Part shown: positions 1 through 64,000 of the stretch, piece after piece
How positions within the stretch are numbered: position 1 is the stretch's first letter
Layout: the number at the start of each line of letters is the position of its first letter
NCBI GenBank assembly: GCA_020059745.1
Contig: JAGVBK010000004.1
Span: 306,511-370,510, forward strand
Direction: 5' to 3'
Length of the DNA: 64,000 nucleotides
DNA from: Candidatus Shapirobacteria bacterium
GTDB lineage: Bacteria > Patescibacteriota > Microgenomatia > UM-FILTER-40-11
Notes under the pieces: generated by a model
What the model was told of the DNA's origin: nothing
Databases searched by the model: none
What the model saw: the letters and a program-made list of their open reading frames with translations, nothing else
Made by a program: the position numbers and the translations under genes

Positions 1-1
1 A

Positions 2-526
2 AACATTGGCGCAACTTTAGGCGAAGAATCTGTGGAAAAAAGCGTCAGAGCCGGAGTAATTGGTCTTCTTTTTGTTATGGCGTTTATGTGGGCTTATTAT
101 GGAAAGCTTGGCTTTTTGGCTGATTTGGCGCTTGTCAGCTATGGTCTTATTACCCTTGCTTTATATAAAATCATTCCCGTGACCCTGACTTTGCCGGGGG
201 TTGCCGGTTTTTTGCTTTCCGTGGGTATGGCGGTTGACGCCAATATTCTTATTTTTGAAAGAATGAAAGAAGAGGTAAGGACAGGGAAACCCTTGAAAAC
301 AGCCATGGAACTTGGTTTTGGCCGGGCTTGGGATTCAATCAGGGATGCCAATATCTGTACACTAATTACTGCTTTTATTCTTTTTAATCCTTTTAACTGG
401 AATTTTCTTAATGTTTCCGGCATGGTTAGAGGTTTTGCCTTAACTTTAGCTATTGGAATTGCGGTGTCGCTATTTACAGGGGTTGTGGTTACCAGAAATT
501 TAATAAGAATTTTTTACAGGGGATAA
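2..526 (+). CDS. secD: Protein-export membrane protein SecD, C-terminal part (5' end lies outside the window)
   Basis: The frame is open from the window start. Multi-TM C-terminal SecD/SecF-type domain (…AVDANILIFERMKEE…), immediately followed by secF 4 bp downstream. Confidence 0.8.
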   Translation, partial: NIGATLGEESVEKSVRAGVIGLLFVMAFMWAYYGKLGFLADLALVSYGLITLALYKIIPVTLTLPGVAGFLLSVGMAVDANILIFERMKEEVRTGKPLKTAMELGFGRAWDSIRDANICTLITAFILFNPFNWNFLNVSGMVRGFALTLAIGIAVSLFTGVVVTRNLIRIFYRG

Positions 527-529
527 AAA

Positions 530-1417
530 ATGAATTTCATGAAATACAAATGGCTTTACTTTTTAGTTTCCCTTTTAGCGATTGTCCCCGGCCTTTTTTC
601 TTTATTTAAATGGGGGCTTAATCCATCGGTTGATTTTACCGGTGGCTCTCTTCTTGAGCTTGAGTTTGAAAAAGAAGTAAAAAAGGAAGACTTGCCTGAA
701 ATTAAAAGTTTGATTGAAGAAAACGGCTTTGAGGTAAACTCAATCCAGTTTTCAGGAGAGAAAAGATTGCTTTTTAAAACCCAACCTTTGGCTAGAGAAG
801 ATGTTTCTTCAATCACAGTAGCCATTGCTCAAAAGAAAAACGAAAAGCCAATTGAGCTTAGGTTTGACACCGTGGGTCCGACTTTAGGAAAGGAATTGCT
901 TGAAAAAACCTTTATTGCCATTGCCCTGGCTTCAGGTTTTATTCTTTTGTATGTCTGGCGTCAATTCAAAGACCCAATGTTTGGTGTGACCGCAATTTTG
1001 GCAATGTTTCATGATTCCCTGGTTTTGCTGGGAGTTTTCAGTCTTTTAGGCCATTTTAAAGGTGTGGAAATAGATACTCTTTTTGTGACCGCGGTCTTAA
1101 CCATTCTTTCCTTTTCCGTTCATGATACCGTCGTTGTCTACGACCGAATTAGGGAATCGCAAAAAAGGTTAAGAGGAGCAAGTTTTAACGACTTAGTTAA
1201 TAAAGCAGTGGCAGAAACCCTTTCCCGTTCAATAAACAACTCAATGACCATTATTTTTATGCTTACTGCTTTGTTTTTATTAGGCGGAGCAACGACAAAG
1301 TGGTTTGTTTTGGCTCTTCTTATCGGTACAATTTCCGGCACTTATTCATCGACTTTTACCGCCGCGCCTTTGCTTGTGGTTTGGAATGATCTTAAAAGCA
1401 AGAAAACTAGGATTTGA
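530..1417 (+). CDS. secF: Protein-export membrane protein SecF
   Basis: 295-aa ORF with the N-terminal TM plus DFTGG motif typical of SecF and the C-terminal SecD/F membrane domain. Classic secD-secF adjacency. Confidence 0.85.
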   Translation: MNFMKYKWLYFLVSLLAIVPGLFSLFKWGLNPSVDFTGGSLLELEFEKEVKKEDLPEIKSLIEENGFEVNSIQFSGEKRLLFKTQPLAREDVSSITVAIAQKKNEKPIELRFDTVGPTLGKELLEKTFIAIALASGFILLYVWRQFKDPMFGVTAILAMFHDSLVLLGVFSLLGHFKGVEIDTLFVTAVLTILSFSVHDTVVVYDRIRESQKRLRGASFNDLVNKAVAETLSRSINNSMTIIFMLTALFLLGGATTKWFVLALLIGTISGTYSSTFTAAPLLVVWNDLKSKKTRI

Positions 1418-2774
1418 ACTCTTTAAGCTTTTTTAAAAGAGGCTCTCTTTTATTTTCTACCTTTTTTTCAACCACTTCTTTAAAAAGGTCATTTAACACT
1501 TCTCCTACTTTAGGCCCGGATTTTATTTTCAGGATTTCCATAACATCTTTTCCGTTTACCTTAAGGTCTGTAACTGAAAAGGGTTGTTTTTGAACTTCGG
1601 CAAGTCTTTGTTTGAATTTTTCCAAACGCCAGGAGGTTTCTTTTGCACCTCCGCCCAAGCGGTCGCCGGTTCTTAGGGCAAGAATGTCCTCAAGGTTTTC
1701 CTTGCCTACGTTTCTTATAAACCTTCTGATGGCAGAATCAGTTTGCCTTTCGTCAACGGTAAACAAATGCCAGCGTACTAAGGTTGTTAAGCGTTTTGCA
1801 TCTTTTTTAGAAAGCTTCAGTCTTTCGGCAATGCCTTGGGCAATCTTGGCGCCCACCACCTCGTGGTTGTAAAAAGTTCTTTGTTCACCCTCGCCCTTGG
1901 CCGTATAAGGTTTGCCGATATCATGAATCAAGCTGGCCAGCCTCACAATTGGATCTCTACTGGGAGTGAATTTTAAAGAAAGAAGTGAGTGTGTCCAAAC
2001 ATCGTAAATATGGTGTTTGGCCTGGGCCATTTCATAACCTTTTTCAAGTTCAGGAATAATGTGGCTTAAAAGAGAGCTTGTTTTAAGCAAAGTTATCCCT
2101 TCAGTCGGAAAGTCGGTAGCCAGTATCTTTAAAAGCTCGTCTCTTATTCTTTCCGCGGAAATGTACTTAAGAAGTGAAGCGTTTTTACTAATGGCGGCAA
2201 AGGTATTTTCCTCAATAGTGAAACCAAGTTGGCTGGCAAAACGGACGGCTCTGAGCATTCTTAGGGCGTCTTCAGAAAAGCGCTCATTAGGGTTTCCGAC
2301 TGCTTTTATGGTTTTATTTTTTAAATCATCCAGGCCGTTAAACAAATCAATAAGCTCAAGGTCGTTATCCTTTGGTCCGATGGCCATGGCATTAATGGTG
2401 AAATCTCTTCTTTTTAAGTCTTCTTCCAAAGAATTTCCCCAAAAAACCTGGTCGGGTCTTCTTTTGTCAGAGTAACCCTTTTCACTTCTGTAGGTGGTAA
2501 TTTCGTATTTTACTTCCCCCTTTTTTGTTTTAATTATTAACCCGACAGTACCAAAGACATTGTCGTAAAAACTTTTTGGAAAAATTTTTTGAATTTCTTC
2601 AGGCGTAGCGTTGGTGGTAAAATCAGCTTCAATAAAACTACCCTTAAGAAGTGAATCCCTGACTGCGCCGCCGACAAGGAAAATTTCCCACCCCCCTTGC
2701 CTAAAGGCAGTAAAAATTTCAATTACCTCTTGAGGGATTTTTTTGGCTAATTTTTCTTCAACTAAGCACCGCAT
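1407..2774 (-). CDS. cca: CCA-adding tRNA nucleotidyltransferase / poly(A) polymerase family with HD domain
   Basis: N-terminal Pol-beta NTase motif (FLVGGAVRDSLLG … DFTINAMA), central HD motif (LIHDIGKP), 455 aa. Confidence 0.8.
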   Translation of the reverse strand: MRCLVEEKLAKKIPQEVIEIFTAFRQGGWEIFLVGGAVRDSLLKGSFIEADFTTNATPEEIQKIFPKSFYDNVFGTVGLIIKTKKGEVKYEITTYRSEKGYSDKRRPDQVFWGNSLEEDLKRRDFTINAMAIGPKDNDLELIDLFNGLDDLKNKTIKAVGNPNERFSEDALRMLRAVRFASQLGFTIEENTFAAISKNASLLKYISAERIRDELLKILATDFPTEGITLLKTSSLLSHIIPELEKGYEMAQAKHHIYDVWTHSLLSLKFTPSRDPIVRLASLIHDIGKPYTAKGEGEQRTFYNHEVVGAKIAQGIAERLKLSKKDAKRLTTLVRWHLFTVDERQTDSAIRRFIRNVGKENLEDILALRTGDRLGGGAKETSWRLEKFKQRLAEVQKQPFSVTDLKVNGKDVMEILKIKSGPKVGEVLNDLFKEVVEKKVENKREPLLKKLKEFKS

Positions 2775-4457
2775 ATGCTAAAATTGTATCACATGAACTG
2801 GAAAATCCTAAATAAACCCAAAAAAGAAATACTGGAAAACAAAGAAATTATTGAAATAATTTTGGAAAACCGCGGTCTTAAAACAAAAGAGGCGGTAGGA
2901 GAATTTCTTAACCCTGCTGATCCGGAAGAGTTTAAAGCCAAAGACTTGGGGATTGACGAGGCGGAAGTAAAACAAGCCATAAAAAGAATCAAAAGAGCAA
3001 TTGACGAAAAAGAGGATATTTTGGTTTACGGCGATTATGATGCCGACGGTATTTGTGCTACTGCCATTTTGTGGGAAACGCTTTTTAAATTGACAAAAAA
3101 AGTCCTTCCCTATATTCCCCAAAGGTTCAGTGAGGGCTATGGTTTCAATAAAGATTCTATTCAGAGAATAAAAGAGGAAAACCCTAATCTAAAGCTTATT
3201 ATTGCCGTTGATCACGGTATTACCGGAAACGAAAAAATTTGTTTTGCCAAAGAATTGGGGGTTGATGTCATTGTCTGTGATCATCACCAGGTGGGTAAAG
3301 AAAAGCCTTTATGTGAAGCAGTTGTCCACACAACCCAGGTTTGTGCGGCGGCAATTTCCTGGTTTATGGCCAAGGAAATTTGTCTTGCCTTTGAAACAAA
3401 AAGAAAAAAAAGCGAGCACCTTGATTTAGTGGCCATTGCTTCTGTTGCTGACCTTGAGCCTTTGGTGGGAGTAAACAGAAGTTTTGTTAAATTTGGGTTA
3501 AGCGCTTTAAACAAAACTGACCGGCTCGGAATTCTCTCAATCTTAGAGGAAGCAGGAATTGAAAAAGGCAGCATTGGTACTTATGAAATTGGTTTTATCA
3601 TTGCACCCCGGATAAATGCTATGGGTAGGATGGAGCACGCTTTAGAGTCGCTCAGACTTCTTTGTACTACCAACCCAATTAAAGCCAAAGAATTGGCCCA
3701 AAAACTGGGTTTAACTAACAAGGAAAGGCAGGAATTAACCGAAGAAACTACACACCATGCTAAAAATTTGTTTCTTGAGGAGTACAAAGAAAGACTTCCC
3801 AAGCTTATTCTTATCAGCCACGAAACCTACCAGGAAGGAGTAATTGGTTTGGCGGCAGGAAAGCTGACTGAGGAGTTTTACCGGCCCTCAATTGTGATTG
3901 CCAAAGGCGAAGTTTATTCAAAAGCTTCTGCCCGTTCTGTCAGCGGGTTTAATATTATTGAAGCGATCCGTGCCAGCTCAGAATATTTAGTTGAAGCAGG
4001 AGGCCATCCCATGGCTGCCGGGTTTACGGTGGAAACTGTAAAAATTGAAGAGTTTAAGAGAAGAATTCTTGAGGAAGCAGAAAAGCAAATTACCGATGAT
4101 ATTCTGGAAAAAAGCTTAAAAATTGATTTAAAGCTTCCTCTTGGGCTTATCAATCTTGGTTTGTGGAAAGAAATCAGCAAGCTTGCTCCTTTTGGCCTTG
4201 GTAATCCTGAGCCTGTTTTTGCTTCAGAAGCAGTGGTAAAGGACAAAAGAAAAGTAGGCTCAACAGGAAAACACCTGAAAATGATTTTAGGCTTTGACAA
4301 AGCTGGTTTTGTTGAAGGAATCGGCTTTAACTTGGGAGAAAAAGCTGAAGAAATTACCCTGGGCGATAAGATAGAGATTGCCTTTAGCGTTACCTTAAAT
4401 GAGTGGAACGGAAACAAAAAAATTGAGGTAAAGATAAAAGATATAAGAAAGATTTAA
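2775..4457 (+). CDS. recJ: Single-stranded-DNA-specific exonuclease RecJ
   Basis: DHH-family motifs (DYDADGICATAIL, VCDHHQ), a GGHPMAAG DHHA1 motif and a C-terminal OB-like region. The true start may be the internal ATG at 2793 (MNWKIL…). Confidence 0.85.
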   Translation: MLKLYHMNWKILNKPKKEILENKEIIEIILENRGLKTKEAVGEFLNPADPEEFKAKDLGIDEAEVKQAIKRIKRAIDEKEDILVYGDYDADGICATAILWETLFKLTKKVLPYIPQRFSEGYGFNKDSIQRIKEENPNLKLIIAVDHGITGNEKICFAKELGVDVIVCDHHQVGKEKPLCEAVVHTTQVCAAAISWFMAKEICLAFETKRKKSEHLDLVAIASVADLEPLVGVNRSFVKFGLSALNKTDRLGILSILEEAGIEKGSIGTYEIGFIIAPRINAMGRMEHALESLRLLCTTNPIKAKELAQKLGLTNKERQELTEETTHHAKNLFLEEYKERLPKLILISHETYQEGVIGLAAGKLTEEFYRPSIVIAKGEVYSKASARSVSGFNIIEAIRASSEYLVEAGGHPMAAGFTVETVKIEEFKRRILEEAEKQITDDILEKSLKIDLKLPLGLINLGLWKEISKLAPFGLGNPEPVFASEAVVKDKRKVGSTGKHLKMILGFDKAGFVEGIGFNLGEKAEEITLGDKIEIAFSVTLNEWNGNKKIEVKIKDIRKI

Positions 4458-4480
4458 GGAAAACGGAAGGATGCAAAAAA

Positions 4481-5959
4481 ATGACAGAAGAGCTAAAACG
4501 GCTTTTTTCCAAAATCCAAAGCTATAATACTGAAGCTGATTTCGGACTGATAGAAAAAGCTTACAGCTTTGCCCAATCTGCCCACAGCAGTCAAAAAAGG
4601 CTTTCCGGGGATCCCTTTTTTGTTCACCCCCTGGCTGTAGCCAATATTCTTGCCGACTATAAACTTGACACAATTTCAATTGTGGCAGGGTTTTTGCACG
4701 ACACATTGGAAGACTGCGAGGTGTCTAAAGAAGAAATTGAAAAGGAGTTTGGAGAAAGTGTTTTGGAAATTGTGGAAGGGGTGACTAAGATCGGAGAAAT
4801 CAGCCTTCGCGGCTCATCAGAAGAATCTTTTGTGGAAAACTTAAGAAAAATGTTACTGGCAATGTCAAAAGATCTGCGGGTGATTTTGGTAAGACTGGCT
4901 GACCGGTACCATAACATGCAGACCTTGCAGTATTTGCCCCCTGAAAAAAGGATAAAAAATGCCAAAGAGACACTTGAGGTTTATGCGCCTTTGGCGGAAA
5001 GGCTGGGCATGGGAGAAATGAAAGGAAGCCTTGAAGATCTTGCTTTTCCCTATGTATATCCTGAAGAGTACAAGTGGCTTATTGAGCATTCCCGGCCTTA
5101 TTATAAAAAAGCGGAAGAATTTTTGGAAAAAGCTACGCGCGAAGTTTATAAAAAATTGGCTGAGGACGGTATCAGAGTTAAAATCACTTCTCGCTCAAAG
5201 CACCTTTACAGCTTGTGGCGTAAACTCTTGAGGCCGGAAATTGACAAGGACATAAACCGGGTTTATGACCTGGTGGCAATGAGAATACTGACTGACAGCG
5301 TTAGGGATTGTTATGCAACTTTAGGAATTGTTCATTCTCTTTGGAAGCCGATTCCGGCAATAGGTATCAGAGATTTTATTGCCCAGCCCAAACCAAACGG
5401 CTACCGTTCCATTCACACCACTGTTTTTTCTTTTAAAGAAAGGATTACTGAAGTTCAGATAAGAACTTTTGAGATGCACGAAGAAGCTGAATACGGGGTG
5501 GCTGCCCATTGGCAGTATGCTGAAGCAAAAACAAAAGGGGTGAGCGGCAGAAAGCTGGAAGCCGGGGTTTTTACTGCTCCAGACAAGCTTTCTTGGGTAA
5601 AACAGCTGGTTGTTTGGCAGAACGAAGTGGTTGATTCAAAAGAATTTTTGGAGGCCTTAAGGTTTGACGCTTTAACGCACCGGATTTTTATTTTCTCCCC
5701 TAAGGGAGATGTTTATGATTTGCCCGAAGGAGCTACTCCGGTTGATTTTGCTTACGCCGTGCATTCTGATTTGGGAAACCAGACTTATGGCTCTTTGGTT
5801 AACGGTAAGATGGTGTCTTTAGATCACAAGCTTAAAAGCGGTGATATGGTTGAGATAATTAAAAAAGAAGGAGTTAAACCCTCAGAAAAATGGCTGCGCT
5901 TTGTTACCACGCAACTTGCTAAAAATAGAATCTCCCGCTATCTGCGTGAGAAAAGCTGA
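4481..5959 (+). CDS. RelA/SpoT-family (p)ppGpp synthetase/hydrolase, short form (HD - synthetase - TGS, no ACT/RRM)
   Basis: HD hydrolase motif (FLHDTLED), RelA/SpoT synthetase core (YRSIHTTV, EVQIRT), TGS domain (FSPKGDVYDLPEGATPVDFAYAVHSDLG). Only 492 aa. Confidence 0.8.
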   Translation: MTEELKRLFSKIQSYNTEADFGLIEKAYSFAQSAHSSQKRLSGDPFFVHPLAVANILADYKLDTISIVAGFLHDTLEDCEVSKEEIEKEFGESVLEIVEGVTKIGEISLRGSSEESFVENLRKMLLAMSKDLRVILVRLADRYHNMQTLQYLPPEKRIKNAKETLEVYAPLAERLGMGEMKGSLEDLAFPYVYPEEYKWLIEHSRPYYKKAEEFLEKATREVYKKLAEDGIRVKITSRSKHLYSLWRKLLRPEIDKDINRVYDLVAMRILTDSVRDCYATLGIVHSLWKPIPAIGIRDFIAQPKPNGYRSIHTTVFSFKERITEVQIRTFEMHEEAEYGVAAHWQYAEAKTKGVSGRKLEAGVFTAPDKLSWVKQLVVWQNEVVDSKEFLEALRFDALTHRIFIFSPKGDVYDLPEGATPVDFAYAVHSDLGNQTYGSLVNGKMVSLDHKLKSGDMVEIIKKEGVKPSEKWLRFVTTQLAKNRISRYLREKS

Positions 5960-5981
5960 TGAATGGTATATAATTTCCCAT

Positions 5982-7313
5982 ATGAATAGAACTTTGGTTT
6001 CTGAAACCACCGCAAAAATCGGAGAAGAAGTGCTTGTAAAAGGTTGGGTCAACACGCGAAGGGACCATGGAAAAATCATTTTCATTGATTTAAGGGATAA
6101 AACAGGCTTGGTCCAGGTAGTTTTTGTTGACAGCCAAAAAGCAAAGGAATTAAGACCCGAATGGGTGGTTGAAGTAAAAGGGGTGGTTAAGCAAAGACCG
6201 GAAAAACTTATTAACCCAAGGCTTGGAACCGGCAAAATTGAAATCGAGGCCAAAGAGCTTAATATTTTGGCCAAATCAGAGGAGCTTCCTTTTGATACCG
6301 GAAGCGAAGAGCTTAATGTCAGCTTGCCGGTTTTGCTTGACTTCCGGCCTCTAAGCTTAAGACATCCCAGAAACCGGGCTGTTTTTAAGGTTCAGGAAAC
6401 AATTATTGCTTCTTTCCGGGAAGTGCTTCGCGAAGAAAGTTTTACTGAAATTCAGGTTCCCACTATTGTTCCCAGTATTACCGAGGGAGGGGCGCAGGTC
6501 TTTAAGATTAAATACTTTGACAAAGAGGCTTTTTTAGCCCAGTCGCCACAGCTTTACAAGCAAATCATGGTGGGAGTTTTTGAGAGGGTTTTTACTCTGG
6601 CACACGCTTACCGGGCTGAGCCTTCTGTTACCACTCGGCACGTGACTGAGTATGTGGGTTTGGATGCAGAAATGGGGTTTATCTCCTCTTTTGAAGACAT
6701 CATGGACACGGTTGAAAAAGTAATCAGAAGAATTTTTGTTAACCTTGAAAAAGAAAACAAAGAAGAACTATCAATGTTTAACGCCACTATCCCGAAGCTT
6801 TCTTCCAAAATTCCCCGGATAAAAATGAGGGAAGCCCAAGAAATAATTTTCAGAAGAACCGGCCGCGACAATAGAAATGAGCCTGATCTTGAGCCTGAAG
6901 ATGAAAGGGAAATCTGCCGCTACAGTATGGAAGAATATGGCTCTGAGCTTGTTTTTATTACCCATTATCCAACTAAAAAAAGGCCTTTTTATACTTTTCC
7001 TGACCCGAAAGATCCTGAGTATACGGAAAGCTTTGACCTCATTGGCCGGGGATTGGAATGGGTAACCGGCGGCAGAAGAATTAATGATTATGAAATGTTG
7101 GTTGAACACATTAAAAAATGGGGTAACCGGCCGGAGGATTTTGAAATTTATTTGCAAGCCTTTAAATACGGCATGCCGCCCGAAGGAGGCTTTTGTTTAG
7201 GGGCGGAGAGAATAACCATGCAGGTTTTAGGTCTTGAAAATGTTAGAGAAGCAAGCCTTTTCCCCAGAGACATGGAAAGAATTGATCTTAAATTACCCAA
7301 AAAAGAAGAATAA
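5982..7313 (+). CDS. aspS: Aspartyl-tRNA synthetase, archaeal/eukaryal-type (probably non-discriminating)
   Basis: N-terminal OB anticodon-binding domain, class II motif 2 (FKIKYFDKEAFLAQSPQLYKQ), motif 3 (GGFCLGAERITM), and a C-terminal …FPRD typical of archaeal-type AspRS. The start was chosen at the ATG at 5982, after the rel stop. Confidence 0.8.
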   Translation: MNRTLVSETTAKIGEEVLVKGWVNTRRDHGKIIFIDLRDKTGLVQVVFVDSQKAKELRPEWVVEVKGVVKQRPEKLINPRLGTGKIEIEAKELNILAKSEELPFDTGSEELNVSLPVLLDFRPLSLRHPRNRAVFKVQETIIASFREVLREESFTEIQVPTIVPSITEGGAQVFKIKYFDKEAFLAQSPQLYKQIMVGVFERVFTLAHAYRAEPSVTTRHVTEYVGLDAEMGFISSFEDIMDTVEKVIRRIFVNLEKENKEELSMFNATIPKLSSKIPRIKMREAQEIIFRRTGRDNRNEPDLEPEDEREICRYSMEEYGSELVFITHYPTKKRPFYTFPDPKDPEYTESFDLIGRGLEWVTGGRRINDYEMLVEHIKKWGNRPEDFEIYLQAFKYGMPPEGGFCLGAERITMQVLGLENVREASLFPRDMERIDLKLPKKEE

Positions 7314-7314
7314 A

Positions 7315-8313
7315 ATGGAAAGTAAGAAGCTCCTTTTCCTGCAAAAATCAAAAAAGACAAAAAAAGAAGACAAAAAGTCTTTGGCCAATTCTTTTTTCTT
7401 TCCTCTTTTAAGTTTATGGATAATCCTTGTTTTACTTTTTTTAGGCTCAAAAATAATCAAGGCTGAGCCGGAAATTGTTGGAAAAAAAGAGGCCCTTGGC
7501 TTTAGGCAGCTTTTACCTTCACCAATGCCTTATCCAGTTAACCGGAAAGTTTCTGTGACCCCGGAAGTAAGTGCAAAATCAATTTACATTATTGATTCAG
7601 GCTCAATGAGAGTCCTTTACGAAAAGAATCCGGAGGAAAGACTTTTTCCCGCTTCGACTACAAAGATAATGACTGCCCTTGTTGCTCTTGAGCATTACCG
7701 TACAGACCAGATTTTGAAAGCCGGAAACACCGAAGTTGAGGGTAATGTAATAGAGCTTGAGCCTGAGGAGCAGATGTCGGTTGAAAACCTTCTTTATGGG
7801 CTTCTTGTTGGTTCTGGTAATGACGCTGCCTTTGCCTTGTCTGAAAATTATCCCGGGAAAACCCCGGGCTTTGTTGAGGCGATGAACAGAAAAGCCCAGG
7901 AAATAAACCTTAAAAACACGCGGTTTACTAACCCGGTAGGTTTTGATGAACCCGGGCATTTTTCAACTGCCAAAGATCTGGCCTTGCTCACGGCAGAAGC
8001 AGTTAAGAACCCGGTTTTTTCAAGGATTGTGGCCACTTCGGGTCTAACCCTTACGGACGTTTCCGGTACCAAGACCCATTATCTTAAAAATACAAACGAG
8101 CTTATTGGACAAGTGGAGGGAGTGGTTGGAGTGAAAACAGGCTGGACAGAAAACGCAGGGGAGTGTTTAGTTAGTCTTGCTGAGAGAAAAGACGCTAGGG
8201 TGATTTCCGTTGTTCTTGGCAGTACTGGCCGTTTTGAAGAATCAAAAAGTCTAATTGATTGGACCTTTCAGAACTTTGACTGGGTTTCTATTCTACCAGC
8301 CAGCTATCACTAA
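7315..8313 (+). CDS. D-alanyl-D-alanine carboxypeptidase (S11 peptidase / low-MW PBP)
   Basis: SxxK (ASTTK), SxN (SGN) and KTG (KTGWT) motifs in the canonical order. N-terminal TM anchor. Start ATG at 7315, immediately after the aspS stop. Confidence 0.75.
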   Translation: MESKKLLFLQKSKKTKKEDKKSLANSFFFPLLSLWIILVLLFLGSKIIKAEPEIVGKKEALGFRQLLPSPMPYPVNRKVSVTPEVSAKSIYIIDSGSMRVLYEKNPEERLFPASTTKIMTALVALEHYRTDQILKAGNTEVEGNVIELEPEEQMSVENLLYGLLVGSGNDAAFALSENYPGKTPGFVEAMNRKAQEINLKNTRFTNPVGFDEPGHFSTAKDLALLTAEAVKNPVFSRIVATSGLTLTDVSGTKTHYLKNTNELIGQVEGVVGVKTGWTENAGECLVSLAERKDARVISVVLGSTGRFEESKSLIDWTFQNFDWVSILPASYH

Positions 8314-9337
8314 CAGCGGGAACATAAGCAATAAAATCGTTATCTCCCTCAAAAACAATTACCGGCTGCAAATAAGTTTGCGGCTTTTCGCTTTCATAAT
8401 AAGCAAGGTAAGCATTTCTGATAACTATTTTTCCTTCAGGATTATTCCCTAAGTTGGCAATAAAACCCTTGCCCCCAATCAGGGCAGACCAGGCGGTTTT
8501 GGTGTCTTTAAGCGGATAGGTGGCAAAATTGTTTTCTGAAATAGGGTAATGGTAATACTTAGCGTCAATAATTCCCTTGTTGTGGGCAGAAGAAGAAATA
8601 AGCAGGGAAACATTGGCGTCTTTGGGGTTAGGAGGTAAAATCTTAAGACCCTCAAGTTCTTTTCTGAATAAATTGACTTTGGCAAAAACTGACTCATGAT
8701 AAATGGAATTTACCAGGTTTCCGTTTAGATATTTGAGAAAGATAACTTCGCTTTCGCCTTCCATTAATTCTTTGGTTAAAACATCTGCGCCTTGAAGAAA
8801 GCCCCTTGCTGTTGAGATGGCCTGGGTGTCATGAGGAGGAGACCCCCTGGAAAGGATTTCAATGTCGTTTTTCCAGTCATAAGAAAGCTGAAAGTTCCGG
8901 GTCAAACAGTCAACCTCTAAAGTAGTTTTGGGAACCGTGTCGGTTGAGAATCTAAAAAAATACTGGTCTATTTCTAAAGGCTCTTTGTTAAAGCCCAGCT
9001 TTTTAGCCCAAAGTCTGGTATTTTCTTTGGTGGAGAAATTGGGTGACGGTTGGGGGATAAAAAAGACTTTTGCTTGGGTGGGCAAGCTGGGCAAAGAGCC
9101 GGAAATTGTTTCCAGCTTAAAGTTTAAAGTGGGAAGGTTTTGCCTTTCCGGAAAAGTAAGCTTAGGCAGTTTGCCAAAAGCTACGGTTGGTGGCGGTGGC
9201 GGTGGCGGGTGGGTCTTTTTCCAGTAGGCCTGAAAAGTTAAAAACAAAAACCTTAAAAAAAGCAAGGCAACGATAGCAGCAGAACCAAACTTAATTGTTT
9301 TTCGGGAATAGTAAGCGGTTTCTGTTAAAGTAGCCAT
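8288..9337 (-). CDS. Hypothetical membrane-anchored extracytoplasmic protein with poly-proline linker
   Basis: 349-aa ORF with an N-terminal TM helix and a P8 tract encoded by (GGTGGC)n. No recognisable catalytic motif. Confidence 0.45.
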   Translation of the reverse strand: MATLTETAYYSRKTIKFGSAAIVALLFLRFLFLTFQAYWKKTHPPPPPPPTVAFGKLPKLTFPERQNLPTLNFKLETISGSLPSLPTQAKVFFIPQPSPNFSTKENTRLWAKKLGFNKEPLEIDQYFFRFSTDTVPKTTLEVDCLTRNFQLSYDWKNDIEILSRGSPPHDTQAISTARGFLQGADVLTKELMEGESEVIFLKYLNGNLVNSIYHESVFAKVNLFRKELEGLKILPPNPKDANVSLLISSSAHNKGIIDAKYYHYPISENNFATYPLKDTKTAWSALIGGKGFIANLGNNPEGKIVIRNAYLAYYESEKPQTYLQPVIVFEGDNDFIAYVPAVSDSWLVE

Positions 9338-9417
9338 TTTTTAAAGATAGAGAGTATTTTGAGTATAGCTTTGCTTCATGGTAAAATCAAGGCTATACAT
9401 ATTTATTTTAATGAAAA

Positions 9418-10830
9418 ATGGATAAGATAAAAACCCGTTTTGCTCCCAGTCCGACCGGTTACCTTCATATCGGCGGCTTAAGAACCGCTCTTTATTCTTT
9501 TGCTTTTGCAAAAAGCAAAGGCGGGAATTTTCTTTTAAGAATAGAAGACACCGACAGAAGCCGCTTTGTTCCTGGAGCAACAGAAAGAATTTATGAAATA
9601 TTAAAAATATTTAACCTTAACTGGGATGAGGGGCCTTTAGTGGGCGGGCCAAACGGCCCGTATGTTCAGTCGGAAAGAGCAAAAGAAGGTATTTACCAAA
9701 ATTTTGCCCAAAAACTGGTTGATGAAGGCCATGCTTATTATTGTTTTTGCCCTCCTCAGACAAAAGAGGAAATCAAAAAAGAACATGAAGGCAAAAAAAT
9801 AAGCTTAAGAGACGAAGCTTGCCGCAGCTTAAGCAAAGAAGAGATTGAAAAAAAGCTTAAACGAGGTATAAAACCGGCCATTCGGCTTAAGGTTCCTGAA
9901 AAAGAGAAAATCTCTTTCAAGGATTTTGTCTTGAGGAAAGAAGTTACCTGGGAATCGGAAAATATTGACGAGGTAATGCTTCTTAAATCTGACGGTTTTC
10001 CCACCTATCACCTGGCGGTAGTGGTTGATGATTACCTTATGGGAATAACTCACATTATAAGAGGCAGAGACTGGCTTCCCAGTACGCCTGTTCACCTTCT
10101 GCTTTTTAAATACTTAGATTTCAGCTTGCCCGAGATAGGACACTTGACTGATATCTTAGATCCTGGCGGCGGCAAGCTTTCCAAAAGAAAAGGCACAGTT
10201 TCCGTGGAAGAGTTTTTGAAAGAAGGTTACCTGCCGGAAGCGCTTTTAAACTTTATCATGTTATTAGGCTGGGCGCCTAAAGATAATCGGGAGATTTTTT
10301 CCCTTAAGGAGTTTGTGGAAAACTTTGAAAAAGGGGATTTGCAGATCTCAAATCCGGTTTTTAACCGGGTTAAGCTTGACTGGTTTAACGGCCATTACAT
10401 CAGACAAAAGGCTGATGAAGAATTGGTCTCTTTGCTTGAACCTTTTGCGCCAAAAGATGCGGAAAGAAAAACTATGCTTAAGATAACTTCTTTAATTAAA
10501 GACAGACTGGTTAAACTTTCTGATTTTAAAACCTATACCGGCTTTTTCTTTGAAACCCCGGAAGTTGATCCTTGTCTTTTTAAGGATTTGCCATATAATG
10601 AGCACCTAAGCGAGGCGGTAGCTGCTCTTAAAGAAATCGAAAATTGGAATAACGAAGAAATTCAAAAAACATTAGGAAAACTGATTGAAAAAAAAGGTTG
10701 GAAAACAGGGGACTTTTACATGAGTTTCCGCGTTGCTTTAACCGGCAGCAGGTTTACCCCTCCTGTCACCGAGTCTGCGGAGATACTCGGCAAAGAAGAA
10801 ACGCTTAAAAGACTTGAGAATCTTCTTTGA
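9418..10830 (+). CDS. gltX: Glutamyl-tRNA synthetase
   Basis: HIGH motif (PSPTGYLHIGG) and KMSKS-type motif (KLSKR). 470 aa, class I catalytic core. Confidence 0.9.
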   Translation: MDKIKTRFAPSPTGYLHIGGLRTALYSFAFAKSKGGNFLLRIEDTDRSRFVPGATERIYEILKIFNLNWDEGPLVGGPNGPYVQSERAKEGIYQNFAQKLVDEGHAYYCFCPPQTKEEIKKEHEGKKISLRDEACRSLSKEEIEKKLKRGIKPAIRLKVPEKEKISFKDFVLRKEVTWESENIDEVMLLKSDGFPTYHLAVVVDDYLMGITHIIRGRDWLPSTPVHLLLFKYLDFSLPEIGHLTDILDPGGGKLSKRKGTVSVEEFLKEGYLPEALLNFIMLLGWAPKDNREIFSLKEFVENFEKGDLQISNPVFNRVKLDWFNGHYIRQKADEELVSLLEPFAPKDAERKTMLKITSLIKDRLVKLSDFKTYTGFFFETPEVDPCLFKDLPYNEHLSEAVAALKEIENWNNEEIQKTLGKLIEKKGWKTGDFYMSFRVALTGSRFTPPVTESAEILGKEETLKRLENLL

Positions 10831-10927
10831 CATAGATCTTCAGGCTCATTTTTAAACTTATAGTCTTTTGTTATTTTAATTACTGAAAATTTAGCAGTTT
10901 TGCAATAAAGTATGGTAATCACAAAAG

Positions 10928-11563
10928 ATGGAAAAACCTGATTTTGAAACAATTTTTGAAAGCCTGACTCCTGTTAAACTTTTTAAAGGAGATAAAATCG
11001 GCAAAAACACAGAAGGTAATCTTCTTACCTACATTAAGTCAGGTTATGTTCGGCTTTACACTGTTTTGGCAAGCGGAGAAGAAGTGACTCTTCATATTTT
11101 TAAGCCGGGTCTTTTTCTGCCTATTTTGACTGATAAAATTATTCCCGGAAAGTACACCCTTGAAGCCTTAACTTCGGTAGAGGTTTATGAAATTTCTGAA
11201 GACGACCTTGCCAAGCTGGGTATTTCTAATCCTGAAGCGGTGGTACCATTGTTGAGGGTTGGTTTTGAGGGTGTTGAGGAACTTTTTGACCGTATTGAAT
11301 CGCTGGCTTCCGGCGATGCTTATACCAAAGTTGTTTCTTTTTTCTGTCTGCTTTTTAATAATGAAAACGGTTCAAAAAACTTAAAACCAGGTTTTCCTTT
11401 AACTCATCGGGTTGTGGCCAGCCTTACCGGTTTAACCCGGGAAACAGTAACCATTCAAATGCTTAAGCTTAAGAAAAAAGGTCTTATCGTTGGTAAGGGC
11501 AGGAATTTAATGATAAAAGACCTTGAGCTTTTGAGAAAAGAATGCCCTCTCTCTGAAGAATAA
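10928..11563 (+). CDS. Crp/Fnr-family transcriptional regulator (cNMP-binding-like + HTH)
   Basis: N-terminal beta-roll cNMP-binding-like fold. C-terminal HTH (RVVASLTGLTRETVTIQMLKLKKKGLI). Confidence 0.55.
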   Translation: MEKPDFETIFESLTPVKLFKGDKIGKNTEGNLLTYIKSGYVRLYTVLASGEEVTLHIFKPGLFLPILTDKIIPGKYTLEALTSVEVYEISEDDLAKLGISNPEAVVPLLRVGFEGVEELFDRIESLASGDAYTKVVSFFCLLFNNENGSKNLKPGFPLTHRVVASLTGLTRETVTIQMLKLKKKGLIVGKGRNLMIKDLELLRKECPLSEE

Positions 11564-11620
11564 AACTTCGTATCTTTAATTTAAGCCTCATTTTTGGTAA
11601 AATTAGCCATAGATTTCTTT

Positions 11621-11694
11621 TGCCCGGTCGTCTAACGGTAGGACTTCAGATTCTGGATCTGACTATTGGGGTTCGAATCCCTGCCGGGCAGCCA
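11621..11694 (+). tRNA. tRNA-Gln (anticodon CTG), CCA encoded
   Basis: Cloverleaf with a U1-A72 acceptor stem (UGCCCGG/CCGGGCA), an anticodon stem-loop UCAGA-UUCUGGA-UCUGA (anticodon CUG), a GGGGTTCGAATCCC T-arm, discriminator G and an encoded CCA. Confidence 0.8.
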
Positions 11695-11785
11695 GTATAT
11701 GCACCCAAGGTGACTCGGGTGCCTCAAATAGCCCTTCTTATCTTTTCAAATCGCTATTTTCAGAAGCGAGGATTATAACCGTTCT

Positions 11786-12364
11786 TTGCCCTCAAAAATC
11801 CTCCGTTCGAATCTCTACTTTGGTGTGTTTATAGGATATAATTATCCATATATGGTTAAAAAATTCTCTGTAGGGTACGTTGTTATTATTGGAGCCCTTC
11901 TTGTTCTCGGAATTGCTGGTTTTTTCTGGCTTAACAAGCCAAATGAAGAAAATTTTAAGGCTCCGGGAAGAGATTGGAATTCACCTAAAAAGGTTGAGGA
12001 TTACTTTATTGAAAGATTAAGGATGACGCCCCAGGAAGCCTCTGAAATCAGATCAAAGCCAGGAGTTGACGGAACAGTTGATTTAAGAATAAGCACCAAT
12101 GTTACCCTGGAAGGACTTGTCGGAAATCTTTATTATTACGGTTTTGTACGAGATGAAGACACTCTCCGGTACGCTTTAGAAAATACTCAAGATACTACTC
12201 CGAGTGAAAATGCAATAAAAGCTGGCAAAAGCGGAACGATTGATACGAATGCTGAATACAGAATTTCTGAAGATATGACAACCTGGGAGATTGCAGATAT
12301 TTTATTAAATAAGCCATCCGGTCATTTTAGTTATGATGAGTACGGCTATTTCTTTATGCCTTAG
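11786..12364 (+). CDS. Hypothetical membrane-anchored protein, possibly a YceG/MltG-like N-terminal domain
   Basis: TM helix (VVIIGALLVLGIAGFFWL) followed by ~140 aa. Weak resemblance to the MltG N-terminal region. The real start is probably the internal ATG (MVKKFS…). Confidence 0.3.
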   Translation: MPSKILRSNLYFGVFIGYNYPYMVKKFSVGYVVIIGALLVLGIAGFFWLNKPNEENFKAPGRDWNSPKKVEDYFIERLRMTPQEASEIRSKPGVDGTVDLRISTNVTLEGLVGNLYYYGFVRDEDTLRYALENTQDTTPSENAIKAGKSGTIDTNAEYRISEDMTTWEIADILLNKPSGHFSYDEYGYFFMP

Positions 12365-12893
12365 TCTTTTTGGAATTTTCTGGGGGTTCGTTTCCAGAAA
12401 ATCTTTTAACATAGTCGATCCATGTTTTTTTAGATGGAACTATTTCTTTGTGGAGCATGCCAATAGTTTCCATTCCGCACATAAATAGCTGCCCTAAGGC
12501 CTCATCGTAAGAGTGGTTTTTAAAATCTGAATTTAACGGTTCTTTAAAGTTTAACCAATTATGAACTACTGAATTTCTCTCTTTTCGGTATTTGTGTAGT
12601 TGTAATTTCAGGTTTTTACTAATAACTTTTGCCTTGAATAAATAATCTATAACAGATGCAAAAGATCCCTCCTTGGGGTTTTTAAGAATCTTGTTATATT
12701 TTTCTGGCTGTTTTGAAACATTGCAATAAATAAAATAGCCTAAAAAAGTTAGCCCCTCAATTAATGACACTAACTCAAAGTTAGCTCCAGTCTTTGACTC
12801 GAGAAAAAGTTTTCTAAATGTTGTAGGAGTATAGTCTCTATAAGGGACGCCTCCTTTATCATTAATTTTTATCGAAAAGTTATATTGATTCAT
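12354..12893 (-). CDS. HEPN-like protein (Rx4H motif)
   Basis: 179-aa ORF. Contains RNSVVH (R-x4-H), the signature of HEPN RNase domains, near a predicted helical core. Divergent from the R-M/OLD operon. Confidence 0.4.
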   Translation of the reverse strand: MNQYNFSIKINDKGGVPYRDYTPTTFRKLFLESKTGANFELVSLIEGLTFLGYFIYCNVSKQPEKYNKILKNPKEGSFASVIDYLFKAKVISKNLKLQLHKYRKERNSVVHNWLNFKEPLNSDFKNHSYDEALGQLFMCGMETIGMLHKEIVPSKKTWIDYVKRFSGNEPPENSKKTKA

Positions 12894-13169
12894 AATATAA
12901 GGAAATTATATATCAAACGCTTTATTCGAGAGGAGCTCCGCAGACCTCTTTATTATGAATGTAAAGTTGTTTCCCGAACACTTTAGTGATTTCTCTTTTT
13001 TCTTCATCCGTGCCGTTTCTTAGAATGTGTTGGGCAAATATTAATAGCTAGAGACAAGAAGGATTTAAGGGACTGGTATTTAAGTTGAGATTTTTTTCTG
13101 AATTTCAGCGAGATTTTTAACTTCTATGTTCTTCCAATTTTGCCTCAAAAGTGCTAGGATTTAAGTCAT

Positions 13170-14873
13170 ATGGCACAAGATTATAGCAATTGGACCAAAG
13201 AGGATCTAATTGAAGAAATGAAGCGCTTAAGAAAGCGTAAAAAATACGGTTTAGTTTGGGAAGATAAGCCAGAAGATGTAGTTGAGCAATGCAAAAAAGA
13301 ACTTCCAGTTCTAGAAGAAGTTAAAGATAAAGAAATTTCCACAGATTCAGATAAACCAGTCAATTTGTTAATAGAGGGCGACAACTTCCATGCGCTTTCT
13401 GTATTGAACTACACTCACAAAAATAAAATTGATCTCATTTATATAGATCCTCCTTATAATACGGGCGCAAGAGATTGGAAGTACAACAACGACTATGTCG
13501 ACATAAACGATGTTTTTCGACACAGTAAATGGATTTCAATGATGAGCAATAGGCTCAAAATTGCAAAAAATCTACTGAAAAGAGATGGTGTTTTAATCTG
13601 CACAATTGATAAAAATGAAAATGCAACATTACTCCTATTACTTGAGGAACTTTTTCCTGCATATGACGTAACAACAGTTGTTATAGAACATAATCCAAAG
13701 GGTTTACCTAGTAGCAATTTTTCCTATTCACACGAATACGCTCACTTTGTTATTCCCAAAGGGTTGTCAGTTATTGGTAAAAACCCTGCGACGAAAGAAG
13801 ATACAAGAAATTTAAGAAGGGCGGGGCGAGCATCATATAGAACAGAACGTCCTACTATGTTTTATCCAATATATATTAAAGATGGGAAAGTGAAGCGGAT
13901 CGGCCCCATTCCTGAAGCATCATTCCATCCTGGGAAACGATCAATTTTGAAAGATAATGGAGAAATCGAGATTTGGCCGATTGATGATAGAGGAAAAGAA
14001 AGAAGATGGCATTTCGGGTTAGATTCAATTGAAGATCATATTGAGAGAATAGGAGTAAAAGAGAAAAACGGCGACTATCAACTCTATGTAACCGCTGTTC
14101 CTGCTAGATATAAGACTGTTTGGACTGGTGGAGATTTGGATGCTGGTAAATATGGCACATCACTTGTGAAAGAGATTATTGGGAAAGAATTTCCTTTCCC
14201 AAAGTCACTATATGCAACCGCAAAATGTTTAGAAACTGTTGTATACAAAAAAGAAAATGCAACAATTTTAGATTTTTTTGCAGGATCAGGAACTACTGGC
14301 CATGCAGTCATGATGATGAATCAACAGTATGGAGGGAGCAGAAATTTTATTTTATGCACAAATAATGAACTTAACGGCCAAGAAAAGGAATTAAGGGAAA
14401 AAGGATTGACTGAGCAAGAAATTCAGGAGTATGGAATTTGTCGTGCAGTTACGTACCCCAGAATAAGGAAAGTTATTGAGGGTTATAACAATACTAAGGG
14501 AATAAAAGCTAATCTTAAATATTTTATAACCTCTTTTGTTCCAGCAGATCCAACAGATAAAAATAAGATCGAATTAACCAAAAAAGCAACAGAGATGTTA
14601 TGTATTAAAGAAGATACCTTTGAGGAAGCTGAATTCAAAGAAAAGTTTAAGATATTTAGAAATAAAAACCACTATACGGGAATTATTTTCGATCATCAGG
14701 CTATAGACGACTTCAAAAGGGCCATTAAAGATATTGATGGCAGGTTTAGTGTATATGTATTCTCATTGGGTGATGATACTTTTGATGACGAGTTCGCAGA
14801 CATTAAAAATAAAGTTAAGTTATCGCCTATTCCTGAAGCAATATTGAGGGTTTATAGAAGAATATTTAAGTAA
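13170..14873 (+). CDS. mod: Type III restriction-modification system methyltransferase (Mod); beta-class N6-adenine/N4-cytosine MTase
   Basis: Motif IV DPPY (IYIDPPYNTG) precedes motif I (FFAGSGTTGHAV), i.e. the beta-class order typical of Type III Mod. 567 aa with a central variable (TRD) region. Followed by a Res gene. Confidence 0.85.
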   Translation: MAQDYSNWTKEDLIEEMKRLRKRKKYGLVWEDKPEDVVEQCKKELPVLEEVKDKEISTDSDKPVNLLIEGDNFHALSVLNYTHKNKIDLIYIDPPYNTGARDWKYNNDYVDINDVFRHSKWISMMSNRLKIAKNLLKRDGVLICTIDKNENATLLLLLEELFPAYDVTTVVIEHNPKGLPSSNFSYSHEYAHFVIPKGLSVIGKNPATKEDTRNLRRAGRASYRTERPTMFYPIYIKDGKVKRIGPIPEASFHPGKRSILKDNGEIEIWPIDDRGKERRWHFGLDSIEDHIERIGVKEKNGDYQLYVTAVPARYKTVWTGGDLDAGKYGTSLVKEIIGKEFPFPKSLYATAKCLETVVYKKENATILDFFAGSGTTGHAVMMMNQQYGGSRNFILCTNNELNGQEKELREKGLTEQEIQEYGICRAVTYPRIRKVIEGYNNTKGIKANLKYFITSFVPADPTDKNKIELTKKATEMLCIKEDTFEEAEFKEKFKIFRNKNHYTGIIFDHQAIDDFKRAIKDIDGRFSVYVFSLGDDTFDDEFADIKNKVKLSPIPEAILRVYRRIFK

Positions 14874-14879
14874 ATTTTT

Positions 14880-15521
14880 ATGAAAAAGAAAAAACAAACG
14901 ATAAGCAAGGAATTGAGGATGCCTCATATATATCGAGAGGATTTGGAAAAGATAGAAAATCTTATTTTAAATGAACTAAAGCCGAGAGAGTATAAAATTG
15001 AAACCAATGAATATGAGTATGAAAAGGTAGAACAATTGCAAAAAGACTTGGGAACAGCGGTAGACTTGCATGTCCAAACTTATACTCCCTACTTGAGTAT
15101 AGATTTTAATAAAAATAGTGCCAGAGTATATTCTGGCGATGACGATTTAAAAACCATGGGAGCATTTGATCAAATATTCTCAATTCTGTCTAAGAAAGAG
15201 AGAAGGGTTTTGTATTATCTATCGAAAGTTTCCGTATGGGTTGCTCCAATATTATTTTTTGCTCCTATCCGTGCGCTTGCGGAAATTGACAAAGTCGATA
15301 ACCCGAAACTTTGGGTAGTACTCGGTGTTGTACTAGTAAGCGCACTCTGGTGGGTTATCGGTTTTTACTCATCTCTTTATAAATTCTCAATAATCGATTT
15401 CACTTATTTAAAAGAGAAGCCAAACTTTATTGTACGCAATAAGGATCAAATTATTCTCGTGGTTATTGGAGCAATAATAGGGGCTATTGCAACAATTGTT
15501 TTTAATAAGATACTTTTTTAA
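14880..15521 (+). CDS. Hypothetical membrane protein inserted between mod and res
   Basis: 213-aa ORF. Hydrophilic N-terminal ~110 aa, then 2-3 predicted TM helices (VWVAPILFFAPI…, LWVVLGVVLVSALWWVIGF…, IILVVIGAIIGAIATIVF). Lies 6 bp after mod and 3 bp before res. Confidence 0.5.
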   Translation: MKKKKQTISKELRMPHIYREDLEKIENLILNELKPREYKIETNEYEYEKVEQLQKDLGTAVDLHVQTYTPYLSIDFNKNSARVYSGDDDLKTMGAFDQIFSILSKKERRVLYYLSKVSVWVAPILFFAPIRALAEIDKVDNPKLWVVLGVVLVSALWWVIGFYSSLYKFSIIDFTYLKEKPNFIVRNKDQIILVVIGAIIGAIATIVFNKILF

Positions 15522-15524
15522 GCT

Positions 15525-17750
15525 ATGCAATTAAAAGACTACCAACACACAGCTATTAAAAAACTATTAGCCAGAAGCAAAGAGCTTTTGGCCCAAAGTG
15601 GCGAGAAAAAAATCATTTTCAAAGCCCCTACAGGATCAGGCAAGACAATCATGATGGCCGAGTTTTTGAAACAGATGGTTGATGACTCTGAGATAAAAAC
15701 TCCGCTGTCTTTTATCTGGACGGCTCCCCGAAAACTACATACTCAAAGCAAGGAAAAGTTGGTTAGGTATTTTGACACTACCAGGGCTATCGAGTGTTCA
15801 GATTTTGAGGAATTAACTGATAAGCAGATCGGTGAGAATGAGATTTTATTTTTGAATTGGGAGAGTATCAACAAAAAAGACAAAAATACCATTGTCAAAG
15901 AGAATGAGAAAGAGTTTTATTTAGGCAAAATTATCGAAAACACCAAAGACGAGGACCGAGAGGTTGTGTTGGTTATTGATGAAAGTCACCATCACGCCAC
16001 TAGTGAAATATCCCACAGCCTTATAACGGATATTGGGCCGAGATTAACCATAGAAGTGTCAGCAACACCAGTTATTCAAGATCCCGATGAGATTGTATCC
16101 GTGCCACTTGAGGATGTCAAGATGGAGGGAATGATAAAGAAATCTGTCTTACTAAACCCGAATTTCAAAAATGTTCTTTCTGGCGACAATGTTACCTCTG
16201 CTCTAGCCGACGGGACCGACATGATGGTGCTTGAGGAAGCATTGAAGAAACGTACAGAATTGGTAAAAGCATATCAAGATGCGGGGATTAACGTTAACCC
16301 ATTACTGCTCATTCAACTTCCAGATAGAAAAACACAGCAAGAGGATTTAATAAAAGACGAGATCATCCGACACCTAAAAGACAAACACGGAATGACGACT
16401 GAAAACGGACGTCTGGCAATATACCTATCTGAGGAAAAAGAAAATCTTGAGAACATATCGAAAAATGATCAGGAAACCGAAGTGCTTATTTTCAAACAAG
16501 CGATTGCTCTGGGTTGGGATTGCCCTCGTGCGCAGATATTAGTGCTATTTAGGGATTGGAAGAGTTTAACATTCTCAGTGCAAACTGTTGGCCGAATTAT
16601 GCGCATGCCCGAGCCAGACATGGGTCACTATGAAAACGAAATTCTCAATTTTGGATATGTCTACACTAATTTAACCAATATCGAAATTAAAGAAGATATG
16701 GCTAGAAGCTATGTCACCATCTACACCAGCAAGAGGATTGATAGCTACAAACCATTGGAACTTACCTCTGTGTATCGTTTGCGACATCGCGAGAAAACAC
16801 GCTTAAGTCCGTTGTTTATTCGTCTATTCCTAGAGGAAGCCAAAGAGTACAAGCTAGAAGAAAAAATTGAAACCAAAGGGCAAAAACTAGAGTTGACGTT
16901 TATATCTGATTATCAGGCTGGTGGTGTGGATCAATTAATTAATGCAGAAATCCGGGGAGAAGCCAAGATTGATACGGAAAACGAAACTGATCTGCAAAAG
17001 CTGTACGATTTCTTCGTTAGAAACAACCTCACCCCTTTTTATCCAGAGGATCGTTCTATTGGTAGGGTTAAAGAGGCCATCTACTACTTTTTCAAAGAAC
17101 AGTTAAAGATGGATTACGGCAAGTATTTTGCCGAGATCATTAATATTGTTCTTAGCGAGAAAAACAGGCAACATTTCGTCAATGTCATTGATAAAACTAA
17201 AGAGCGGTATATTGCCGAAACCCAAAAGCGAGAGGCTAAACTACAACAATTATCGGATTGGGAGGTGCCACAACAGCTCAACTACGGCGGGGATTATGTT
17301 GCTCTTAAAGTCGGCCGATCGGTAATGACTCCTTTTTATTATGACAACCGCTGGAAAACAGAGGAAGCATTTATCAAGTTTTTAGAACAATCAAACCAGA
17401 TTGAATGGTGGTTTAAGAATGGAGATAGAGATTCAACATTCTTTGCCGTGCCGTATATGGAAAATGGCAATCAAAATCCTTTTTATGTTGACTTTATTGT
17501 TAAGTTTAAGAACGGCACGATAGGGTTATATGACACCAAAGGTGGCAGAACAATTAAGGATGCTAAAGAGAAAAGTGATGGGTTACAAGATTACATTGGG
17601 GCACAAAATAAAAAGGGTAAAAAAATGGTTGGCGGGATTGTGGCGAATACTAACTCAAGGGACTACTCGGGTAGATGGGTTTGTTACAAGGGCCAGAGCA
17701 GCGATCTTGTGCTAGATAATTTCTCTAACTGGGAAACGTTGGAATTATAA
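15525..17750 (+). CDS. res: Type III restriction enzyme Res subunit (SF2 helicase-like ATPase + C-terminal endonuclease)
   Basis: Walker A (KAPTGSGKT) and a DEAH-like box (LVIDESHHH). C-terminal nuclease-like motif (…VKFKNGTIGLYDTKGG…). 741 aa. Confidence 0.85.
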   Translation: MQLKDYQHTAIKKLLARSKELLAQSGEKKIIFKAPTGSGKTIMMAEFLKQMVDDSEIKTPLSFIWTAPRKLHTQSKEKLVRYFDTTRAIECSDFEELTDKQIGENEILFLNWESINKKDKNTIVKENEKEFYLGKIIENTKDEDREVVLVIDESHHHATSEISHSLITDIGPRLTIEVSATPVIQDPDEIVSVPLEDVKMEGMIKKSVLLNPNFKNVLSGDNVTSALADGTDMMVLEEALKKRTELVKAYQDAGINVNPLLLIQLPDRKTQQEDLIKDEIIRHLKDKHGMTTENGRLAIYLSEEKENLENISKNDQETEVLIFKQAIALGWDCPRAQILVLFRDWKSLTFSVQTVGRIMRMPEPDMGHYENEILNFGYVYTNLTNIEIKEDMARSYVTIYTSKRIDSYKPLELTSVYRLRHREKTRLSPLFIRLFLEEAKEYKLEEKIETKGQKLELTFISDYQAGGVDQLINAEIRGEAKIDTENETDLQKLYDFFVRNNLTPFYPEDRSIGRVKEAIYYFFKEQLKMDYGKYFAEIINIVLSEKNRQHFVNVIDKTKERYIAETQKREAKLQQLSDWEVPQQLNYGGDYVALKVGRSVMTPFYYDNRWKTEEAFIKFLEQSNQIEWWFKNGDRDSTFFAVPYMENGNQNPFYVDFIVKFKNGTIGLYDTKGGRTIKDAKEKSDGLQDYIGAQNKKGKKMVGGIVANTNSRDYSGRWVCYKGQSSDLVLDNFSNWETLEL

Positions 17751-17756
17751 GAATCT

Positions 17757-19559
17757 ATGAAAATCAATAAACTAATTCTGGACAATTTTAGAAATTTCCA
17801 GGATAAGATTGCTGTTGATTTTAATAGCCTTACAGTTGTTATTGGGAAAAACGATTTAGGTAAATCTACTATTCTCGAGGCATTGGATATATTTATCAAT
17901 GAAGGCTCCTCTTTAGTCAAGCTTGATAAAGATGACGCGTGTAAAAGATCTCAATCAGATGAATTTTCGATAGGCGTTGTTTTTTCAGAGTATCCTGAAA
18001 GAGTTGATATTGACGAAGGCAACCAAACTTCTTTGGAAGATGAGTATCTATTAAACCGAGACAGTTTATTGGAAATTCATAAGCATTATAAAAATGGAAA
18101 ATGTACTGGTGTTTATATTCACGCATTGCACCCTACTACTGAAGAAGCAAAAGATCTATTACTAAAAAAGCAGCAAGAGTTAAAGAAAATCGTTGAAGAT
18201 AATGGCTACGCTTGTGACAACAAAACAAAAAATGCCTCTTTACGTAAAGTCATACGAGAAGGTGTTGGAGATTTAAAGTTAGAAGAAATTGATATACCTG
18301 TTAACGAAGAAGATGCTAAAAGGATATGGGGAAAACTACAAACTTATTTGCCAGTATATGCATTGTTCCAGTCCGATAGAGCAAATAAAGATGAGGATCG
18401 AGAAGTCCAAGATCCGATGAAATTAGCGATAAAAGAAATATTACAAAAGGAAGATTTGCAGGAAAAACTAAGAGGTATAGCTAATGAAGTTGAAGAGATT
18501 TCTAAAGAGATTGCACACAAGACGCTTGAAAAATTGGCCGAAATGAACCCTGATATTGCTAGAGAGCTTAAACCAGTTATTCCTCCATGCTCTGACTTAA
18601 AATGGGATTCTGTTTTTAAGAATATTGAGATATCAAGCGATGATGGTGTGCCGCTAAATAAACGTGGAAGCGGTGTTAGAAGGTTAGTTTTGTTAAACTT
18701 TTTTAGAGCAAGAGCGGAAGAACAAAGGAATCTAGACTCAAAATCAAATGTAGTGTATGCAATCGAGGAGCCAGAAACATCACAACACCCCAACCATCAA
18801 AAGATACTTATCAAAGCACTGAAAGATTTGGCCGATCAAGAAGGAAGACAAATTTTTATAACGACACATAGTCCTTCGTTAGTTCAATTGTTACCAAAAG
18901 ATTGTGTGCGCTTGTTATGCAAGAAAGACGGAAATCTTGAAATTATTAGTGGAGACTTGGCAATTTCAGACATAATAGACGATTTGGGTGTTCTTCCAAT
19001 AATCGGTAAGGTTGCAGTCTTTGTTGAAGGAGAAACTGACAGAGAGTTTCTGCTAAATATCGGTGCAATAAACGAGTTAAAACAAATTATTGATATTAGT
19101 AAGATCTCAATAATACCGCTTGGTGGAAGCACGCTTGAAAGATGGATAAATAGAAACTATTTAGACGGATCAAATATTGTTGAATTTCATCTATATGACA
19201 AAGACAGTGATGAAAAGTACAAAGAAGCAGTAAGCAAGATCAACGAAAGAGCCGACAACTCAAAAGGGCAGTTAACGAAATCGCTAGAAATTGAAAATTA
19301 TATTCATCCCTCGCTCGTTGAAGGATGTGATAGGCTTTCTAGTATTTCATGCACTTCGATAAAAAGCCAGTGGAAGAATAAAGACATACCTCAATTTGTC
19401 TCGCAAAAAACTGGGATTGACGAATTGGTAGTAAAAGAAATTCTTTGTTGCTCTCTATCAAAGAAGATGAATAAGCAATTGATGGAGGAGATTAACATTT
19501 GGGATGAGGTTGAAGGTTGGTTTGAAAGTGTTAAGAGTATGACTGAGCAAACAAGATAA
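17757..19559 (+). CDS. OLD-family ATP-dependent endonuclease (ABC-type ATPase + Toprim)
   Basis: Walker A GKNDLGKST. OLD-type Walker B/D-loop (VVYAIEEPETSQHP). C-terminal Toprim (VFVEGETDREFL … YDKDSDEKY, giving E…DxD). 600 aa. Confidence 0.85.
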   Translation: MKINKLILDNFRNFQDKIAVDFNSLTVVIGKNDLGKSTILEALDIFINEGSSLVKLDKDDACKRSQSDEFSIGVVFSEYPERVDIDEGNQTSLEDEYLLNRDSLLEIHKHYKNGKCTGVYIHALHPTTEEAKDLLLKKQQELKKIVEDNGYACDNKTKNASLRKVIREGVGDLKLEEIDIPVNEEDAKRIWGKLQTYLPVYALFQSDRANKDEDREVQDPMKLAIKEILQKEDLQEKLRGIANEVEEISKEIAHKTLEKLAEMNPDIARELKPVIPPCSDLKWDSVFKNIEISSDDGVPLNKRGSGVRRLVLLNFFRARAEEQRNLDSKSNVVYAIEEPETSQHPNHQKILIKALKDLADQEGRQIFITTHSPSLVQLLPKDCVRLLCKKDGNLEIISGDLAISDIIDDLGVLPIIGKVAVFVEGETDREFLLNIGAINELKQIIDISKISIIPLGGSTLERWINRNYLDGSNIVEFHLYDKDSDEKYKEAVSKINERADNSKGQLTKSLEIENYIHPSLVEGCDRLSSISCTSIKSQWKNKDIPQFVSQKTGIDELVVKEILCCSLSKKMNKQLMEEINIWDEVEGWFESVKSMTEQTR

Positions 19560-19562
19560 CTT

Positions 19563-20330
19563 ATGAGTCAATATTACAATCCAAACAGAACAAGAAATAT
19601 TTATGATCCAAAATCTAGCGAGTTGTTTCGCCTGAGTCGTGGAAAGATAGACAATTTCATTACGTGCCCACGTTGTTTTTATCTTGACCGGAAACTGGGA
19701 ATTGCTCAGCCTCCCGGATATCCTTTTTCTCTTAATTCCGCTGTCGATAAACTTCTCAAAAAAGAACTTGATATTCACCGAGCAAAGGGGACACCACATC
19801 CTTTAATGAAAACTTACGGTGTCGATGCAATTCCTTTAACTCACGAAAAAATTGAAGAATGGCGGGATTCGCTAAGGGGAGGGATTACTTTCAGGATAGA
19901 AGGAAGTAATGTCGTGGTAACCGGCGGAGTTGATGATATGTGGATTAATCCCCAGAGTGAATATATTGTTGTTGACTATAAAGCAACTTCCAAAGAAGAG
20001 GAAGTAACTTTAGATGCCGACTGGCAGATTGGCTATAAAAGGCAAATGGAAATTTACCAGTGGCTTTTCAGAAAGAACGGTTTTGCGGTTTCTTCGACTG
20101 GTTATTTTGTTTATTGCAATGGCAATACAGATAAGGAAGCCTTTGATGGAAAGTTGGAATTTGATATTAAGATTATTCCCTATTTAGGAGATGATTCTTG
20201 GGTTGAAAATACCATTCATGATGCAATTGATTGCTTAAACAGTAATGAGATTCCGGCTCCTGGGGCAGATTGTGATTACTGCCGGTATGTAGAAGCGGTT
20301 AGAAAAATTGATGAGGTTGCTTATGCTTAA
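19563..20330 (+). CDS. Cas4-like PD-(D/E)xK nuclease with a 4-Cys (Fe-S) cluster
   Basis: N-terminal CPRCFYL motif (as in Cas4/AddB), D…(IVVDYK) PD-(D/E)xK core, a QMEIYQWL (QxxxY) motif and a C-terminal CDYC pair. 255 aa. Begins 3 bp after the OLD gene. Confidence 0.65.
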   Translation: MSQYYNPNRTRNIYDPKSSELFRLSRGKIDNFITCPRCFYLDRKLGIAQPPGYPFSLNSAVDKLLKKELDIHRAKGTPHPLMKTYGVDAIPLTHEKIEEWRDSLRGGITFRIEGSNVVVTGGVDDMWINPQSEYIVVDYKATSKEEEVTLDADWQIGYKRQMEIYQWLFRKNGFAVSSTGYFVYCNGNTDKEAFDGKLEFDIKIIPYLGDDSWVENTIHDAIDCLNSNEIPAPGADCDYCRYVEAVRKIDEVAYA

Positions 20331-20709
20331 AAAAATTGAAACTGCCGATGAGTTTATTAAGAGGAAAACTGATGAGTTTTCTAAAAATAAATTAATTGAA
20401 ATAAAAGATATCGGTCGAAGCGGAAAACATTTTTTAGCTCGTGAAGCTTGGACTTTTATGCCACAAGGGAATTTGGGTGATAAAGTGTTTGTTATCGAAA
20501 GGTTTAGAAAAGAATCAACTGAAGGAAAAATTGCGTACACAGATTCCTGGAAGAAAGGAGATATTGAGTACCGCATCGGATATTTCATTATTGGGAAAAT
20601 TGGTAAAGCGGCTGGAAGATGGGTCTGGGGACAATATTGCCCTTTGATTCCTCATGAAGATTTAGATAAATTATTATCCAAAGCAAGGCAAGAAGGAACA
20701 CTTCTTTAA
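20323..20709 (+). CDS. Hypothetical small protein, last gene of the R-M/OLD/Cas4-like operon
   Basis: ~129-aa ORF overlapping the Cas4-like stop by 8 bp (ATG at 20323; the ORF track used an upstream TTG). No recognisable motif. Confidence 0.45.
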   Translation: MLKKIETADEFIKRKTDEFSKNKLIEIKDIGRSGKHFLAREAWTFMPQGNLGDKVFVIERFRKESTEGKIAYTDSWKKGDIEYRIGYFIIGKIGKAAGRWVWGQYCPLIPHEDLDKLLSKARQEGTLL

Positions 20710-20821
20710 ATTAAACGATTTTCGTATTTAGATAAAGAATCGAAATGAAAACAAAAAATTCTTTGAAAAACACCATGGAAGTGGGCGGTTAGTATGGGTT
20801 TATAGTACAATGACAAAATAG

Positions 20822-21745
20822 ATGAAAGAGTTACAGATTGTTTATTCGAATAATTATCTTAAATACGATCTTGGAGAAGACAATCCCATTTCCCGGGATA
20901 AAACTGGAAAGTTTTTACGATTTCTTAAAGAAGAAGGAAGCATTCCCTTCCGGGTGCATGAGGCACCGAAAGCAACCGATAGCGACATTCTTCTTGCCCA
21001 CACAGAAAGGTACTTAAACAGAGTAAGGCAGGCTGCGATAAATGGAGTCGAACTCGATCCTGATACTCCGGTTAACTTGGAAACATTAGAAGGAGCATAT
21101 TATATTGTTGGAGGAACAATTCTCTGCCTTAGTTTGGCTCTTGAAGACCAACGAGTAGTCAATATTATTGGAGGAATGCACCACTCTGGCTCATATTTCG
21201 GATCAGGATTCTGCATTTTTAACGATCATGCCATTGCTATTAGAAAGCTCCAGAAAGAAGGAAAAATTGAAAAAGTAACAGTGTATGATTTAGATGTACA
21301 TGCAGGACAGGGAACCCAAGAAATTTTTTATGAAGATCCTACGGTTTTGACCGTCTCTATCCATCAAGATCCCAATACTCTCTATCCGGGAACCGGGTTT
21401 GATTGGCAGAGAGGAAGAGGAGCTGGGCTGGGAATGAACATTAATATCCCGCTTCCCCCTGGAACTACCGAAGAAATATATCTTGAAGCTTTGGATTCAG
21501 TCTTGGAACAAACCAGAAGTTATACCTCTGATATGAGAGTTTTACTTTTGGGTGTCGATACTTATAAGGGAGATTTACTAGGCGGTTTCCGGCTAGAACA
21601 AGAAAGTTTTAGAAAAATTGGGGAAAGATTCCGTGATTTTCATAAATTAGCTGTTCTTTTCGGTGGCGGTTATTCAAGAAAAATTCCTGACTTGTGGATG
21701 AAATTTTTAGAAGGATACTTAGGAGTTCCTTCTCATATCGTCTGA
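20822..21745 (+). CDS. Histone deacetylase-family (arginase/deacetylase fold) protein
   Basis: HDAC motifs GGMHHSGSYFGSGFCIFND and DLDVHAGQGTQ (Zn ligands D-H-D). 307 aa. Confidence 0.8.
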   Translation: MKELQIVYSNNYLKYDLGEDNPISRDKTGKFLRFLKEEGSIPFRVHEAPKATDSDILLAHTERYLNRVRQAAINGVELDPDTPVNLETLEGAYYIVGGTILCLSLALEDQRVVNIIGGMHHSGSYFGSGFCIFNDHAIAIRKLQKEGKIEKVTVYDLDVHAGQGTQEIFYEDPTVLTVSIHQDPNTLYPGTGFDWQRGRGAGLGMNINIPLPPGTTEEIYLEALDSVLEQTRSYTSDMRVLLLGVDTYKGDLLGGFRLEQESFRKIGERFRDFHKLAVLFGGGYSRKIPDLWMKFLEGYLGVPSHIV

Positions 21746-22288
21746 CACGAGTTTTCTTATTTCTTCGGCTTTACTACTTTTATTCTGTTTTGCCTTTAAC
21801 TTGAGGTATTCATCTAACTCTCTTTCGATTTCTAAATTAAATCTGACGGTGGATTTATTTAACTCAACCCATTTGAGGAAATCCTCTATTATTTTTTTTA
21901 AATTTGTCTTTTTATATTTTTGTTTCTTTAAATATTTATAATAATTTGAACTAATAAAGAAATCGCTTAAGGGAGAATCTTCTACTTTATCCGAATCTTT
22001 AATTAAAAGTAACGTTGGAATATTCTTTTGAAGAGATAGAACTAGCTGCTGGCCGACTGCGGAGATATTATGCGAATATTCAAGAATTACCGCATCGGAT
22101 TCTTTAATGGCTTTTTCTGTCAGTTCATACATTTTGCTGACAGTTATTTCCTTATTACCTTTTATTTCTTCGTCAATCCAGTCTCTGGACAGTTTGTGTC
22201 CTAACAGGCATATTTGTTGACGTATTTTCAGATAATCTGTTTTGTTTTTTTTGAAACCCGGCAATGATCCCCCGAAAAAAACTTTCAT
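21719..22288 (-). CDS. Two-domain protein: N-terminal nucleoside 2-deoxyribosyltransferase-like (SLOG/Rossmann-like) domain fused to a C-terminal ribbon-helix-helix (CopG-like) domain
   Basis: N-terminus MKVFFGGSLPG … DAVILEYSHNISAVGQQLVLS resembles the NDT/TIR-like Rossmann motif pattern. C-terminus TVRFNLEIERELDEYLKLKAKQNKSSKAEEIRKLV is a canonical RHH beta-strand plus two helices. Confidence 0.4.
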   Translation of the reverse strand: MKVFFGGSLPGFKKNKTDYLKIRQQICLLGHKLSRDWIDEEIKGNKEITVSKMYELTEKAIKESDAVILEYSHNISAVGQQLVLSLQKNIPTLLLIKDSDKVEDSPLSDFFISSNYYKYLKKQKYKKTNLKKIIEDFLKWVELNKSTVRFNLEIERELDEYLKLKAKQNKSSKAEEIRKLVSDDMRRNS

Positions 22289-22324
22289 TGTCGGTATTAT
22301 ACATCATTTGCATTATTATAGGTA

Positions 22325-23827
22325 TTGCTGTACAATCAGTGTACATTTTCTATATTTATAAATGTGTCAATATTAAAGGTTATTGAAATCGGTTTTGGTC
22401 CTCATGCTAAAAGGATATATTTTCCTGCCCTGCAAGAATTAGGAAAAGAATTTAATGTTAGTCTTTCATTGGTTGTCGATCTTAAGCAACAAGAATTTGA
22501 TATAAGAGACTTTTTCTCTGACTATGCAGACAAACCAGATTTTCTTTTTGTTGATCCTTTTGAAGGAAATCTTCCTAAAGAGGTAGATGACTTTTTAAAT
22601 AATTATGTTGCCAAGCATAAAATTGATGGAGTAATAATTTCCACAGAACCCCTTTGCCATTATGCCTACGCTAAATGGGCTTTAAAAGTCGGTTTGAACA
22701 TCCTTATGGATAAACCAATTACCACTAAAAAAGAAGTGGTTACAGATTTATCAGCAGCAAAAAAAATTGAAAGTGATTATATGGAATTGTTAAAAGATTA
22801 TCTCAATCTCCAAGAACAAAAGGAAACTGTTTTCATAATTAACACCCAACGGCGTTTTCACCCTGGTTTTAATCTTGTTAATGAACTTCTCTCTGAGGTT
22901 GCCGTCAAGACCAATTGTCCGATTACAGCAATACAAGCCACTCATTGTGACGGGCAGTGGAGACTTCCAAACGAAATAGTAACACAACAATACCATCCAT
23001 ATTGCAGCGGATACGGAAAAGGCTCGCATAGCGGTTATCATATTTTTGATTCAGTTTATCAATTTTATAAGGTATCTAAATTAACAGCCAAAATAGCTGA
23101 TTCGATGGAAATTTTTAGTTCTTTTTTTCAGCCTAAGGGCTTCTTATTTCAATTAAATCAAAATGATTATGAAAAATATTTTGGAAAGGCATACTCAACA
23201 GTTAGAAAATATTCCGACAACAGACTATATAAGATGTTCTCTGGTTATGGTGAAATGGATCTTTCCGCTATTGTGAGGCTTAAAAGGGGAGAAGATTGCA
23301 TAGGGAATATAGCTATTAATCTAATGCATAACGGTTTTGCCCGAAGATCGTGGGTAAAGCCAGGAAAAGATCTTTATAAAGGAAACGGAAGAGTTAAACA
23401 TGAATATCACAACATAGAGCAAGGGCCATTTCAAAATATTCAGATTCACTCTTATCAATCAAAAGACAAACATGATACTAACACTAAAGATGATTATCTC
23501 CTCGGAGGCAACAGCCATTTTGATATTTATGTCTTTAGAAATAAAGACATAACGGGAGACAAAGATCCGTTAAAAATTTTTAGAATGTCAGACCTGAAAA
23601 AATATTGCCCAGAAGTGCAAGATGATAAATTGGCTATCGAAAGTGTTAAGCATCGAGTTGTCAAAGAATTCTTGAGTTGTTTGGTGGGTAAAAGGAGTAA
23701 AATCGAACTTACTTCTAATATCGATGATCATTTAATGCCCGTGCAAATAATGAGCGGTATTTATAGGTCACATAATAATTATATTAGAGGGTTGAATCCG
23801 TTGGTTAGATATAACTTAACTTTATGA
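22325..23827 (+). CDS. Gfo/Idh/MocA-family NAD(P)-dependent oxidoreductase
   Basis: N-terminal Rossmann dinucleotide-binding region (VIEIGFGPHAKRIYFPAL) and the family EKP-like motif (STEPLCHYAYAKWALKVGLNILMDKP). The true start is probably downstream of 22325 (a GTG near 22364). Confidence 0.55.
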   Translation: MLYNQCTFSIFINVSILKVIEIGFGPHAKRIYFPALQELGKEFNVSLSLVVDLKQQEFDIRDFFSDYADKPDFLFVDPFEGNLPKEVDDFLNNYVAKHKIDGVIISTEPLCHYAYAKWALKVGLNILMDKPITTKKEVVTDLSAAKKIESDYMELLKDYLNLQEQKETVFIINTQRRFHPGFNLVNELLSEVAVKTNCPITAIQATHCDGQWRLPNEIVTQQYHPYCSGYGKGSHSGYHIFDSVYQFYKVSKLTAKIADSMEIFSSFFQPKGFLFQLNQNDYEKYFGKAYSTVRKYSDNRLYKMFSGYGEMDLSAIVRLKRGEDCIGNIAINLMHNGFARRSWVKPGKDLYKGNGRVKHEYHNIEQGPFQNIQIHSYQSKDKHDTNTKDDYLLGGNSHFDIYVFRNKDITGDKDPLKIFRMSDLKKYCPEVQDDKLAIESVKHRVVKEFLSCLVGKRSKIELTSNIDDHLMPVQIMSGIYRSHNNYIRGLNPLVRYNLTL

Positions 23828-25182
23828 CAGATATTAGTGCAATAAAAGCTCTTGCTTTTGGCCTGCTTGATGGCGGCGGAGATATATTTACTAATTTTCC
23901 TGGATATCTGTCACACCAACTATTTTCGTCTCTGGGCGGAAAGAATACTTCTGTGAACGAAAAAACAGCTTATGAAATAGCTTGGGGGTCAAGTTTTGCT
24001 GGTAGAAGAAGTGCAGTAATGTTTAAAAATGTCGGATTAAATGTTGCTGCAGATCCTTTTTTGAACTCCATGCTTCTTGGTATAAATGCTGGTTTGGTAA
24101 TAATTGTTTTTGACGACGTTTATGTCGAGGGGTCTCAATCGCGGCAAGATTCAAGACACTATTTTAATTTTTTTAGGGGATTGTGGTTTGAGCCATATAA
24201 TGTTCAGAATGCTTATGATGTTGCTTATAAATCTTTTTCTCTTTCTGAAAAGTATAAAACACCGGTGATAATTAGGGTCACAAATCCACTTATCAATATG
24301 TCGAGTGATTTAAAAAGAAAGAAAAAGCAGAAAAAGAGTAATAAGCCTGTCTATGATCATAGAAAATTTGTTGTGCACCCTACAAACTATCTTTATCAAA
24401 GAAAAACGCTACTTAAGAAGAATGACAGAATTCAAAAGTATATTAATGGCCTATACAAGAATGTGTTTGTCGAAACAAAGGATAATTTATTTGTCTTCGG
24501 TTGTTGTGTAAATGAACAAAAAAAATACTTAAAAGATAACTATGGCAGAGTACAGTTCTTTACTTATCCTCTTCCTCAAAAGACTACTAATTTAATTAAA
24601 AAGTCGAAGAATTTAATTGTTTTAGAACAAGGCGATGATTTTGCTTGTCGTGAAGTTGGAAATTTGACGAAAAATTTGCTGTTAGGAAATAATACTGGCT
24701 CAATGCCGGATATGTCGAAAAATTATATTGTTTCTAAAAACTATGAGAAGTTATTTTCTGCAGTTAAAGCTATTCGGCCTACTTTTGTTATTGGTGACTT
24801 GGGTGAATATACCAAAGACACTTACGGAACGATAGATGCCTGCCTTTGCTTAGGTTCAAGTATTGGAGTTGCAACCGGTTGTGCTTTAGCTGGATATCAA
24901 AAGTCGTTGGTAATAACTGGAGATGGTGCTTATTTACATTCAGGCAAAAACGCATTAATGGAATCAATAGAAAGGAAAATTACGCTAAAAATTGTTGTTC
25001 TCTGCAATGGGGGATGTAGAGTAACTGGGGGTCAAAAAATTCCGGGGGATTTGTTTGATCAACCAAAGGAAGTTAGGGTTTTTAAACTTAACTATGATAA
25101 GACAACGACTGCTGTTTTCAAGGAAACTTTAAAAAAAATGATTGATTCAAAGTTTACCACCATATTATATGTTTTGATGTAA
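23824..25182 (+). CDS. Thiamine-diphosphate-dependent enzyme (Pyr + PP domains)
   Basis: C-terminal ThDP-binding motif GDGAYLHSGKNALMESIERKITLKIVVLCNGG (GDG…NG). N-terminal Pyr-domain-like region. 452 aa. Confidence 0.5.
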   Translation: MTDISAIKALAFGLLDGGGDIFTNFPGYLSHQLFSSLGGKNTSVNEKTAYEIAWGSSFAGRRSAVMFKNVGLNVAADPFLNSMLLGINAGLVIIVFDDVYVEGSQSRQDSRHYFNFFRGLWFEPYNVQNAYDVAYKSFSLSEKYKTPVIIRVTNPLINMSSDLKRKKKQKKSNKPVYDHRKFVVHPTNYLYQRKTLLKKNDRIQKYINGLYKNVFVETKDNLFVFGCCVNEQKKYLKDNYGRVQFFTYPLPQKTTNLIKKSKNLIVLEQGDDFACREVGNLTKNLLLGNNTGSMPDMSKNYIVSKNYEKLFSAVKAIRPTFVIGDLGEYTKDTYGTIDACLCLGSSIGVATGCALAGYQKSLVITGDGAYLHSGKNALMESIERKITLKIVVLCNGGCRVTGGQKIPGDLFDQPKEVRVFKLNYDKTTTAVFKETLKKMIDSKFTTILYVLM

Positions 25183-25185
25183 TCC

Positions 25186-25806
25186 ATGAAAGAAAGGCCG
25201 TATTACTTACATTTTGAAGGGATGGATCTTGCAGGAAAAACAACTGCAACTCAAAATTTTATTAAATCAACAGGGGCCGAATGGAACATAAGGAGAAATT
25301 CCCTTTCGAGAGAAAATCCAATACACTTGCTTGCTGATTCTTTAAGAAAAGCAGAAGCATATGATGCGGAAGTCTTGGGGAATTTATATGTGGCTGCCCT
25401 GATGGCAGATATTCATTCTTTTCAATGGCCAGGCAAGGATACCATCCAAGACTCAACAATTATATTAAGATCTATTGCCTTTCACACAGTTAGGGGCACA
25501 CCGAGGATCAGGGAAGTACTTCTGGATTTGTTGCCAGAGCATCCTAAATTTGATGCTTCATTTGTTTTTACCGCCAGTATTGAAAAAAGGCTTGAACGTT
25601 TGCAAAGGAGAATTGCTTTAGCTCCCCAAGAAGTTTCAGAAGAAGACATGATGGTAATAAGGAAGCCGGAGAAATTTTTGGCAATGGAAGCGGTGATGGT
25701 GGATATGGCCAAAATGGCTTTCCATTCAGTTATAGTTGATACCTCCACATTAACTCCGGACATGGTTGTTGGTGTGATTCATCAAAATTTTAGATTTGAG
25801 AAATGA
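25186..25806 (+). CDS. Thymidylate-kinase-like P-loop nucleotide kinase
   Basis: P-loop FEGMDLAGKTT (compare TMPK ExxDGxGKTT), 206 aa, with the core/LID arrangement of the dNMP kinase fold. Confidence 0.5.
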   Translation: MKERPYYLHFEGMDLAGKTTATQNFIKSTGAEWNIRRNSLSRENPIHLLADSLRKAEAYDAEVLGNLYVAALMADIHSFQWPGKDTIQDSTIILRSIAFHTVRGTPRIREVLLDLLPEHPKFDASFVFTASIEKRLERLQRRIALAPQEVSEEDMMVIRKPEKFLAMEAVMVDMAKMAFHSVIVDTSTLTPDMVVGVIHQNFRFEK

Positions 25807-27221
25807 AAGAAACTCAGCCGCAAGGATATCGCCATCTCGAGGCATTACACTATTTGGCCGGGATACCTTTTGTTGAGCATTTGGGTGTACGAGCCAATAA
25901 GGAAAAGATTTTAGAAGATTTGGGTTTTAGTAAAGGAACCAACATTGCTTTAAAAAAAGAATTCCTTTTACCAGAACCGGATGAAAATCTTTTAGGAATT
26001 GAGGATTATCTTGTTCAACAAATATCTCAAGGAAGATTTGTCGCAATGTTATTCAAGGATGGCCGTTGGGAGTCGATGGGTGGAGCGCCGGTGACTTATC
26101 TTATGGCCGAGAAGGACATCCGAGATAAATTGGTTTTTAGCAATGGGAAACTAATAGAAGTTAGTGCCCACGATGGCAAAGTACTTCAAATCGATCGTGA
26201 AATTTCCCTTCAAACATATTCTAGAAGAAAATCAATTGCTTCAACAGTGTCAGGCTTTGCAAATTACGAAGATCCTATCACTGTGAGGCTAGGTGGAGGT
26301 TTTAGACTGCAGTTAGATGATTTAGTTTTTATTGACGGTGAGCCGCACCTTTTGTTCTCCGGGCACTTTTCATTTAATGATATGGGGTCGAGAGTTTTAG
26401 CTTTATCTTGCAAAGAAGACTGTGCAGTGCCGAGATATGAAACATCATTTCTTTTAAAAATTAATAGTGGGCAATTATCTTTTATGGGTGATATGGAATT
26501 TCAAAGAGCTTCTGGCTCTTCAGGCAGTGTGAGAACGGTGGTTAATAAAGTGGTCTCAAGTTTGTTTTATCATGATGGTAAAGCTATTAGTGAGCTGACA
26601 AAGATGCTTTTAAGCGTCAAGCCAGTGATGGGGATCCATCAATTTGAGGGGATATTTAGTATTCCCAGTGAATCTGAAATAAGTGCTGAAATTATTGATT
26701 TTGATGGACTTGAAGCGTTTGATGTTGGGTTTCAAGGACTACAAATAGATCCTTCTGAGAGACTTATCCGAGGACAACTTAGAAGAGCTGGTTTTCTTAC
26801 AACTGACCCCGAAAGCCTGCTTCAATATATTGCCTATAGAAGAAGAGTTGCTGCGACCGTAGGTGAATTAATTAAATCCAGTGAAATTCCGGACGACATT
26901 AAAGAAAGACTGAGCCAACAATTTATCAATTCATTTGATCTTTTTACGCGAAACAGAACGGATCCGGTCAAACTAGGAAGATTGCTTGATACCCTGTGTC
27001 TTGATTGGGAGGATACAACTAACCCGCAAGTCAAATATTTTCGGAATGAAAATGACATGTTGATTATGTTTTCTGTTGAAGGTTTTAATCTAGCGTTTTG
27101 GAAAGACAGTGGAAAACTTGTTGATTGCTCCAATTTAAGAAAAATAGCGGCTAAATTAAGTCGGGTTGTTGGAAAAGAAATCTTGCCTGTTCATTTATCG
27201 GCATTAAAGGAAGGCGATTAG
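25803..27221 (+). CDS. Hypothetical protein (472 aa), no recognisable motifs
   Basis: Long ORF with a start overlapping the previous gene's stop. Coding-like composition. Confidence 0.45.
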   Translation: MKETQPQGYRHLEALHYLAGIPFVEHLGVRANKEKILEDLGFSKGTNIALKKEFLLPEPDENLLGIEDYLVQQISQGRFVAMLFKDGRWESMGGAPVTYLMAEKDIRDKLVFSNGKLIEVSAHDGKVLQIDREISLQTYSRRKSIASTVSGFANYEDPITVRLGGGFRLQLDDLVFIDGEPHLLFSGHFSFNDMGSRVLALSCKEDCAVPRYETSFLLKINSGQLSFMGDMEFQRASGSSGSVRTVVNKVVSSLFYHDGKAISELTKMLLSVKPVMGIHQFEGIFSIPSESEISAEIIDFDGLEAFDVGFQGLQIDPSERLIRGQLRRAGFLTTDPESLLQYIAYRRRVAATVGELIKSSEIPDDIKERLSQQFINSFDLFTRNRTDPVKLGRLLDTLCLDWEDTTNPQVKYFRNENDMLIMFSVEGFNLAFWKDSGKLVDCSNLRKIAAKLSRVVGKEILPVHLSALKEGD

Positions 27222-27270
27222 GAGATTACTAAATAACTATAATTTATTTTAATGAGTTAAAGGAGAAAAA

Positions 27271-27870
27271 ATGAATTTACCTAACTTTAAGTATTTTTAT
27301 AATAATAAAGCTAAAACTCTTGATGTAGTTTTACATGGTGGTTCTCAGGGCATGGATTCTGGATTTATAAGCAAGATTGTTGGTGCTTCAAGAAAGACTG
27401 GCAATAGCGTTGTCGCTTTTAACTTTCCCTACATTGAAAGAGGTGAAGAAAACTCCTCCGGGCCGGAATTAGTTGAGGAAATTGATGCATTGCAATCAAT
27501 TCTCGATTTTTGTCAGTCCGATAAATTTAAGTCTGTTAGATTAATTGGTAAATCTTTAGGGGGAGTTGTTGCTGGACATTATTTGAAAAAACTTAATGGA
27601 GACCAACTGAATAAATTTAGTCTGATTATTTTTGGTTATGATATTGGCTACATTGATTTAAAAAGTTTCCCCGGGAAAATTGTTATTATTCAGGGAAGTA
27701 AGGACAAATTTGGAGATATTGAAGCGGTTAAAAAGGACATGAATGGAACTGCTTCAAATGACATAACCTATTTATCTATTGAAGGAGCGGATCATAGTTA
27801 CCGAATTCCGGAAACAAAAGAACCAATCTATGAAGACGAAGCGGTGAATGTTGCTTTTGGGCGAACCTGA
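27271..27870 (+). CDS. Alpha/beta-hydrolase fold protein (dienelactone-hydrolase/esterase-like)
   Basis: Nucleophile elbow GKSLGG and a later His (DHSY) in the order expected for a Ser-Asp-His triad. 199 aa. Confidence 0.5.
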   Translation: MNLPNFKYFYNNKAKTLDVVLHGGSQGMDSGFISKIVGASRKTGNSVVAFNFPYIERGEENSSGPELVEEIDALQSILDFCQSDKFKSVRLIGKSLGGVVAGHYLKKLNGDQLNKFSLIIFGYDIGYIDLKSFPGKIVIIQGSKDKFGDIEAVKKDMNGTASNDITYLSIEGADHSYRIPETKEPIYEDEAVNVAFGRT

Positions 27871-28215
27871 AGCATTGTTAGATACGTCAAACTACATTAA
27901 CTAGTTTCTTTTTTGTACTGTCCCAAATGTCTCATTTAGCCTTGAATGTGATACACTAGTGATAGTTGCTTATGGGACTAAATGGTACTAGACCCGTATG
28001 CTCAGCCAAGACGAGCAATCACCTTAAATACTAATTATTATTCAGGTTTTGGCTGAGTTAAGTTGTTGACAACAAGGTAAAAATTGTTGTTTAATCTAAC
28101 TAGCTCTATAGCGAAAGTTGTAGGGTTAGGGGGTTTCTAGCAATAGATTCTCTCGTGAGGAGAGGCTTCAGCAATGGAGTCTCTTTTCTTTTTAGAGACC
28201 AGAGCATGCTTATTC

Positions 28216-30033
28216 TTAATCTTTAATTCCTCTGGCGATTTTTTTTGCTAAGGCTTCGTCTAAAATTTTCTTTCTTATCCTTATATTTTGAGGGGTGACT
28301 TCAACCAGCTCGTCATCATTAATATATTCAAGAGAATCCTCCAGACTCATGGTTCTTGGAGCATCAAAGTGTTCAGTTTGCCCTTTAACTCTTGCTCTTT
28401 GGTTGGAAGCTCTTTTTTCCTTACAGGCATTGACCTGAATGTCTCCAGGCCGAGAGCTTTGGCCAATGACCTGGCCTTTGTAAACATAAACAGAGGGACC
28501 GTAGAAAAGCTCGCCTCTTTCTTGAAGACCGGAAATAGCATACATTAAAGTATTGCCTGATTCACAGTTAACTAAAGAGCCGTTTTCCCTGCCGTTAAAA
28601 ACACCTTTTTCAGGAGCAAACTCATAAAAGCTGGTGTTAATAACTCCTAAGCCCCGGCTGTCGGTTAAAAACTGGCTGCGAAAGCCAAAAAGCCCTTTAG
28701 TAGGGACAATAAATTCCAAATATGCAGTTTGGTCAATGATTTCCATTTTCTGCATTTCACCATACCTGCTTCCCAGCTGTTGGATTATTGTACCAGCTAA
28801 ATCTTCTGGCACTTCAATAAAAACATTTTCATAAGGAACTAAAGTTTTTCCGTCAACAACCTTTGTAATAACCTGGGGCCTAGATACTTCCAGTTCATAG
28901 CCTTCCCGTCTTAACCTCTCAATTAAGATGGCCAGATGAAGCTCTCCCCGGCCGGATAAGGTCCAGCCGCCATTAGGATTATCTTCAACTTTCAAGGCCA
29001 CATCAGTTTCCAACTCTTTATAAAGCCTTTCACCCAGCTTTCTTGAGGTTGTAAACTGGCCTTCTTTTCCTGCCAACGGCGAAGTATTAACATTAAAAGT
29101 CATTTTTACGGTTGGCTCTTCGACACTAAGAAGGGGGAGGGCAACCGGATTTTCCGGATCGGCAAGTGTTTCACCAATGGTTATTTCCGGAATTCCGGCA
29201 ATAGCGACAATATCTCCGCTTGAAATCTCTTCCCTGGTTTCAACTCTGTTTAATCCCTCAAAGGTCATAACACTGGAAAGGACGCAATTTCGCTTTTCGC
29301 CGAGTCTGTTTATATAGGCAATAGTTTGGCCTTGTTTTAAAACTCCGTTATAAACCCTGCCTACGGCAATCCTGCCTTTGTAGCTGTCGCCGGTAATGGT
29401 AGTAACTAACATTTGCAGCGGTAAGTTTTTGTCTCCGGTTGGTGCGGGAATATGGTTTATGATTGCATCAAAAACGGGAGTAATGTCAGCCATATCCTCA
29501 ATTTGGGGATCTTTTCCTGCTTTGCCTAATTTTGCCGAGGCATACAAAACCGGGTAATCAATGATTTCGTCGTCAGCGCCTAAATCGATGAACAAATCAA
29601 AAACCTTGTTAAGCACCTCGTTAATTTTTTTATCGGGAATGTCAACCTTATTAATCACCACGACTATTTTTAGCTTTAATTCCAATGCTTTTTTTAAGAC
29701 AAATCTGGTTTGGGGCATTGGCCCGTCCTTGGCATCAACTAAAAGCAAGCAGCCATCCGCCATCCGTAATACCCTCTCAACCTCGCCGCCGAAGTCAGCA
29801 TGTCCCGGAGTGTCAATGATGTTTATTTTAGTTCCTTGATAGACAACAGAAGCATTTTTGGAAAAAATAGTAATTCCTCTTTCTTTTTCCAGGTCGTTAC
29901 TGTCCATAATGCAAGTACTCTCCGCCACTTCTTTTGAGAGTTCTGTTTTTGATTGGCGCAGCAAGGCATCAACCAGGGTTGTTTTGCCATGGTCAACGTG
30001 CGCAATAATGGCGACATTTCTTAGATTGTTCAT
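28216..30033 (-). CDS. typA: Translational GTPase TypA/BipA
   Basis: G1 AHVDHGKTT, G3 DTPGH, G4 NKVD. 605 aa with the characteristic C-terminal TypA domain. Confidence 0.9.
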   Translation of the reverse strand: MNNLRNVAIIAHVDHGKTTLVDALLRQSKTELSKEVAESTCIMDSNDLEKERGITIFSKNASVVYQGTKINIIDTPGHADFGGEVERVLRMADGCLLLVDAKDGPMPQTRFVLKKALELKLKIVVVINKVDIPDKKINEVLNKVFDLFIDLGADDEIIDYPVLYASAKLGKAGKDPQIEDMADITPVFDAIINHIPAPTGDKNLPLQMLVTTITGDSYKGRIAVGRVYNGVLKQGQTIAYINRLGEKRNCVLSSVMTFEGLNRVETREEISSGDIVAIAGIPEITIGETLADPENPVALPLLSVEEPTVKMTFNVNTSPLAGKEGQFTTSRKLGERLYKELETDVALKVEDNPNGGWTLSGRGELHLAILIERLRREGYELEVSRPQVITKVVDGKTLVPYENVFIEVPEDLAGTIIQQLGSRYGEMQKMEIIDQTAYLEFIVPTKGLFGFRSQFLTDSRGLGVINTSFYEFAPEKGVFNGRENGSLVNCESGNTLMYAISGLQERGELFYGPSVYVYKGQVIGQSSRPGDIQVNACKEKRASNQRARVKGQTEHFDAPRTMSLEDSLEYINDDELVEVTPQNIRIRKKILDEALAKKIARGIKD

Positions 30034-30152
30034 AAGACCATAAAAAAACTGCGTGTTACCGCAGAATAATATTCCTCGGGAATATTTCTATTATACTATT
30101 TTTGCCAGGATTTTGCCATATTGACCAAAAAACAAAAATATCCCATAGTCAT

Positions 30153-30181
30153 TTGACAAACAGAATGCATGATGTTATAAT
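30153..30181 (+). promoter_or_regulatory. Sigma70-type promoter: TTGACA - 17 bp - extended -10 TGtTATAAT
   Basis: Perfect -35 at 30153-30158 and TGnTATAAT at 30173-30181, with the +1 ~180 nt upstream of the DEAD-box helicase ATG. The leader contains a 7-bp hairpin (GCAGATT…AATCTGC). Confidence 0.5.
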
Positions 30182-30359
30182 CATTTTTGTATTTGCAGAT
30201 TGAAAGAATAAATCTGCTTAAATTTAGTTGAATTTTAAGTTTAATTGATAAAGATACCTCAAGTTTATAAACTTTTTTCTGTATCTTTTCTTCGTAACTT
30301 TATATCTTTCTTATTTAGGCAGTTTCATTCTTTTAAATCCGCAGTACTTCAGGAATACC

Positions 30360-31556
30360 ATGTATAGAAAGTTTGGACAAAGATCTCAAGGAAGGCAAAA
30401 TTTTAACCGTTTTAATGGGAATCAAAATCGTGGAGCAAGGCCGGTTAAGGCCTTTAACCCGATTGAGTTTATAAACAACATTCCCGAGGTAAAAAAAGAG
30501 GAAAAAGAACAAGAGAATATTATTACTCATTCATTTTCGGATTTCCAAATTGCTCCGGAACTTAAAAGGAATATTTTAGAAAAGGGGTACACAAAACCAA
30601 CCCCAATTCAAGACAGGGCAATTGAGCCTATTTTGGAAGGCAAGGATTTGGTGGGAATAGCCAATACCGGAACCGGAAAAACCGCCGCATTTCTAATTCC
30701 TCTTATAAACAAGGTGTTAAAAGACAGAAGACAGAAAGTGTTAATCCTTACTCCGACGCGCGAATTGGCAACACAGATTAAAAGTGAATTTTTAGACTTT
30801 TCCAGATTTTTAAATATTTTTGCCTGTCTTTGTATTGGTGGCGAAGATATCAGAAGACAGATCCGGGATTTGTCAAGAAATCCTAATTTTATTGTGGCGA
30901 CGCCGGGCAGAGTTCAGGATTTAATTGGCTCAAGGGCAATCAATCTTAGTAGCTTTTCTTCGGTTGTTTTAGACGAAGCAGACAGAATGGTTGATATCGG
31001 GTTTATTAAAGACATTAAATACATTGTTTCTCTTTTACCCAAAACTCGCCAGTCACTTTTCTTTTCGGCAACAATAGATAACGAAGTTCAGCAGATTTTA
31101 CAAAGCTTTGTTCAAGATCCTGTTACTGTTTCTGTTAAAACAAGGGACACTTCCCAAAATATTACTCAAAAGGTAATTCTGGTTGAAAAAACTAAAAAAG
31201 TTGAAGTTCTCCATGATTTACTGATTAAGGAAGATTTTGTAAAGGTCCTTGTTTTTGGAAGAACAAAACATGGTGTGCAAAGGCTTTCAGACGAACTTGC
31301 GGCAAGAGGTTTTAAAGCAGGAGCAATACACGGGGACAAAAGGCAAAGCCAAAGAAATAGAACCTTGGAACTTTTTAAGAAGGATGAAATAAACATTTTG
31401 ATTGCGACCGATGTGGCCTCAAGAGGGCTTGATATTCCCAATGTCAGTCATGTAATCAATTTTGATTTGCCTGAATCAAGGGACGCATACATTCACAGGA
31501 TCGGAAGAACCGGCAGAGCTGACAAAAAGGGAATTGCTTTAACTTTTGTTAATTAA
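30360..31556 (+). CDS. DEAD-box ATP-dependent RNA helicase
   Basis: Q-motif (FSDFQIAPEL…PTPIQ), Walker A (TGTGKT), DEAD, SAT and HRIGRTGR motifs. R/G/N-rich N-terminal tail. Confidence 0.85.
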   Translation: MYRKFGQRSQGRQNFNRFNGNQNRGARPVKAFNPIEFINNIPEVKKEEKEQENIITHSFSDFQIAPELKRNILEKGYTKPTPIQDRAIEPILEGKDLVGIANTGTGKTAAFLIPLINKVLKDRRQKVLILTPTRELATQIKSEFLDFSRFLNIFACLCIGGEDIRRQIRDLSRNPNFIVATPGRVQDLIGSRAINLSSFSSVVLDEADRMVDIGFIKDIKYIVSLLPKTRQSLFFSATIDNEVQQILQSFVQDPVTVSVKTRDTSQNITQKVILVEKTKKVEVLHDLLIKEDFVKVLVFGRTKHGVQRLSDELAARGFKAGAIHGDKRQSQRNRTLELFKKDEINILIATDVASRGLDIPNVSHVINFDLPESRDAYIHRIGRTGRADKKGIALTFVN

Positions 31557-31558
31557 AT

Positions 31559-31861
31559 TTATCTTGATCTTCTGTCTGATCGTCCCTGTCCTCGGCCTGA
31601 TTCCCTTTCTTCCCTCGGCCTGGCGATGTTTACAGTAATTTTCCTATTGTCAATTTCTTTTCCGTTAAACATTTGAATTGCTTTTTGGGCTTCCTCGGTG
31701 CTGCTCATTTCCACAAATCCAAAACCTTTGCTCCGGCCGGAAAACTTGTCGGAAATAATATTGACACTCACGACATTCCCTGCTTGGGAAAACATATCTC
31801 TTAATTGCGCATCGGAATAGTCATAAGGCAACCCGCCGACATAAAGCCTATTTTCTTCCAT
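31559..31861 (-). CDS. RNA-binding protein with RRM domain
   Basis: RNP-2 (LYVGGL) and RNP-1 (KGFGFVEM), with a C-terminal RG-rich tail. 100 aa. Confidence 0.75.
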   Translation of the reverse strand: MEENRLYVGGLPYDYSDAQLRDMFSQAGNVVSVNIISDKFSGRSKGFGFVEMSSTEEAQKAIQMFNGKEIDNRKITVNIARPREERESGRGQGRSDRRSR

Positions 31862-32025
31862 TAAAAATCACATCCTAACTAAACTTATATTTCTATATCC
31901 TACCCCAAAATTGTAATAACAATATGAAGTTTTAACATAGAAAGAGTAAGAATCGAAAGGGTTTGGTGCTGTTTTAATTACCTGATTTTAATTTTTCTTT
32001 TAAAAAGTTTATTAATAATCTCTTT

Positions 32026-32784
32026 ATGAAAAAATTGCCGGTGATTATTTTTCTTTTGGGGATTTTTGTTGTTATTCTAATTTATTTTGAGGCAAACCCG
32101 TTTTTAAAGAAGGAGCTTTCAGGGGAGAAAGAATTCTCAGCAAATGAAAAAGACTTGCTTTTGCCGGATATTGTTGTGTCTTCTCCCGCCGAGCTTTACA
32201 TTGAACAAACAGGAGAGGAAAAGAAAATCCGTTTCAGTACCACTTTTTATAACCAGGGAGAAGGCAGGCTTGAACTTGTTGGCCGAAAGGATTCCCAACG
32301 CCAGGTTATTAACGCCTCGCAAAAAATAGTTGCTGCTGATGGTTCTACGATCGAAAGAGAGGTTGGGGAATTTGTTCTTCATCCGGAACACAGCCACTGG
32401 CATGTTGAAGATTATGTTGTTTTTGAGCTTTGGAGCCTTGAAGAGGATGGGCAAAAAGATAAGCTTCTTGCTAAAACCCGGAAAATGAGCTTTTGTATTT
32501 GGGACCAGGAAGCGTTTGATTTGTCTCTTGAAGGTTCTCCCCAAAGCCCTCGCTTTTTATCCTGCAACAGCGAAACGCAAGGCTTGTCTGTTGGCTGGTC
32601 TGATACCTATCTTGCTAATGTTGAGGGTCAGGAGCTTGACATTAGCCAAATTTCTGATGGTAAGTATAGAATAACAACCTTCGTAAACCCTGACCAAAAA
32701 ATATTTGAAAGCAATTATGATAACAACAAAATAGAACTTGAGGTTGAAATAGTAAAAGACAGAATCACTATTTTAAATAACTAA
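32026..32784 (+). CDS. Secreted lysyl-oxidase-like (LOX catalytic domain-like) protein
   Basis: Signal/TM anchor. His cluster HPEHSHWHVEDY aligns with the LOX copper site (WEWHSCHQHYH). The C-terminal VNPDQKIFESNYDNN aligns with LOX …VNPSYLVPESDYTNN. A conserved Cys-pair region MSFCIW…FLSC is also present. Confidence 0.5.
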   Translation: MKKLPVIIFLLGIFVVILIYFEANPFLKKELSGEKEFSANEKDLLLPDIVVSSPAELYIEQTGEEKKIRFSTTFYNQGEGRLELVGRKDSQRQVINASQKIVAADGSTIEREVGEFVLHPEHSHWHVEDYVVFELWSLEEDGQKDKLLAKTRKMSFCIWDQEAFDLSLEGSPQSPRFLSCNSETQGLSVGWSDTYLANVEGQELDISQISDGKYRITTFVNPDQKIFESNYDNNKIELEVEIVKDRITILNN

Positions 32785-33786
32785 TCTGTTTAAAAGGTAG
32801 CCCAATAAAAGTATTTGGGGGGTACCGACAAGAATTAAGGCCACCGCTGCTTTTTTCCCAATATTTGAGGCAATAATTCCAATTTCAGTAAAATCTGTGA
32901 CCACGCCTGCCTGAAGAAAAACAAAGGCATTTCCAAAAGCCCCAGTTCTTTGGAAAAGTTCAAAAGCCATTGGGGCCGAGCCTTCCGAGCAAACTTCAAT
33001 TATTGAAGCTACTATTAGTGTTGCCAGTAAACCTAAAATACTGGGACCAAAAAACTGGTGGAAAATATCTTCAGGTACATATGTCCCTAAAAAGGAGGCA
33101 ACCAAAAAACCGATAAGTATCCACCAGACAACCATTTTAGAAAGCATCCAGCTTTCAAGAACAACTCCCTTTACCGTGTTTTTCCACCCCGGCCAAACAA
33201 AATGAACTTTTTGCTTTTCAGAGACAGTATTATTTTTCCTTCCTTCAATAATTCCTTTTTGCTCAAGAACCTGAAAAATGAGTCCGGAGATAGTGGCGAT
33301 TATTATTGCCCCAAAAATAATAAAAAGGGCGTTTAATCCAAAAAGGGAAAAAAGAAGAACTGTCAGTGCAAAATTTGCCCAAGGCGCTGCCAACAAAAAA
33401 GCTAATGTTGCGGCTGACGAAGCCCCCTTTTTGTAAAGGGAAACAGCGATGGCAAGAATGCCGTGCGAACAAGCAGAAGCTAAGAATCCTAAAAGAACGG
33501 CGATAAAAATGCTTTTTTTACCTCTTGATAAGAGATTGACCATCAGCTGTTCGGGAATTAAAATATCAACAAGTCCTCCAATTAAAAGCCCCAGGAGTAT
33601 TGCCCACCAGGTAAGGCTAAGATAGCCCAGAAATCTTGCAAAAACCGGGGTTAAGATTCCGATTCCAAAATACAAAAGAACAAAGTGGAAACCGACAAGT
33701 CCGGCTATCACCGTTAACACTAAAAATAGCGGTTCTTTATACCAAGGCTTTTTTTCATGATTGCAGCAGGAGGCGGTGTTTTCCAT
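32773..33786 (-). CDS. Predicted permease (DUF318/UPF0718-like polytopic membrane protein)
   Basis: 337 aa, ~8 TM helices. N-terminal SCCNHE motif. Lies in an operon with a CsoR-like regulator. Confidence 0.45.
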   Translation of the reverse strand: MENTASCCNHEKKPWYKEPLFLVLTVIAGLVGFHFVLLYFGIGILTPVFARFLGYLSLTWWAILLGLLIGGLVDILIPEQLMVNLLSRGKKSIFIAVLLGFLASACSHGILAIAVSLYKKGASSAATLAFLLAAPWANFALTVLLFSLFGLNALFIIFGAIIIATISGLIFQVLEQKGIIEGRKNNTVSEKQKVHFVWPGWKNTVKGVVLESWMLSKMVVWWILIGFLVASFLGTYVPEDIFHQFFGPSILGLLATLIVASIIEVCSEGSAPMAFELFQRTGAFGNAFVFLQAGVVTDFTEIGIIASNIGKKAAVALILVGTPQILLLGYLLNRLVI

Positions 33787-34412
33787 TAGACGGGCTTTGC
33801 TTTAAAGGTACTAAAAATTTGCAGGTTTAAGATTTCTTCCAGGGTGACTATTTCAGGATTAAAGGTAATGTTAAACCGGTTTGGCAGGGAAAATTTAATG
33901 CTTTCAATACCTTCAATTTTTTGAAGCTCCTCGCCAACAAGAGGAGCATGCCCGGAGCAGGGAATGTCAACGCTTATAGCAGCTGAAGAAAGGCTTTGCC
34001 CGGAAACATTTTTTGAATTATTGGTTAGCCTAAAGTTAGTCATCAGGGGAAAAATTACTAAAAAGAAGAGAAGATTTACTCCTATCATGCTTGAATAAAG
34101 AACAGATAAATATTTTTTCTTTTTTTTAATTCCTTCAAAGGAGAGCAGGTTTTGCCTTTTTAAATACAAAAAAGAGGAGAGAGAAGCAAAAAATAAAGAT
34201 AAAAAAATCAGCAAGGGGAAGAAATAAGAGTTAAGCATCCAGTTTCTTAAAAGGGAAGTGGCAGAGGTTGCACCAACAACAGAAAGTATTATGAAAGCAA
34301 GGCAAAAACCGTGTGGTAAAAGGCCGTATAAAAACCCCTTTTTAAAAGTGTCTGTCTCTGTGTTTCCACCAACATGGCAACAACTTTTATTTTCCATTTT
34401 CTTTTTCACCAA
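33786..34412 (-). CDS. Membrane protein with N-terminal CC-H motif and a C-terminal HMA-like region
   Basis: 208 aa. SCCHVGG at the N-terminus, 4-5 TM helices, and a C-terminal ~70 aa (…IPCSGHAP…) reminiscent of a metal-binding ferredoxin-like fold. Confidence 0.35.
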   Translation of the reverse strand: MVKKKMENKSCCHVGGNTETDTFKKGFLYGLLPHGFCLAFIILSVVGATSATSLLRNWMLNSYFFPLLIFLSLFFASLSSFLYLKRQNLLSFEGIKKKKKYLSVLYSSMIGVNLLFFLVIFPLMTNFRLTNNSKNVSGQSLSSAAISVDIPCSGHAPLVGEELQKIEGIESIKFSLPNRFNITFNPEIVTLEEILNLQIFSTFKAKPV

Positions 34413-34668
34413 AAACTTGGATTAATTCATTAAGAACTTTGACTCTTTGTTTTTCGTCTTTACCCCTAACGGCAGTGGTAACACAGGTATCAAGATGGTT
34501 TTGCAAGATAAGCTCGTTTACTTTTTTTAAAGCGGCGATAACTGCCTGATTTTGGCGGATAACATCAATGCAATAGCTATTTTGTTCGATCATTCTTATG
34601 TTTCCCTTAAGATGACCGAGAAGATAGTTCATTCTTTTTATAATTTGTTTGTCTTTTGTTTCCGTCAT
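34387..34668 (-). CDS. CsoR/RcnR/FrmR-family metal-sensing transcriptional repressor
   Basis: 93 aa. Conserved C-H-C pattern (…YCIDV…H…C…) of the DUF156/CsoR family. Confidence 0.65.
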   Translation of the reverse strand: MTETKDKQIIKRMNYLLGHLKGNIRMIEQNSYCIDVIRQNQAVIAALKKVNELILQNHLDTCVTTAVRGKDEKQRVKVLNELIQVFGEKENGK

Positions 34669-34748
34669 TTAATTTAAAATACCCTCCCCTGGGGGGTTTG
34701 TCAAGTATTTACTTTTTTTAATCTTAATGATCCTGTAAAATTGTAACA

Positions 34749-35849
34749 ATGAAGAAATCATTTGTTTTTCTCTTTTCTCTTTTTCTTCTTAATTTTTTTC
34801 CCCAAGCTGTTTTAGGTCAGGAAGTTGCTAGGGAAGAAATACTTGAAGCCGAAGTTTTAAGTGTTTTAGAAAAAGGAAAAATTGAAATTGCGGGCAGCAT
34901 GCAAGAGTATCAAAAGCTTGAGCTTTTGGTTACAAAAGGCAGCCTTAAAGATCAGAAAATTATTGTGGAAAACGGCACGCTTCCCACTACCAGCCAAATG
35001 GTTCTTAAAAAAGGAGATAAAGTAATGCTAGTTGAAGGTGAAGATTTCGAGGGTAACCGGTTTTATCAAATAACAGATTATGTGAGAAGAGACTCTCTTT
35101 TGCTTCTCTTTTGCTTATTTTTGGTTTTGGTAGTGTCAATTGCCGGCATAAGGGGTTTTATGTCTGTTTTAGGTATGGGATTTTCTTTTTTAGTAATTTT
35201 TTTGTTTGTCCTGCCCCGGATTTCTTCAGGCGCTAACCCGGTCATGATTGCAATTTTGGGTTCATTTTTTATTGTTCCTGCCACCTTTTTTTTATCGCAC
35301 GGTTTTAACAAAAAAACAGTAGTGGCAATTGCAGGAACCGTGGTTGCTTTAATGTTCACCGGCTTGCTTGCCGGTTTTTTTGTTGATAATGCCAGGTTAA
35401 CCGGGTTTTCTTCCGAAGAGGCAGGTTTTTTACAGTTTCACCACAACGGGATTATAAATATTAAAGGGCTGCTTCTTGCCGGAATTATTATTGGTGTTCT
35501 TGGCGTTTTGGATGATATTACCATTTCCCAATCGGCGGTTGTGTTCCAGCTTAAAGATTCAAACCCCAAGATTAAAAAAGGAGAACTTTACAAAAGAGCG
35601 ATGTCAGTAGGCAAAGACCATATTTCCTCAATGGTTAATACTTTGGTTTTGGTTTACACCGGTGCGGCCTTGCCTCTTCTTCTCCTTTTTATAAATAATC
35701 CCCGGCCTTTTTCCGAGGTAATAAATTACGAAATTATTGCTGACGAAATAGTGAGAACCCTTGTGGGCAGTGTTGGTTTGATTTTAGCAGTTCCGGTAAC
35801 AACCTTTTTTGCTGTTTTTGCCGCTAAATCTTTTAAAGAAAAAGACTAA
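34749..35849 (+). CDS. YibE/F-family membrane protein
   Basis: Signal peptide, an extracytoplasmic N-terminal domain, then a multi-TM C-terminal region with the YibE/F arrangement. Confidence 0.5.
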   Translation: MKKSFVFLFSLFLLNFFPQAVLGQEVAREEILEAEVLSVLEKGKIEIAGSMQEYQKLELLVTKGSLKDQKIIVENGTLPTTSQMVLKKGDKVMLVEGEDFEGNRFYQITDYVRRDSLLLLFCLFLVLVVSIAGIRGFMSVLGMGFSFLVIFLFVLPRISSGANPVMIAILGSFFIVPATFFLSHGFNKKTVVAIAGTVVALMFTGLLAGFFVDNARLTGFSSEEAGFLQFHHNGIINIKGLLLAGIIIGVLGVLDDITISQSAVVFQLKDSNPKIKKGELYKRAMSVGKDHISSMVNTLVLVYTGAALPLLLLFINNPRPFSEVINYEIIADEIVRTLVGSVGLILAVPVTTFFAVFAAKSFKEKD

Positions 35850-35913
35850 ATTTTGTTGTTTGTTATCTTTCTTTTCGGTTATACTTAAAGGGCCTTTGGC
35901 TATGCTTTAAAAG

Positions 35914-38403
35914 ATGCATTTTTCTACTTATTCAGCTAAAACCGGAAACGAGGTAATTAATGAATTTACGACTTCACCCCAAGGGCTTTCTTCGGAAGAA
36001 GTAAGGCTGAGGCGAAAACAATACGGGCTAAACGAACTTTCGGCGGCGAGGCTTCATTGGTATGACATTTTATTAAGGCAGTTTAAATCTCCTTTTCTTT
36101 ACCTTCTTTTGAGTGCCTCTTTTGTTTCCTTTGTTTTGGGTCAGATTGTTGACGGCTTAATGATCCTTCTTTTTGTTTTAATTAACGCCTTTTTGGGTTT
36201 TATACAGGAATTCCGTTCTGAAAAAACCCTACAACTTCTTAAGAATTATGTGGTTGTTAAAAGTAGGGTATTGAGAAACGGTGAAGAAGAGATTATCAAA
36301 AGCAGCGAGCTTGTTCCCGGAGATATTCTGATCTTAAATCCGGGTGACATTATTCCCGCTGATGTGCGTTTTATTGAATGTGAAAGCTTGGTGATTGATG
36401 AATCTTCCCTTACCGGCGAGTCGGTTGAAATTGAGAAAACCAGCAAAAAAGCAGAAAGCGAAACCAAGGAAATTTACCAGGCAAAAAATATTGGGTTTGC
36501 TGGTACCAACATAAAAAAGGGTAAGGCTTTAGGGGTGGTTATCAGTATCGGCAAAAATACCCAGATTGGCAACATTGCTTCCCTTGCTTCAGGTCAAAAA
36601 GGCGGGAGTAATTTTGAAAAAGGTATTGCCCGGTTAAGCGGTTTTGTTTTAAAACTGGTGGGAATTACTTTGGTTTTTGTCTTTATTGCCAATATTATTC
36701 TTAAAGGGCCGGTTGAAATTCCTAAACTGTTTATTTTTGTGGTCGCATTGGCTGTAAGTGTTATTCCTGAAACTCTGCCGGTAATTACCATTTTTTCTTT
36801 TTCCCGCGGTGCGCTCAAGCTAGCAAAAAGAAGGGTAGTTATTAAAAGGCTTTCTTCAATTGAAGACCTGGGCGGTGTTGAGGTCTTGTGTACCGACAAG
36901 ACAGGAACCATTACGGAAAACAAGCTGGCAGTAAGCGGCTTTTATCCAAAAGAATCAAAGGCTATCCTGTTTGCTAGTCTTGCAGGGACTCTTTCTGAAA
37001 AGACAAATGATTCTTTTGAATTGGCTTTAACAGAAGCTTTAGGAGAAAAAGAGAAAAAAGCTTATAAAGAATTTGAGAGAATAAAAGAGCTCCCTTTTGA
37101 CCCGGAAAGAAAGAGAAACAGCGTTTTGGTTAAAAGAAAAAACGAGTACTTTTTGGTGACTAAAGGAGCACCTGAGGTAATTTTTGATCTTACCAAAACT
37201 GCGGGTTTTCCAAAGAAAGACTGTTTTGGCTGGATTGAAAGTGAAGGAAGGCTGGGAAAAAGGGTAATTGCCGTTGCCAGAAAAAAGCTTAAAGAAGATT
37301 TTAGAGATTTGGAAAAAGAAGAGAAAGACCTTGAGTTTATAGGACTTCTTTCTTTTTATGACCCCTTAAAAAAGACTGCCCCGGCCGCTATTGCCAACGC
37401 CAAAAGCTTGGGAGTGCAGATAAAGATTCTTACCGGTGACAGTAAAGAAGTGGCTGGCGCAATCGCTTATGAAATCGGCTTAATTGACAGCGAAAAAGAA
37501 GTTGTAACCGGAAGGGAATTTAACTCTTTTTCCTATGAGGAAAAGATAAAAGCAGTTTTTGGCTATAAAGTATTTGCCAGAGTAACACCAGAGCAAAAAT
37601 ACGAAATTATAAAGCTTCTTCAAGCAAAATATTCAGTTGGTTTTCTTGGCGACGGCATTAATGACGCGCCGGCGCTTAAAGCGGCAAATGTGGCTTTGGT
37701 AGTTCAGGGGGCAACGGATATTGCCCGCGAATCGGCAGATATTGTTCTTTTAAACAAAAGTTTAAGCGATATTATTGAGGGAATCAAAGAAGGAAGAAAA
37801 ATCTTTGGGAACACTGTTAAATATATAAAAGCGACGCTTTCCTCAAACTTTGGCAACTTTTACGCCGTGGCAATTGCCTCGCTTTTTATTCCTTTTCTAC
37901 CGCTTTTGCCTTTGCAAATCCTTCTTATTAATCTCTTAACAGATTTTCCTATGATTTCTGTTGCCACGGATAATTTGGACGAAAGAGAACTAAAAGTTCC
38001 CAAGAGTTATGACATAAGAGAGATAACGCTTTTTTCAACGGTAATGGGTTTGGTTAGTTCACTTTTTGACTTTCTTTTTTTCATTCTCTTTTTCCGCGCC
38101 TCTGCTCAAGTACTTCAAACTAGCTGGTTTATTGAAAGCATTCTTACCGAGCTTGTTTTTATCTTTTCCGTAAGAAGCAGGGTTAGCTTTTTAAAGACCT
38201 CAAAGCCTTCTTTTGCTTTGCTGAGTTTAACAGGGCTTTGTCTGGTTCTTACTATCGGTTTGCCTTTTTCTGGGCTTGGCCGGCAGTTTTTCGGATTTGT
38301 CTCGCCGCCAAAAGAAAGCATTGCCATTGTTTTACTGCTTACTTTTTTCTATTTTGTTTCTTCAGAAATAGTAAAAGCCGCTTATTACCGCATCTACAAA
38401 TAA
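35914..38403 (+). CDS. P-type cation-transporting ATPase (type II/III, Ca2+/Mg2+-type)
   Basis: DKTGTIT phosphorylation motif, TGES, TGDSKEVA, GDGINDAPALK. 829 aa with 10 TM. Confidence 0.85.
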   Translation: MHFSTYSAKTGNEVINEFTTSPQGLSSEEVRLRRKQYGLNELSAARLHWYDILLRQFKSPFLYLLLSASFVSFVLGQIVDGLMILLFVLINAFLGFIQEFRSEKTLQLLKNYVVVKSRVLRNGEEEIIKSSELVPGDILILNPGDIIPADVRFIECESLVIDESSLTGESVEIEKTSKKAESETKEIYQAKNIGFAGTNIKKGKALGVVISIGKNTQIGNIASLASGQKGGSNFEKGIARLSGFVLKLVGITLVFVFIANIILKGPVEIPKLFIFVVALAVSVIPETLPVITIFSFSRGALKLAKRRVVIKRLSSIEDLGGVEVLCTDKTGTITENKLAVSGFYPKESKAILFASLAGTLSEKTNDSFELALTEALGEKEKKAYKEFERIKELPFDPERKRNSVLVKRKNEYFLVTKGAPEVIFDLTKTAGFPKKDCFGWIESEGRLGKRVIAVARKKLKEDFRDLEKEEKDLEFIGLLSFYDPLKKTAPAAIANAKSLGVQIKILTGDSKEVAGAIAYEIGLIDSEKEVVTGREFNSFSYEEKIKAVFGYKVFARVTPEQKYEIIKLLQAKYSVGFLGDGINDAPALKAANVALVVQGATDIARESADIVLLNKSLSDIIEGIKEGRKIFGNTVKYIKATLSSNFGNFYAVAIASLFIPFLPLLPLQILLINLLTDFPMISVATDNLDERELKVPKSYDIREITLFSTVMGLVSSLFDFLFFILFFRASAQVLQTSWFIESILTELVFIFSVRSRVSFLKTSKPSFALLSLTGLCLVLTIGLPFSGLGRQFFGFVSPPKESIAIVLLLTFFYFVSSEIVKAAYYRIYK

Positions 38404-38762
38404 CCCTGCAAAGCAGCTGTATCAATAATATTTACTTTCGTGGCTTCAATTCCCCCTTCAATTGGCGTGCCTGCTACCTCAATTATCATACTCTCACTTA
38501 GGCTGGTTCTTGAAACCGGATTATTAAGCTCACTTAAAACTTCAGTTTTATTAGTTACATATAAAGGTAGCGGGTTTCCTGTTTCTTCTTCTAAAATAGT
38601 TACTAAAATTGAGTCTTTGTAGGCTACGGTGGTTTTTGAAACCGAGATGACTCTTCCCTTAAAAAGAAACAAATTTTCATTTGCTCCTTGCCTTAACCCC
38701 AAGAAAAAAAGCAGGCTGCCTAAAAAAAGAAGCAAGAAGACGGCAATAACAAGTTTTCTCAC
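38394..38762 (-). CDS. Small secreted/membrane-anchored hypothetical protein
   Basis: 122 aa with an N-terminal hydrophobic signal/anchor. Coding-like. Confidence 0.35.
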   Translation of the reverse strand: MRKLVIAVFLLLFLGSLLFFLGLRQGANENLFLFKGRVISVSKTTVAYKDSILVTILEEETGNPLPLYVTNKTEVLSELNNPVSRTSLSESMIIEVAGTPIEGGIEATKVNIIDTAALQGYL

Positions 38763-38853
38763 CAGTATATTTAAGAAAACAAAATTTAACGCACAGTAAG
38801 CATTTGGTAATAATTAGGAAATTTTTGGATTGAGCAAAGAAAAACCTGCCGGC

Positions 38854-39474
38854 CTAAGCAAACATTTGGAGTGCTTCTTTTAATAAAACAGGAGAACCAT
38901 GTCCAGGATAAACAATGGTATACGGATCAATTTCTGAGAACCTTTTTATTGAATCTTTATAATCTTTTTCTGAACTATATGAAAAGTCGGTTCTGCCTAT
39001 TCCTTGTTCAAAAAGAGTATCTCCAGAAAAAATGACTTTTTCTTGAGGGAAATGCAGGCAAACACTTCCCGGTGTATGCCCTGGAGTTTTTATAATGTTA
39101 AAAGACATTCCTTCAAGGCTTATGTTTTCTTCTTTTTCCAAATCAATCGAAGGATCTGGAGGCAGGATAATGACTTTCGAGTTTAGCCAGTAAGAGGCAG
39201 AATTTTTTGAATTTTTTAGCAAAAATAGATCTTTGAAATTAATGGCAAAAGGAATTTTGAAGTTTGTTTGCAGTTCGCCGGTTGCTAAAACATGGTCAAA
39301 GTGGCCGTGGGTAGCAACAATCAAAAGGGGATTGAGCTTTAAAAAAATAACTCTTTCGCTTAAAAAATTACCCTCGTCTCCAGGGTCGATGATAATGCAG
39401 TTTTTGTTTTGGGAATTATAAACTAAGTAACAGTTGGCGTTTAATTCACCTACGGAAAAAGTTTCAATTTCCAT
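38854..39474 (-). CDS. MBL-fold metallo-hydrolase
   Basis: HxHxDH motif (VATHGHFDHV) plus downstream His/Asp ligands. 206 aa. Confidence 0.75.
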   Translation of the reverse strand: MEIETFSVGELNANCYLVYNSQNKNCIIIDPGDEGNFLSERVIFLKLNPLLIVATHGHFDHVLATGELQTNFKIPFAINFKDLFLLKNSKNSASYWLNSKVIILPPDPSIDLEKEENISLEGMSFNIIKTPGHTPGSVCLHFPQEKVIFSGDTLFEQGIGRTDFSYSSEKDYKDSIKRFSEIDPYTIVYPGHGSPVLLKEALQMFA

Positions 39475-39566
39475 TTGCCCATTATAACTCTTTCCCTTAA
39501 GTCTTTTTGTAAATTTATTATTAATTTATTAAAAAACTTTTACAATCGGTTGATATTTTTTCCTTA

Positions 39567-40205
39567 ATGGAAGAAAAAGGAATTTCAACCGTAGGAACAA
39601 TTTTTTTAATGATATTTCTTTTGATAGCCGGAATTGCTGTTCTGGGCCTGACTGGAGTTATTGATTTAAGCTATCCTAGGGTAATTAGTCCGACACCGCC
39701 CGCGGAAATCACTCCGGCTGATCTTTCTCCCTCTCCGACTCCTAATCCTGAAATTGAGGGTTGGGAAACTTTTTCTTCTGAAGAAATTGGTTTTTCTATT
39801 GAATACCCCTCGGATATTAATATAAGCAGAATGGAAGATACGGTGGTCATGACAAAACAAGGCCCAACCCAAAGACAAAATACTGAGTTTTATGATGGAA
39901 TAAGCCTTAGTTTTAGCTCTGGCCCATTAGGAGAAAGGAGCTTAAGGGAATTTGCCGAAGAAGAGGCAATTGGATATAGGCAACAGCCGGTAGTTGACGA
40001 GGTGAGCAACTTAAGGTTTGTAACCATAAACGACATTTCCGGTTATAGTTTTGATGTAGTTAGTCTAGGCGAGAGAACTTATATTTACCTTCCCCAGGGG
40101 GAAGATAGATATCTGCAGATCATTAACGCAACGGTTGATCCTGCTAACCAGGGGTTTTCCGAGACAGTTAACCTCATGTTTTCCACGCTTAGGATAAAGA
40201 CTTGA
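39567..40205 (+). CDS. Hypothetical membrane-anchored exported protein
   Basis: N-terminal TM helix, Pro/Thr-rich linker, ~150-aa globular part. Confidence 0.4.
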   Translation: MEEKGISTVGTIFLMIFLLIAGIAVLGLTGVIDLSYPRVISPTPPAEITPADLSPSPTPNPEIEGWETFSSEEIGFSIEYPSDINISRMEDTVVMTKQGPTQRQNTEFYDGISLSFSSGPLGERSLREFAEEEAIGYRQQPVVDEVSNLRFVTINDISGYSFDVVSLGERTYIYLPQGEDRYLQIINATVDPANQGFSETVNLMFSTLRIKT

Positions 40206-40211
40206 AGGCGC

Positions 40212-40610
40212 TTGATTTTTTGCTTTTGGTTTATTAATCTTCAGGTACTTATGAATATGAATACCCATCTTAAGGCCGCAAATTTTATTGCCAACTTAAT
40301 GGACAGGCAGTTTAAAATATTTAATTTTCGCTTTGGTTTGGACCCTATTTTGGGACTTATTCCCGGAGCCGGTGATATCATTTCTGTCTTGATTTCTTTT
40401 TACATTGTCTGGATAGGCCTGCAAATGAATCTTCCCAAAGAAAAAGTCTGGCAGATGATCGGTAATGTTTTAATGGATTTTGTTGTTGGTGCTGTCCCTC
40501 TTGTCGGCGATTTAGGTGATTTTATTATTAAAGCCAACACTAAAAATCTTGAAATCATTAAGGAAAGTAGAGCAGATATAGTTGAAGGGGAAATTGTTGA
40601 GCATCTTTAA
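40212..40610 (+). CDS. Small membrane protein (DUF4112-like)
   Basis: LDPILGLIPGAGDIIS motif and two TM segments. 132 aa. Confidence 0.35.
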   Translation: MIFCFWFINLQVLMNMNTHLKAANFIANLMDRQFKIFNFRFGLDPILGLIPGAGDIISVLISFYIVWIGLQMNLPKEKVWQMIGNVLMDFVVGAVPLVGDLGDFIIKANTKNLEIIKESRADIVEGEIVEHL

Positions 40611-40939
40611 TGAGAATATGGGATCTTCCACCTCATGTTTTGTGTGACAAGCACCTTCTTGCCGAGCACGGCGAGCTTCACGCTATCTGGTCAATATTGA
40701 CAAAAAATAAAAGCGGTTACTCAAGTCATCCGGAGGTAAAAAGATGGGAAGGAAAACTTAAAGCTCTTTTTTTGAGACACGAACTTCAGGTTAAGGAGAT
40801 TAAAAAAAGAGGTTTTCAACACAAAAGCCCGCTTGACGAAAGCTTTGCTGTTGGTAGAGGAAAACAGGATAAGCTTCTAAACACGCTTCCTGAACAAAGG
40901 CAGCTTCTTTATGCCAAGGGGTGTTCTTGTAAGGTTTAG
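40610..40939 (+). CDS. Pyrimidine-dimer DNA glycosylase, T4 endonuclease V (DenV) family
   Basis: N-terminal MRIWDLPPHVLCDKHLLAEHGELHAI aligns with T4 endoV [26 protein letters not shown] (catalytic N-terminus plus E23-equivalent). 109 aa. Confidence 0.55.
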   Translation: MRIWDLPPHVLCDKHLLAEHGELHAIWSILTKNKSGYSSHPEVKRWEGKLKALFLRHELQVKEIKKRGFQHKSPLDESFAVGRGKQDKLLNTLPEQRQLLYAKGCSCKV

Positions 40940-41394
40940 TTTCGAAGCTCTTTTATTAAGAAAAACAATTTTCCAACGGTTGTCTCAAAACCTTCTTTGC
41001 CGTAAAGGTTAAAAATTGCATACAAAAAAACAAGGCCAAGAATTATTCCGAGAATTTTAACCAAACTTCTAAGCATGGCATAGCTTTCTTGAGATTTTCT
41101 AATACTGTCATATGAAGTAAAGCTGACATTGCTTGCCGATTGGGCGGGTGGGGAAATTGAAGCCTGGGAAGGCTGGTTGGTGTAAGCAGTAACCGGGGTA
41201 ACTATTTGAATGTTTTGGATATTGGTTTTATTTTTAAGGTTTTTTTCTTCCCTTTTGACTGCTTCCATGGCGCTTTGGATTTCTTCTTCGGAGTTCCCTG
41301 CAGCCAAAAGATTGCTCCTGATAGTTTCCTCGTCAAGGTTATATAAAGAAACTCTTTTAATATAGTCGACAATCTCCTGGACATACATGCCCAT
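40936..41394 (-). CDS. Hypothetical membrane protein
   Basis: 152 aa with a C-terminal TM helix. Coding-like. Confidence 0.3.
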   Translation of the reverse strand: MGMYVQEIVDYIKRVSLYNLDEETIRSNLLAAGNSEEEIQSAMEAVKREEKNLKNKTNIQNIQIVTPVTAYTNQPSQASISPPAQSASNVSFTSYDSIRKSQESYAMLRSLVKILGIILGLVFLYAIFNLYGKEGFETTVGKLFFLIKELRN

Positions 41395-41435
41395 ATATAA
41401 ATTATTTATATTTATGAGGTGAGTGTCAAATCTTG

Positions 41436-41705
41436 TTAGTTTGCCTTAATTTTAAGAGGACTTTTTACAAGCGGCTCTGACATGACGGAGCTATCATTAA
41501 CAGGATCATAACGTTCAGGAGGAGTTCCGAGGATCCAATGGGTAGAGACTACTTCGTAAGTATCAATATCATTTTTCCCGCCTGCTGCCTTTGCTTTATT
41601 TACTTTGACTTCAGCAATACCTAAAGAAATGGTATGGCCTTCCGGGTCTTTTTTTCTTATGAGAAATCTTTGTGTCAGGTTTGGTGCTTCTCTTTCTGTA
41701 AACAT
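41436..41705 (-). CDS. Hypothetical small protein
   Basis: 89-aa ORF abutting the downstream gene. Low-complexity-free composition. Confidence 0.3.
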   Translation of the reverse strand: MFTEREAPNLTQRFLIRKKDPEGHTISLGIAEVKVNKAKAAGGKNDIDTYEVVSTHWILGTPPERYDPVNDSSVMSEPLVKSPLKIKAN

Positions 41706-41707
41706 AT

Positions 41708-42838
41708 TTACCTTTTTATTAGGTTTCTTATTTCAATAAATAAAGCTCCTAAGCCAAAAAGGGTAGCAAACGCGGAAAAAAGCGGGCCGATAAAGGGGAT
41801 TGAGGCAAGGATGAAATATATTGCTAACCCTAAAACAAAAACCCAGACCGTTTCTGTTTTCTTTCCTAACTTTTGCAGAACAAATGAGCCGATAAAATAA
41901 GAGATAAAGATTTTAGCGAGGTAAAGAATTATCAGGTAAACAAAAAGAAGGATAAAAGCCAGAGGCAGTCCGACTAAAGTTAAAGCCAGAATAATAAAGA
42001 CAAAAGGGAAAAGCACCACACTTAAAAAGCCAATTCCTAGTGAAAGCCAGGGGCTTTTTCCCAATAAAGAAGCTGTTTCTCCGACAAAACGGGGGAAAAG
42101 GTAAGTAAGAAGAATTCCGATTAAAAGTGAGGACAAGAAGCTAATAATTCTAAAGACAGCAGTTGTTCTTCTAAAAAAATTTTGAACATCTTGGCTTTGG
42201 GGAACATTAATCCTTGAAGAAGTTCTTCTTTCGATTTGGCCAGAAACAGTGGCTTGTTTTTCAATGTTAGCTTGATTTTCGCTGTAATATGTTAAGTCTC
42301 CGGCAATGACTGCGCCTGAGACAACCCTTAAATTATTAGTTGCCGCTTCTACATTTCCGGAGATGTTATCTAAAATATTAATCGTTTCGGCTCCAGCCCT
42401 CACGTTGCCATTAACAGGAGCGGCTATAATCACACTGCCTGCTCCGGTAACAAGATTTCCCGAAAGGGTTGCTTCGTTAACAATTTCCAAAGTTCCTGCT
42501 GCGACGCTTAAGTCATCACCGATTTGACCGCTAACAATTACCTGGCCGCCAGCTATTCTTGCATCTTCGCCTATTTTCCCTGAGACATTGACAACACCGC
42601 CCGCAGCGACCAGATCGCCGTTTACGGTGCCATCGACAAGAACCTGTCCTCCGGCAGCATAAACATCGCCGTTTACAGTGCCTGAGATGTAAACAGTCTG
42701 GCCAGCTGCGAAATAATCGTCGTTGACAATTTCGTCCCGAGGAAGAGTAATGATTCTATCTTTTTCTTGGGCAAAAACAGAGAAGGGAAAAAGAAACAAA
42801 AGAAAAAAGATTATAAAAAGTTTTTTTACTGATTTCAT
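41708..42838 (-). CDS. Bactofilin-like beta-helix repeat protein with a C-terminal multi-TM domain
   Basis: Signal peptide. ~150 aa of G/V/A-rich repeats (GDVYAAGGQVLVDGTVNGDLVAAGGVVNVSGKIGEDARIAGGQVIVSG…) typical of the bactofilin/polymer-forming cytoskeletal family. Then 5-6 TM helices. Confidence 0.45.
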   Translation of the reverse strand: MKSVKKLFIIFFLLFLFPFSVFAQEKDRIITLPRDEIVNDDYFAAGQTVYISGTVNGDVYAAGGQVLVDGTVNGDLVAAGGVVNVSGKIGEDARIAGGQVIVSGQIGDDLSVAAGTLEIVNEATLSGNLVTGAGSVIIAAPVNGNVRAGAETINILDNISGNVEAATNNLRVVSGAVIAGDLTYYSENQANIEKQATVSGQIERRTSSRINVPQSQDVQNFFRRTTAVFRIISFLSSLLIGILLTYLFPRFVGETASLLGKSPWLSLGIGFLSVVLFPFVFIILALTLVGLPLAFILLFVYLIILYLAKIFISYFIGSFVLQKLGKKTETVWVFVLGLAIYFILASIPFIGPLFSAFATLFGLGALFIEIRNLIKR

Positions 42839-43208
42839 AAATCAACATAATATAGAAGATTAGAAAAAAACAGTCAAGCAATTTTCCCTTGACAATAAGC
42901 ATATAATTAGGTTCATGGAGAGGCTGGTTTGTTTTCAATGGTTTTTTCCTTCACCGACAAAAAGTGGGGGAAAAATTATTCCTGCTCCCCCTGAGGCAGT
43001 TTTAAAAAGAGACGAGTTAAAAGATACCTGGCTTTTTAAGGAAAAACACCCTCAGGAAGTTTATTGTGTTTCGCTTTCTCCTTCTACTAAAAACGGTGAA
43101 ACCGGTTACTCTGTTAAGGCAGAAATAATTATAAGAGGGACTGAGAGAAATTAACTTTTAAGTTTCTGCTTGACTTTGCTTTCTCTTTATTTTAAACACT
43201 GGGTTTAG

Positions 43209-44210
43209 ATGGAGGATGAATACTACACAACCTCAAAGGTGAAAAAATGGTATAAAACCTGGTGGGGGATACTTCTTTTGCTTGTTTTAATACCTTTTTT
43301 CTGGCCTTTTCTGGCCGGTGGTTTTATTGCTTTTTGGATTTTCAAAAACCTGGCCAGCCAGCCGCTTAAGTTTATTTTGGCTTGTTTTATTCTTATCCCA
43401 ACAATCATTTTTGGCAGTATCTGGACGACAGTTTTACTTGGTTTTGAAGAACTTTCTCCCGGAAAAATACAAATTGAAAGCCCTCAGGTTATGTCTTTGC
43501 CGGAAACAACCCCCACTAATTTTCCGGTAGAAACCACTCCTTCGGCAGAGAAGAATATGTCTGAATATTTTTCTGAAACGGATAAAGCGGAAGCTAATGA
43601 TCGCGCCGTTTCTTTGGTGGTCCGGGTTATTGATGGCGATACGATTGAAATTGAGGACGGGATAAGAGTAAGGCTTATTGGTATAAACACGCCCGAGCTT
43701 GGGGATTCAAGGACTTCAGCTGAATGCTTTGCCAGAGAAGCCTATTTTAAAACAAAAGAACTTTTAGAAGGGCAAACCATTGCTTTAGAAAGAGATGTTT
43801 CTGAAACTGATCGCTACGGGAGGCTTTTGAGGTACATTTATCTTGAAGATGTTTTTATAAATGAACTATTGGTAAGACAAGGCTTTGCCTATGCTTCTTC
43901 TTATCCTCCTGATGTTAAATATCAGGAAATTTTAAGTAAGGCGGAAAAAGAGGCTAGAGAAGAAAGTGCAGGGCTTTGGTCTTTGTGTAATATTTCACCA
44001 GAACCGACAGACTCAGAAGCAAGTATTTTAAAACCAACTGTTTTTGCTCCAGTATCGGGAGAATACACCTGTAATTGTTCGAAAACCTGCACTGAGATTT
44101 CTTCTTGTGAAGAGGCTCAATACTTACTTAATGTTTGTGGTTGCGCTGCCAGAGATGCCGACAAAGACGGTATTGCTTGTGACGGTGTTCCTCTAAAGTG
44201 CCAGAATTGA
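43209..44210 (+). CDS. Membrane-anchored thermonuclease (staphylococcal nuclease family) with a C-terminal Excalibur Ca-binding domain
   Basis: SNase motifs (VVRVIDGDTIEI … RLIGINTPE … DRYGRLL), preceded by TM helices. C-terminal Cys-rich region with DADKDGIACD (Excalibur DxDxDGxxCE). Confidence 0.75.
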   Translation: MEDEYYTTSKVKKWYKTWWGILLLLVLIPFFWPFLAGGFIAFWIFKNLASQPLKFILACFILIPTIIFGSIWTTVLLGFEELSPGKIQIESPQVMSLPETTPTNFPVETTPSAEKNMSEYFSETDKAEANDRAVSLVVRVIDGDTIEIEDGIRVRLIGINTPELGDSRTSAECFAREAYFKTKELLEGQTIALERDVSETDRYGRLLRYIYLEDVFINELLVRQGFAYASSYPPDVKYQEILSKAEKEAREESAGLWSLCNISPEPTDSEASILKPTVFAPVSGEYTCNCSKTCTEISSCEEAQYLLNVCGCAARDADKDGIACDGVPLKCQN

Positions 44211-44313
44211 CATTGTTAAGGCTGTTTGTTTTTATGCTCTCTTTCAGTCTTCTTACTCTTTTTTAACTTTTTTATCATCTTTATATAAAAAGATGGAACC
44301 GTAAAGGACTCTT

Positions 44314-44817
44314 ATGGTATATCTTAAAGCTGTGGCCATTGGTTTATCAGTATTGGCAATAATTGCCCTTAAAAATCTTTCCGCACAGCTTGGCAGCCTT
44401 GAGCAGTTTGTCAGAACCGCTTATTTTTTTCAAGGAAACGCGCCATCTAAAGAAAGCGGAATCTCCATTAAGGAAGAAGACGAGGTTATAAGCGAAAGCT
44501 CAACTTCAGCAGAGTTGAAGGAAGAATTAAAACTTGGAGATTTTCATTACCCTGAAGCTGAAGTAGTCAATTTTGGAGGGAATAGTTTTCTTTTAAAAAC
44601 TAGTGATAGTGTGGAAGTGGTAACCGACTGGTATAAAAAAAGAATTTCCGATAAAAAAATGGGGATAAAAAACTTTATTCAAACCAGAACAAACGATAAT
44701 TTTTCAAACTTGCTTCAGGGAAAAGGGGAAAAAGAAGACATTAAAGTTGAAATTGAAAAAGAAAGTAATGATTCAAAAGTCAGCATTATAGTTACTATTA
44801 ATAGTTTTAATAATTAA
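44314..44817 (+). CDS. Hypothetical exported protein
   Basis: 167 aa, signal peptide, acidic/K-rich. Confidence 0.35.
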   Translation: MVYLKAVAIGLSVLAIIALKNLSAQLGSLEQFVRTAYFFQGNAPSKESGISIKEEDEVISESSTSAELKEELKLGDFHYPEAEVVNFGGNSFLLKTSDSVEVVTDWYKKRISDKKMGIKNFIQTRTNDNFSNLLQGKGEKEDIKVEIEKESNDSKVSIIVTINSFNN

Positions 44818-44825
44818 AAAGGAAA

Positions 44826-45389
44826 ATGAAGGAAGAAAACAACTCTAGCTTTCTTAAATCTTTGTTAAAATACTTTTTAATTGCTGTGCCAGTTATTCTT
44901 GTTTCAGTGGTTTCTTTCTTAATTGGGAAAAAAAGCCTGTCTTTGCCGCCTACTCAAAGTAGCGAAAAAGTTCTTTCAGTTGAAGCCAGGCCAACTAAGG
45001 AAATCGGCAAGGAAATTAGTCTTGAGGTTGGTAACCCTGAAGAGGGAAAAATAAAGTATGTGGTTGACTCCGCCGAAATATTAAAACAAATTGTTGTTAA
45101 AGGCCAAGACGTAAGCGCGGTTCCCGGAAGGGCTTTTCTTGTTTTAAACCTTAAGATTACCAATGAAAGAAAAAACGGCATCCAAATTAATACCCGTGAT
45201 TTTATAAGGCTTTCTTCCCTGGGAGAGGAATGGGCTGCCCCGGAAATTCATAATGATCCGGTTGAAGTTCAGGCAATTTCCACAAAAATTACCAAAATCG
45301 GATTCCCAATAAACGACAGTGACAGGCAGTTTAAATTAAAGATTGGAAAAATTGACGGGGAAAAAGAGGAAATTGATTTAAACTTCTAA
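44826..45389 (+). CDS. Hypothetical exported protein (DUF4352-like)
   Basis: TM/signal anchor, then a beta-rich domain (…AFLVLNLKITNERKNGIQINTRDFIRL…). Confidence 0.35.
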   Translation: MKEENNSSFLKSLLKYFLIAVPVILVSVVSFLIGKKSLSLPPTQSSEKVLSVEARPTKEIGKEISLEVGNPEEGKIKYVVDSAEILKQIVVKGQDVSAVPGRAFLVLNLKITNERKNGIQINTRDFIRLSSLGEEWAAPEIHNDPVEVQAISTKITKIGFPINDSDRQFKLKIGKIDGEKEEIDLNF

Positions 45390-45537
45390 TGAATTGCTAA
45401 AAAGTTGCAATTCTAATTGCCTTTACTTAACTCTTACCTGTTATTTATTCGCTTCTAAATATAAAACTATATTCTTCCAATAGAAGTGCTTCCCTTTTGG
45501 GAATACTTTAAAAGAAAGGAGGTGAGAAAATAATAAA

Positions 45538-46752
45538 ATGTTTTTTAAAAAATTTTTTGCTTTAATTGTCACCCTTTCACTTCTCTTTAGCGCTTTTACC
45601 CCCGCAGTTTTTGCAGCCACAGAGACCGAGATTTCCGGTAACGGCAGTTTTTCAACAAATACTGTTGATATCGTGGAAAGCGAAAACAAAGTGGTGGTTC
45701 AGAATAATGACGCTGTTATTGAAAACATCATTAATTCGGAAGCGATTTCAGGGAAAAATAATGTTGGTGACAACACCGGAGGGGATGTTTCCCTTTTTAC
45801 CGGTAACGCAATTACCAGTGTTGAGGTGAGTAACTTGGCAAATCTAAACCAGGCTTCAATTGAAGACTGTGACGGTTGCCCGAGTGATGAAACGGCAAAA
45901 ATTTCCGGTAACGGTTCAATGTCTGACAATGATATAACTAAGTTTTCATGCACGGATATCGCTGTTTTCCAAGACAATTTTGCCGATTTTAACAATGATG
46001 TGAATGCTAAGGCTGTATCCGGCTATAACGATGCCAACGGAAATACCGGCGGCGATGTTACGGTTAGCACTGGAGCTGCGGGAGCGAGTATCGTAATTGA
46101 TAACACGGCCAATGCAAATATTGCCACCGTTGGAGGTGATGAAAACGGCGAGGAAACAGGGGCTGTTGAGGCGACTATCGCCGGTAACGGTTCCTATAGC
46201 CTTAATAACATCAGCCTTTTTGAAAATAGGCTTGTTTCAATTGTTCAGGAAAACCTCGCTTTGATAACAAATCAGGCCAATGCCGAGGCTGTTTCCGGTA
46301 AAAACGACGTTTTTGACAACACTGGCGGCAGCGTTTTTGTAGACACTGGCACAGCGCTTGCTGATGTTGAAATCAACAATTTGGCTAACTTTAATTGGGC
46401 CGATGTTGAGTGTTGTCTTACCCAGGAAGCAACCGAAATTTCAGGAAACGGTTCTGTTTCCAGCAATAACGTTTTCTTAGATGAAATCGATTCCTTGTTT
46501 CTTTTTCAGAATGAAGGAGAGAATGAGGGAGGCTGGCTTCAGTTTAGCAACTGGGTAGATGCTTATCCGAAAAGCGGTTATAACGATGCTTTTCGTAACA
46601 CAGGTTCAGTACAATCAGACCCCACCTTATTTACCGGCATGGCAGTGTCAGAAGTTGATGTGGAAAACACCGGAGGATTAAATGTCTTTGGCGATTTTCC
46701 GGAACTTGATTTTGAGTTTAACCTAGGACAGGTGTGGGGGCTGCTTTTTTAA
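45538..46752 (+). CDS. Secreted repeat protein, ~4 repeats of ~90 aa
   Basis: Signal peptide, then repeats each containing ISGNGS…N…(V/I)SG(K/Y)N(D/N)…NTGG(D/S)V…TG.A…V.N.AN.N. Paralogous to the next gene. Confidence 0.5.
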   Translation: MFFKKFFALIVTLSLLFSAFTPAVFAATETEISGNGSFSTNTVDIVESENKVVVQNNDAVIENIINSEAISGKNNVGDNTGGDVSLFTGNAITSVEVSNLANLNQASIEDCDGCPSDETAKISGNGSMSDNDITKFSCTDIAVFQDNFADFNNDVNAKAVSGYNDANGNTGGDVTVSTGAAGASIVIDNTANANIATVGGDENGEETGAVEATIAGNGSYSLNNISLFENRLVSIVQENLALITNQANAEAVSGKNDVFDNTGGSVFVDTGTALADVEINNLANFNWADVECCLTQEATEISGNGSVSSNNVFLDEIDSLFLFQNEGENEGGWLQFSNWVDAYPKSGYNDAFRNTGSVQSDPTLFTGMAVSEVDVENTGGLNVFGDFPELDFEFNLGQVWGLLF

Positions 46753-46777
46753 ATAAAAGAACCTAACTTGGGAAGTA

Positions 46778-46809
46778 GGGAGGTTCACTAGCACTTCGGT
46801 GAACCCCCT
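46778..46809. other. Strong RNA hairpin between two paralogous repeat-protein genes
   Basis: GGGAGGTTCAC-N10-GTGAACCCCCT: an 11-bp stem (one A·C mismatch, one G·U) with a 10-nt loop. No adjacent U-tract on the + strand. Confidence 0.5.
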
Positions 46810-46833
46810 ACAAACCAAGAAAAAAATAAAAAA

Positions 46834-49017
46834 ATGGAAAAAGAAATGAGAAGATTAAAAAAAATAATATCAATAATAGTAGTAGCTTTGTTTCTTTTTG
46901 CCCGGGCAGTTCCGGTTTTGGGTTATGAAGTGCCGGAAGCTCCTAGCGCTCCTTCGGCGCCAACTTCACCTTCAGTTCCCGAAGCGCCTTCGGCTCCTAC
47001 CTTGGAAGAAGCGTTAAGCCCGGAAACGACTCAAGCCGAGGAGACAGAGAGCCCAAGCCCAGAAGCCCAGGCACCGGAAAGTAGCAGCGAAACAAACGAA
47101 ACAGAGCCGAGTGTAACCCAAACACCAGATTCTCAGCCAACACTTACTCCTACTGAAACAAGCCAAGCCTTACCTGTCGGCCAAGAAGGCGAGGCGGAAA
47201 TTATTACCGGAGACGCTACAAATACTGCAAACCTTTTTACCCAGGCGAACACAAACACGAATATAAGCTCTGATGAAGAAAGCAGTGGAGCTAATTCTGA
47301 AAACAGCGGCAATGGTTCAGATTCCCAAAACCAAAGCCTAATTTCTTTAGAAAGCGAAAGTTCAAACTTTCAGGAAAACAGTAGCGAGATGGGAAATTTG
47401 CTTGAGCTTTCCACGGAAACAGGAAGTAATTCTGCTTCTCAAAATCTTGGCGACTCGGAAATTTTTTCCGGAGACGCGAATACAGGGGCAACTGTAATTA
47501 CGGCTGCTAATACTAACATTGACGGTGTTGCTATGGCGGAGTTTAATGTTACAGATGACCATGTGGGGGATATTGTTTTGGATTTTGAAAGTGCCGCACC
47601 GGTTTCATACAATGATGCCAACACTTTTAACCAGGGTAACGGAGCAGGGTCAGTTAATGAGGCCCAAATTGCCACTTTTGAACAAGATGCTTCCTTTCAG
47701 GAAAATAACGCTGACTTAGAAAATAATCTTTATCTTTCTTCAGATAGCGGTAACAACAACACAAGTCTTAATACTGGCGGCGATTCAGAAATTAATACCG
47801 GAGATGCTAATGTAGCGGCAAATGTAGTTTCCTTTCTAAACAACAATATCGCCGGAAATGTGGTTTTAGGGGTGGTTAATATTTTCGGGAATTTGGTTGG
47901 CGACATCATTCTTCCTGAAGGAGCTTTTGAAAGCGCTTCTTTGGCTTCTTCAGCTCAAAATACAGGGAACGGCTCAGGTTCAGAAAATGAAGTTAAGTTA
48001 AATAGTAGTTCAAATTCTGAAACAAGCCAGGCAAACCAGGCCGAGATTGAAAATAACCTTAAGCTAAAAGCCAATACCGGCAGCAACGAAGCGGCCAGGA
48101 ACACTGGCGGCGAGACAGAAGTGATTACCGGGGACGCCAACATCGAAACAAGGACAGTCAATGTAGCCAATTCAAACATTGAATGCGGCAACCTTTGGCT
48201 GGTAATAATAAATGAGGCAGGAAATTGGATTGGCCGCATTGTCGGCACTTCCGGGAATGCCAATGTTGCCGGGTCAGAAGAAATGGATATTACGGTTGAT
48301 GAAAAGGGTAATGTTTCTGTCCAAAACAGCGATAATGGTGCCGGATCAAATAATAATAGCGAGGTTGCCAGTGAAGAAAATAGTCAAACCGAACAAAAAA
48401 ATGAAGCAAAAATTGTCAATAATCTCAATCTTGAGGCCAATACCGGCGGTAACAAAGCCAACGACAATACCGGAGGAGATTCAACCATAAGAACAGGCGA
48501 TGCCAATATTATTGCCAATATTATTAACTTTGTAAACAACAACATCAGCTCAAACGGAAAAATACTAGTGACAGTGATTAATGTTTTTGGCGATTGGGTG
48601 GGCAACTTCCTGCCACCGGGGGCAGGACCGGAGGGTGGCGAGGAACCGGTTGGCGGCCAGGACAATGAAGATGAAGTTGCAGAGGAAGAAAATAGTGAGG
48701 AAACTGAAACAAACGAGGATTACGATTATGATTATTCCTGGAACTGGGAGGACTATTACCTAAATGAAGAAAGAGCAGAGGAAGTTTCCTATTACAGGGA
48801 AAATGCCTATCTTGGCTACCAGTCAAGCGGAAAAGTTGCCGGAAGCTCAAACCAAACAGAGGAGGAAAGCAATGAGGATGACAGTTTCCTCTCTGTGGAA
48901 GCGATTACTGATAACAGTGTGCCGAAAAACAAGATTAAAGTTAATCTTGCCTGGCTTACTTTAACCTTGCCTTTACTTGGACTAACTGTTCTTGTTAGAA
49001 GATTAATGAGAAGATAG
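46834..49017 (+). CDS. Cell-surface repeat protein: signal peptide, PEAPSAP linker, >=6 'TGDAN' repeats, acidic segment, C-terminal TM anchor
   Basis: Repeats of the form (I/V)xTGDANxxANxxNxxN(S/N)NI…V(I/L)NxxGNWxG…, a D/E/Y-rich segment (EDYDYDYSWNWEDYY), and a terminal LAWLTLTLPLLGLTVLVRRLMRR anchor. 727 aa. Confidence 0.5.
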   Translation: MEKEMRRLKKIISIIVVALFLFARAVPVLGYEVPEAPSAPSAPTSPSVPEAPSAPTLEEALSPETTQAEETESPSPEAQAPESSSETNETEPSVTQTPDSQPTLTPTETSQALPVGQEGEAEIITGDATNTANLFTQANTNTNISSDEESSGANSENSGNGSDSQNQSLISLESESSNFQENSSEMGNLLELSTETGSNSASQNLGDSEIFSGDANTGATVITAANTNIDGVAMAEFNVTDDHVGDIVLDFESAAPVSYNDANTFNQGNGAGSVNEAQIATFEQDASFQENNADLENNLYLSSDSGNNNTSLNTGGDSEINTGDANVAANVVSFLNNNIAGNVVLGVVNIFGNLVGDIILPEGAFESASLASSAQNTGNGSGSENEVKLNSSSNSETSQANQAEIENNLKLKANTGSNEAARNTGGETEVITGDANIETRTVNVANSNIECGNLWLVIINEAGNWIGRIVGTSGNANVAGSEEMDITVDEKGNVSVQNSDNGAGSNNNSEVASEENSQTEQKNEAKIVNNLNLEANTGGNKANDNTGGDSTIRTGDANIIANIINFVNNNISSNGKILVTVINVFGDWVGNFLPPGAGPEGGEEPVGGQDNEDEVAEEENSEETETNEDYDYDYSWNWEDYYLNEERAEEVSYYRENAYLGYQSSGKVAGSSNQTEEESNEDDSFLSVEAITDNSVPKNKIKVNLAWLTLTLPLLGLTVLVRRLMRR

Positions 49018-49022
49018 AAAAA

Positions 49023-49307
49023 TTATCTTCTGCTTCTTCGCCTAGCTCTTTCAGCTCTGGCTACTTCTCCGGCAATGTCCAGCTCTTTGGGGTGTTCGCC
49101 GTCAACATCAAGGTAAAGTCCCCACTCCTGCTCGCTTTTCAAGGTATCGTCGTCTGACTCAGGATTGGGCATGCTTCCGCTTATTGTTTCCTCGTCATAA
49201 TACTCAGGAAAGCTGGTCATGGTTTCAAACTCTTCTTCAGAGAGACGGGTACTTTCGATTCTGACAACACTGGAATTTTTAAACCTATTTGAATCTTTGT
49301 TTGCCAT
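49023..49307 (-). CDS. Hypothetical small acidic protein
   Basis: 94 aa ORF with a C-terminal RRRSRR tail. Confidence 0.3.
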   Translation of the reverse strand: MANKDSNRFKNSSVVRIESTRLSEEEFETMTSFPEYYDEETISGSMPNPESDDDTLKSEQEWGLYLDVDGEHPKELDIAGEVARAERARRRSRR

Positions 49308-49310
49308 TTT

Positions 49311-49601
49311 TTACTCGCTTTTTCTGGCCACGAATTTGTTAAAACGGCTTTCTTCCCCTTCACGAGTTTTTTCCTGGTAAAGAAGAGCCAGATTCTTGTT
49401 TTCAAAGATTTTAAAAAATTCTTCCCAAGAGATATGTTCAAGGTTTTCTTTTGTTCCTAAAGGAGGAAAGTCAAACCTGAGGATGCCACCATTTTCTTCT
49501 CCAGTTCCTTTAACCATGGAGGGAATACCGCCTCTTTGTTCGGCCCATTTTCTTATTGTTTCGTGGTCAGCGGTAATTTTGCTTTCGCTCTCTTCTGCCA
49601 T
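49311..49601 (-). CDS. Hypothetical small protein
   Basis: 96-aa ORF, 3 bp from the downstream ORF. Coding-like. Confidence 0.35.
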   Translation of the reverse strand: MAEESESKITADHETIRKWAEQRGGIPSMVKGTGEENGGILRFDFPPLGTKENLEHISWEEFFKIFENKNLALLYQEKTREGEESRFNKFVARKSE

Positions 49602-49670
49602 AATTATCTATATTGATAATATTGGAGAGACTTTAAGAGTTTATATGAAGAAAGTAATAAAATCGTAAAT

Positions 49671-50234
49671 TCAGACTCTTTCAACGTATTGGCCCGTTTC
49701 CACATTTATTGAAACCGTGTCGCCTTCTTTTATGAACAAAGGAACCTGGAGACGATATCCGGTTTCAACTTCAACTTCTTTAGTGGCACCGGTGACTGTG
49801 TTGCCTTTTGCTCCGGCCTCTGAAGCCACCACCTTAAGCTTTACTTTTAGAGGCGGCCTTAAAGCAACTGCCTGATTTTCCAGGGTATAAACTTGGTAAG
49901 TTTCGCCCTCTTTCATTAAAGGAAGAAAGTTTCCTGCCATTTCTTTGGGTAAGGTTAATTGCTCGTAAGTTTGAGGGTTAATGAAAAAAAGCTCGCCGCT
50001 GTCTTTGTAAAGATACTGAAGCTCTTTGGTTTCCAAAGGCGCTTCCTCAAGCTTTTCTCCTGATTTAAAAGTAAAGTCAATAACATTGCCGGTTTTTAAG
50101 TTTTTAAGTTTTGTCCTAAAAAAAGCTGAACCTTTTCCTGGCGAAACAAAGGTTTTGTCAACCACAATATGGGGAGCATCGCGAAAAATAATGCATGTTC
50201 CTTTTTTTAAATCAGAAGTGGAAATTGTTGCCAT
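49671..50234 (-). CDS. efp: Elongation factor P
   Basis: 187 aa with the KOW-like N-terminus (…KPGKGSAFFRTKLKN…) carrying the modifiable Lys, and two OB domains. Confidence 0.9.
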   Translation of the reverse strand: MATISTSDLKKGTCIIFRDAPHIVVDKTFVSPGKGSAFFRTKLKNLKTGNVIDFTFKSGEKLEEAPLETKELQYLYKDSGELFFINPQTYEQLTLPKEMAGNFLPLMKEGETYQVYTLENQAVALRPPLKVKLKVVASEAGAKGNTVTGATKEVEVETGYRLQVPLFIKEGDTVSINVETGQYVERV

Positions 50235-50283
50235 ATTGGCATATTTTAAAACCGAAGCTTTTTTTTGTAAAGATAGAAAGAGG

Positions 50284-51297
50284 CTAAAGGCAAAAAGGAT
50301 TGGTTTCTCTTATGTCTTTTGAATCAGTAAAAAGCATAATTAGCCGGTCAATTCCGACGGCAATGCCCGAAGTTTCAGACATGCCTTCTTTTAAAGCCTC
50401 AATAAAATCCCTATCAGGTTCAAAGACCTTCATTTTTTTTCTTTTTCTTTCCTCAAGGTCACTTCTAAGCCTTTTTTCTTGTTCCTTCCAGTCAGTTAGT
50501 TCTGAATAACCATTGCCGAGCTCAATTCCGGCTAGGTAAAACTCCATTCTTTCCGCGTATTTTTTATCTTTTTCTTTTATCTTTGAAAGCGCCGCTAAGG
50601 GAGCTGGGTAATCATAAAGTATTAAAGCCGGGCTTTTCAGAAGCTCTTTTTCAACTTCATTTAAAAATATTTGGTGATAAAGCTCTTCCCAGCTTGAGTT
50701 TTCGGTAAGGTAGCCCTTTTTTTGGCAAATTTGCTCGGCCTTTTTTGGGTCTAAAAACTCATCAAGGTCAACTCCGGCATATTTTTTAAAAGCCTCTTTA
50801 CAGGAAATCCTAAGCCAAGGAGAATTAACATCAACTTCTTCTCCTTGGTAGAAAATTCTATCCTTTTTAAGCCCGTTTTTTATGAATCTGACTAAGTTTT
50901 CACAGTCATCCATGAGGTTTTTATAGTTTCCGCCGGTTCGGTACCATTCAAGAATGTTAAATTCTTTTAAATGAAGCGGATCTTGCTCGTTTTGGTCGCG
51001 GTAAGCTTTAGTGATTTGAAAGATGTTTTCAAATCCCGCTACCAGCATTTTTTTTAAAAGAAACTCGGGAGACGGAGTTAAAAAGATCCTTTGCTCTTGA
51101 TCTTTTATTTCATATACCTCATTAAAGGGACTTGGGTCAGGGGAAGTAACCAAAGTTGGAGAATCAACTTCCAAAAATCCCTCTTTATCAAAAAATTCTC
51201 TTATTAGCTTAAGAATTTTTGCTTTTGTATAAATTTTTTCCCTTAAAAGTGGATCGTTTTTTAATTTTTCCCAGATTGGCCTCATTTTTAATTGCAA
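50284..51297 (-). CDS. epmA: EF-P lysyl-transferase EpmA (PoxA/GenX; LysRS-like class II core without anticodon-binding domain)
   Basis: Class II aaRS motifs (…FLEVDSPTL…, FQITKAYRDQ…, GIAVGIDRLIM) in a 337-aa protein directly upstream of efp. Confidence 0.7.
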   Translation of the reverse strand: MQLKMRPIWEKLKNDPLLREKIYTKAKILKLIREFFDKEGFLEVDSPTLVTSPDPSPFNEVYEIKDQEQRIFLTPSPEFLLKKMLVAGFENIFQITKAYRDQNEQDPLHLKEFNILEWYRTGGNYKNLMDDCENLVRFIKNGLKKDRIFYQGEEVDVNSPWLRISCKEAFKKYAGVDLDEFLDPKKAEQICQKKGYLTENSSWEELYHQIFLNEVEKELLKSPALILYDYPAPLAALSKIKEKDKKYAERMEFYLAGIELGNGYSELTDWKEQEKRLRSDLEERKRKKMKVFEPDRDFIEALKEGMSETSGIAVGIDRLIMLFTDSKDIRETNPFCL

Positions 51298-51326
51298 TAT
51301 AGATTAGTTATTGATATGCTTTATAT

Positions 51327-51989
51327 ATGCGACAAGGTAATAAAACATTCTTGATTATATTACCTTTTTTAATCTTTGTCGCTGCTTCCGTTTTAGGTTT
51401 AAGTATAAGAAACTTTAATCTTGTGGAAAAATCCGGAGGTTGTGGCTGTGATTTTGAAAACACTACCGGAGAGTTTGTTGCTGAAAAAAAGGCATATTTT
51501 TTAAGTAAGGAGATAACTCCACCTTTGACTGCTTTTGCGGAGCCGGAGAAATCGGTTTTAGGCGAAAATTCAGGCGAAGAAAAATGGATTGAGGTTGACC
51601 TTTCTGAGCAAAAAATTATTGCCTGGGAAGGTGAAAATAAATTTCTGGAATCAGCTATTTCTTCAGGTAAATGGAACAGAACGCCAAAGGGCGTGTTTAA
51701 TATTTGGGCTAAGTTTAAATACACCAAAATGTCAGGGGGCAATAAAGAAGACAACACTTATTACTACTTGCCTAATGTCCCTTACACCATGTATTTTTAT
51801 AAAGGGTTTGGTTTGCACGGAACTTATTGGCACGATAATTTCGGTGAACCCATGTCCCACGGTTGTGTGAATTTGCCCACCCTGGTTGCAGAAAAGCTTT
51901 TTTACTGGACAACACCGGTTTTGCCGACAGGTAAAAAATCAGTATTTGCAGAAAGTAATTCAGGAACCAGAGTAGTCGTCCACGATTAG
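51327..51989 (+). CDS. L,D-transpeptidase (YkuD-family)
   Basis: Catalytic motif HGTYWHDNFGEPMSHGCVNL (His…Ser-His-Gly-Cys). TM anchor. Confidence 0.75.
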   Translation: MRQGNKTFLIILPFLIFVAASVLGLSIRNFNLVEKSGGCGCDFENTTGEFVAEKKAYFLSKEITPPLTAFAEPEKSVLGENSGEEKWIEVDLSEQKIIAWEGENKFLESAISSGKWNRTPKGVFNIWAKFKYTKMSGGNKEDNTYYYLPNVPYTMYFYKGFGLHGTYWHDNFGEPMSHGCVNLPTLVAEKLFYWTTPVLPTGKKSVFAESNSGTRVVVHD

Positions 51990-52118
51990 CCAAATTTTAG
52001 TAAAAATTCTTTCATTTTTTACATAGATATTACATTTTTTTGAGCTTGTGGCGGTTGACTTTTAGCAATCTACATGCTAAACTGCCAATATAATTTAAAT
52101 TAAAAGGAGACTTAAGAA

Positions 52119-54488
52119 ATGTCACTTTTGACCAATGAAGAAGTAAACAATGGAACATTGACCGTACCTCTAGTTGCCCTTCGGGATGTTGTTATTTTTC
52201 CTCATACAGAAACTCCTCTGACCTTCGGCAGGATAAAGTCAAACGCCGCCATTTCTGCCGCTTTTAAAAATAATAAGAAAATTGCCTTTGTTTGCCAAAG
52301 AAATTCCCGCACGGAGGTGCCGGGAGAAAAAGATTTTTATTCAGTCGGCACCCTGGCTTCAATTGATCACCTGATTGAAAGCAATGGCAATATCCATGCT
52401 TTAGTCAGAGGTATTTCCAGGGTAAGAATTGAAAATGTTGTCCAAAACGAACCCTATTTTTTAGCTGAAGTTCGGGAAGACAAAGAAACTGTGGTTGAAA
52501 ACGATGAGCTTAGGGCTATGGTTAAGCACGTTACGGACCAAATTCAGAGAATCTTCAACTTGGGTAAAGCTATTGATGTGATGGTACTTATGAAACTTCT
52601 TTCCGGCGTTTCTTATGAAGAGCTTTCAAACCAGGTTGCCTCAATTTTGGATTTAAAACCCCACGACAAACAGCTGCTCTTGGAAATTCCTTTAATAAAC
52701 GAAAGACTGGAAAGAGTGGCGGAAAGGCTTTCCTACGAGATAAAAATACTTGAGCTTGAAAAATCAATTGCCAACAAAACCCAAGCTAAATTTGACAAAG
52801 GAATGAGAGAGGCGGTCTTAAGGGAAAGGAAAAAAACAATTGAAAAGGAATTGGGAGAACTGGGAGCAGAAGACGAAGAGGAAAAGGACATTCTGGACCT
52901 TAAGGAAAAAATTGAAAAAGCAAAGATGACGGCCGCGGCATACAAAAAAGCGACGGAGGAGCTTAATCGCTTAAGAAAAATGTCTGCCAATAATCCGGAA
53001 ATGGGTTACATTAAAACCTATCTTGACTGGTTGGTTTCCCTTCCTTGGTCAAACGAAAGCTCAAGCGAAGTTAGCCTAAAGAGAGCCCAAAAGGTCTTAG
53101 ATGAAGACCATTACGGTCTTGAGAAGATAAAAGAAAGAATTCTTGAATACCTTGCGGTTATGAAGCTTAAAAATGAGAGTGAAGGCAAGAAAGATGTTGA
53201 AGGCAGCGGTCCGACTATCCTTTGCTTTATCGGCCCTCCTGGAGTTGGAAAGACTTCGCTGGGAAAGTCCATTGCCAAAGCTTTGGGGCGGAAGTTTGTT
53301 AGGGTTTCTTTAGGAGGGATCAGGGATGAAGCAGAGATAAGAGGCCACCGCCGGACCTATGTTGGCGCTTTGCCGGGAAGGATTATTCAGGGAATTAAAA
53401 ATGCCGGTACCAATAACCCCGTTTTTATGCTTGATGAAATTGATAAAATCGGCATTGATTTTAGAGGCGATCCATCTTCAGCCTTGCTTGAAGCTTTGGA
53501 TCCTGAGCAAAATAGAGAATTTTCCGATCATTATCTGGAAGTTCCCTTTGACTTATCTAAAGTCTTTTTTGTCGCCACCGGCAATATGTTGGAAACAATT
53601 CCGCCGGCCTTAAGGGATAGGATGGAAGTTATTCGTTTCCCGGGCTACACTGAAGAGGAAAAGTATAATATTGCCAAAAACTATCTTTGGCCAAAACAGC
53701 TTAAAAGCAATGGTCTTGAAAACAAAGATCTGGTTCTTTCTGACGAGGCTTTAAGGGAAATAATTCAAAGCTACACGCGTGAGGCGGGAGTAAGAAATTT
53801 GGAAAGAAATCTTGCTTCAGTTTGCCGTAAGATTGCCAAAAGGATTGCTGAAGGGAAAATCATTGAGAAAGAAATTACTGTTTCCCGGATAAGGAGATTT
53901 TTGGGGCCGGAGAGAATTCTGAAAACCGCTCTTGAAGAAAAAGATACCGTTGGGATGTCAACCGGCTTGGCTTGGACAGAGGCGGGCGGAGAAGTGCTTT
54001 TTGTGGAGGTGGCGCTAATGCCGGGCAAGGGGCAGCTTTTGCTCACCGGCCAGCTTGGAGATGTAATGAAAGAATCTTGCCAGGCAGCCATGACTTTTAC
54101 TAAAAGTCATGTGAAGGAATTGGGTATTAACGAAAAAGCGGTTAAGAATGTTGATGTGCATATTCATGTCCCCGAGGGTGCTGTGCCTAAAGACGGACCT
54201 TCCGCCGGAGTGGCCATGGCAACTGCTCTTGTTTCTGCAGTTACCGGAAAACCAGCCAAAAAAGATGTAGCTATGACTGGTGAAATTACCCTAAGAGGGA
54301 GGGTTTTAGAAATCGGCGGAGTAAAAGAAAAAATTCTGGCAGCAAGAAGGGCTGGGATAAAAACTGTTGTTCTGCCTAAAAACAACAGGAAAGACCTTCA
54401 GGAAATTCCGGCTGCAGTTAAGAAGGATTTGAATATTGTCTTTGTCGACAATCTGTTTGATGCCTTTAAACACACCATTAAGCATTAA
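52119..54488 (+). CDS. lon: ATP-dependent Lon protease
   Basis: N-terminal LAN domain, AAA+ Walker A GPPGVGKTS, and a protease Ser-Lys dyad context (DGPSAG … K). 789 aa. Confidence 0.9.
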   Translation: MSLLTNEEVNNGTLTVPLVALRDVVIFPHTETPLTFGRIKSNAAISAAFKNNKKIAFVCQRNSRTEVPGEKDFYSVGTLASIDHLIESNGNIHALVRGISRVRIENVVQNEPYFLAEVREDKETVVENDELRAMVKHVTDQIQRIFNLGKAIDVMVLMKLLSGVSYEELSNQVASILDLKPHDKQLLLEIPLINERLERVAERLSYEIKILELEKSIANKTQAKFDKGMREAVLRERKKTIEKELGELGAEDEEEKDILDLKEKIEKAKMTAAAYKKATEELNRLRKMSANNPEMGYIKTYLDWLVSLPWSNESSSEVSLKRAQKVLDEDHYGLEKIKERILEYLAVMKLKNESEGKKDVEGSGPTILCFIGPPGVGKTSLGKSIAKALGRKFVRVSLGGIRDEAEIRGHRRTYVGALPGRIIQGIKNAGTNNPVFMLDEIDKIGIDFRGDPSSALLEALDPEQNREFSDHYLEVPFDLSKVFFVATGNMLETIPPALRDRMEVIRFPGYTEEEKYNIAKNYLWPKQLKSNGLENKDLVLSDEALREIIQSYTREAGVRNLERNLASVCRKIAKRIAEGKIIEKEITVSRIRRFLGPERILKTALEEKDTVGMSTGLAWTEAGGEVLFVEVALMPGKGQLLLTGQLGDVMKESCQAAMTFTKSHVKELGINEKAVKNVDVHIHVPEGAVPKDGPSAGVAMATALVSAVTGKPAKKDVAMTGEITLRGRVLEIGGVKEKILAARRAGIKTVVLPKNNRKDLQEIPAAVKKDLNIVFVDNLFDAFKHTIKH

Positions 54489-56005
54489 ATCTGGTTCACC
54501 TCAAGAAAATCCCGCAGTTTCCGATAGTAGTTTGTAAGACCCTTTCTTGTAGTGCTTGGGGGGGAATTAAAAGAGGAATTAGGAAAAGATCCCTGGCCTT
54601 CTTCATTTTTCTTATAAAGATCAAACAAAAAAGCTCTGCCTTCTTTTTCTATATGGGAAACTTCGAACTTTTCGGAAAGAAAATTGCCGATTTGCCTGTC
54701 TTTAGAAGAGCAGTTTGCATAGCAGGAAAAAACAAAAAAACGCCATTTGCCTTCAAGCGCATCATTTTTAATTTCTTCCTCAGACCAATAAATTTTTATC
54801 GGCAGCCCGGTTTTGTAACGAAAAAGCTCCTCATTAAAATCCCAATTAACGCCAATTTTTTCCGTGCCAATTAAAGGGGTAATTTCATCTATAAAATTGT
54901 TCTGCCAGAGGGATTTTTTAACTTGTTTGTCTTTGTAGCTTATAACCAACAAGCAAAAAACAAGGTTTAAGGCAAAACTAAAACAAAAAAACAACCTAAA
55001 ATACCTTTTTTTGTTTTCAAAAAGAATTACAGAGCTGCGGCTTAAGGTAAGGATAAAAAAAGGAGAAAGATAGTAGAGCCAGTAGGGGTGGGCGAAAGTG
55101 CCGTTTAAAAAAAGGACAATGTTTAAGATGCCAAAAACCAAAAAAACGAAAACTTCTTTTTTAATTTTTTCTTTAACAAGATAAAAAATGGGGAGAAAGG
55201 CTAGGGGAGAAAAGTAAATAAAAATTCTAATCAAGGTAAGGATAAAAAGTTTTAAAAAAGGATACTCTTTTCCTAAAAACTCATTTCCCAAGCTGCGGAC
55301 AAGATAGGCGGTAGTTAGTTCCTTAAAGCCGACAAGGAAGGAAACATAGGTCAAAAATAAAAGCAAAGTAACTAGGGAGGTGAGCAGATATTTAACTTGC
55401 TTTTTATCTTTATAAATAATAAAAAATGAAAAAAGAAAAAGGAAAAAAGTCCAATCAGATAAACTTCCGAAAACAGTGGTAAAAAAAAGTAAAAAAGTTT
55501 TAAACGCAAACTCTTTTTCCCACAGAAAAACAAAAACAAGGCTAAAAAAAAGTACCCAGGGTTCAAACTGGATTAATTTTCCGAAAGAGAGGAGGAAAGG
55601 GCAGAGTGAAGCAAGTATTAAGGTTAAATATCCTTCTTTTTCTCCCCAAATTCTTTTTGAAATTAAAAACAAAAGTAAAACTGAGGCCAAAGTAAGTAAA
55701 ACCGGGAAAAATCTTCCCGGCCAGAAATTTTCAAAGCCAAATAGAGTATAGCTTAAAAGGGTAGAAAGCTGAAGAAGCGGAGGGTGGTGAAGATAATATT
55801 CGAACCTCTCCCCGACTTTCCTATTAACAGGACCAAACTTTGTATTTAAAAGGCCGTATTTCTGGTAGTTCTTGGCTTGGATTGAATAGGTGGCGTTATT
55901 ATTGCCAAAAGGGCCGACAAAGGGTAAATTTATATCTTTTAGAAAATAGATAAGACAGAAAAGAAAAGATAAAGCGGCAATTATTTTTAAAAAATGGATT
56001 TTCAT
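54485..56005 (-). CDS. GT-C-fold glycosyltransferase (family 39 / ArnT-PMT-like), polytopic membrane protein
   Basis: 506 aa, >10 TM helices, with an N-terminal loop with acidic residues. Paralogous organisation to the adjacent divergent gene. Confidence 0.5.
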   Translation of the reverse strand: MKIHFLKIIAALSFLFCLIYFLKDINLPFVGPFGNNNATYSIQAKNYQKYGLLNTKFGPVNRKVGERFEYYLHHPPLLQLSTLLSYTLFGFENFWPGRFFPVLLTLASVLLLFLISKRIWGEKEGYLTLILASLCPFLLSFGKLIQFEPWVLFFSLVFVFLWEKEFAFKTFLLFFTTVFGSLSDWTFFLFLFSFFIIYKDKKQVKYLLTSLVTLLLFLTYVSFLVGFKELTTAYLVRSLGNEFLGKEYPFLKLFILTLIRIFIYFSPLAFLPIFYLVKEKIKKEVFVFLVFGILNIVLFLNGTFAHPYWLYYLSPFFILTLSRSSVILFENKKRYFRLFFCFSFALNLVFCLLVISYKDKQVKKSLWQNNFIDEITPLIGTEKIGVNWDFNEELFRYKTGLPIKIYWSEEEIKNDALEGKWRFFVFSCYANCSSKDRQIGNFLSEKFEVSHIEKEGRAFLFDLYKKNEEGQGSFPNSSFNSPPSTTRKGLTNYYRKLRDFLEVNQI

Positions 56006-56019
56006 TTTGTCTGTATAAT

Positions 56020-57606
56020 TTGCTTAAGTATATGATGATTAAAAGGTTCAAAGCAAAGAGAAGCCGGCAGGATATTTTAGCAGCGGCTCTCATAATGTTA
56101 TTTTTCTTTTTGCAGGTTAATTTGATTTTTAAAGAATCCCGGGTTTTTGATGAACACCTTTTTTTAAATGCAGGTTATCAGTTTTTAAAAAACAAAGATT
56201 TTACCGCAGATCCCTACAATCCTCCCCTGGCCCGGGAAATTACCAGCATTCCCCTTCTTTTTAATTTTAATTTGATAAACGACCCTTTTCTTTTTTGGCC
56301 AAGGCTTATGGTAGTTATCTTTTCTTTAGGCCTGGTCTGGATTTTATATACTTGGTCAAAAAAGCTTTGGGGAAAAGCAGCAGCGCTTTTAAGTCTTTTC
56401 ATTTTTTTGCTAACTCCGGAGATTTTGGCCCACAGCCATTTGGCCTTAACCGACCTTTTGACTGCTTTCTTTCTATTTTTAAGCTATTTTTTCTTTGATA
56501 AATACTTTATTCAAAAAAAGAACCCCGGTCCTAAAGAAAAAATTATTTTTTTTCTTTTTTTAGGACTTTCTTTGGCCGTAAGAACGGTGAATCTTTTTTT
56601 GTCGGCCCCCCTGCTTTTTTATTATCTTCTTTTTATGAGGAAAGAAAATATTATTAAAGTAAAAGATTTTGCCTGGGGTATTGTTATTGCAGTAGCCATA
56701 ATTTGGGCTACCTATTTTTTTACTTTTGAGCCGGCCTTGGGCTATAGGAGAGACCCAAACAGAGAAGCTTTTAATTTTGTAGAAAAATATCCCCGCCTCT
56801 CTTTCTTGCTTGAAAAACCAATTCCATTAGGCAGTTACATAAGTACTTATAAAAGCAATTTCATTTTTTTAAAAACAGACAAGCTTCCCAAATATGCGGC
56901 TTTCGCGGGAAAAGAAATCGGCAAAGGACCAGGTTATTTAACCCTCATTGTTTTTTTATTAAAAACCCCAATTCCTCTTTTAATTATGTTTCTCTATCCC
57001 CTTTTAAAGAAAGAAAAAAACAAGACTGAAAAATTTATTAAGTTCACTTCCCTTTTCATTTTTCTTGAAATTCTTTTTTTAGGAACTGATTTAAGGATTC
57101 GGTATTTTTTGTCTTTATATCCGCTGTTAACAATACTAAGCGGAAGGACAATCACCGATTTTATTAAAGAAACAAAAACAAAAATAATTCTTGCCGGGTT
57201 AGCATGCTGGCTCTTAATTAGCGCAAAAAACACCTATCCCCATTTTTTGACCTTTTTTAATGAAATAGCTGGCGGTAGGGATGAGGCTTACAAAATTGTA
57301 GTTGATTCAAATCTTGACTGGGGGCAAGGTTTACCGAGTCTTAAAAACTACCTGGAAAAAAACAAAGTTAACGATTACCAGCTTGCTTACTTTGGCAGTG
57401 CAAACCCAAAAGAGTACGGGCTTAATTACGAAAGAATAAAAGATTTTAATCCTCTGGAAACAAAAGAGATAAAAGAGTTAAACACAAAAAAACCAATTAT
57501 AATTTCGGCAAGTTGCTGGTACTATTGCGGTTACTACCAAAACAAAGAGTTGATAAATAAAAACCCAATAATAATAGATGGCCAATTTCTACTGTTTAAC
57601 AAATGA
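56020..57606 (+). CDS. GT-C-fold glycosyltransferase (family 39 / ArnT-PMT-like)
   Basis: N-terminal FDEHLF…DPYNPPLAREI loop motif typical of ArnT/PMT-type enzymes. >10 TM. 528 aa. Confidence 0.55.
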   Translation: MLKYMMIKRFKAKRSRQDILAAALIMLFFFLQVNLIFKESRVFDEHLFLNAGYQFLKNKDFTADPYNPPLAREITSIPLLFNFNLINDPFLFWPRLMVVIFSLGLVWILYTWSKKLWGKAAALLSLFIFLLTPEILAHSHLALTDLLTAFFLFLSYFFFDKYFIQKKNPGPKEKIIFFLFLGLSLAVRTVNLFLSAPLLFYYLLFMRKENIIKVKDFAWGIVIAVAIIWATYFFTFEPALGYRRDPNREAFNFVEKYPRLSFLLEKPIPLGSYISTYKSNFIFLKTDKLPKYAAFAGKEIGKGPGYLTLIVFLLKTPIPLLIMFLYPLLKKEKNKTEKFIKFTSLFIFLEILFLGTDLRIRYFLSLYPLLTILSGRTITDFIKETKTKIILAGLACWLLISAKNTYPHFLTFFNEIAGGRDEAYKIVVDSNLDWGQGLPSLKNYLEKNKVNDYQLAYFGSANPKEYGLNYERIKDFNPLETKEIKELNTKKPIIISASCWYYCGYYQNKELINKNPIIIDGQFLLFNK

Positions 57607-57636
57607 TAAAATGAGAGAGTAACCACAATTCGTCTT

Positions 57637-58875
57637 ATGAAAAGTTCTAAAAATGATGACAAGATTATTATCTCCGGGAATACTGTTGTTCATGAATCGG
57701 CGGGAGGATACTTATTTTCTGAAGAGAACGGCAAACTTTATGTAGCTCTTTTGATAAACACTGAAGGAAAATATTTTGTTCCCAAGGGACACTTGAGAAA
57801 AGGAGAATCTTCGGAGCAGGCTGCCTTAAGAGAGATCAATGAAGAACTTTGTTTAAACCAATTTCCTATTAGAAAGGTGGCGAAAGTAGGATTGGTTAAA
57901 TATTCATTTAATAAGCCAAATGATCCAAAAGAACACGAAAAAACTTGCCACATGTATGTGTGCGAAGTTCAAAACAGGATAACTATTAAACCCTTGATTG
58001 ACGAAAAATATGTTGAGACTCGCTGGGTTGAGGTTGGCGTTGCCTTGGAGAAGATTGAACACGAGAGAGAAATGTTATTAGAGGCAGTTAATTTGTACAA
58101 AAGTTATAGAAATTTATCTTCTTTTGTTTCTGAAACTGTAAATTTATTAAAAAAAACTTTAATGAATAACCTTCTAGCCATAATTGACTCTGGAAGTTAT
58201 TCCTCAGGGGGATATAAACCTAATTGGAGCGATATAGATTTACTGCTTGTAGTGAAAAAGTTAGATACTCCAACAAAGTTAAAAGTTGCACAGGTCTCGT
58301 CACGGTTGAAAGGGAATTACAATATTGATTTAGGACTAAACATTATTACAGGAAAAGATTATTCATCTCCAATAAATCCGACAGCAACATTGGCGGGAAA
58401 GACTCTTCAGGCATTACTTGAAATGTCTTTAGACGATAAACGAATTATTTATATTGTTGATGAATTGGGGAAGGCTTATATTCCTTCCCAAAATGAAATT
58501 AAGGAATTTAGCTACTCTGATATTGCAAAGTTTGTAATTTTGAATAGAAAGGCTTTAACGTCATCAGAGGTTAACAACCCTGAAAAGTTTAAGAAAATTG
58601 TTGAAAAACAAATTAGATACGCATTTATTATGATGAAGCTTGCAATTCAGTACTATGAGATAAACCTATATGAAACCAAGTTAGATATTTTAACTTCAGC
58701 AAAAAGAAAATTTACAGATTATGACTTTTTGTCAATGGGAAAAATTTTAGAAGTAACTAAAAATTGGTCTTTAATTGTGGAAAAGAAAGACCTTTTGGCT
58801 GTTTTAAAAATTGTTGATGATTTTATCGAAAATTTCTCTAAATATTTTTTTTTGAAAGTATCTTTAAAAAAATGA
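57637..58875 (+). CDS. Fusion protein: N-terminal Nudix hydrolase + Pol-beta-superfamily minimal nucleotidyltransferase + helical C-terminal domain
   Basis: Nudix box GHLRKGESSEQAALREINEELCL (Gx5Ex7REUxEExGU). NTase motif IIDSGSYSSGGYKPNWSDIDLLLVV (GSx9-13DxD). ~150-aa alpha-helical C-terminus, as in KNTase/ANT-type enzymes. Confidence 0.6.
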   Translation: MKSSKNDDKIIISGNTVVHESAGGYLFSEENGKLYVALLINTEGKYFVPKGHLRKGESSEQAALREINEELCLNQFPIRKVAKVGLVKYSFNKPNDPKEHEKTCHMYVCEVQNRITIKPLIDEKYVETRWVEVGVALEKIEHEREMLLEAVNLYKSYRNLSSFVSETVNLLKKTLMNNLLAIIDSGSYSSGGYKPNWSDIDLLLVVKKLDTPTKLKVAQVSSRLKGNYNIDLGLNIITGKDYSSPINPTATLAGKTLQALLEMSLDDKRIIYIVDELGKAYIPSQNEIKEFSYSDIAKFVILNRKALTSSEVNNPEKFKKIVEKQIRYAFIMMKLAIQYYEINLYETKLDILTSAKRKFTDYDFLSMGKILEVTKNWSLIVEKKDLLAVLKIVDDFIENFSKYFFLKVSLKK

Positions 58876-60017
58876 AAAATGTTAGAGCAGTTCAAAACGT
58901 CCTCTTTGAAAAATACAGAAATTTCCCTCCGTTTCTAACAATCGTTGAGAAAAAATTAGGTGAAACAATTGTTTCTGTAGAAGACTTGTTTAAGTTTTAT
59001 GGAATTAAATCAAACAACATCATTATAACAACTATTGATAAAAAAAGATCTTTGAAACGATATGTACTAAAACGTTCTTCGGCAGAAAATATAGTTAATG
59101 AATTTAGGGGTACTGAGTTAATTTCAAAATACTTACCTGTGGCTAAAGTTTTATTTACGTTTAAAGTCAGCGGTGAGTCATGGTTACTCAGGGATTATAT
59201 ATCTGGAGTATCGATGGCAGATATCACGAATTACTTTGAGCAGTTAAAAAAAATCCAGCAATTGCTAGAGCTTGAAAGAGAAAAAGAAAGAATAATAGTA
59301 AATGGATATATAAAACTTGAAAATAAAATAAATAGTAAAGACTATTTAGTTTTACCTACTAATAAATTATTTCACCAGAGATTACTGGGTGAACGTTATA
59401 GAGACTTTTTTATAGATGGAGAATTCATGTCTCTATATATAAATAAAAGAGTTGTTTTAAATGGCAGAAAGTTTCCTTTAACTTTAGCCGAGATATTTCA
59501 GAACCTCAAGGAGAAATATTCTCAAACTAGAGAAATGGCTGTATTTCCTGGCCATGGAGATGGGCATCACGGAAATATGTTGGTGTCTAACGAAGGAAAA
59601 ATTACTTTTTTCGACAACGAGTATTCGTGTATCATGCCTTCATATATGGATCTATCAAAGCCATACTATAATGATTTACTAGGAATGTTATTCTATTACT
59701 TTCATGATAGATTATTAGATTATTTTAGTATTAAATCTTATGACGAGGGCAAAACAACATTAAATTTGAAGATTAAGTTGAACAAAAAGATTGGCACAAG
59801 AATGGAGATTACCAAAATCAAGCTGCAAGAAAGGCGGAATTTTCTTAAGGATAGCCAAAACTATTTAAAATTAAATGACTATCTTTTTATGTGCCATACA
59901 CTAAATAAAAATCCGAATTTATTTCCTAAGAAAATTCTTGTAATCTTCCTAGCATTCAGCGAAATTTTAAATGAATTTGATTCTTTCAACCCCGAATCAA
60001 TTTATTCTTATTTTTAA
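58872..60017 (+). CDS. Protein-kinase-like phosphotransferase (APH/choline-kinase family)
   Basis: Catalytic loop HGDGHHGNMLV (Brenner-type HGDxHxxN) and an FFDNEYS (DFG-equivalent) motif. 381 aa. Overlaps the upstream gene by 4 bp. Confidence 0.55.
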   Translation: MKNVRAVQNVLFEKYRNFPPFLTIVEKKLGETIVSVEDLFKFYGIKSNNIIITTIDKKRSLKRYVLKRSSAENIVNEFRGTELISKYLPVAKVLFTFKVSGESWLLRDYISGVSMADITNYFEQLKKIQQLLELEREKERIIVNGYIKLENKINSKDYLVLPTNKLFHQRLLGERYRDFFIDGEFMSLYINKRVVLNGRKFPLTLAEIFQNLKEKYSQTREMAVFPGHGDGHHGNMLVSNEGKITFFDNEYSCIMPSYMDLSKPYYNDLLGMLFYYFHDRLLDYFSIKSYDEGKTTLNLKIKLNKKIGTRMEITKIKLQERRNFLKDSQNYLKLNDYLFMCHTLNKNPNLFPKKILVIFLAFSEILNEFDSFNPESIYSYF

Positions 60018-60044
60018 GAATTAATTTGATATAATAATCATTAA

Positions 60045-60803
60045 ATGATAGAAAGAAACGTGATAGGAGAAAACGATTGGGAGTCAGTTGCTTTAGGAAA
60101 TACAATAGAAATAAAATCGACCGACGGCCTTGAAGTCAAAATCTTAAACCCAGAAAACATAAAGAATGTTTTAAGTCAAGCAAACTTCTCAAAGCCTCTG
60201 TTTATTTTTATTTCCGGAACAAGCGAATCTGGTAAAAGTACATTTGGTAAACTAGCTGTCAAAACGGGCATAGCACATAGACTTAAAATATATAAAACTC
60301 TTGCTGAAATGTCAGGAGAGAAGGGATTGCCCGAGATGGTGGATAATCCATTTAATTACGCAACCAGTATTGCAACGAACCAAGAACTTGTTGAAGAAGT
60401 AAGCAATAAAATCTTAGAAAATTATGTAGGTTTGATGCAACAAACAGATATACCGATAGCCGTAGTTGAGACAATCAAACATCAGTGGATGGTCGAGCAA
60501 TTTAGGGGGGATTCAAGCATTAGATTTTTATCAATATTTATAGATGCAGATTTAGAAAAAAGAATTGTGAGAGAATCTAAAAAGTCTGGTAAGTCCATAG
60601 ACATTGTAAGATCTGAGGTTCACAAAAAGGATGTAATGAAACAAACTTTGGGTTCGGAAGAGGTTGAGAATTCGGCCGATATATATATTTCAAACAACGG
60701 AAGCCTTGAATCATATGAAGATATGATACTTTCTTTCCTAAAAATTCTGCGAAGTCATTCAATAATTTATTCGGGCGAAGCTCACGATTATTCCTTGGAT
60801 TGA
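60045..60803 (+). CDS. P-loop NTPase, nucleotide/nucleoside-kinase-like
   Basis: Walker A ISGTSESGKST after a ~55-aa N-terminal extension. DAD…R region resembles the CMP/dephospho-CoA kinase fold. 252 aa. Confidence 0.45.
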   Translation: MIERNVIGENDWESVALGNTIEIKSTDGLEVKILNPENIKNVLSQANFSKPLFIFISGTSESGKSTFGKLAVKTGIAHRLKIYKTLAEMSGEKGLPEMVDNPFNYATSIATNQELVEEVSNKILENYVGLMQQTDIPIAVVETIKHQWMVEQFRGDSSIRFLSIFIDADLEKRIVRESKKSGKSIDIVRSEVHKKDVMKQTLGSEEVENSADIYISNNGSLESYEDMILSFLKILRSHSIIYSGEAHDYSLD

Positions 60804-60804
60804 C

Positions 60805-61479
60805 ATGATAGAAATTTCTTCTTCTTTCGTTGAAACGGTTGAATCATCAGTTGGCAGGGAAGATTTTGGTTTCAATAATAAATTTGGCCTAATGCTTATT
60901 GGCCACGATGCAATAAATTTAGATATTACTGAATTTATTATTTCATATACCCTAGGTCGTCTCAAAATTAGTTCGCCCAGTGTGGAACTCGCGGGAGTGA
61001 TAATATTGGCTTCAATTTCCAGAGAACAAACCAGAGAGATTTATCCCGAACTAGAAGGAAAATTATTTGAAGCATTTGTAAATGCTTTTGAAAAAGAGGA
61101 AAGTGTTTTAGTCGTATTCCAACAAACTGACCCCATGAATAAAGAATACGATTTTATTTCGGAAATAAACAAAATAAAGGGAAAAATTAAAAAGCATAAA
61201 CCTAGAGGAGAAAGCACGGGATGGAAAGATTCAATTCGAGGAGCAACTCCGTTACCGGGCGATAGAGCAAGATATGAAGAAGTCGGTAAAAAAATCGATG
61301 AAGGAAATCTTTCTCTCGAGGATTATCTCAAACTTACACATCATCTGGTTCACAGCCCCGATAATGCTGAAGAGATAGCGGGGCTTTATTTATTAATTGG
61401 AGAAGATTATAAAAAAGAAATTTTTGGTGATAATGTCGAAAATTTTGACATGTGGGTCCAAAAAATTGTAACTAAATAG
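60805..61479 (+). CDS. Hypothetical protein, last gene of the Nudix-NTase operon
   Basis: 224-aa ORF starting 1 bp after the previous stop. No recognisable motif. Confidence 0.35.
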   Translation: MIEISSSFVETVESSVGREDFGFNNKFGLMLIGHDAINLDITEFIISYTLGRLKISSPSVELAGVIILASISREQTREIYPELEGKLFEAFVNAFEKEESVLVVFQQTDPMNKEYDFISEINKIKGKIKKHKPRGESTGWKDSIRGATPLPGDRARYEEVGKKIDEGNLSLEDYLKLTHHLVHSPDNAEEIAGLYLLIGEDYKKEIFGDNVENFDMWVQKIVTK

Positions 61480-61506
61480 GAAATATTTTTTTAAAATACA
61501 AAAATT

Positions 61507-61595
61507 TGGTGACCCCACCCGGATTCGAACCCCGTAAAACTTTACCTTTCGTTCGAAGAACTCAAGGGGCAGTTGACGGGGCAGGCCGGGGTTAG
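61507..61595 (-). ncRNA. tRNA-like element (canonical T-loop + 3' ACCA) that does not fold into a standard cloverleaf
   Basis: The minus strand ends …ACGGGGTTCGAATCCGGGTGGGGTCACCA, a T-loop followed by a 7-nt acceptor-like strand, a discriminator and CCA. The T-stem has two G·G mismatches, and no 5-bp/7-nt anticodon arm could be found in the 89 nt between tRNA-Glu and the CCA. Confidence 0.3.
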
Positions 61596-61668
61596 TGACG
61601 CCTATGGGAGTCGAACCCATGTTACAAGGATGAGAACCTTGCGTCCTAGGCCACTAGACGAAGGCGCC
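61596..61668 (-). tRNA. tRNA-Glu (anticodon CTC), CCA not encoded
   Basis: Minus-strand cloverleaf: acceptor GGCGCCU/AGGCGUC, D-arm UUCGUCUAGUGGCCUAGGAC (as in bacterial tRNA-Glu), anticodon stem-loop CAAGG-UUCUCAU-CCUUG, T-arm AUGGG-UUCGACU-CCCAU, discriminator A. Confidence 0.8.
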
Positions 61669-61761
61669 GCGTAAAATTCACTTCGTTCATGACGCGGTGA
61701 ACCGGCGTAAGTTTATCGCGTCCTACGCGGCTTCACACGCGGAAAGTTAATTAGCCTTGTT

Positions 61762-61813
61762 ATTATACCAATTTTAGGTAGATATTGACAAATAGATTTT
61801 TAAGCCTTATTAT
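61762..61813. promoter_or_regulatory. Back-to-back divergent sigma70-like promoters sharing a palindromic -35 (TTGACAA)
   Basis: + strand: TTGACA (61785-90), 17 bp, TATTAT (61808-13), upstream of greA. - strand: TTGTCA (61791-86), 18 bp, TATAAT (61767-62), upstream of tRNA-Glu with a GC-rich ~85-nt leader. Confidence 0.4.
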
Positions 61814-61899
61814 CACCAAGTATTAGGAAAAACTAGGCATAGTGGCGGAGCCACTTTTTTGTTTTCCCGAAATTTTTAATTTTTGTAAAATATTTAACT

Positions 61900-62364
61900 A
61901 TGGAAGAAAAAGTATACTTAACAAAAGAAGGGATGGAAAAGCTTAATGAAGAGCTAAAATCCCTTAAAGAAAAAGAAAGGCCGGAAACAGTAGAAAGACT
62001 TGCCCTGGCAAGAATGCAGGGTGATTTAAGCGAAAATACCGAATATGCTGCCGCCCGAGATGCTCTTGCGTTTATAGACGGCAGGATTGAAGAAATTGAG
62101 GAGATTCTTAAAAACGTAGTTTTGATTGAAGAAAAAAACGGGCCCAAAGAAAGTGTTGATGTTGGTTGCAAAGTGACAGTCAGAACAAACGGCAGTGAGC
62201 ATGTTTATCACATCGTTGGCGAATGGGAAGCTGATCCTTCTAAGAAAAAGGTTTCTCCTTCTTCACCATTAGGTCAGGCTTTGATTGGCAGAAGAGCTGG
62301 AGAAGAAGTTGAGTTTGAAGCTCCGGCAGGCAAAGTCGTTTTTACCGTGGTTAAGATTGACTGA
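61900..62364 (+). CDS. greA: Transcription elongation factor GreA
   Basis: N-terminal coiled-coil with the acidic tip (…RMQGDLSENTEYAAARD…), C-terminal FKBP-like domain. 154 aa. Confidence 0.85.
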   Translation: MEEKVYLTKEGMEKLNEELKSLKEKERPETVERLALARMQGDLSENTEYAAARDALAFIDGRIEEIEEILKNVVLIEEKNGPKESVDVGCKVTVRTNGSEHVYHIVGEWEADPSKKKVSPSSPLGQALIGRRAGEEVEFEAPAGKVVFTVVKID

Positions 62365-62404
62365 TCTTAACACTGCCTTCTATTTGTGCTAAAATCTCCC
62401 TTAA

Positions 62405-63844
62405 ATGTCAACACTTGACGAACTGCGCAAGCAAAGAATAGAAAAGCTCAAAAAAATCAGGGAACTGGGGATTGACCCTTATCCTGCAGTTTCCCGACGC
62501 GAACAAACAAACGCCGAAGCCCTGAAAATGCTTAGCGAAAAGGTTACTGTGGTTGGAAGGTTGCGGGCGCTTCGGGGGCATGGCGGTTCCTCTTTTGCTG
62601 ACCTGGTTGACCAAACAGGGCGTATTCAGCTTTTTTTCTCAAGGCAGGAGATAGGAGAAGAAAAGTATCAACTTCTTAAACTGCTTGATTTGGGTGATTT
62701 TATTGAAGTCAGCGGTGAGGTTTTTAATACACAAGCTGGAGAAACCACAGTTAAGGTAAAAGACCTCAGATTGCTTACAAAATCAATAAGACCGCTTCCG
62801 GAAAAATGGCACGGGCTTGTGGATACGGAAACGAGGCTCAGAAAAAGATATCTGGACCTTATTATGAATCCAGAGGTTAGGGAATTGTTTATTAAAAAAG
62901 CAAACTTTTGGCAGGCAGCTAGAAAGTTTCTGAAGGAAAAAGACTTTTTGGAAGTGGAGACACCGGTTTTGGAAGCTATTCCCGGCGGTGCCGATGCCCG
63001 GCCTTTTATTACTCACCACCATACTTTGGATATTGATCTTTATCTTAGAATTTCTCTGGAGCTTCACTTAAAAAGACTGATGGTGGGTGGTTATGACAAA
63101 GTTTTTGAGATTGGCAGAATTTTCAGGAACGAAGGGATAGATGCTGAGCACCTTCAGGATTATACCCAGCTTGAATTTTACTGGGGGTATGCGGACTATA
63201 ACAAGCTAATGGACTTTGTTGAAGAATTTTATAAATTTTTAGTAAAAGAAACTATGGGCAGCCTAAAAACCATGCGCCAGGGGCAGGAAATTGACTGGTC
63301 AGGCAAGTGGGACAGGGTTGATTATAGCGAAATTTTTAAAGAGAAAACCGGTCTTGATCCGCTTGGGGTTTCTTTAGAGGAACTTGAGAAAAAGGCAAAG
63401 GAATTAAAAATAAAATATGAGGAAAATATCGGCAAAGGTAGGCTGATAGATTTAATTTATAAAAAAATGGTTCGGCCTTCTTTGGTTAAACCTTGTTTTT
63501 TAATTAATCTGCCTGTTGAAATTTCTCCTTTGGCGAAAAGAATTCCTGAAAAACCAGAGCTTACCCAAAGGATATTGGTTATGGCTGGCGGTACAGAGCT
63601 TGGCAATGGATTTTCCGAGCTTAATGACCCGATTGATCAAAAAGAAAGGTTTATTGAGCAGCAAAAATTAAGGGAAGCCGGAGACGAAGAAGCACAAATG
63701 TATGACCGTGATTTTGTGGAAGCTTTGGAATATGGTATGCCGCCGACAGCAGGTTTTGGTATGAGCGAGCGTGTCTTTTCCTTTTTAGTGGACAAGCCGA
63801 TTAGGGAAACAGTTTTCTTCCCCACCATGAGAGGAAACGAATAA
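62405..63844 (+). CDS. lysS: Lysyl-tRNA synthetase, class II
   Basis: N-terminal OB anticodon-binding domain, motif 2 (…FRNEGIDAEHLQDYTQLEFY…), motif 3 (GFGMSERV). 479 aa. Confidence 0.9.
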   Translation: MSTLDELRKQRIEKLKKIRELGIDPYPAVSRREQTNAEALKMLSEKVTVVGRLRALRGHGGSSFADLVDQTGRIQLFFSRQEIGEEKYQLLKLLDLGDFIEVSGEVFNTQAGETTVKVKDLRLLTKSIRPLPEKWHGLVDTETRLRKRYLDLIMNPEVRELFIKKANFWQAARKFLKEKDFLEVETPVLEAIPGGADARPFITHHHTLDIDLYLRISLELHLKRLMVGGYDKVFEIGRIFRNEGIDAEHLQDYTQLEFYWGYADYNKLMDFVEEFYKFLVKETMGSLKTMRQGQEIDWSGKWDRVDYSEIFKEKTGLDPLGVSLEELEKKAKELKIKYEENIGKGRLIDLIYKKMVRPSLVKPCFLINLPVEISPLAKRIPEKPELTQRILVMAGGTELGNGFSELNDPIDQKERFIEQQKLREAGDEEAQMYDRDFVEALEYGMPPTAGFGMSERVFSFLVDKPIRETVFFPTMRGNE

Positions 63845-63846
63845 AA

Positions 63847-64000
63847 TGATAAAAAGAGAAGAAGCCTTAGAGCTTATTGAAAGCAAGGTTGAAAACAAAA
63901 ACATTATTAAGCACATGATTGCCACCGAGGCTTTAATGGCCGGTGTTTATGATGAACTTGAAAAAAGAAGCAGAACAAAAGAAGAATTGGGAGGGAGCCG
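63847..64000 (+). CDS. Partial ORF, 5' end only (possible HD-domain phosphohydrolase)
   Basis: Open frame from the ATG at 63847 to the window end (MIKREEALELIESKVENKNIIKHMIATEALMAG…). The H…A pattern is suggestive of an HD hydrolase N-terminus. Truncated by the window. Confidence 0.3.

What the first reader, a model, noticed from the sequence alone, without database searches (positions are those of the whole stretch)
13170..20709. Single six-gene operon fusing a Type III R-M system to an OLD-family nuclease, a Cas4-like nuclease and two unknown proteins
All six genes lie on the same strand with near-zero spacing: mod, a 213-aa membrane ORF, res, OLD ATPase-Toprim, a Cas4-like 4-Cys PD-(D/E)xK nuclease, and a 133-aa ORF. 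The gaps are 6, 3, 6 and 3 bp, followed by an 8-bp overlap. This implies co-transcription and probably translational coupling. Type III R-M systems are normally a two-gene mod-res unit, and OLD-family nucleases are normally stand-alone or paired with UvrD-like helicases. A physically integrated R-M + OLD + Cas4-like cassette is not a described architecture. It suggests a layered or cooperative defence module: R-M cleavage could feed an OLD/Cas4 DNA-end-processing step, or the OLD module could act as a backup when restriction is inhibited.
Basis: partly seen in the sequence, partly recalled or inferred. Interest (0 to 1): 0.9.

Follow-up and report, generated by a model that had tools for sequence, protein, structure and literature searches.

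The report
Mosaic Type III–OLD defence island
Six tightly packed genes in a tiny-genome (CPR) bacterium are a real restriction-modification system with an OLD nuclease attached, but the 'Cas4-like' gene and the last small gene each occur widely without the other five genes, so this is a mosaic island and not a new six-gene machine.

Summary
Six co-directional ORFs (13170-20709) have gaps of 6, 3, 6 and 3 bp and an 8-bp overlap. Profile searches confirm Type III Mod and Res, an OLD ABC-ATPase/Toprim nuclease, a 4-Cys Cas4/RecB-like nuclease, a 3-TM membrane protein and a small ORF.

The "integrated six-gene system" reading is only partly supported.
- Only mod-res-OLD recurs as a block. It is found in two related contigs, where it is cargo of a serine-recombinase element. 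A relic of that recombinase lies just upstream of mod in the window.
- The Cas4-like gene has hundreds of CPR homologues at 63-81% identity. In 16 of 78 loci unrelated defence cassettes (Type I, III, ISP, GmrSD, OLD) run into its 5' end.
- The 128-aa gene is conserved in Microgenomates in unrelated contexts.
- The 213-aa gene sits between mod and res in one other lineage but is absent from the two closest cassettes.
- Relatives of this OLD are repeatedly embedded in Type I, Type III, BREX and helicase/methylase operons. This theme is already described in the literature.

Tight spacing is the norm in this genome (19 of 39 same-strand junctions are ≤10 bp).

Verdict: a mosaic defence island, a new variant of known kinds, of moderate interest.

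The parts
11621..11694 (+). tRNA-Gln(CTG). It is the left landmark of the low-GC island.
   Evidence: ARAGORN. In L002 a tRNA-Gln lies at the recombinase end of the homologous element. GC falls from about 0.40 to 0.33-0.37 from about 12 kb.
11786..12893 (.). Two ORFs of unknown function: 192 aa (+, 11786-12364) and 179 aa (-, 12354-12893). They lie between the tRNA and the cassette. Whether they belong to the island is uncertain.
   Evidence: no Pfam hit. There is one weak NCBIfam hit (TetA(P)-like, 7e-4) and one weak PADLOC hit (PDC-S06, 2e-4).
12934..13038 (-). Relic of the 3' end of a large serine recombinase gene, equivalent to residues 403-437 of the 444-aa L002 recombinase.
   Evidence: tblastn gives 40% identity over 35 aa, E 1e-5 against the whole window and 2e-7 against the local region. 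Intact homologues flank the same cassette in L002 and L086.
13170..14873 (+). Type III-type Mod methyltransferase. Motif IV (DPPY) is at aa 93-96. Motif I (FAGSGTT) starts at aa 370. The variable target-recognition region lies between them.
   Evidence: PF01555 5e-23 and PADLOC MTase_III 3e-80. Motifs. Identity is 59% to L002 and 80% to L086, while Res is 91% and 78%.
14880..15521 (+). 213-aa membrane protein embedded between mod and res. It has an N-terminal alpha/beta domain (about aa 1-105) and three TM helices. Function is unknown.
15525..17750 (+). Type III-type Res. It has an SF2 helicase (GSGKT at aa 37, DESH at aa 152, QTVGR at aa 353) and a C-terminal PD-(D/E)xK motif (D656 ... D670-T-K672).
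   Evidence: ResIII 1e-20, REase_III 1.5e-16, NF046055 C-terminal match 1.7e-11. Motifs.
17757..19559 (+). OLD-family nuclease with an ABC ATPase and a Toprim domain. By sequence it is closest to Class 1.
   Evidence: AAA_15 1e-82, PADLOC Old 3e-25 and GajA about 1e-24. Invariant K36/S37, E337/E338, E424, D428, D481, D483, E511, E513. Best solved relative is T. scotoductus OLD 6P74, 3e-17.
19563..20330 (+). Cas4/RecB-like 4-Cys PD-(D/E)xK nuclease. It is very widespread and conserved in CPR. It is most likely a resident gene at the right edge of the island and not cargo.
   Evidence: PDDEXK_1 3.5e-12. At least 564 matches in species genomes at 63-81% identity. 8000 of 8000 candidates matched. 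Invariant catalytic and Cys residues. Fold matches to AdnAB, Cas4, RecE and Exo5 at TM 0.35-0.43. Neighbourhood survey.
20323..20709 (+). 128-aa gene (133 aa from TTG 20308) of unknown function. It is conserved in Microgenomates and is an independent gene.
   Evidence: 279 homologues, the best 120 of which are 55-86% identical. Contexts L166 and L167 lack PD, OLD, mod and res.

Best explanation
**What it is.** The region is a compact, mosaic defence island in a Candidatus Microgenomates (CPR) chromosome. It is not a single six-component system.

**The cargo.**
- The cargo is a Type III-type restriction-modification unit (Mod plus Res) with an OLD-family ATPase-Toprim nuclease directly downstream.
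- The three genes most likely arrived together as the payload of a large-serine-recombinase integrative element.
- That element has since decayed. Only a 35-codon relic of the recombinase remains upstream of mod.

**The other three genes.**
- A 213-aa membrane protein sits between mod and res in this lineage and in one other. It is an optional embedded accessory or passenger.
- The island abuts a Cas4/RecB-like nuclease gene that is conserved across CPR. It probably works in DNA-end processing or repair. Many unrelated defence cassettes have landed on its 5' side.
- A further resident 128-aa gene follows.

**How it probably works (inferred, not shown).**
- All six genes are probably read from one promoter upstream of mod.
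- Mod methylates host sites, and Mod-Res cuts unmodified invading DNA.
- OLD acts as an autonomous second-line nuclease. By analogy with P2 Old, PARIS and embedded ABC-ATPase/Toprim systems, it may be triggered when restriction or recombination functions are blocked by phage anti-defence proteins.
For: **Shown: identities and layout.**

**Shown: source.** The source is a Microgenomates MAG.

**Shown: mod-res-OLD is the only recurring block.**
- L002: Res 91%, OLD 83%, Mod 59%.
- L086: Mod 80%, Res 78%, OLD 81%.
- Both are preceded by HTH_17 and a serine recombinase, and both lack the 213-aa gene.

**Shown: mobile-element signature.**
- The same recombinase-HTH_17 backbone carries different cargo in L004.
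- A recombinase relic lies at 12934-13038 in the window.
- tRNA-Gln lies at the recombinase end in both the window and L002.

**Shown: OLD is separable and promiscuous.**
- It stands alone at 74%, 53% and 45% identity.
- It is adjacent to R-M or BREX components in at least 16 of 84 loci: Type III 5, Type I 4, BREX 4, PLD-SNF2/Eco57I 3.

**Shown: the Cas4-like gene looks like a resident gene.**
- There are at least 564 matches in species genomes, with identity tracking taxonomy.
- Its neighbours are housekeeping genes in many loci.
- Defence domains are present in the two genes upstream but absent from the 25 most frequent families of the two genes downstream.
- Labelled defence families occur upstream in 16 of 78 loci and downstream in 2 of 78.

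**Shown: the 128-aa gene is independent**.

**Inferred: co-transcription.** This rests on spacing and on the lack of + strand terminators.

**Inferred: the OLD backup role.** This rests on published analogues (PMC9122126; 10.1101/2024.01.29.577857; PMC12839542; PMC10568477).
Against: - No expression or activity data exist for any of these genes.
- In both loci that extend past OLD, the Cas4-like gene follows OLD with a 3-bp gap.
- In 16 of 78 CPR loci a defence gene runs into the Cas4-like gene on the same strand, mostly within -8 to +14 bp. This is also what a functional partnership would look like.
- PF12705 Cas4-like nucleases are known partners of Type III loci (PMC5704561).
- The island's right boundary is not mapped. 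No att repeats were found.
- In L017 the recombinase and tRNA-Gln lie on the other side of the Cas4-like gene.
- The 213-aa gene recurs between an orthologous mod and res in L170-L172. It may therefore be a true component and not a passenger.
- dS is saturated, so the relative ages of the genes could not be resolved.
Confidence: 0.6

Rival explanations
1. The Cas4/RecB-like nuclease is a shared functional partner. It would be a common 3'-terminal end-processing or effector nuclease, co-translated with whatever helicase, ATPase or restriction cassette lies upstream. On this reading, mod-res-OLD-Cas4-like is a real four-gene unit, analogous to Type III plus UvrD-Cas4 loci.
For: - Defence genes of many types end -8 to +14 bp from its start codon, on the same strand, in most of the 16 cassette-bearing loci out of 78. 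Only 2 of 78 loci have labelled defence genes downstream.
- OLD-type genes of a different subfamily (25-31% identical) sit immediately upstream of it in L009, L012, L027, L031 and L038, and one gene further upstream in L020.
- L017 has Mod-Res-UvrD followed by this gene. This mirrors the published UvrD-Cas4-like fusions next to Type III Mod-Res (PMC5704561).
- Both the window and L002 keep a 3-bp OLD-to-nuclease junction.
Against: - About four-fifths of the loci show no recognisable defence gene upstream. Several lineages have conserved housekeeping synteny around it, such as glycosyltransferases and SecDF.
- Its 63-81% identity across CPR classes is far higher than that of any of the upstream defence genes.
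- The upstream cassettes are mechanistically unrelated (Type I, III, ISP, Type IV GmrSD, Schlafen).
- 24 of 54 same-strand upstream junctions at this gene are 10 bp or less whatever the neighbour, so tight junctions are the genomic norm.
Confidence: 0.2
2. One reading: one integrated six-gene cooperative machine. R-M cleavage feeds an OLD/Cas4 end-processing step, and the two unknown proteins are dedicated subunits.
For: The six genes are co-directional and near-contiguous, with no internal + strand terminator-like sites. All four enzymes keep intact catalytic motifs.
Against: - No other locus among about 170 examined has all six genes.
- The 213-aa gene is absent from the two closest cassettes.
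- The 128-aa gene is never linked to the others elsewhere.
- OLD occurs alone at 74% identity.
- The L170 orthologous Mod-213-Res has DUF2130 in place of OLD.
- The spacing is typical of this genome.
Confidence: 0.05
3. Pure juxtaposition. R-M and OLD are unrelated neighbours in a defence island of a very compact genome, with no selection for their linkage or co-regulation.
For: - Half of the same-strand junctions in the window are 10 bp or less.
- OLD homologues are mostly (66 of 84) without labelled R-M neighbours.
- Defence genes cluster generally.
Against: - The mod-res-OLD order and the 1-6 bp junctions are kept across three contigs, although the genes have diverged to 78-91% (Res) and 81-83% (OLD).
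- The same OLD clade is found inside Type I, BREX and Type III operons, and next to PLD-SNF2/Eco57I genes, with gaps of -40 to +45 bp (most within -4 to +21 bp) in unrelated lineages.
- The literature shows that such embedding is frequent, and 96.7% of embedded genes share the orientation of the flanking system (10.1101/2024.01.29.577857).
Confidence: 0.15

Closest known systems
Type III restriction-modification systems (EcoP15I/EcoP1I type)
   Same: - The Mod is a beta-class N6/N4 methyltransferase with motif IV before motif I.
- The Res is an SF2 helicase with a C-terminal PD-(D/E)xK motif.
- mod lies upstream of res on one strand.
- The variable Mod (59-80% identity) against the conserved Res (78-91%) fits specificity switching.
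   Different: - Res is short (741 aa) and has no sequence-detectable solved relative.
- A 213-aa membrane-protein gene interrupts mod and res.
- An OLD gene follows res in the same array.
Class 1 OLD nucleases (P2 Old, Thermus scotoductus OLD, PDB 6P74)
   Same: [quoted passage not shown]
- TsOLD is the best solved match (3e-17, ahead of GajA at 1e-12).
- No UvrD partner or retron is present.
   Different: - Class 1 is defined as single genes not proximal to other defence genes (PMC10568477).
- This OLD and many of its relatives are embedded in or appended to R-M or BREX operons.
Defence genes embedded in modification-based systems (HEC-04 ATPase-Toprim in Hma, PARIS/OLD-ABC in BREX, PrrC in Type I R-M)
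   Same: - An ABC-ATPase/Toprim nuclease is co-oriented and contiguous with a methyltransferase-based system.
- The proposed logic is a second-line or anti-anti-restriction backup (10.1101/2024.01.29.577857; PMC12839542; PMC9122126).
- Relatives of this OLD sit inside Type I and BREX operons.
   Different: - Type III R-M was not among the host systems surveyed in those papers.
- Here OLD is appended after res and does not lie between core genes. The gene that is truly embedded is the uncharacterised 213-aa membrane protein.
- No trigger or activity is known.
Type III Mod-Res neighbourhoods with UvrD-Cas4-like (PF12705) fusion proteins, and solo-Cas4 of CPR (Hudaiberdiev et al. 2017, PMC5704561)
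   Same: - A PF12705 Cas4-like nuclease lies next to Type III Mod-Res.
- Solo Cas4-family genes are reported as common and vertically inherited in CPR. This matches the distribution seen here.
   Different: - The nuclease here is a stand-alone 255-aa protein, not a UvrD fusion.
- It occurs in most loci without any R-M genes.
- The partner immediately upstream is OLD, not UvrD. An unfused UvrD is seen in L017.
Gabija (GajA OLD nuclease plus GajB UvrD-like helicase)
   Same: An OLD-family ATPase-Toprim protein lies next to a helicase-containing protein. PADLOC GajA models hit at about 1e-24.
   Different: - The neighbouring helicase is an SF2 Type III Res, not an SF1 UvrD/GajB.
- TsOLD (Class 1) is a closer solved relative than GajA.
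- The best PADLOC matches are generic AAA_15 models.

Membership tests
Type III R-M | Mod subunit: a beta-class N6A/N4C DNA methyltransferase, with motif IV (DPPY) N-terminal to motif I (FxGxG) and the TRD between them. | tested here: met
   PF01555 5e-23 and PADLOC MTase_III 3e-80. DPPY at aa 93 and FAGSG at aa 370.
Type III R-M | Res subunit: SF2 helicase motifs (Walker A, DExH, motif VI). | tested here: met
   ResIII 1e-20 and REase_III 1.5e-16. GSGKT at aa 37, DESH at aa 152, QTVGR at aa 353.
Type III R-M | Res subunit: a C-terminal PD-(D/E)xK endonuclease domain. | tested here: inconclusive
   A motif D656 ... D670-T-K672 is present, and NF046055 (restriction endonuclease family) matches the C-terminus at 1.7e-11, far below that family's cut-off. 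There is no solved relative by sequence. The fold was not modelled.
Type III R-M | A two-gene mod-res operon. | tested here: not met
   A 213-aa ORF lies between mod and res, and OLD follows res. The closest relatives L002 and L086 do have adjacent mod-res.
Type III R-M | ATP-dependent cleavage of unmethylated DNA, and hemimethylation by Mod. | not testable with these tools
   This needs biochemistry or methylome data.
OLD family nuclease | An N-terminal ABC ATPase with Walker A/B and signature-like motifs. | tested here: met
   AAA_15 1e-82 over 1-376. K36/S37 and E337/E338 are invariant in 22 homologues.
OLD family nuclease | A C-terminal Toprim domain with a conserved glutamate and a DxD acidic cluster. 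| tested here: met
   The Pfam Toprim hits are weak (5e-3). However, E424, D428, D481, D483, E511 and E513 are invariant, and the profile aligns to TsOLD 6P74 through the start of the Toprim.
Class 1 OLD | A single gene not proximal to other defence genes. | tested here: not met
   It directly follows res (6-bp gap). At least 16 of 84 related loci adjoin R-M or BREX genes.
Class 2 OLD / Gabija | An adjacent UvrD/PcrA/Rep-like (GajB) helicase. | tested here: not met
   No UvrD-type protein lies in 9-25 kb of the window. The neighbour is an SF2 Res.
PARIS (Class 4) | A split AriA ATPase plus an AriB DUF4435/Toprim protein. | tested here: not met
   This is a single fused 600-aa protein. The AriA model hit covers only the generic AAA_15 region.
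Cas4 / RecB-family nuclease | PD-(D/E)xK core motifs (D, (D/E)xK, QxxxY). | tested here: met
   D124/D125, D138-Y-K140 and Q161-x3-Y165 are invariant in 34 orthologues. PDDEXK_1 3.5e-12.
Cas4 / RecB-family nuclease | Four cysteines that ligate an Fe-S cluster. | tested here: inconclusive
   C35, C38, C237 and C240 are invariant. Their pattern is 2+2 (CxxC...CxxC), not the canonical 1+3. The metal content is untestable here.
Cas4 / RecB-family nuclease | A RecB-like fold. | tested here: met
   The AF2 model (pLDDT 79) matches AdnAB, Cas4 (7MI4, 4IC1, 4R5Q), RecE and Exo5 at E 3e-6 to 1e-4. TM-scores are only 0.35-0.43.
CRISPR-associated Cas4 | Association with cas1/cas2, and reaching the family score threshold. 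| tested here: not met
   TIGR00372 scores 33.6 bits against a cut-off of 65. No cas genes lie nearby. Neighbourhoods in 78 loci lack cas genes among the top families.

The most novel reading that the evidence does not exclude
The CPR-wide Cas4/RecB-like nuclease may not be just a neighbour. It could be a universal 3'-terminal anchor of defence operons in Patescibacteria. One version is a common end-processing partner that many unrelated restriction, OLD or GmrSD cassettes are co-translated with. Another is the conserved target gene of a family of serine-recombinase defence islands, analogous to rlmH for SCC elements. In addition, the 213-aa membrane protein would be a new Type III R-M-embedded defence accessory.
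Probability: 0.2. Interest if true: 0.7.

Novelty: new variant of a known kind. Interest (0 to 1): 0.35.

Why it matters
- **A caution about operon inference.** Operon-like packing in a compact CPR genome can suggest a multi-gene "system" that comparative genomics then dissolves into independent parts.
- **Another host type for embedded nucleases.** It adds Type III R-M to the modification-based systems (Type I, BREX, Hma, DISARM) known to carry ABC-ATPase/Toprim nucleases. It also shows that one OLD clade moves between all of them. This bears on the open question of whether "Class 1" OLD proteins defend on their own or as backups.
- **An entry point to CPR defence islands.** It flags a conserved Cas4-like gene in CPR bacteria whose upstream side collects defence cassettes. 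That could be used to mine defence islands in a huge uncultured radiation.
- **A new candidate gene family.** It flags an uncharacterised family of about 210-aa membrane proteins that is sometimes embedded in R-M operons.

Tried and rejected
- **Sequence searches of PDB.** Searches with Res and with the Cas4-like protein or its profile gave nothing useful.
- **Viral contigs.** The 213-aa family was not found there.
- **dN/dS dating.** The comparison of window and L002 genes was meant to date cargo against the resident gene. dS is saturated for OLD and PD, so it is not decisive. Res alone looks younger (dS 1.3).
- **Attachment-site repeats.** None convincing were found around the island.
- **HTH_17 regulator.** No remnant was found upstream of mod in the window.
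- **tRNA-Gln as a general bracket.** It occurs near the Cas4-like gene in only 5 loci of about 81 scanned (the window, L002 and 79 of the 80 survey loci), so it is not general.
- **"One conserved flank" test.** The fractions of singleton genes upstream and downstream are similar, so this is not shown.
- **Gabija, PARIS and CRISPR-Cas4 membership.** Each was considered and rejected on a defining feature (see the membership table).

Full report
**1. Observation**

The six + strand ORFs exist as described: 13170-14873, 14880-15521, 15525-17750, 17757-19559, 19563-20330 and 20308/20323-20709. The gaps are 6, 3, 6 and 3 bp. The last gene most likely starts at ATG 20323. That start gives the 8-bp overlap ATGCTTAA and a 128-aa product. 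It matches the gene call in the source record and the length of its homologues.

No canonical Shine-Dalgarno sequences precede the internal starts. The only + strand promoter-like site inside the cassette is weak, and there is no + strand terminator-like site. Co-transcription is therefore plausible. However, 19 of 39 same-strand junctions in this window are 10 bp or less. Tight spacing is the rule in this genome and is not a special property of these genes.

The window comes from a Candidatus Microgenomates (CPR/Patescibacteria) metagenome-assembled genome.

**2. Gene identities**

- **Mod** is a Type III-type methyltransferase. It hits PF01555 at 5e-23 and PADLOC MTase_III at 3e-80. DPPY lies at aa 93, before FAGSG at aa 370.
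- **Res** carries SF2 helicase motifs: GSGKT at 37, DESH at 152 and QTVGR at 353. It also has a C-terminal D656...D670-T-K672 motif and a sub-threshold match to a restriction-endonuclease family.
- **The fourth protein** is an intact OLD-family ATPase-Toprim nuclease. It hits AAA_15 at 1e-82. K36/S37, E337/E338, E424, D428, D481-x-D483 and E511/E513 are invariant in 22 homologues. The best solved relative is Class 1 T. scotoductus OLD 6P74 at 3e-17, ahead of GajA at 1e-12.
- **The fifth protein** is a RecB/Cas4-family nuclease. It hits PDDEXK_1 at 3.5e-12. D138-Y-K140, Q161xxxY165 and four cysteines (C35, C38, C237, C240) are invariant. Its AF2 model (pLDDT 79) matches AdnAB, Cas4, RecE and Exo5, with TM-scores of only 0.35-0.43.
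- **The 213-aa protein** has an N-terminal alpha/beta domain and three transmembrane helices. Its AF2 model has pLDDT 95. It matches no family and has no informative structural neighbour.

**3. Do the six genes travel together? No.**

*OLD and the R-M genes.* Neighbourhoods of OLD homologues were fetched by exact protein look-up and by a metagenome scan. Only the two closest relatives repeat the R-M linkage.
- L002 (OLD 83%, Res 91%, Mod 59%) has HTH_17-mod-res-OLD-Cas4-like.
- L086 (OLD 81%, Res 78%, Mod 80%) has HTH_17-mod-res-OLD and is then truncated.
- Neither contains the 213-aa gene, and L002 does not have the 128-aa gene.
- A 74%-identical OLD (L003) stands alone behind an HTH_17 gene. 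Relatives at 53% and 45% are also alone.

*The 128-aa gene.* It has 279 homologues, the best 120 of which are 55-86% identical, in Microgenomates. The two long contexts examined contain none of the other five genes.

*The 213-aa gene.*
- The family is large: at least 1001 representatives at 50% clustering, almost all about 180-260 aa.
- Its closest long-contig relatives (43-45% identity, L170-L172) again lie between an orthologous Mod (47%) and Res (55%). There the downstream gene is DUF2130, not OLD.
- More distant members sit in housekeeping contexts: Bro-N/MutL, HIT and others.

**4. The Cas4-like gene behaves like a resident gene**

*Distribution.* All 8000 scored candidates were homologues, and the best 120 were 76-84% identical. 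A scan of species-representative genomes found at least 564 matches at 63-81% identity, overwhelmingly in CPR genomes where the record labels are informative. The closest are in Microgenomates-type lineages and the more distant in Parcubacteria and Saccharibacteria. This agrees with the published observation that solo Cas4-family genes are common and vertically inherited in CPR (PMC5704561).

*Neighbourhood.* In 78 usable loci its surroundings are highly variable, but there is a marked asymmetry.
- The two genes upstream include OLD-type ATPase-Toprim proteins (5-6 loci), ResIII helicases (5), GmrSD (4), HsdR and several methyltransferases.
- The 25 most frequent families among the two downstream genes are all non-defence families, such as SecDF, glycosyltransferases, HtrA-like proteases and FtsK.
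- Labelled defence families lie within four genes upstream in 16 of 78 loci and downstream in 2 of 78. The last upstream gene usually ends -8 to +14 bp from the nuclease start.
- The cassettes are unrelated to one another: Type I R-M plus GmrSD; PLD-SNF2 plus Eco57I-type methylase plus OLD; Type ISP plus PIF1 plus GmrSD; Mod-Res-UvrD; Mod-Res-SMC-like; Schlafen.

**5. Mobile-element signature**

- In L002, L086 and L004 a large serine recombinase lies on the opposite strand to an HTH_17 gene. Between them lie one to three small ORFs and, in L002 and L004 (not L086), a ParB-methyltransferase. The HTH_17 gene leads into the variable cargo. The cargo is mod-res-OLD in L002 and L086, and a PLD-SNF2 helicase plus an Eco57I-type methylase in L004.
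- The window lacks these backbone genes. However, the 276-bp "intergenic" region upstream of mod holds a 35-codon relic of the recombinase 3' end, at 12934-13038 on the - strand. It is 40% identical, with E 1e-5 against the whole window.
- A tRNA-Gln lies at the recombinase end in L002 and at 11621-11694 in the window. GC content drops from about 12 kb.
- The window cassette is therefore best read as decayed cargo of such an element.

The right boundary is not mapped. No att repeats were found. In L017 the recombinase and tRNA-Gln lie on the other side of the nuclease gene. Whether the nuclease gene marks an insertion hotspot or belongs to the islands is therefore not fully settled.

**6. OLD is a promiscuous accessory of modification-based defence**

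Among 84 loci with relatives of this OLD, at least 16 adjoin components of such systems.
- Type I: HsdM/HsdS-OLD(-HsdR), 4 loci.
- BREX: BrxC/PglX/PglZ, 4 loci.
- PLD-SNF2 helicase plus Eco57I-type methylase, 3 loci.
- Type III, 5 loci. These include a different order, OLD-Mod-Res, with an unrelated Mod/Res pair in L104, L107 and L108.

This count is a lower bound, because many contigs are short.

The theme is published.
- OLD-ABC/Toprim "backup effectors" are pervasive in BREX loci (PMC12839542).
- PARIS, a split OLD relative, is triggered by the anti-restriction protein Ocr (PMC9122126).
- P2 Old responds to loss of RecBCD function (PMC10568477).
- Type III hosts were not covered by those surveys. 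Class 1 OLD is still defined as "single genes not proximal to other defence genes" (PMC10568477). The present arrangement is therefore a new variant, not a new kind.

**7. Mechanism**

*Shown:* identities, intact motifs, gene order, and the distribution of each component.

*Inferred:*
- One transcript starts upstream of mod.
- Mod-Res acts as a classical Type III restriction barrier whose specificity changes through the variable Mod.
- OLD acts as an autonomous nuclease, co-regulated with R-M, as a second line of defence. It may be activated by phage anti-defence proteins.
- The Cas4-like nuclease is a housekeeping end-processing enzyme that happens to be read through from the island.
- The 213-aa membrane protein is either an embedded accessory (guilt by embedding) or a passenger.

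I put about 0.6 on this mosaic-island model. I put about 0.2 on the alternative that the Cas4-like nuclease is a true shared partner of the upstream cassettes. That alternative is supported by the directional, tightly joined arrangement and by the published UvrD-Cas4/Type III association (PMC5704561). I put about 0.15 on pure juxtaposition and about 0.05 on the six-gene integrated machine.

**8. Verdict**

The finding is a new variant of known kinds: Type III R-M with an appended OLD and an embedded membrane protein.

The most interesting by-products concern the neighbourhood, not the "operon" itself.
- A widely conserved Cas4-like gene in CPR genomes has a 5' side that collects defence cassettes.
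- A serine-recombinase element carries swappable defence cargo.

Interest is moderate (0.35).

Noticed in passing
L006-L085 (loci around orthologues of window 19563-20330): The 5' side of the CPR-conserved Cas4-like gene collects unrelated defence cassettes on the same strand: Type I R-M, Type ISP, GmrSD, OLD, Mod-Res-UvrD and Schlafen. This occurs in at least 16 of 78 loci, against 2 of 78 on the 3' side. It may be a defence-island hotspot or anchor gene for Patescibacteria.
   Followed up: partly
L002:1-3705, L086:3122-6045, L004:12374-16228; relic at window 12934-13038 (-): A backbone recurs with different defence cargos: a large serine recombinase, small ORF(s), a ParB-N6_N4 methyltransferase (in L002 and L004, not L086) and a divergent HTH_17 gene. 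The cargo is mod-res-OLD or PLD-SNF2 plus an Eco57I-type methylase. It looks like an integrative element with a swappable defence slot. tRNA-Gln abuts the recombinase in L002.
   Followed up: partly
L099, L130, L160, L092 (Type I); L111, L132, L144, L154 (BREX); L091, L096, L101 (PLD-SNF2/Eco57I); L104, L107, L108 (OLD-Mod-Res): Relatives (38-47% identity over the full length; the L130 match is partial) of the window's OLD are embedded in or appended to several different methylation-based defence operons, with gaps of -40 to +45 bp (most within -4 to +21 bp). This contradicts the "isolated single gene" definition of Class 1 OLD.
   Followed up: partly
L170:5631-12010 (also L171, L172): An orthologous Mod-213aa-Res cassette is followed by a DUF2130 protein in place of OLD. 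A divergent TIR_2 protein precedes it, and an ISL3 transposase lies nearby.
   Followed up: no
L017:163-10756: The order is HTH_3, HTH_17, PLD-SNF2 helicase, Mod, Res, an unfused UvrD helicase, then the Cas4-like gene. This is a split version of the published UvrD-Cas4 fusions next to Type III R-M. HtrA, a serine recombinase and tRNA-Gln follow on the far side.
   Followed up: partly
window 14880-15521 and P0361-P0510: The 213-aa protein belongs to a large family of about 210-aa membrane proteins with no annotation (at least 1001 clusters at 50% identity). The motifs MPHLFRDDLE, PYISIDF and RNKDQI are conserved, and the predicted fold is confident. It has no Pfam family.
   Followed up: partly
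window 12000-25000: GC content is lower (0.33-0.37) than in the flanks (0.39-0.43). The dip extends beyond the six genes into the HDAC-like gene (20822-21745), an oxidoreductase-like gene, a TPP-enzyme-like gene and a thymidylate-kinase-like gene.
   Followed up: no
window 14873-20330 junctions: None of the internal start codons is preceded by a recognisable Shine-Dalgarno sequence (for example TAAATTTTTATG and TAAGCTATG). This suggests re-initiation or coupling, or SD-independent initiation in this lineage.
   Followed up: no
L003:5324-11362: The stand-alone 74%-identical OLD in L003 sits next to a dense array of 11 tRNA genes.
   Followed up: no
L177:1-2735: A CPR contig encodes a 1071-aa UvrD-PDDEXK_1 fusion (AddA/AdnB-like). 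Some CPR genomes therefore carry both a helicase-nuclease and the stand-alone Cas4-like gene family.
   Followed up: no

Follow-up and report, generated by a model that had tools for sequence, protein, structure and literature searches.

The mod-X-res locus

The window, by which we mean the whole 64-kb stretch of DNA analysed here, contains a Type III restriction-modification (R-M) locus in which a gene for a small membrane protein lies between mod and res. All of the genes and features described below are on the + strand. The first gene, mod (13170..14873), was assigned by family scans and encodes a Type III (beta-class N6-adenine) DNA methyltransferase of 567 aa. It is followed by a 6-bp spacer (14874..14879, ATTTTT) and then by the intervening gene, called X here (14880..15521), which has an ATG start in the ORF list and encodes a 213-aa membrane protein of an unnamed family, deposited in GenBank as the 'hypothetical protein' RJR23833.1. 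After a 3-bp spacer (15522-15524) comes res (15525..17750; GenBank RJR23832.1), whose 741-aa product is a Type III-like restriction subunit with an SF2 helicase and a C-terminal PD-(D/E)XK-type nuclease. The ORF list and direct reading of both spacers thus bear out the arrangement given in the initial annotation, a 213-aa ORF lying 6 bp from mod and 3 bp from res. The mod-X-res unit comprises three genes in ~4.6 kb. Beyond it, a gene for an OLD/AriA-like ABC-type ATPase with a weak TOPRIM signal (17757..19559, 600 aa) begins after a 6-bp gap, and a gene for a Cas4-like PD-(D/E)XK nuclease (19563..20330, 255 aa), the last clear member of this tightly packed block, follows after another 3 bp. 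No paralogue of X was found elsewhere in the 64 kb.

Both flanking enzymes have the features expected of a Type III system: a Mod with DPPY and FxGxG motifs and, 3' of mod on the same strand, a Res with helicase and nuclease domains. Mod matches PADLOC MTase_III (2.9e-80) and Pfam N6_N4_Mtase (5e-23), and its translation shows the motifs DPPY and FAGSGTT; its central region is hypervariable among orthologues (7-40% identity). Res matches Pfam ResIII (1.2e-20), DEAD and Helicase_C, as well as the NCBIfam BPTD_3080 restriction endonuclease model in its C-terminal region (1.7e-11), and its C-terminal D...DTK nuclease motif (FYVDF...YDTKGG) is conserved and aligns with that of its homologues. Because the PADLOC REase_III score is only 1.5e-16, Res is taken to belong to a divergent subfamily. 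The downstream ATPase matches Pfam AAA_15 (1.2e-82) and PADLOC AriA (2.1e-70, residues 1-376), Old (2.9e-25) and GajA (2.4e-24), with an OLD-like_TOPRIM signal at its C-terminus that falls below threshold; there is no separate AriB beside it, and it is probably a separate defence module in the same operon. The Cas4-like nuclease matches Pfam PDDEXK_1 (3.5e-12) and cas4 models (~1e-8).

X is a genuine gene

Two NCBI gene calls place the start of X differently: one begins at Met14 and gives a protein of 200 aa, and RJR23833.1 uses the 213-aa start. The start at 14880 is favoured by the first strand of the modelled domain, which lies at residues 8-13. The context of this start (ATG-AAA-AAR, 4-9 nt past the stop codon of mod) is shared by the other loci checked. 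Met14 was considered as the true start and rejected: its AAGGA/GAGG Shine-Dalgarno-like motif is absent in other loci, distant members of the family have no Met at this position, and residues 8-13 are part of the fold. No Shine-Dalgarno motif precedes 14880, an absence that is uninformative because no gene start checked in the window has a clear one.

The lack of such a motif at 14880, together with the internal start picked by one automated gene call, could be taken to mean that X is a chance ORF or a decayed remnant with no functional gene. Against this, a family profile search returned 1,758 sequence clusters (50% identity) matching at E<=1e-3, nearly all of them full-length at 200-230 aa (~210 aa being typical). 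In addition, the dN/dS ratio (omega) of X, ~0.2 in the N-terminal domain and ~0.5 in the transmembrane (TM) part, is well below 1 and indicates purifying selection; the model of the N-terminal domain is confident; the start context is kept in the other loci checked; and the checked gene starts of the window all lack a clear Shine-Dalgarno motif. The chance-ORF reading is vanishingly improbable and already effectively refuted, and the degraded remnant of which the initial annotation had warned is not what lies at this locus.

Architecture and topology of X

Hydropathy analysis of X and of 44 family members identifies three hydrophobic segments, at residues ~116-133, 144-161 and 192-210. Lys and Arg are enriched at residues 98-113 and 166-190, which argues for an N-in/C-out protein with three TM helices rather than two. 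The soluble N-terminal part proposed in the initial annotation is therefore retained, at ~113 aa instead of ~110, and its '2-3' TM helices become a predicted three.

The protein begins with a basic N-terminal tail (residues 1-13, MKKKKQTISKELR; 14880..14918), in which M1, Q6 and K10 are invariant among close homologues and whose mean net charge over the 44 members is +3.9. Its residues 8-13 are strand 1 of the domain that follows, a strand that is present in both AlphaFold2 (AF2) models. This acidic cytoplasmic alpha/beta domain (residues 14-97; 14919..15170) has a beta-alpha-beta4-alpha arrangement when strand 1 and helix 90-105 are included, and the AF2 model of the N-terminal domain has a pLDDT of 85 and a pTM of 0.76. 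The domain carries a net charge of -7.5 +/- 2.2, with a pI of 4.2-5.0 in 44/44 members; DNA binding by its core was considered and rejected, the core being acidic in all members. A basic juxtamembrane helix with a conserved KxERK motif (residues 98-113; 15171..15218) contains 5.0 K/R versus 1.5 D/E per sequence, and its residues E107 and R108 are invariant in alignments A1 and A3. In the full-length AF2 model, a continuous helix spans residues 90-135.

Predicted TM helix 1 (residues ~116-133; 15225..15278) has a Kyte-Doolittle value of 1.3-1.65 and is a hydrophobic segment kept throughout the family; predicted TM helix 2 (residues ~144-161; 15309..15362), also seen in the family profile, reaches 2.4. 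Between helices 2 and 3 lies a conserved cytoplasmic loop (residues 166-191; 15375..15452) that ends in the family signature NFxxRNKDQI (RNKDQI, 15435-15452). This loop has 5.8 K/R versus 2.7 D/E; residues F169, S170, I172, F183, R186, N187, K188, D189, Q190 and I191 are invariant in alignment A1, and F183 and D189 are kept in 90% or more of the 44 aligned members. Predicted TM helix 3 (residues 192-210; 15453..15509) has Kyte-Doolittle values up to 2.7 and a stripe of small residues, A198, G201 and T205; positions 198, 201 and 205 are small in 91%, 91% and 95% of members, respectively, giving the helix a small-xxx-small face. X is thus a bona fide small protein, predicted to reside in the inner membrane with a basic tail, an acidic domain of ~85 aa, a basic helix, three TM helices and a cytoplasmic RNKDQI loop.

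Only a loop of ~10 residues and the 3-4 C-terminal residues are predicted to lie outside the membrane. This bears on the idea that X is a non-abortive membrane defence, that is, an autonomous protein that, similarly to superinfection exclusion, directly blocks DNA entry or a step of infection at the membrane, and that is merely co-transferred and co-expressed with R-M genes. Entry blockers are known among small membrane proteins, and autonomy would suit the occurrence of X both alone and with many R-M types (see below). In addition, LdgA shows that single-gene, non-abortive defences exist in bacteria of the candidate phyla radiation (CPR) (PMC12366544). Such a blocker would nevertheless have to work with very little external surface, and the conserved features of X are all cytoplasmic; we regard this explanation as improbable.

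Homology searches

X has no usable match in Pfam, NCBIfam, PADLOC or PHROGs. Searches against P-loop and nuclease families in Pfam, NCBIfam and PADLOC were likewise negative, and no enzymatic motif was seen; nor did X match the Pfam SLATT_1-6, holin or Abi families or the PADLOC effectors. At E<=0.01, Pfam and PADLOC gave nothing but a chance-level Cas10 fragment. (The best weak matches of X, to PHROG 23485, of function unknown, at E 0.008 and to DUF4118 at E 0.026, were both treated as noise.) When 44 relatives were scanned singly, only isolated matches appeared, such as LydA holin (0.0047) and AbiZ (0.0059), in one member each. NCBIfam NF045993, the MAG0130/MAG3770 family membrane protein, is matched by 2 of the 44 relatives (best E 2.6e-7) and not by X itself; a literature search on MAG0130/MAG3770 found no description, and a search for an R-M-embedded membrane protein found none either.

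Structural comparisons gave a similar result. A profile search of PDB sequences with the X family returned nothing below E 2.8, and Foldseek searches of PDB and BFVD with the full-length and N-terminal-domain models gave no match at E<=1e-3. Weak matches to TBP-like folds recur in the Foldseek output (E>=0.005, TM<=0.57), and these are too weak to build on. The remote homology check that the initial annotation had suggested therefore places X in an unnamed family for which no annotated model or solved structure was matched. Neither tblastn against plasmid and phage records nor a pattern scan of IMG/VR gave a match, and so X is not evidently phage- or plasmid-borne in those sets.

X is a recurrent accessory gene of restriction-modification operons

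The 44-sequence alignment was too diverse for locus searching, and a narrower alignment of 17 sequences was used instead. A survey of other Type III loci showed that X is not a one-off insertion: the Mod|X|Res trio, with X in the same slot, occurs in at least 10 further metagenomic lineages (loci L019, L022/24, L025, L027, L029, L032/33, L037, L042, L069 and L074-76), in which the orthologues share 43-53% identity for Mod (over long alignments) and 48-63% for Res. The gaps span 1-9 bp in the loci with both junctions measured, and the mod-X spacers 4-9 bp. No promoter-like or terminator-like site was found on the + strand between mod and res in the window. Because of this and of the short gaps in the complete trio loci measured, co-expression of X with the R-M enzymes, which the initial annotation regarded as forced by the position of the gene, is plausible.

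X is also found in R-M operons of other types. Type I operons have the order HsdS|X|HsdR (L001, L008/18, L009, L020) or HsdR|HsdS|X|HsdM (L063). IIG-like operons have either MTase|X|S-like|PDDEXK_1 (L002/10/28) or X|MTase|S-like (L035/36/38/41), and an MmeI-like arrangement, MmeI|HTH|X, is present in L047/48. X further follows an EcoRI-type methylase in L016/17 and an N6_N4 MTase in L030, L043 and L046. Across the Type I and III operons the junction gaps of X range from -4 to +9 bp. The slot is just past the methyltransferase or specificity gene and, in Types I and III, directly before the restriction gene, with translational coupling. About 27 of ~45 distinct informative loci are R-M-embedded, as are ~25 of the ~31 whose X shares 35% identity or more with the window protein; as an estimate for the entire family this fraction is biased upward, since the locus sample was gathered with peptide patterns from the R-M-embedded branch. 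A large branch of the family behaves as an accessory cassette that has been wired repeatedly into CPR R-M operons of all types, and it is this recurrent, family-level association with R-M that is new here. (CPR Type I operons bear other cargo too, namely Bro-N, DUF3800 and NYN genes.)

In a canonical Type III system (EcoP15I-type mod-res), as in the window, mod precedes res and both enzymes are normal, with intact catalytic motifs; the difference is that canonical mod and res genes abut or overlap, whereas the CPR branch has X between them. The closest X-less pair, of the same Mod-Res family, is present on Firmicutes plasmids of Enterococcus and Mammaliicoccus (L070 and L071), where mod and res overlap by 4 bp with nothing between; the Mod of the pair on an E. 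faecium plasmid is 34% identical to that of the window. Consequently, X is a genuine insertion, and it is an accessory gene, not a core R-M subunit. One role proposed in the initial annotation, a regulator of Res assembly, is disfavoured because close relatives of X (41-55% identity) are found in operons of Type I, IIG-like and Type II, none of whose subunits is related to Res.

The same comparisons can be applied to the idea that X is a membrane tether or adaptor, which would anchor either the R-M enzymes or DNA that is entering or has been cut to the cytoplasmic side of the membrane, or would restrain restriction until methylation is established. CPR cells take up DNA, and with such an anchor restriction would act at the point where foreign DNA enters. 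Translational coupling of X between the M/S and R genes in Types I and III (-4 to +9 bp) suits stoichiometric co-production, the slot right behind the methyltransferase or specificity gene is consistent across types, and the large cytoplasmic domain and conserved RNKDQI loop would be free for binding, external exposure being minimal. On the other hand, Mod, HsdS/HsdM, the IIG fusion enzymes and the EcoRI-type and beta-class Type II methylases have no common surface, and yet their X proteins are 41-55% identical; the acidic core of the domain (pI 4.2-5.0) makes direct DNA binding unlikely; the same Mod-Res family exists without X; and X is found alone, distant from any R-M gene. We consider a tether unlikely.

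Evolution of X and its relatives outside restriction-modification operons

X evolves 3-10 times faster than its flanking enzymes: at similar dS, omega is ~0.2-0.5 for X versus 0.04-0.07 for the adjacent Mod C-terminus and Res N-terminus. (The higher omega of the TM part could simply mean that lipid-facing residues are weakly constrained.) The X of the window shares more identity with X proteins embedded in Type I/II operons (49-55%) than with those of other Type III operons (37-45%), and between L032 and L037 the dS of X is lower than that of its flanks. These two observations point to cassette exchange, by which X appears to have been swapped between operons.

Outside R-M operons, distant relatives adjoin Rep_1, a DUF433/DUF5615 pair (read as a toxin-antitoxin pair), an integrase or a LAGLIDADG gene, with no recurrent housekeeping partner. 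A 3.9-kb Rep_1|X contig was considered as a complete plasmid and rejected, no terminal overlap having been found. More distant or basal members lie beside glyA, gltX, radA/ispD, htpG, panC and clamp-loader genes, in some cases with tight spacing. Another locus, L012, also has its X ~4 kb from gltX; the possibility that X is a resident gene near gltX that came to be flanked by R-M genes was dismissed, and the proximity taken as coincidence, this X being only 33% identical versus 50-55% for R-M-embedded X of other contigs.

The housekeeping neighbours of these basal and distant members raise the possibility that X is a passenger, a general membrane protein of a housekeeping kind that has landed, and been retained, in the permissive, mobile and constitutively expressed R-M operons of compact CPR genomes. 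The Bro-N, DUF3800 and NYN genes demonstrate that CPR Type I operons accept insertions, and X has no homology to defence families. Chance cargo, however, would not persist with its coupling intact in at least 10 Mod|X|Res lineages whose Res proteins have diverged to 46-63% identity, or turn up repeatedly in six or more R-M types of different architecture. Moreover, the non-R-M members, among which X is also found alone and far from R-M genes, lack a common conserved gene order of the kind typical for a gene of a housekeeping operon, and the window holds no paralogue. A passenger gene is therefore rather unlikely.

Comparison with known defence systems

A close parallel in genomic context is prrC, which is embedded in a Type IC R-M locus. 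PrrC and PARIS have been named 'RM guardian systems' (PMC12707154), and PrrC is treated as an 'R-M guardian' that is triggered when restriction is inhibited (PMC12707154, PMC1484252). Like X, PrrC (of the Type Ic EcoprrI locus, with RloC as a looser relative) is an accessory protein encoded inside an R-M operon, co-expressed with it and dispensable for restriction itself. The prrC slot, which we take to be between hsdS and hsdR, is that of X in HsdS|X|HsdR. What the two share is context (for X, the window together with at least 10 Type III and five Type I loci) and not ancestry, there being no homology. PrrC is a soluble ABC-ATPase and tRNA nuclease, whereas X is a predicted three-TM protein with no NTPase or nuclease motif; and X, unlike prrC, is not confined to Type I loci but is also present in Types II, IIG and III.

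PARIS (AriA/AriB), an abortive system that senses anti-restriction, resembles the model proposed here for X as a back-up layer that answers subversion of R-M, and a gene for an AriA-like AAA_15 ATPase lies directly after res in the window; X itself resembles neither AriA nor AriB. The effector of PARIS is a TOPRIM tRNA nuclease (PMC12707154), in contrast to the membrane action proposed for X. With respect to architecture, the TM effectors of CBASS and Pycsar, SLATT, RexB, AbiZ-type and holin-like proteins are similar to X in combining a cytoplasmic domain with a small TM bundle that has a helix face suited to oligomerisation, although for X the action is what we infer. The Pfam and PADLOC models of these effectors match neither X nor its 44 relatives beyond isolated chance-level cases, and X operons contain no signalling enzyme as a potential source of a ligand.

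LdgA and DdgA, which were found by functional metagenomic selection, protect E. coli from phage (Rodriguez-Rodriguez et al. 2025, PMC12366544). LdgA is a Patescibacteria-restricted single-gene defence, lambda-specific and non-abortive, whose fold is unknown (PMC12366544). They resemble X in being CPR-restricted and in having no recognisable homology or fold, a likeness by description that serves as a lead only.

A proposed membrane-based second layer of defence

Its sequence and gene neighbourhoods make X a strong candidate as a new accessory component of defence. On the basis of architecture and genomic association, an abortive-infection effector or an exclusion sensor is the most plausible class. 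Our tentative preference, which we place slightly short of an even chance, is that X is a co-expressed, membrane-acting second defence layer that follows the logic of PrrC and PARIS. X would be made together with the R-M enzymes, to which it would add this membrane-based layer. [quoted passage not shown] Defence role, trigger, oligomerisation and membrane damage are all put forward as inferred steps.

We favour this second-layer reading because the trio recurs, because X is independent of R-M type, accessory and located in a prrC-like slot, and because it evolves fast and has distant relatives that behave like accessory-genome members. The architecture is consistent with it, with a sensor-like cytoplasmic domain attached to a TM bundle, a small-xxx-small face on TM helix 3 and no enzymatic motif, as is the continuation of the window operon into the OLD/AriA-like ATPase and Cas4-like nuclease genes. 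Several observations stand against it. X shows no similarity, in sequence or fold, to a known pore-former, holin, SLATT or Abi protein or to any PADLOC model, and the more distant members of the family adjoin housekeeping genes. The reading requires latent toxicity, yet no antitoxin-like partner is evident. Finally, the independence of R-M type argues against the specific mechanism of PrrC, whose activity is physically silenced by the R-M complex, and X would therefore need a different trigger.

A broader version of the sensor idea is that X represents a new and widespread class of 'universal' R-M companion, a membrane-anchored sensor-effector (or adaptor) that would fit into R-M operons of any type because it would read a feature common to all of them, rather than one given enzyme, and convert it to an event at the membrane. 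Candidates for such a feature would be the loss of SAM, DNA-mimic anti-restriction proteins that the acidic domain might capture or mimic, and the DNA ends generated by restriction. This is a speculative proposal and, in our estimate, not a likely one.

Implications

CPR/Patescibacteria represent a large share of bacterial diversity; as far as is known, they mostly lack CRISPR and depend on R-M. To our knowledge, little is known of CPR immunity beyond R-M. Here one unnamed family, comprising at least 1,758 sequence clusters, is found hard-wired into Type I, II, IIG and III R-M operons. Because the same Mod-Res family exists in nature both with and without X, the role of X is directly testable. 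If X is a tether, it would reopen an old question, namely whether restriction has a spatial organisation at the membrane. Should X instead act as a guardian or abortive effector, the PrrC/PARIS principle would come to include a membrane effector indifferent to R-M type; mod-X-res would offer a compact, easily tested three-gene model, and a family invisible to PADLOC, Pfam and NCBIfam annotation would be added. If it proves to be a universal R-M companion, X would be the main known back-up immunity of CPR bacteria.

Identity of the gene between mod and res

The window has a G+C content of 38% and comes from a Candidatus Microgenomates (CPR/Patescibacteria) MAG. In its ORF listing, the gene referred to here as X (14880..15521, +) begins with ATG and encodes a 213-aa protein. 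It is preceded by mod (13170..14873, +), a Type III methyltransferase gene (PADLOC MTase_III, 2.9e-80; Pfam N6_N4_Mtase; DPPY and FAGSGTT motifs), and followed by res (15525..17750, +), which encodes a ResIII/SF2 helicase whose C-terminus matches a restriction-endonuclease family; there, alignment reveals a PD-(D/E)XK-type motif (FYVDF...YDTKGG) that is kept in homologues. All three genes lie on the same strand, with spacers of 6 bp (mod-X) and 3 bp (X-res). Given these neighbours, spacers, and reading frame, the initial annotation, which had described an ORF separated by 6 and 3 bp from Type III mod and res, was correct in every element.

Two public gene calls exist for X, one starting at Met14 (14919; 200 aa) and one, RJR23833.1, at Met1 (14880; 213 aa). 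The Met1 start is favoured, and is supported by an ATG-AAA-AAR start located 4-9 nt past the upstream stop that is conserved in other loci checked, by the lack of a Met at position 14 in distant members, and by an AlphaFold2 model in which residues 8-13 form the first strand of the X domain. (The absence of a Shine-Dalgarno motif before X is uninformative, because none is present at any gene start inspected in the window.)

X has no match in Pfam, NCBIfam, PADLOC, or PDB sequences, and a word-indexed search finds only five non-self relatives. However, an exhaustive HMM search, using a profile made from the alignment of those five and clustering at 50% identity, yields 1,758 clusters at E<=1e-3, 940 of which have E<=1e-10; nearly all are 200-230 aa and align end to end. 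The remote homology search that had been proposed thus uncovers a large full-length family, but neither a named family nor a PDB sequence. When codons are compared between Mod-X-Res loci, omega is ~0.2 in the N-terminal domain and ~0.5 in the TM part, indicating that the gene is under purifying selection. X is a genuine gene and belongs to a large unnamed family; the chance that the ORF is not a gene is negligible. Literature searches found no papers on this family, which is undescribed in Pfam, NCBIfam, PADLOC, and PDB, and no relatives were found in IMG/VR or in phage and plasmid collections. NCBIfam NF045993 (MAG0130/MAG3770 family membrane protein), judged from its locus tags to be a Mycoplasma family, has hits in 2 of 44 relatives (best E 2.6e-7) but none in the window X; these matches may represent a remote link to a named, uncharacterised family.

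Predicted architecture of X

Hydropathy of X and 44 relatives reveals three conserved hydrophobic segments (residues ~116-133, 144-161, and 192-210), giving three TM helices where two or three had been anticipated. Lys and Arg are concentrated at 98-113 and 166-190 and are sparse in the 134-143 loop, a distribution that, by the positive-inside rule, predicts three TM helices in an N-in/C-out orientation. A role for X as a non-abortive entry blocker is quite improbable, being weakened by its minimal external exposure.

A domain-only AlphaFold2 model (pLDDT 85, pTM 0.76) predicts a beta-alpha-beta4-alpha sandwich, after which a long helix continues into TM1. All 44 members have an acidic domain core (residues 14-97; net charge -7.5 +/- 2.2, pI 4.2-5.0), with a basic N-terminal tail on one side and a basic juxtamembrane KxERK segment on the other. 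The best-conserved features of the family are D21, P70, G94, the ERK before TM1, the loop FSxIxF...NFxxRNKDQI before TM3, and a stripe in TM3 (A198, G201, T205) where at least 91% of members have a small residue at each position. X shows no apparent catalytic motif.

The operon and its surroundings

From mod to a Cas4-like gene (13170-20330), the genes are separated by gaps of 6, 3, 6, and 3 bp. In a consensus scan of this interval, no terminator-like site turns up on the + strand, and the one promoter-like site on that strand is located within an ATPase gene; the simplest reading is that these genes are co-transcribed and translationally coupled. The ATPase (17757-19559, +; 600 aa; 6 bp after res) is of the AAA_15 type with a weak OLD-type TOPRIM signal (PADLOC AriA 2e-70, Old 3e-25, GajA 2e-24), and 3 bp farther on is the gene for a 255-aa Cas4-like PD-(D/E)XK nuclease (19563-20330, +). 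Together they may form a PARIS/OLD-type second system within the R-M transcription unit.

Two ORFs with no family assignment flank the defence block: one of 179 aa (12354-12893, -), divergent from mod, has a weak PADLOC PDC-S06 match (E 2e-4), and one of 133 aa (20308-20709, +) overlaps the end of the Cas4-like gene. Within 12000-15500, the 179-aa ORF, mod, and X have a lowered G+C of 33-35%, compared with 38-42% in the gltX region and res, as would fit a 5' part of the operon that is mosaic or was acquired horizontally.

Distribution of X among R-M systems

About 70 loci (L numbers) were gathered by exact-protein look-ups, a scan of one genome per species, and a metagenome scan, and their neighbours were classed by Pfam and by phmmer comparison with annotated seeds. 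The survey of other Type III loci suggested by the initial annotation proved productive: Mod-X-Res, with orthologous Mod and Res, is present in at least 10 further lineages (L019, L022/24, L025, L027, L029, L032/33, L037, L042, L069, L074-76). The proteins are of similar size throughout (Mod 540-610, X 209-216, Res 739-745 aa); relative to the window, Mod is 43-53% identical (long alignments), X 37-45%, and Res 48-63%, and gaps of 1-9 bp lie on either side of X in the complete trio loci measured. At L023, an OLD-like ATPase gene separates X from res. In the C-termini of two orthologous Res proteins (L022:5299-5724, L027:5267-5692), His replaces the Lys of the (D/E)xK nuclease motif (FDTHG, FDPHG; DTKGG in the window and other orthologues), which could mean either that the catalytic site is a variant one or that the nuclease is inactivated.

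X also lies in R-M operons of other types (identity to the window X in parentheses). Type I arrangements are HsdS-X-HsdR (L001, L008/18, L009, L020; 43-54%) and HsdR-HsdS-X-HsdM (L063; 32%). In IIG-like operons, X either follows an HSDR_N_2-N6_Mtase-Eco57I enzyme and precedes S-like and PDDEXK_1 genes (L002/10/28; 41%) or precedes an 820-aa enzyme and an S-like gene (L035/36/38/41; 36-38%); the MmeI-type order is MmeI enzyme, HTH, X, PDDEXK_1 (L047/48; 32%). Type II contexts are EcoRI methylase-X-RhuM...GmrSD (L016/17; 55%; RhuM at L016:2254-3285), N6_N4 methylase-X (L030, L043; 36-39%), and BsaWI endonuclease-methylase-X (L046; 35%). X is R-M-embedded in ~27 of ~45 distinct informative loci and in ~25 of ~31 where it is at least 35% identical, in a sample biased to the window's branch because the search patterns were taken from it. 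A role for X as a membrane tether or adaptor is rather unlikely, being weakened by the diversity of its would-be partners and by its acidic domain.

Distant relatives (24-33% identity) are mostly solitary, in unrelated and non-recurring contexts: some follow glyA, gltX, htpG, panC, or radA, and others lie beside a LAGLIDADG gene, an integrase, a DUF433/DUF5615 pair (read as toxin-antitoxin), or a Rep_1 gene. At L072:704-2920 (and L073), a Rep_1 rolling-circle replication gene is followed 12 bp later by a member with 25% identity, which in turn precedes an Xre-like HTH gene; a check of this 3.9-kb contig for circularity detected no overlap between its ends. The idea that X is a non-defence passenger is unlikely, being weakened by long-term retention with coupling preserved and by recurrence in at least six R-M architectures.

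Besides the RhuM gene after X in L016, other cargo is seen between hsdM and hsdS in CPR R-M operons (Bro-N, DUF3800, and NYN; L008:5943-6788, L009:3100-3843, L001:5701-6255), and a Bro-N-X pair occurs outside any R-M operon (L011, L039); CPR R-M operons resemble all-purpose landing pads for accessory genes. A LexA-type repressor gene (LexA_DNA_bind + Peptidase_S24) is directly upstream of one X-containing IIG-like operon (L002:5499-6116) and near a stand-alone X (L031:425-1084), which hints at SOS-linked control in some X loci.

Evolution of X relative to its operon

With the window Res as tblastn query against plasmids, Enterococcus and Mammaliicoccus plasmids prove to carry the same Mod (561 aa, 34% identity) and Res (742 aa, 27% identity over the full length, nuclease motif shared). 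On these plasmids mod overlaps res by 4 bp and X is absent, so that enzyme family does not need X. The R-M-embedded X proteins make up a derived clade in a rough neighbour-joining tree; inside it, the window X groups with Type I- and EcoRI-methylase-embedded X (49-55% identity) rather than with other Type III-embedded X. When the trio loci L032 and L025 are compared in windows of 40 aa, identity is 85-100% in the Mod C-terminus and Res N-terminus, whereas it is 12-57% in X; dS is similar (1.0-1.5), and the flanks have omega values of 0.07 and 0.035 versus 0.20 and 0.49 in X. In the comparison of L032 with L037, another trio locus, the dS of X is lower than that of the flanks. Taken together, the omega contrast and dS discordance argue that X evolves several-fold faster than the enzymes, with a partly independent history, and the discordant divergence in these three loci suggests that X moves between operons as a cassette.

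A possible role for X

Any mechanism must cover a membrane protein that has an acidic cytoplasmic domain but lacks a catalytic motif, and that has long been kept in R-M operons whose enzymes are of unrelated types, its favoured place being directly behind the methyltransferase or specificity gene. It must also allow for X being dispensable for the enzymes, rapidly evolving, exchangeable, and viable as a solitary gene. Our tentative preference is that X is expressed together with R-M as an accessory layer of defence that acts at the membrane. A sensor domain would be coupled to an oligomerising TM bundle, which would arrest or kill the cell when infection goes on despite restriction; trigger, oligomerisation, and membrane damage are all inferred. 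The presence of X in many R-M types argues against PrrC-style physical silencing by one enzyme and points to a generic trigger or autonomy.

The logic of such a back-up to R-M would be analogous to that of PrrC and PARIS, which have been termed 'RM guardian systems' (PMC12707154; see also PMC1484252). Accessory genes within R-M operons are already known, including prrC and others 'hypothesized to function as toxins' (PMC12707154); X is thus of a known kind, and is not a member of any such known family. LdgA and DdgA, Patescibacteria-restricted defence proteins with no recognisable homology (PMC12366544), are a candidate lead. The mechanism of X is conjectural; its association with R-M is strong and easy to test.

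Follow-up and report, generated by a model that had tools for sequence, protein, structure and literature searches.

Class 1 OLD nucleases have been defined as lone genes that are remote from other defense genes (PMC10568477). They act as single proteins, as illustrated by Vc OLD, which is a DNA nickase (PMC12392090), and by P2 OLD, a tRNA nuclease that is activated by the inactivation of RecBCD (PMC12445682). Defense by Vc OLD is reported to be independent of RecBCD (PMC12392090). Hotspots of defense islands at conserved core genes or tRNAs have been described in E. coli, Vibrio, Pseudomonas, and P2/P4 elements (PMC9122126, PMC10121019).

Here, a locus within a stretch of 64,000 nucleotides (the window) was analyzed, in which a first-pass annotation had combined an OLD gene, a Cas4-like nuclease gene, and a small ORF into a candidate new OLD-class defense system. 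We find it fairly probable that the locus is a decayed, serine-recombinase-mobilized island of restriction-modification (R-M) and class-1-like OLD genes, with tRNA-Gln on one side and, on the other, a conserved nuclease gene serving as the anchor of a defense hotspot. The locus shares with known hotspots a variable cargo beside a conserved gene and a tRNA, nearby recombinases, and mosaic, decoupled cassettes, whereas here a nuclease gene serves as the anchor, and the cargo always runs in its direction and lies right against its start codon.

Organization of the locus

The predicted island would occupy positions 11695-19559 of the window in a Candidatus Microgenomates chromosome and comprise Mod, a membrane protein, Res, and OLD. 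The features of the region are as follows.

11621-11694, plus strand: tRNA-Gln(CTG), detected by ARAGORN and Rfam; left border of the predicted island
11786-12364, plus strand: ORF of 192 aa with a TM segment at its N-terminus; 179 aa in the public gene call
12354-12893, minus strand: ORF of 179 aa, with a weak PADLOC PDC-S06 match alone (E 2e-4)
12934-13038, minus strand: putative C-terminal remnant of a large serine recombinase, ~35 codons (tblastn)
13170-14873, plus strand: Type III R-M Mod methyltransferase, 567 aa (Pfam, PADLOC)
14880-15521, plus strand: predicted membrane protein of 213 aa between Mod and Res, with hydrophobic C-terminal segments in the sequence
15525-17750, plus strand: Type III R-M Res, 741 aa, SF2 helicase with C-terminal PD-(D/E)xK (Pfam, PADLOC, NCBIfam)
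17757-19559, plus strand: OLD nuclease, 600 aa, ABC ATPase and Toprim, class-1-like
19563-20330, plus strand: PD-(D/E)xK nuclease, 255 aa, Cas4/AdnAB/Exo5-like fold, CxxC...CxxC; right border of the predicted island
20323-20709, plus strand: conserved hypothetical protein of Microgenomates, 128 aa from an ATG at 20323 (public gene call)

The first-pass ORF positions (17757-19559, 19563-20330 after a 3-nt gap, and 20308-20709) were all recovered; the last of them uses an alternative TTG start at 20308 that gives 133 aa, and with either start the small ORF is overlapped by the nuclease ORF. Mod, Res, and OLD all lie on the same strand with gaps of 3-6 nt. The 192-aa ORF, which could be either island cargo or a resident gene, had no match in Pfam or PHROG and no counterpart at related loci; its assignment as a YceG/MltG homolog, which would have pointed to ancestral YceG-nuclease synteny as in locus L043, was rejected on the missing Pfam match. 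Pfam had no match for the 179-aa ORF at 12354-12893 either, and family databases including PHROG had none for the 213-aa membrane protein, which is missing from the related loci L086, L087, and L089 and was seen in the window alone. Over the whole window, Rfam reported two tRNAs and nothing else.

Type III R-M cassette and its co-inheritance with OLD

Mod (Pfam N6_N4_Mtase, E 5e-23; PADLOC MTase_III, E 2.9e-80) and Res (Pfam ResIII, E 1e-20; PADLOC REase_III, E 1.5e-16) form a complete Type III R-M system. The C-terminal part of Res matches the NCBIfam BPTD_3080 restriction endonuclease, and a YVDF...LYDTK motif can be read in its sequence. Compared with EcoP15I-like systems, the gene pair and the combination of a ResIII helicase with a C-terminal PD-(D/E)xK domain are the same, whereas the window has an extra membrane-protein gene, an OLD gene in the operon, and a short Res (741 aa). 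In the likely mode of action, Mod would methylate host DNA, Res would translocate along and cut unmodified phage DNA, and OLD may add a second, independent ATP-dependent layer. These two upstream genes had been missing from the first-pass annotation.

Identity of Mod to related cassettes is 62/59/50%, and its DNA aligns at the gene ends only, a pattern consistent with exchange of the target-recognition domain. Res shows 93/91/79% identity to its counterparts in L086, L087, and L089, and OLD co-varies with it (92/82/74%). Co-inheritance of Res and OLD extends over at least six related contigs, with the block found in L086, L087/88, L089, L098 (where only a partial Res end is present), and L099; together with the nuclease, it recurs in six contigs of one OLD clade (≥70% identity).

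OLD protein

[quoted passage not shown] Pfam AAA_15 covers residues 1-376 (E 1.2e-82), and Toprim models match at E 0.005, under their cut-offs. The top sequence match in PDB is the class 1 OLD of Thermus scotoductus (6p74), which is also the top Foldseek match of the AlphaFold model (pLDDT 83.5), followed by GajA. Across 42 homologs, the residues K36/S37 of Walker A, E337-E340 and H344/P345 of the IEEPETSQHP motif, and the Toprim residues E424, D428, D481/D483, and E511/E513 are invariant, so that the OLD identity proposed from the signature motifs stands. An exact match of the protein exists under Candidatus Microgenomates.

With respect to the OLD classes, the window protein is class-1-like: it has neither UvrD nor RT as a partner and is not split. 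All catalytic residues of class 1 OLDs (P2 Old, 6p74, and Vc OLD) are kept, although identity to 6p74 is only ~15% in the structural alignment, and the length of 600 aa is intermediate between those typical of classes 1 and 2. Unlike a class 1 OLD, the gene is not isolated, as it closes a Type III R-M operon and shares its inheritance with Res. GajA models in PADLOC and GajA structures also match it, with scores near those of class 1, but its neighbors are an SF2 helicase of the ResIII type (Type III Res) and a PD-(D/E)xK nuclease instead of the UvrD/PcrA-like helicase of Gabija; the absence of this known partner, pointed out in the first-pass annotation, holds, and neither domain search nor annotation revealed UvrD or RT within ±10 kb. 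The lack of RT among the neighbors and an Rfam result of only two tRNAs separate it from retron-associated class 3, and the fusion of ATPase and Toprim in a single ORF separates it from class 4 (PARIS), the PADLOC AriA match being confined to the AAA_15 domain.

The Cas4-like nuclease

The 255-aa protein belongs to the PD-(D/E)xK superfamily, with a full-length match to Pfam PDDEXK_1 (PF12705, E 3.5e-12). Its AlphaFold model (pLDDT 78.7) matched AdnAB nuclease domains best, then Cas4 SSO0001, RecE, human Exo5, and Cas4 Pcal_0546, all with a Foldseek probability of 1.0 and TM-scores of only 0.35-0.43. The catalytic residues D124/D125, D138-Y-K140, and Q161...Y165 are invariant in 36 homologs, as are C35, C38, C237, C240, and also C185. 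Thus, profile, fold, and invariant core bear out the Cas4-like PD-(D/E)xK character and the four Cys read from the sequence at first pass; of the two smaller proteins that had been singled out for profile and structure comparison, this one could be placed in a family and the 133-aa product had no match in Pfam or PHROG.

The nuclease shares with Cas4, AddB, AdnAB, and Exo5 the fold, the D...D-x-K and QxxxY motifs, and four Cys bracketing the domain. It differs from Cas4 in being a stand-alone protein (251-255 aa) without cas genes or an array, in scoring below the family cut-off (TIGR00372, 33.6 bits versus 65), and in its Cys spacing, which is C35xxC38...C237xxC240 and not the canonical C...CxxC...C of Cas4 and AddB. 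Because of this non-canonical spacing, binding of an Fe-S cluster by the Cys can be predicted as plausible, and binding of Zn as possible. No cas genes were present in the annotated ±10 kb around the nuclease, and the window contained no array-like repeats or CRISPR RNA families. A phage origin of the nuclease was rejected, as only 2 weak matches occurred in 2.9 million viral contigs (IMG/VR), although the protein does match PHROG 31195 (1.5e-14).

Distribution and conservation of the nuclease

At least 564 species representatives, nearly all of them from Patescibacteria, have the nuclease gene, with identities of 63-81%; this number is a lower bound because the reach of the scan was set by its search patterns. 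More than 8000 protein clusters match the nuclease, and the homologs listed with a usable source name all belong to the Patescibacteria group. When the same pairs of genomes are compared, its identity exceeds that of BipA (66 versus 48%) and GltX (65 versus 37%), and other shared proteins are also less conserved. In a neighbor-joining tree, loci with usable taxon names mostly cluster by name; many titles are placeholders, and those reading "uncultured Gammaproteobacteria" (binchicken assemblies) were judged to be such and left out as taxonomy. In other lineages, the nuclease stands in conserved synteny with glycosyltransferase, SecDF, and M16 peptidase genes. As part of the probable reading given above, the nuclease would be a vertically inherited, independent resident gene and not a dedicated partner of OLD; it likely has its own OLD-independent housekeeping role in DNA-end processing or recombination.

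Relationship between OLD, nuclease, and the small ORF

Several observations could be taken for the dedicated three-component system (OLD, Cas4-like nuclease, and 133-aa protein, as a new OLD class) of the first-pass annotation. OLD and nuclease are separated by 3 nt, and the end of the nuclease ORF runs into the small ORF; OLD and nuclease stay paired in the six contigs of the closest OLD clade; and among the Pfam types found immediately upstream of the nuclease, OLD is the most frequent (5 of the 74 species loci sampled). A further observation sits uneasily with the preferred island reading: in the clade with ≥70% OLD identity, the distance from the OLD stop to the nuclease ATG is always exactly 3 nt, even where nuclease identity falls to 61%, and such a constant junction is not easily explained by random independent insertions.

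Sequence divergence points the other way. The window and L086 share 93% identity in Res, 92% in OLD, and 77% in the nuclease, whereas L086 and L087 share 83% in OLD and 90% in the nuclease, and for L098 the values are 75% in OLD and 61% in the nuclease; overall, divergence of OLD and nuclease is uncorrelated (Spearman rho 0.02), and it is Res, not the nuclease, that co-varies with OLD. Nucleases that are near kin in the tree carry differing upstream cassettes, and the genes immediately upstream represent 84 different Pfam families overall. OLDs adjoining the nuclease are 25-45% identical to each other, which points to independent arrivals. OLD also occurs alone, without the nuclease, in L090 (74% OLD identity), L092, L097, and a DISARM-like island in Bacteroidota, and the nuclease was never found beside OLD homologs at ≤55% identity in other phyla; beyond the closest OLD clade, the homologs lack it.

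The small ORF encodes a real conserved protein (319 clusters at E≤1e-3, HMMER) whose homologs are found in unrelated contexts, and it occurred in none of ~140 related OLD and nuclease loci; its 128-aa gene represents a resident Microgenomates family that is unrelated to the island and never linked to OLD or the nuclease. No PADLOC system model includes the nuclease, which gave weak Cas4 matches only, and a limited literature search found neither a named OLD + Cas4 system nor a description of such a Patescibacteria hotspot; the lack of any such system model also weighs against a dedicated system. Taken together, this makes the three-component system extremely improbable, and its three-gene version is largely refuted: the pairing of OLD and nuclease stands for one clade of six contigs and does not extend beyond it as a coupled unit, and the supposed new class resolves into known parts, namely Type III R-M genes, an OLD that is class-1-like, and a nuclease gene resident at the site. 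We advise against listing the combination of OLD, nuclease, and small ORF as a new system.

A recombination breakpoint at the OLD/nuclease junction was considered and rejected: against L086, DNA identity declines gently from 0.80-0.86 to ~0.75, without an abrupt drop or a mosaic 5' end.

A defense slot upstream of the nuclease

Depending on the locus, the gene just upstream of the nuclease is an OLD from one of several unrelated lineages, UvrD, GmrSD, Shedu, AlbA_2, or PHP-SMC ATPase, but it can also be a housekeeping gene (YceG, BipA, and glycosyltransferases are examples). The upstream OLDs each follow a different R-M system, namely PLD-SNF2 with Eco57I-like, EcoRI methylase with GmrSD-HNH, AlwI R-M, or Type ISP; elsewhere, Type III R-M is combined with UvrD, and Type III or Type I R-M with PHP-SMC. 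A true OLD + UvrD pair occupies the equivalent position in L020. In the Microgenomatia-type clade, a defense gene lies directly upstream in at least 19 of ~33 loci (tally on the neighbor-joining tree). In all of ~25 cases, the upstream defense gene is co-directional with the nuclease and usually 1-6 nt away or overlapping, and a plus-strand scan for promoters and terminators gave nothing informative, with no recognizable terminator between OLD and nuclease. Co-direction, tight spacing, and the missing terminator make the arrangement look operonic, and they would also fit a functional link.

These patterns suggest a hotspot just upstream of the nuclease that may take up R-M of every type together with an accessory effector (OLD, UvrD, PHP-SMC ATPase, GmrSD, or Shedu) varying by lineage. 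The nuclease gene, which is more conserved than translation GTPases, marks a recurrent defense slot in Microgenomatia-type genomes and offers a simple anchor for mining defense systems in uncultured, genome-reduced bacteria. In addition, the regular chaining of Patescibacteria OLDs behind R-M of any type challenges the definition of class 1 as an isolated gene.

The same patterns could be read functionally. Patescibacteria are not generally known to have RecBCD, and the nuclease might be their stand-in for RecB/AddB/AdnB and be tied to the co-transcribed defense module, either by finishing DNA that has been cut or nicked by R-M, OLD, GmrSD, or Shedu, or as a guarded hub that triggers OLD when inhibited by phage. 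The enrichment of co-directional, tightly spaced defense genes and the operonic appearance would agree with this, as would the repeated finding of R-M genes, then an ATPase or nuclease accessory, and then the nuclease, with R-M types and OLD lineages that are unrelated. UvrD-like helicases adjoin the nuclease in 3 loci, recalling helicase-nuclease pairs, AdnAB domains are its best structural matches, and P2 OLD offers a precedent in its activation by RecBCD inactivation (PMC12445682). However, many lineages have the nuclease among housekeeping genes without an adjacent defense gene; its very strong conservation and a tree in broad agreement with taxonomy set it apart from defense components; service of a single gene to at least eight mechanistically unrelated effectors is not parsimonious; and OLD homologs in other phyla, and that of L090, do without it. 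The reported RecBCD independence of defense by Vc OLD also speaks against such a link (PMC12392090). We regard a link of this kind as rather unlikely. The broader proposition, in which the nuclease would be a RecB/AddB-like hub across Patescibacteria and the upstream systems, probably co-transcribed with it, would work through or watch over it, appears clearly unlikely; if it were true, the nuclease would be a shared core component of many defense systems in reduced genomes.

Probable mobility of the island

Under the preferred reading of a resident nuclease beside a mobile cassette, the island would be the decayed remains of a large-serine-recombinase element. In L086, L087, L089, and L099, the cassette is bordered by HTH_17 genes and by large serine recombinases that are still intact. 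The remnant in the window aligns with residues 399-433 of the 440-residue L087 recombinase at 40% identity and 77% positives (tblastn, E 1e-5), which taken alone is a weak sign of a decayed integrative element. The tRNA-Gln gene of L087 lies directly left of its serine-recombinase/R-M/OLD element, and the tRNA regions of L087 and the window are 84% identical in DNA.

It could also be supposed that the nuclease gene or its start is itself the attachment site of serine-recombinase elements with defense cargo. Large serine recombinases within 10 kb of the nuclease in eight loci (L001, L010, L017, L045, L086, L087, L089, and L099), together with the remnant in the window, would be in line with this idea, as would the constant 3-nt junction in the cassette clade. 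Nevertheless, no conserved sequence motif precedes the nuclease ATG across loci, the recombinases lie on differing sides and at varying distances, and most loci have no recombinase nearby. A search for direct and inverted repeats in positions 11500-20900 of the window and in L087 returned chance-level matches only, so that no att-like repeats flank either island. We therefore consider such a fixed target very improbable. In favor of the target idea, L022 has a second copy of the final ~60 nt of its nuclease gene 810 bp downstream, the two copies bracketing a small insertion, which shows that insertion at this gene can occur; the window has no such duplicate of the nuclease 3' end.

Gene organization of the region

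The OLD gene and the adjacent gene for a PD-(D/E)xK nuclease form the 3' part of a compact plus-strand array, in which all ORFs between positions 13170 and 20709 are separated by gaps of 3-6 nt or overlap:

13170-14873, +, Type III methyltransferase (Mod), 567 aa; Pfam N6_N4_Mtase, PADLOC MTase_III (E 2.9e-80)
14880-15521, +, membrane protein, 213 aa; no family match
15525-17750, +, ResIII helicase with C-terminal restriction-endonuclease region (Res), 741 aa; domain matches
17757-19559, +, OLD protein, 600 aa; domain matches
19563-20330, +, PD-(D/E)xK protein (nuclease), 255 aa; domain matches
20308/20323-20709, +, small ORF, 133/128 aa

The first-pass annotation, which had proposed OLD, nuclease and small ORF as one new three-gene defence system, described the last three genes but overlooked the restriction-modification (R-M) genes immediately 5' of them. 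An exact match of the OLD protein places the stretch in a Candidatus Microgenomates contig. We consider it probable that the region is an ordinary defence island (Type III R-M plus a class-1-like OLD) accreted beside a resident, conserved nuclease gene, the anchor of a defence hotspot. Both the mechanism of R-M and an ATP-dependent nuclease action of OLD would follow from the families to which these proteins belong.

The small ORF belongs to a real family of Microgenomates proteins (~125-140 aa) in which no known domain was detected. It was absent from every locus retrieved via the nuclease or OLD, and its homologues occur in unrelated neighbourhoods; it does not belong to a module with OLD. 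It is followed by a histone-deacetylase-family gene (20822-21745) and a convergent 189-aa ORF (21719-22288), neither of which lies close to OLD or the nuclease at any of the other loci.

Features of the OLD and nuclease proteins

The assignment of the 600-aa protein as an OLD ATPase-Toprim protein was confirmed by a match to Pfam AAA_15 (E 1.2e-82), by its closest solved structure in sequence, 6p74 from Thermus scotoductus (a class 1 OLD), and by the invariance among 42 homologues of Walker A K36/S37, the EEPE...HP motif and the Toprim acidic residues E424, D428, D481/D483 and E511/E513. With its AlphaFold model (pLDDT 83.5), 6p74 also ranked first, followed by GajA and the retron-Eco8 OLD. 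OLD classes are defined by context (PMC10568477), and the absence of a UvrD partner, the absence of both RT and ncRNA, and the unsplit protein exclude classes 2, 3 and 4, respectively. In its sequence as in its structure, the window OLD resembles class 1, but it follows an R-M system in a chain rather than being isolated; characterised class 1 OLDs nick DNA (PMC12392090) or cut tRNA (PMC12445682).

The PDDEXK_1 match spans the entire 255-aa protein, whose AlphaFold model (pLDDT 78.7) matches the AdnAB nuclease domains, Cas4 SSO0001, RecE, Exo5 and Cas4 Pcal_0546, and both the D...DYK...QxxxY core and four cysteines (C35, C38, C237 and C240) are invariant. As profile, model and invariant residues agree, the initial sequence-level observation was correct. 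The Cas4 family score lies under the cut-off, and "Cas4-like" holds for the fold and not for the family; the CxxC...CxxC spacing differs from the canonical pattern.

Apparently independent histories of the cassette and the nuclease

Homologues of the nuclease number in the thousands; identities in the 120 top-scoring protein clusters all fall within 76-84%. When one genome of each species was scanned, the gene was found in at least 564, with identities of 63-81%, nearly all of them Patescibacteria where titles were informative, with 75-81% in Microgenomates groups and WWE3 and 63-71% in Paceibacteria, Saccharibacteria, Berkelbacteria and Doudnabacteria. In a neighbour-joining tree of the nuclease, loci bearing a usable taxon name mostly cluster by it, an agreement that rests on a minority of loci, many record titles being placeholders. 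In the same genome pairs, the nuclease was more conserved than BipA (66 vs 48%), GltX (65 vs 37%) and all other proteins that the two genomes share. The genes immediately 5' of it represent 84 Pfam families in 74 loci, including housekeeping genes (YceG, SNase-cyclophilin, BipA, mannosyltransferases and transketolase, among others), and in several lineages stable housekeeping synteny extends over both flanks, the neighbours being genes for glycosyltransferases, SecDF or M16 peptidases. Only two weak matches were found in IMG/VR.

Among the contigs retrieved for comparison via the nuclease or OLD (L-numbered loci), OLDs at least 70% identical to that of the window were detected in L086 (92%), L087/88 (82.5%), L099 (81%), L098 (75%), L089 (74%), L090 (74%) and L110 (70%). 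Where the contigs extend far enough, Res lies directly 5' of OLD and the nuclease is also present in all of these relatives except L090, a solitary OLD behind a small HTH_17 gene, and Mod is present as well in those with Res. The 213-aa predicted membrane protein between Mod and Res is absent from the otherwise collinear cassettes of L086, L087 and L089. Identities of Res and OLD co-vary (93/92, 91/82 and 79/74%). The middle of Mod (13620-14500) has diverged; the protein is only 50-62% identical to its counterparts in related cassettes, versus 79-93% for Res, and only the gene ends align at the DNA level, a pattern that would fit a swap of the target-recognition domain with changed specificity.

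Identities of OLD and nuclease are uncorrelated over all pairs (rho 0.02): 92 and 77% between the window and L086, 83 and 90% between L086 and L087, and 75 and 61% between the window and L098. Nearly identical nucleases adjoin unlike cassettes, Mod-Res-OLD in L086 versus GmrSD in L008. The nuclease was never found beside OLD homologues of 55% identity or less (Bacteroidota, Firmicutes and others), which are solitary or lie inside DISARM-like islands. The nuclease gene appears to be no OLD partner, and the dedicated three-gene system is largely refuted and very improbable. In the DISARM-like island of L094-L096 (Bacteroidota, around 389-12863), a 46%-identical OLD lies among genes for helicases (PLD-SNF2 and a large DEAD protein) and an Eco57I-like methyltransferase; L009 (Patescibacteria) is similar, with PLD-SNF2, methyltransferase and OLD.

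A recurrent defence slot upstream of the nuclease

By our own tally of the neighbour-joining tree, at least 19 of the ~33 loci in the window's clade carry a defence-type gene directly 5' of the nuclease, always co-directional and usually 1-6 nt away; one gene beyond it, an R-M system of some type is usually found.

Defence genes upstream of the nuclease
Directly 5' of the nuclease:
OLD: L009, L012, L027, L031, L038
OLD + UvrD (Gabija-like): L020
UvrD: L001, L017
GmrSD: L006, L008, L018
PHP-SMC ATPase: L003, L019
Shedu: L013
AlbA_2: L016
HsdR: L010
One gene beyond:
R-M Type I: L003, L008, L010
R-M Type II AlwI: L031
EcoRI-type methylase: L027
R-M Type ISP: L018, L038
PLD-SNF2 + Eco57I-like: L009
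R-M Type III: L017, L019, window

Across the window and loci L001-L085, the recurrent order in Microgenomatia-type genomes is an R-M system of whatever type, followed by OLD, UvrD, PHP-SMC or GmrSD and finally by the 251-aa nuclease. The five other nuclease-abutting OLDs share only 25-45% identity with each other and with the window OLD, and the adjacent nucleases 70-80%, so these OLDs appear to be independent arrivals.

Accretion beside a resident gene explains poorly the strict co-orientation of cargo and nuclease, and leaves unexplained why OLD and nuclease are separated by the same 3 nt in hosts that are distant; for these reasons, two other explanations stay alive. One is a functional link, in which the nuclease might be an exonuclease shared for finishing or, by analogy with RecBCD and P2 OLD, a guarded hub, an explanation we regard as possible but rather unlikely. 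No new kind of system is present here; each part adds a member to a kind already known. Most worth pursuing is the defence slot that recurs next to the highly conserved nuclease gene of Patescibacteria, and this gene could serve as a landmark when genomes are mined for defence systems.

Probable mobility of the island and neighbouring observations

The cassette has genes for large serine recombinases and HTH_17 proteins at its flanks in L086, L087, L089 and L099, and the L087 element starts immediately after tRNA-Gln. To the right of the window's own tRNA-Gln lie two ORFs without known function and then a recombinase remnant:

11621-11694, tRNA-Gln
12934-13038, -, serine recombinase C-terminus remnant, 35 codons; resembles the L087 cassette-flanking recombinase (E 1e-5)

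The remnant suggests that the island may be a decayed integrative element. Given the recombinases, the tRNA-Gln and the remnant, the stretch 11695-19559 has the appearance of such a decayed island, with tRNA-Gln on one side and the nuclease gene on the other; att repeats were not detected around it.

The second of the other explanations, that mobile elements target the nuclease gene site-specifically, is improbable in our estimation; in L022 (WWE3, MEVA01000001.1), the 3' end of the nuclease gene is duplicated around a small insertion. There, the terminal ~60 nt of the gene (10690-10760) recur 810 bp downstream (11560-11625) with 92-95% identity, and the repeats, which look like an att-type duplication, bracket an insertion holding a 141-aa minus-strand ORF.

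The order is Shedu-nuclease-AlbA_2 in L013 (8785-12087) and the reverse, AlbA_2-nuclease-Shedu, in L016 (8644-12150); since the same two defence genes have swapped sides, either nuclease flank is able to take cargo. Downstream of the nuclease, L001 (Patescibacteria, 5330-16756) has genes for two LexA/S24-type repressors and for a short FtsK/SpoIIIE protein, as well as one DUF5677 and one SMODS (CBASS-type) gene, suggesting that a larger region of mobile or defence character lies on this side.
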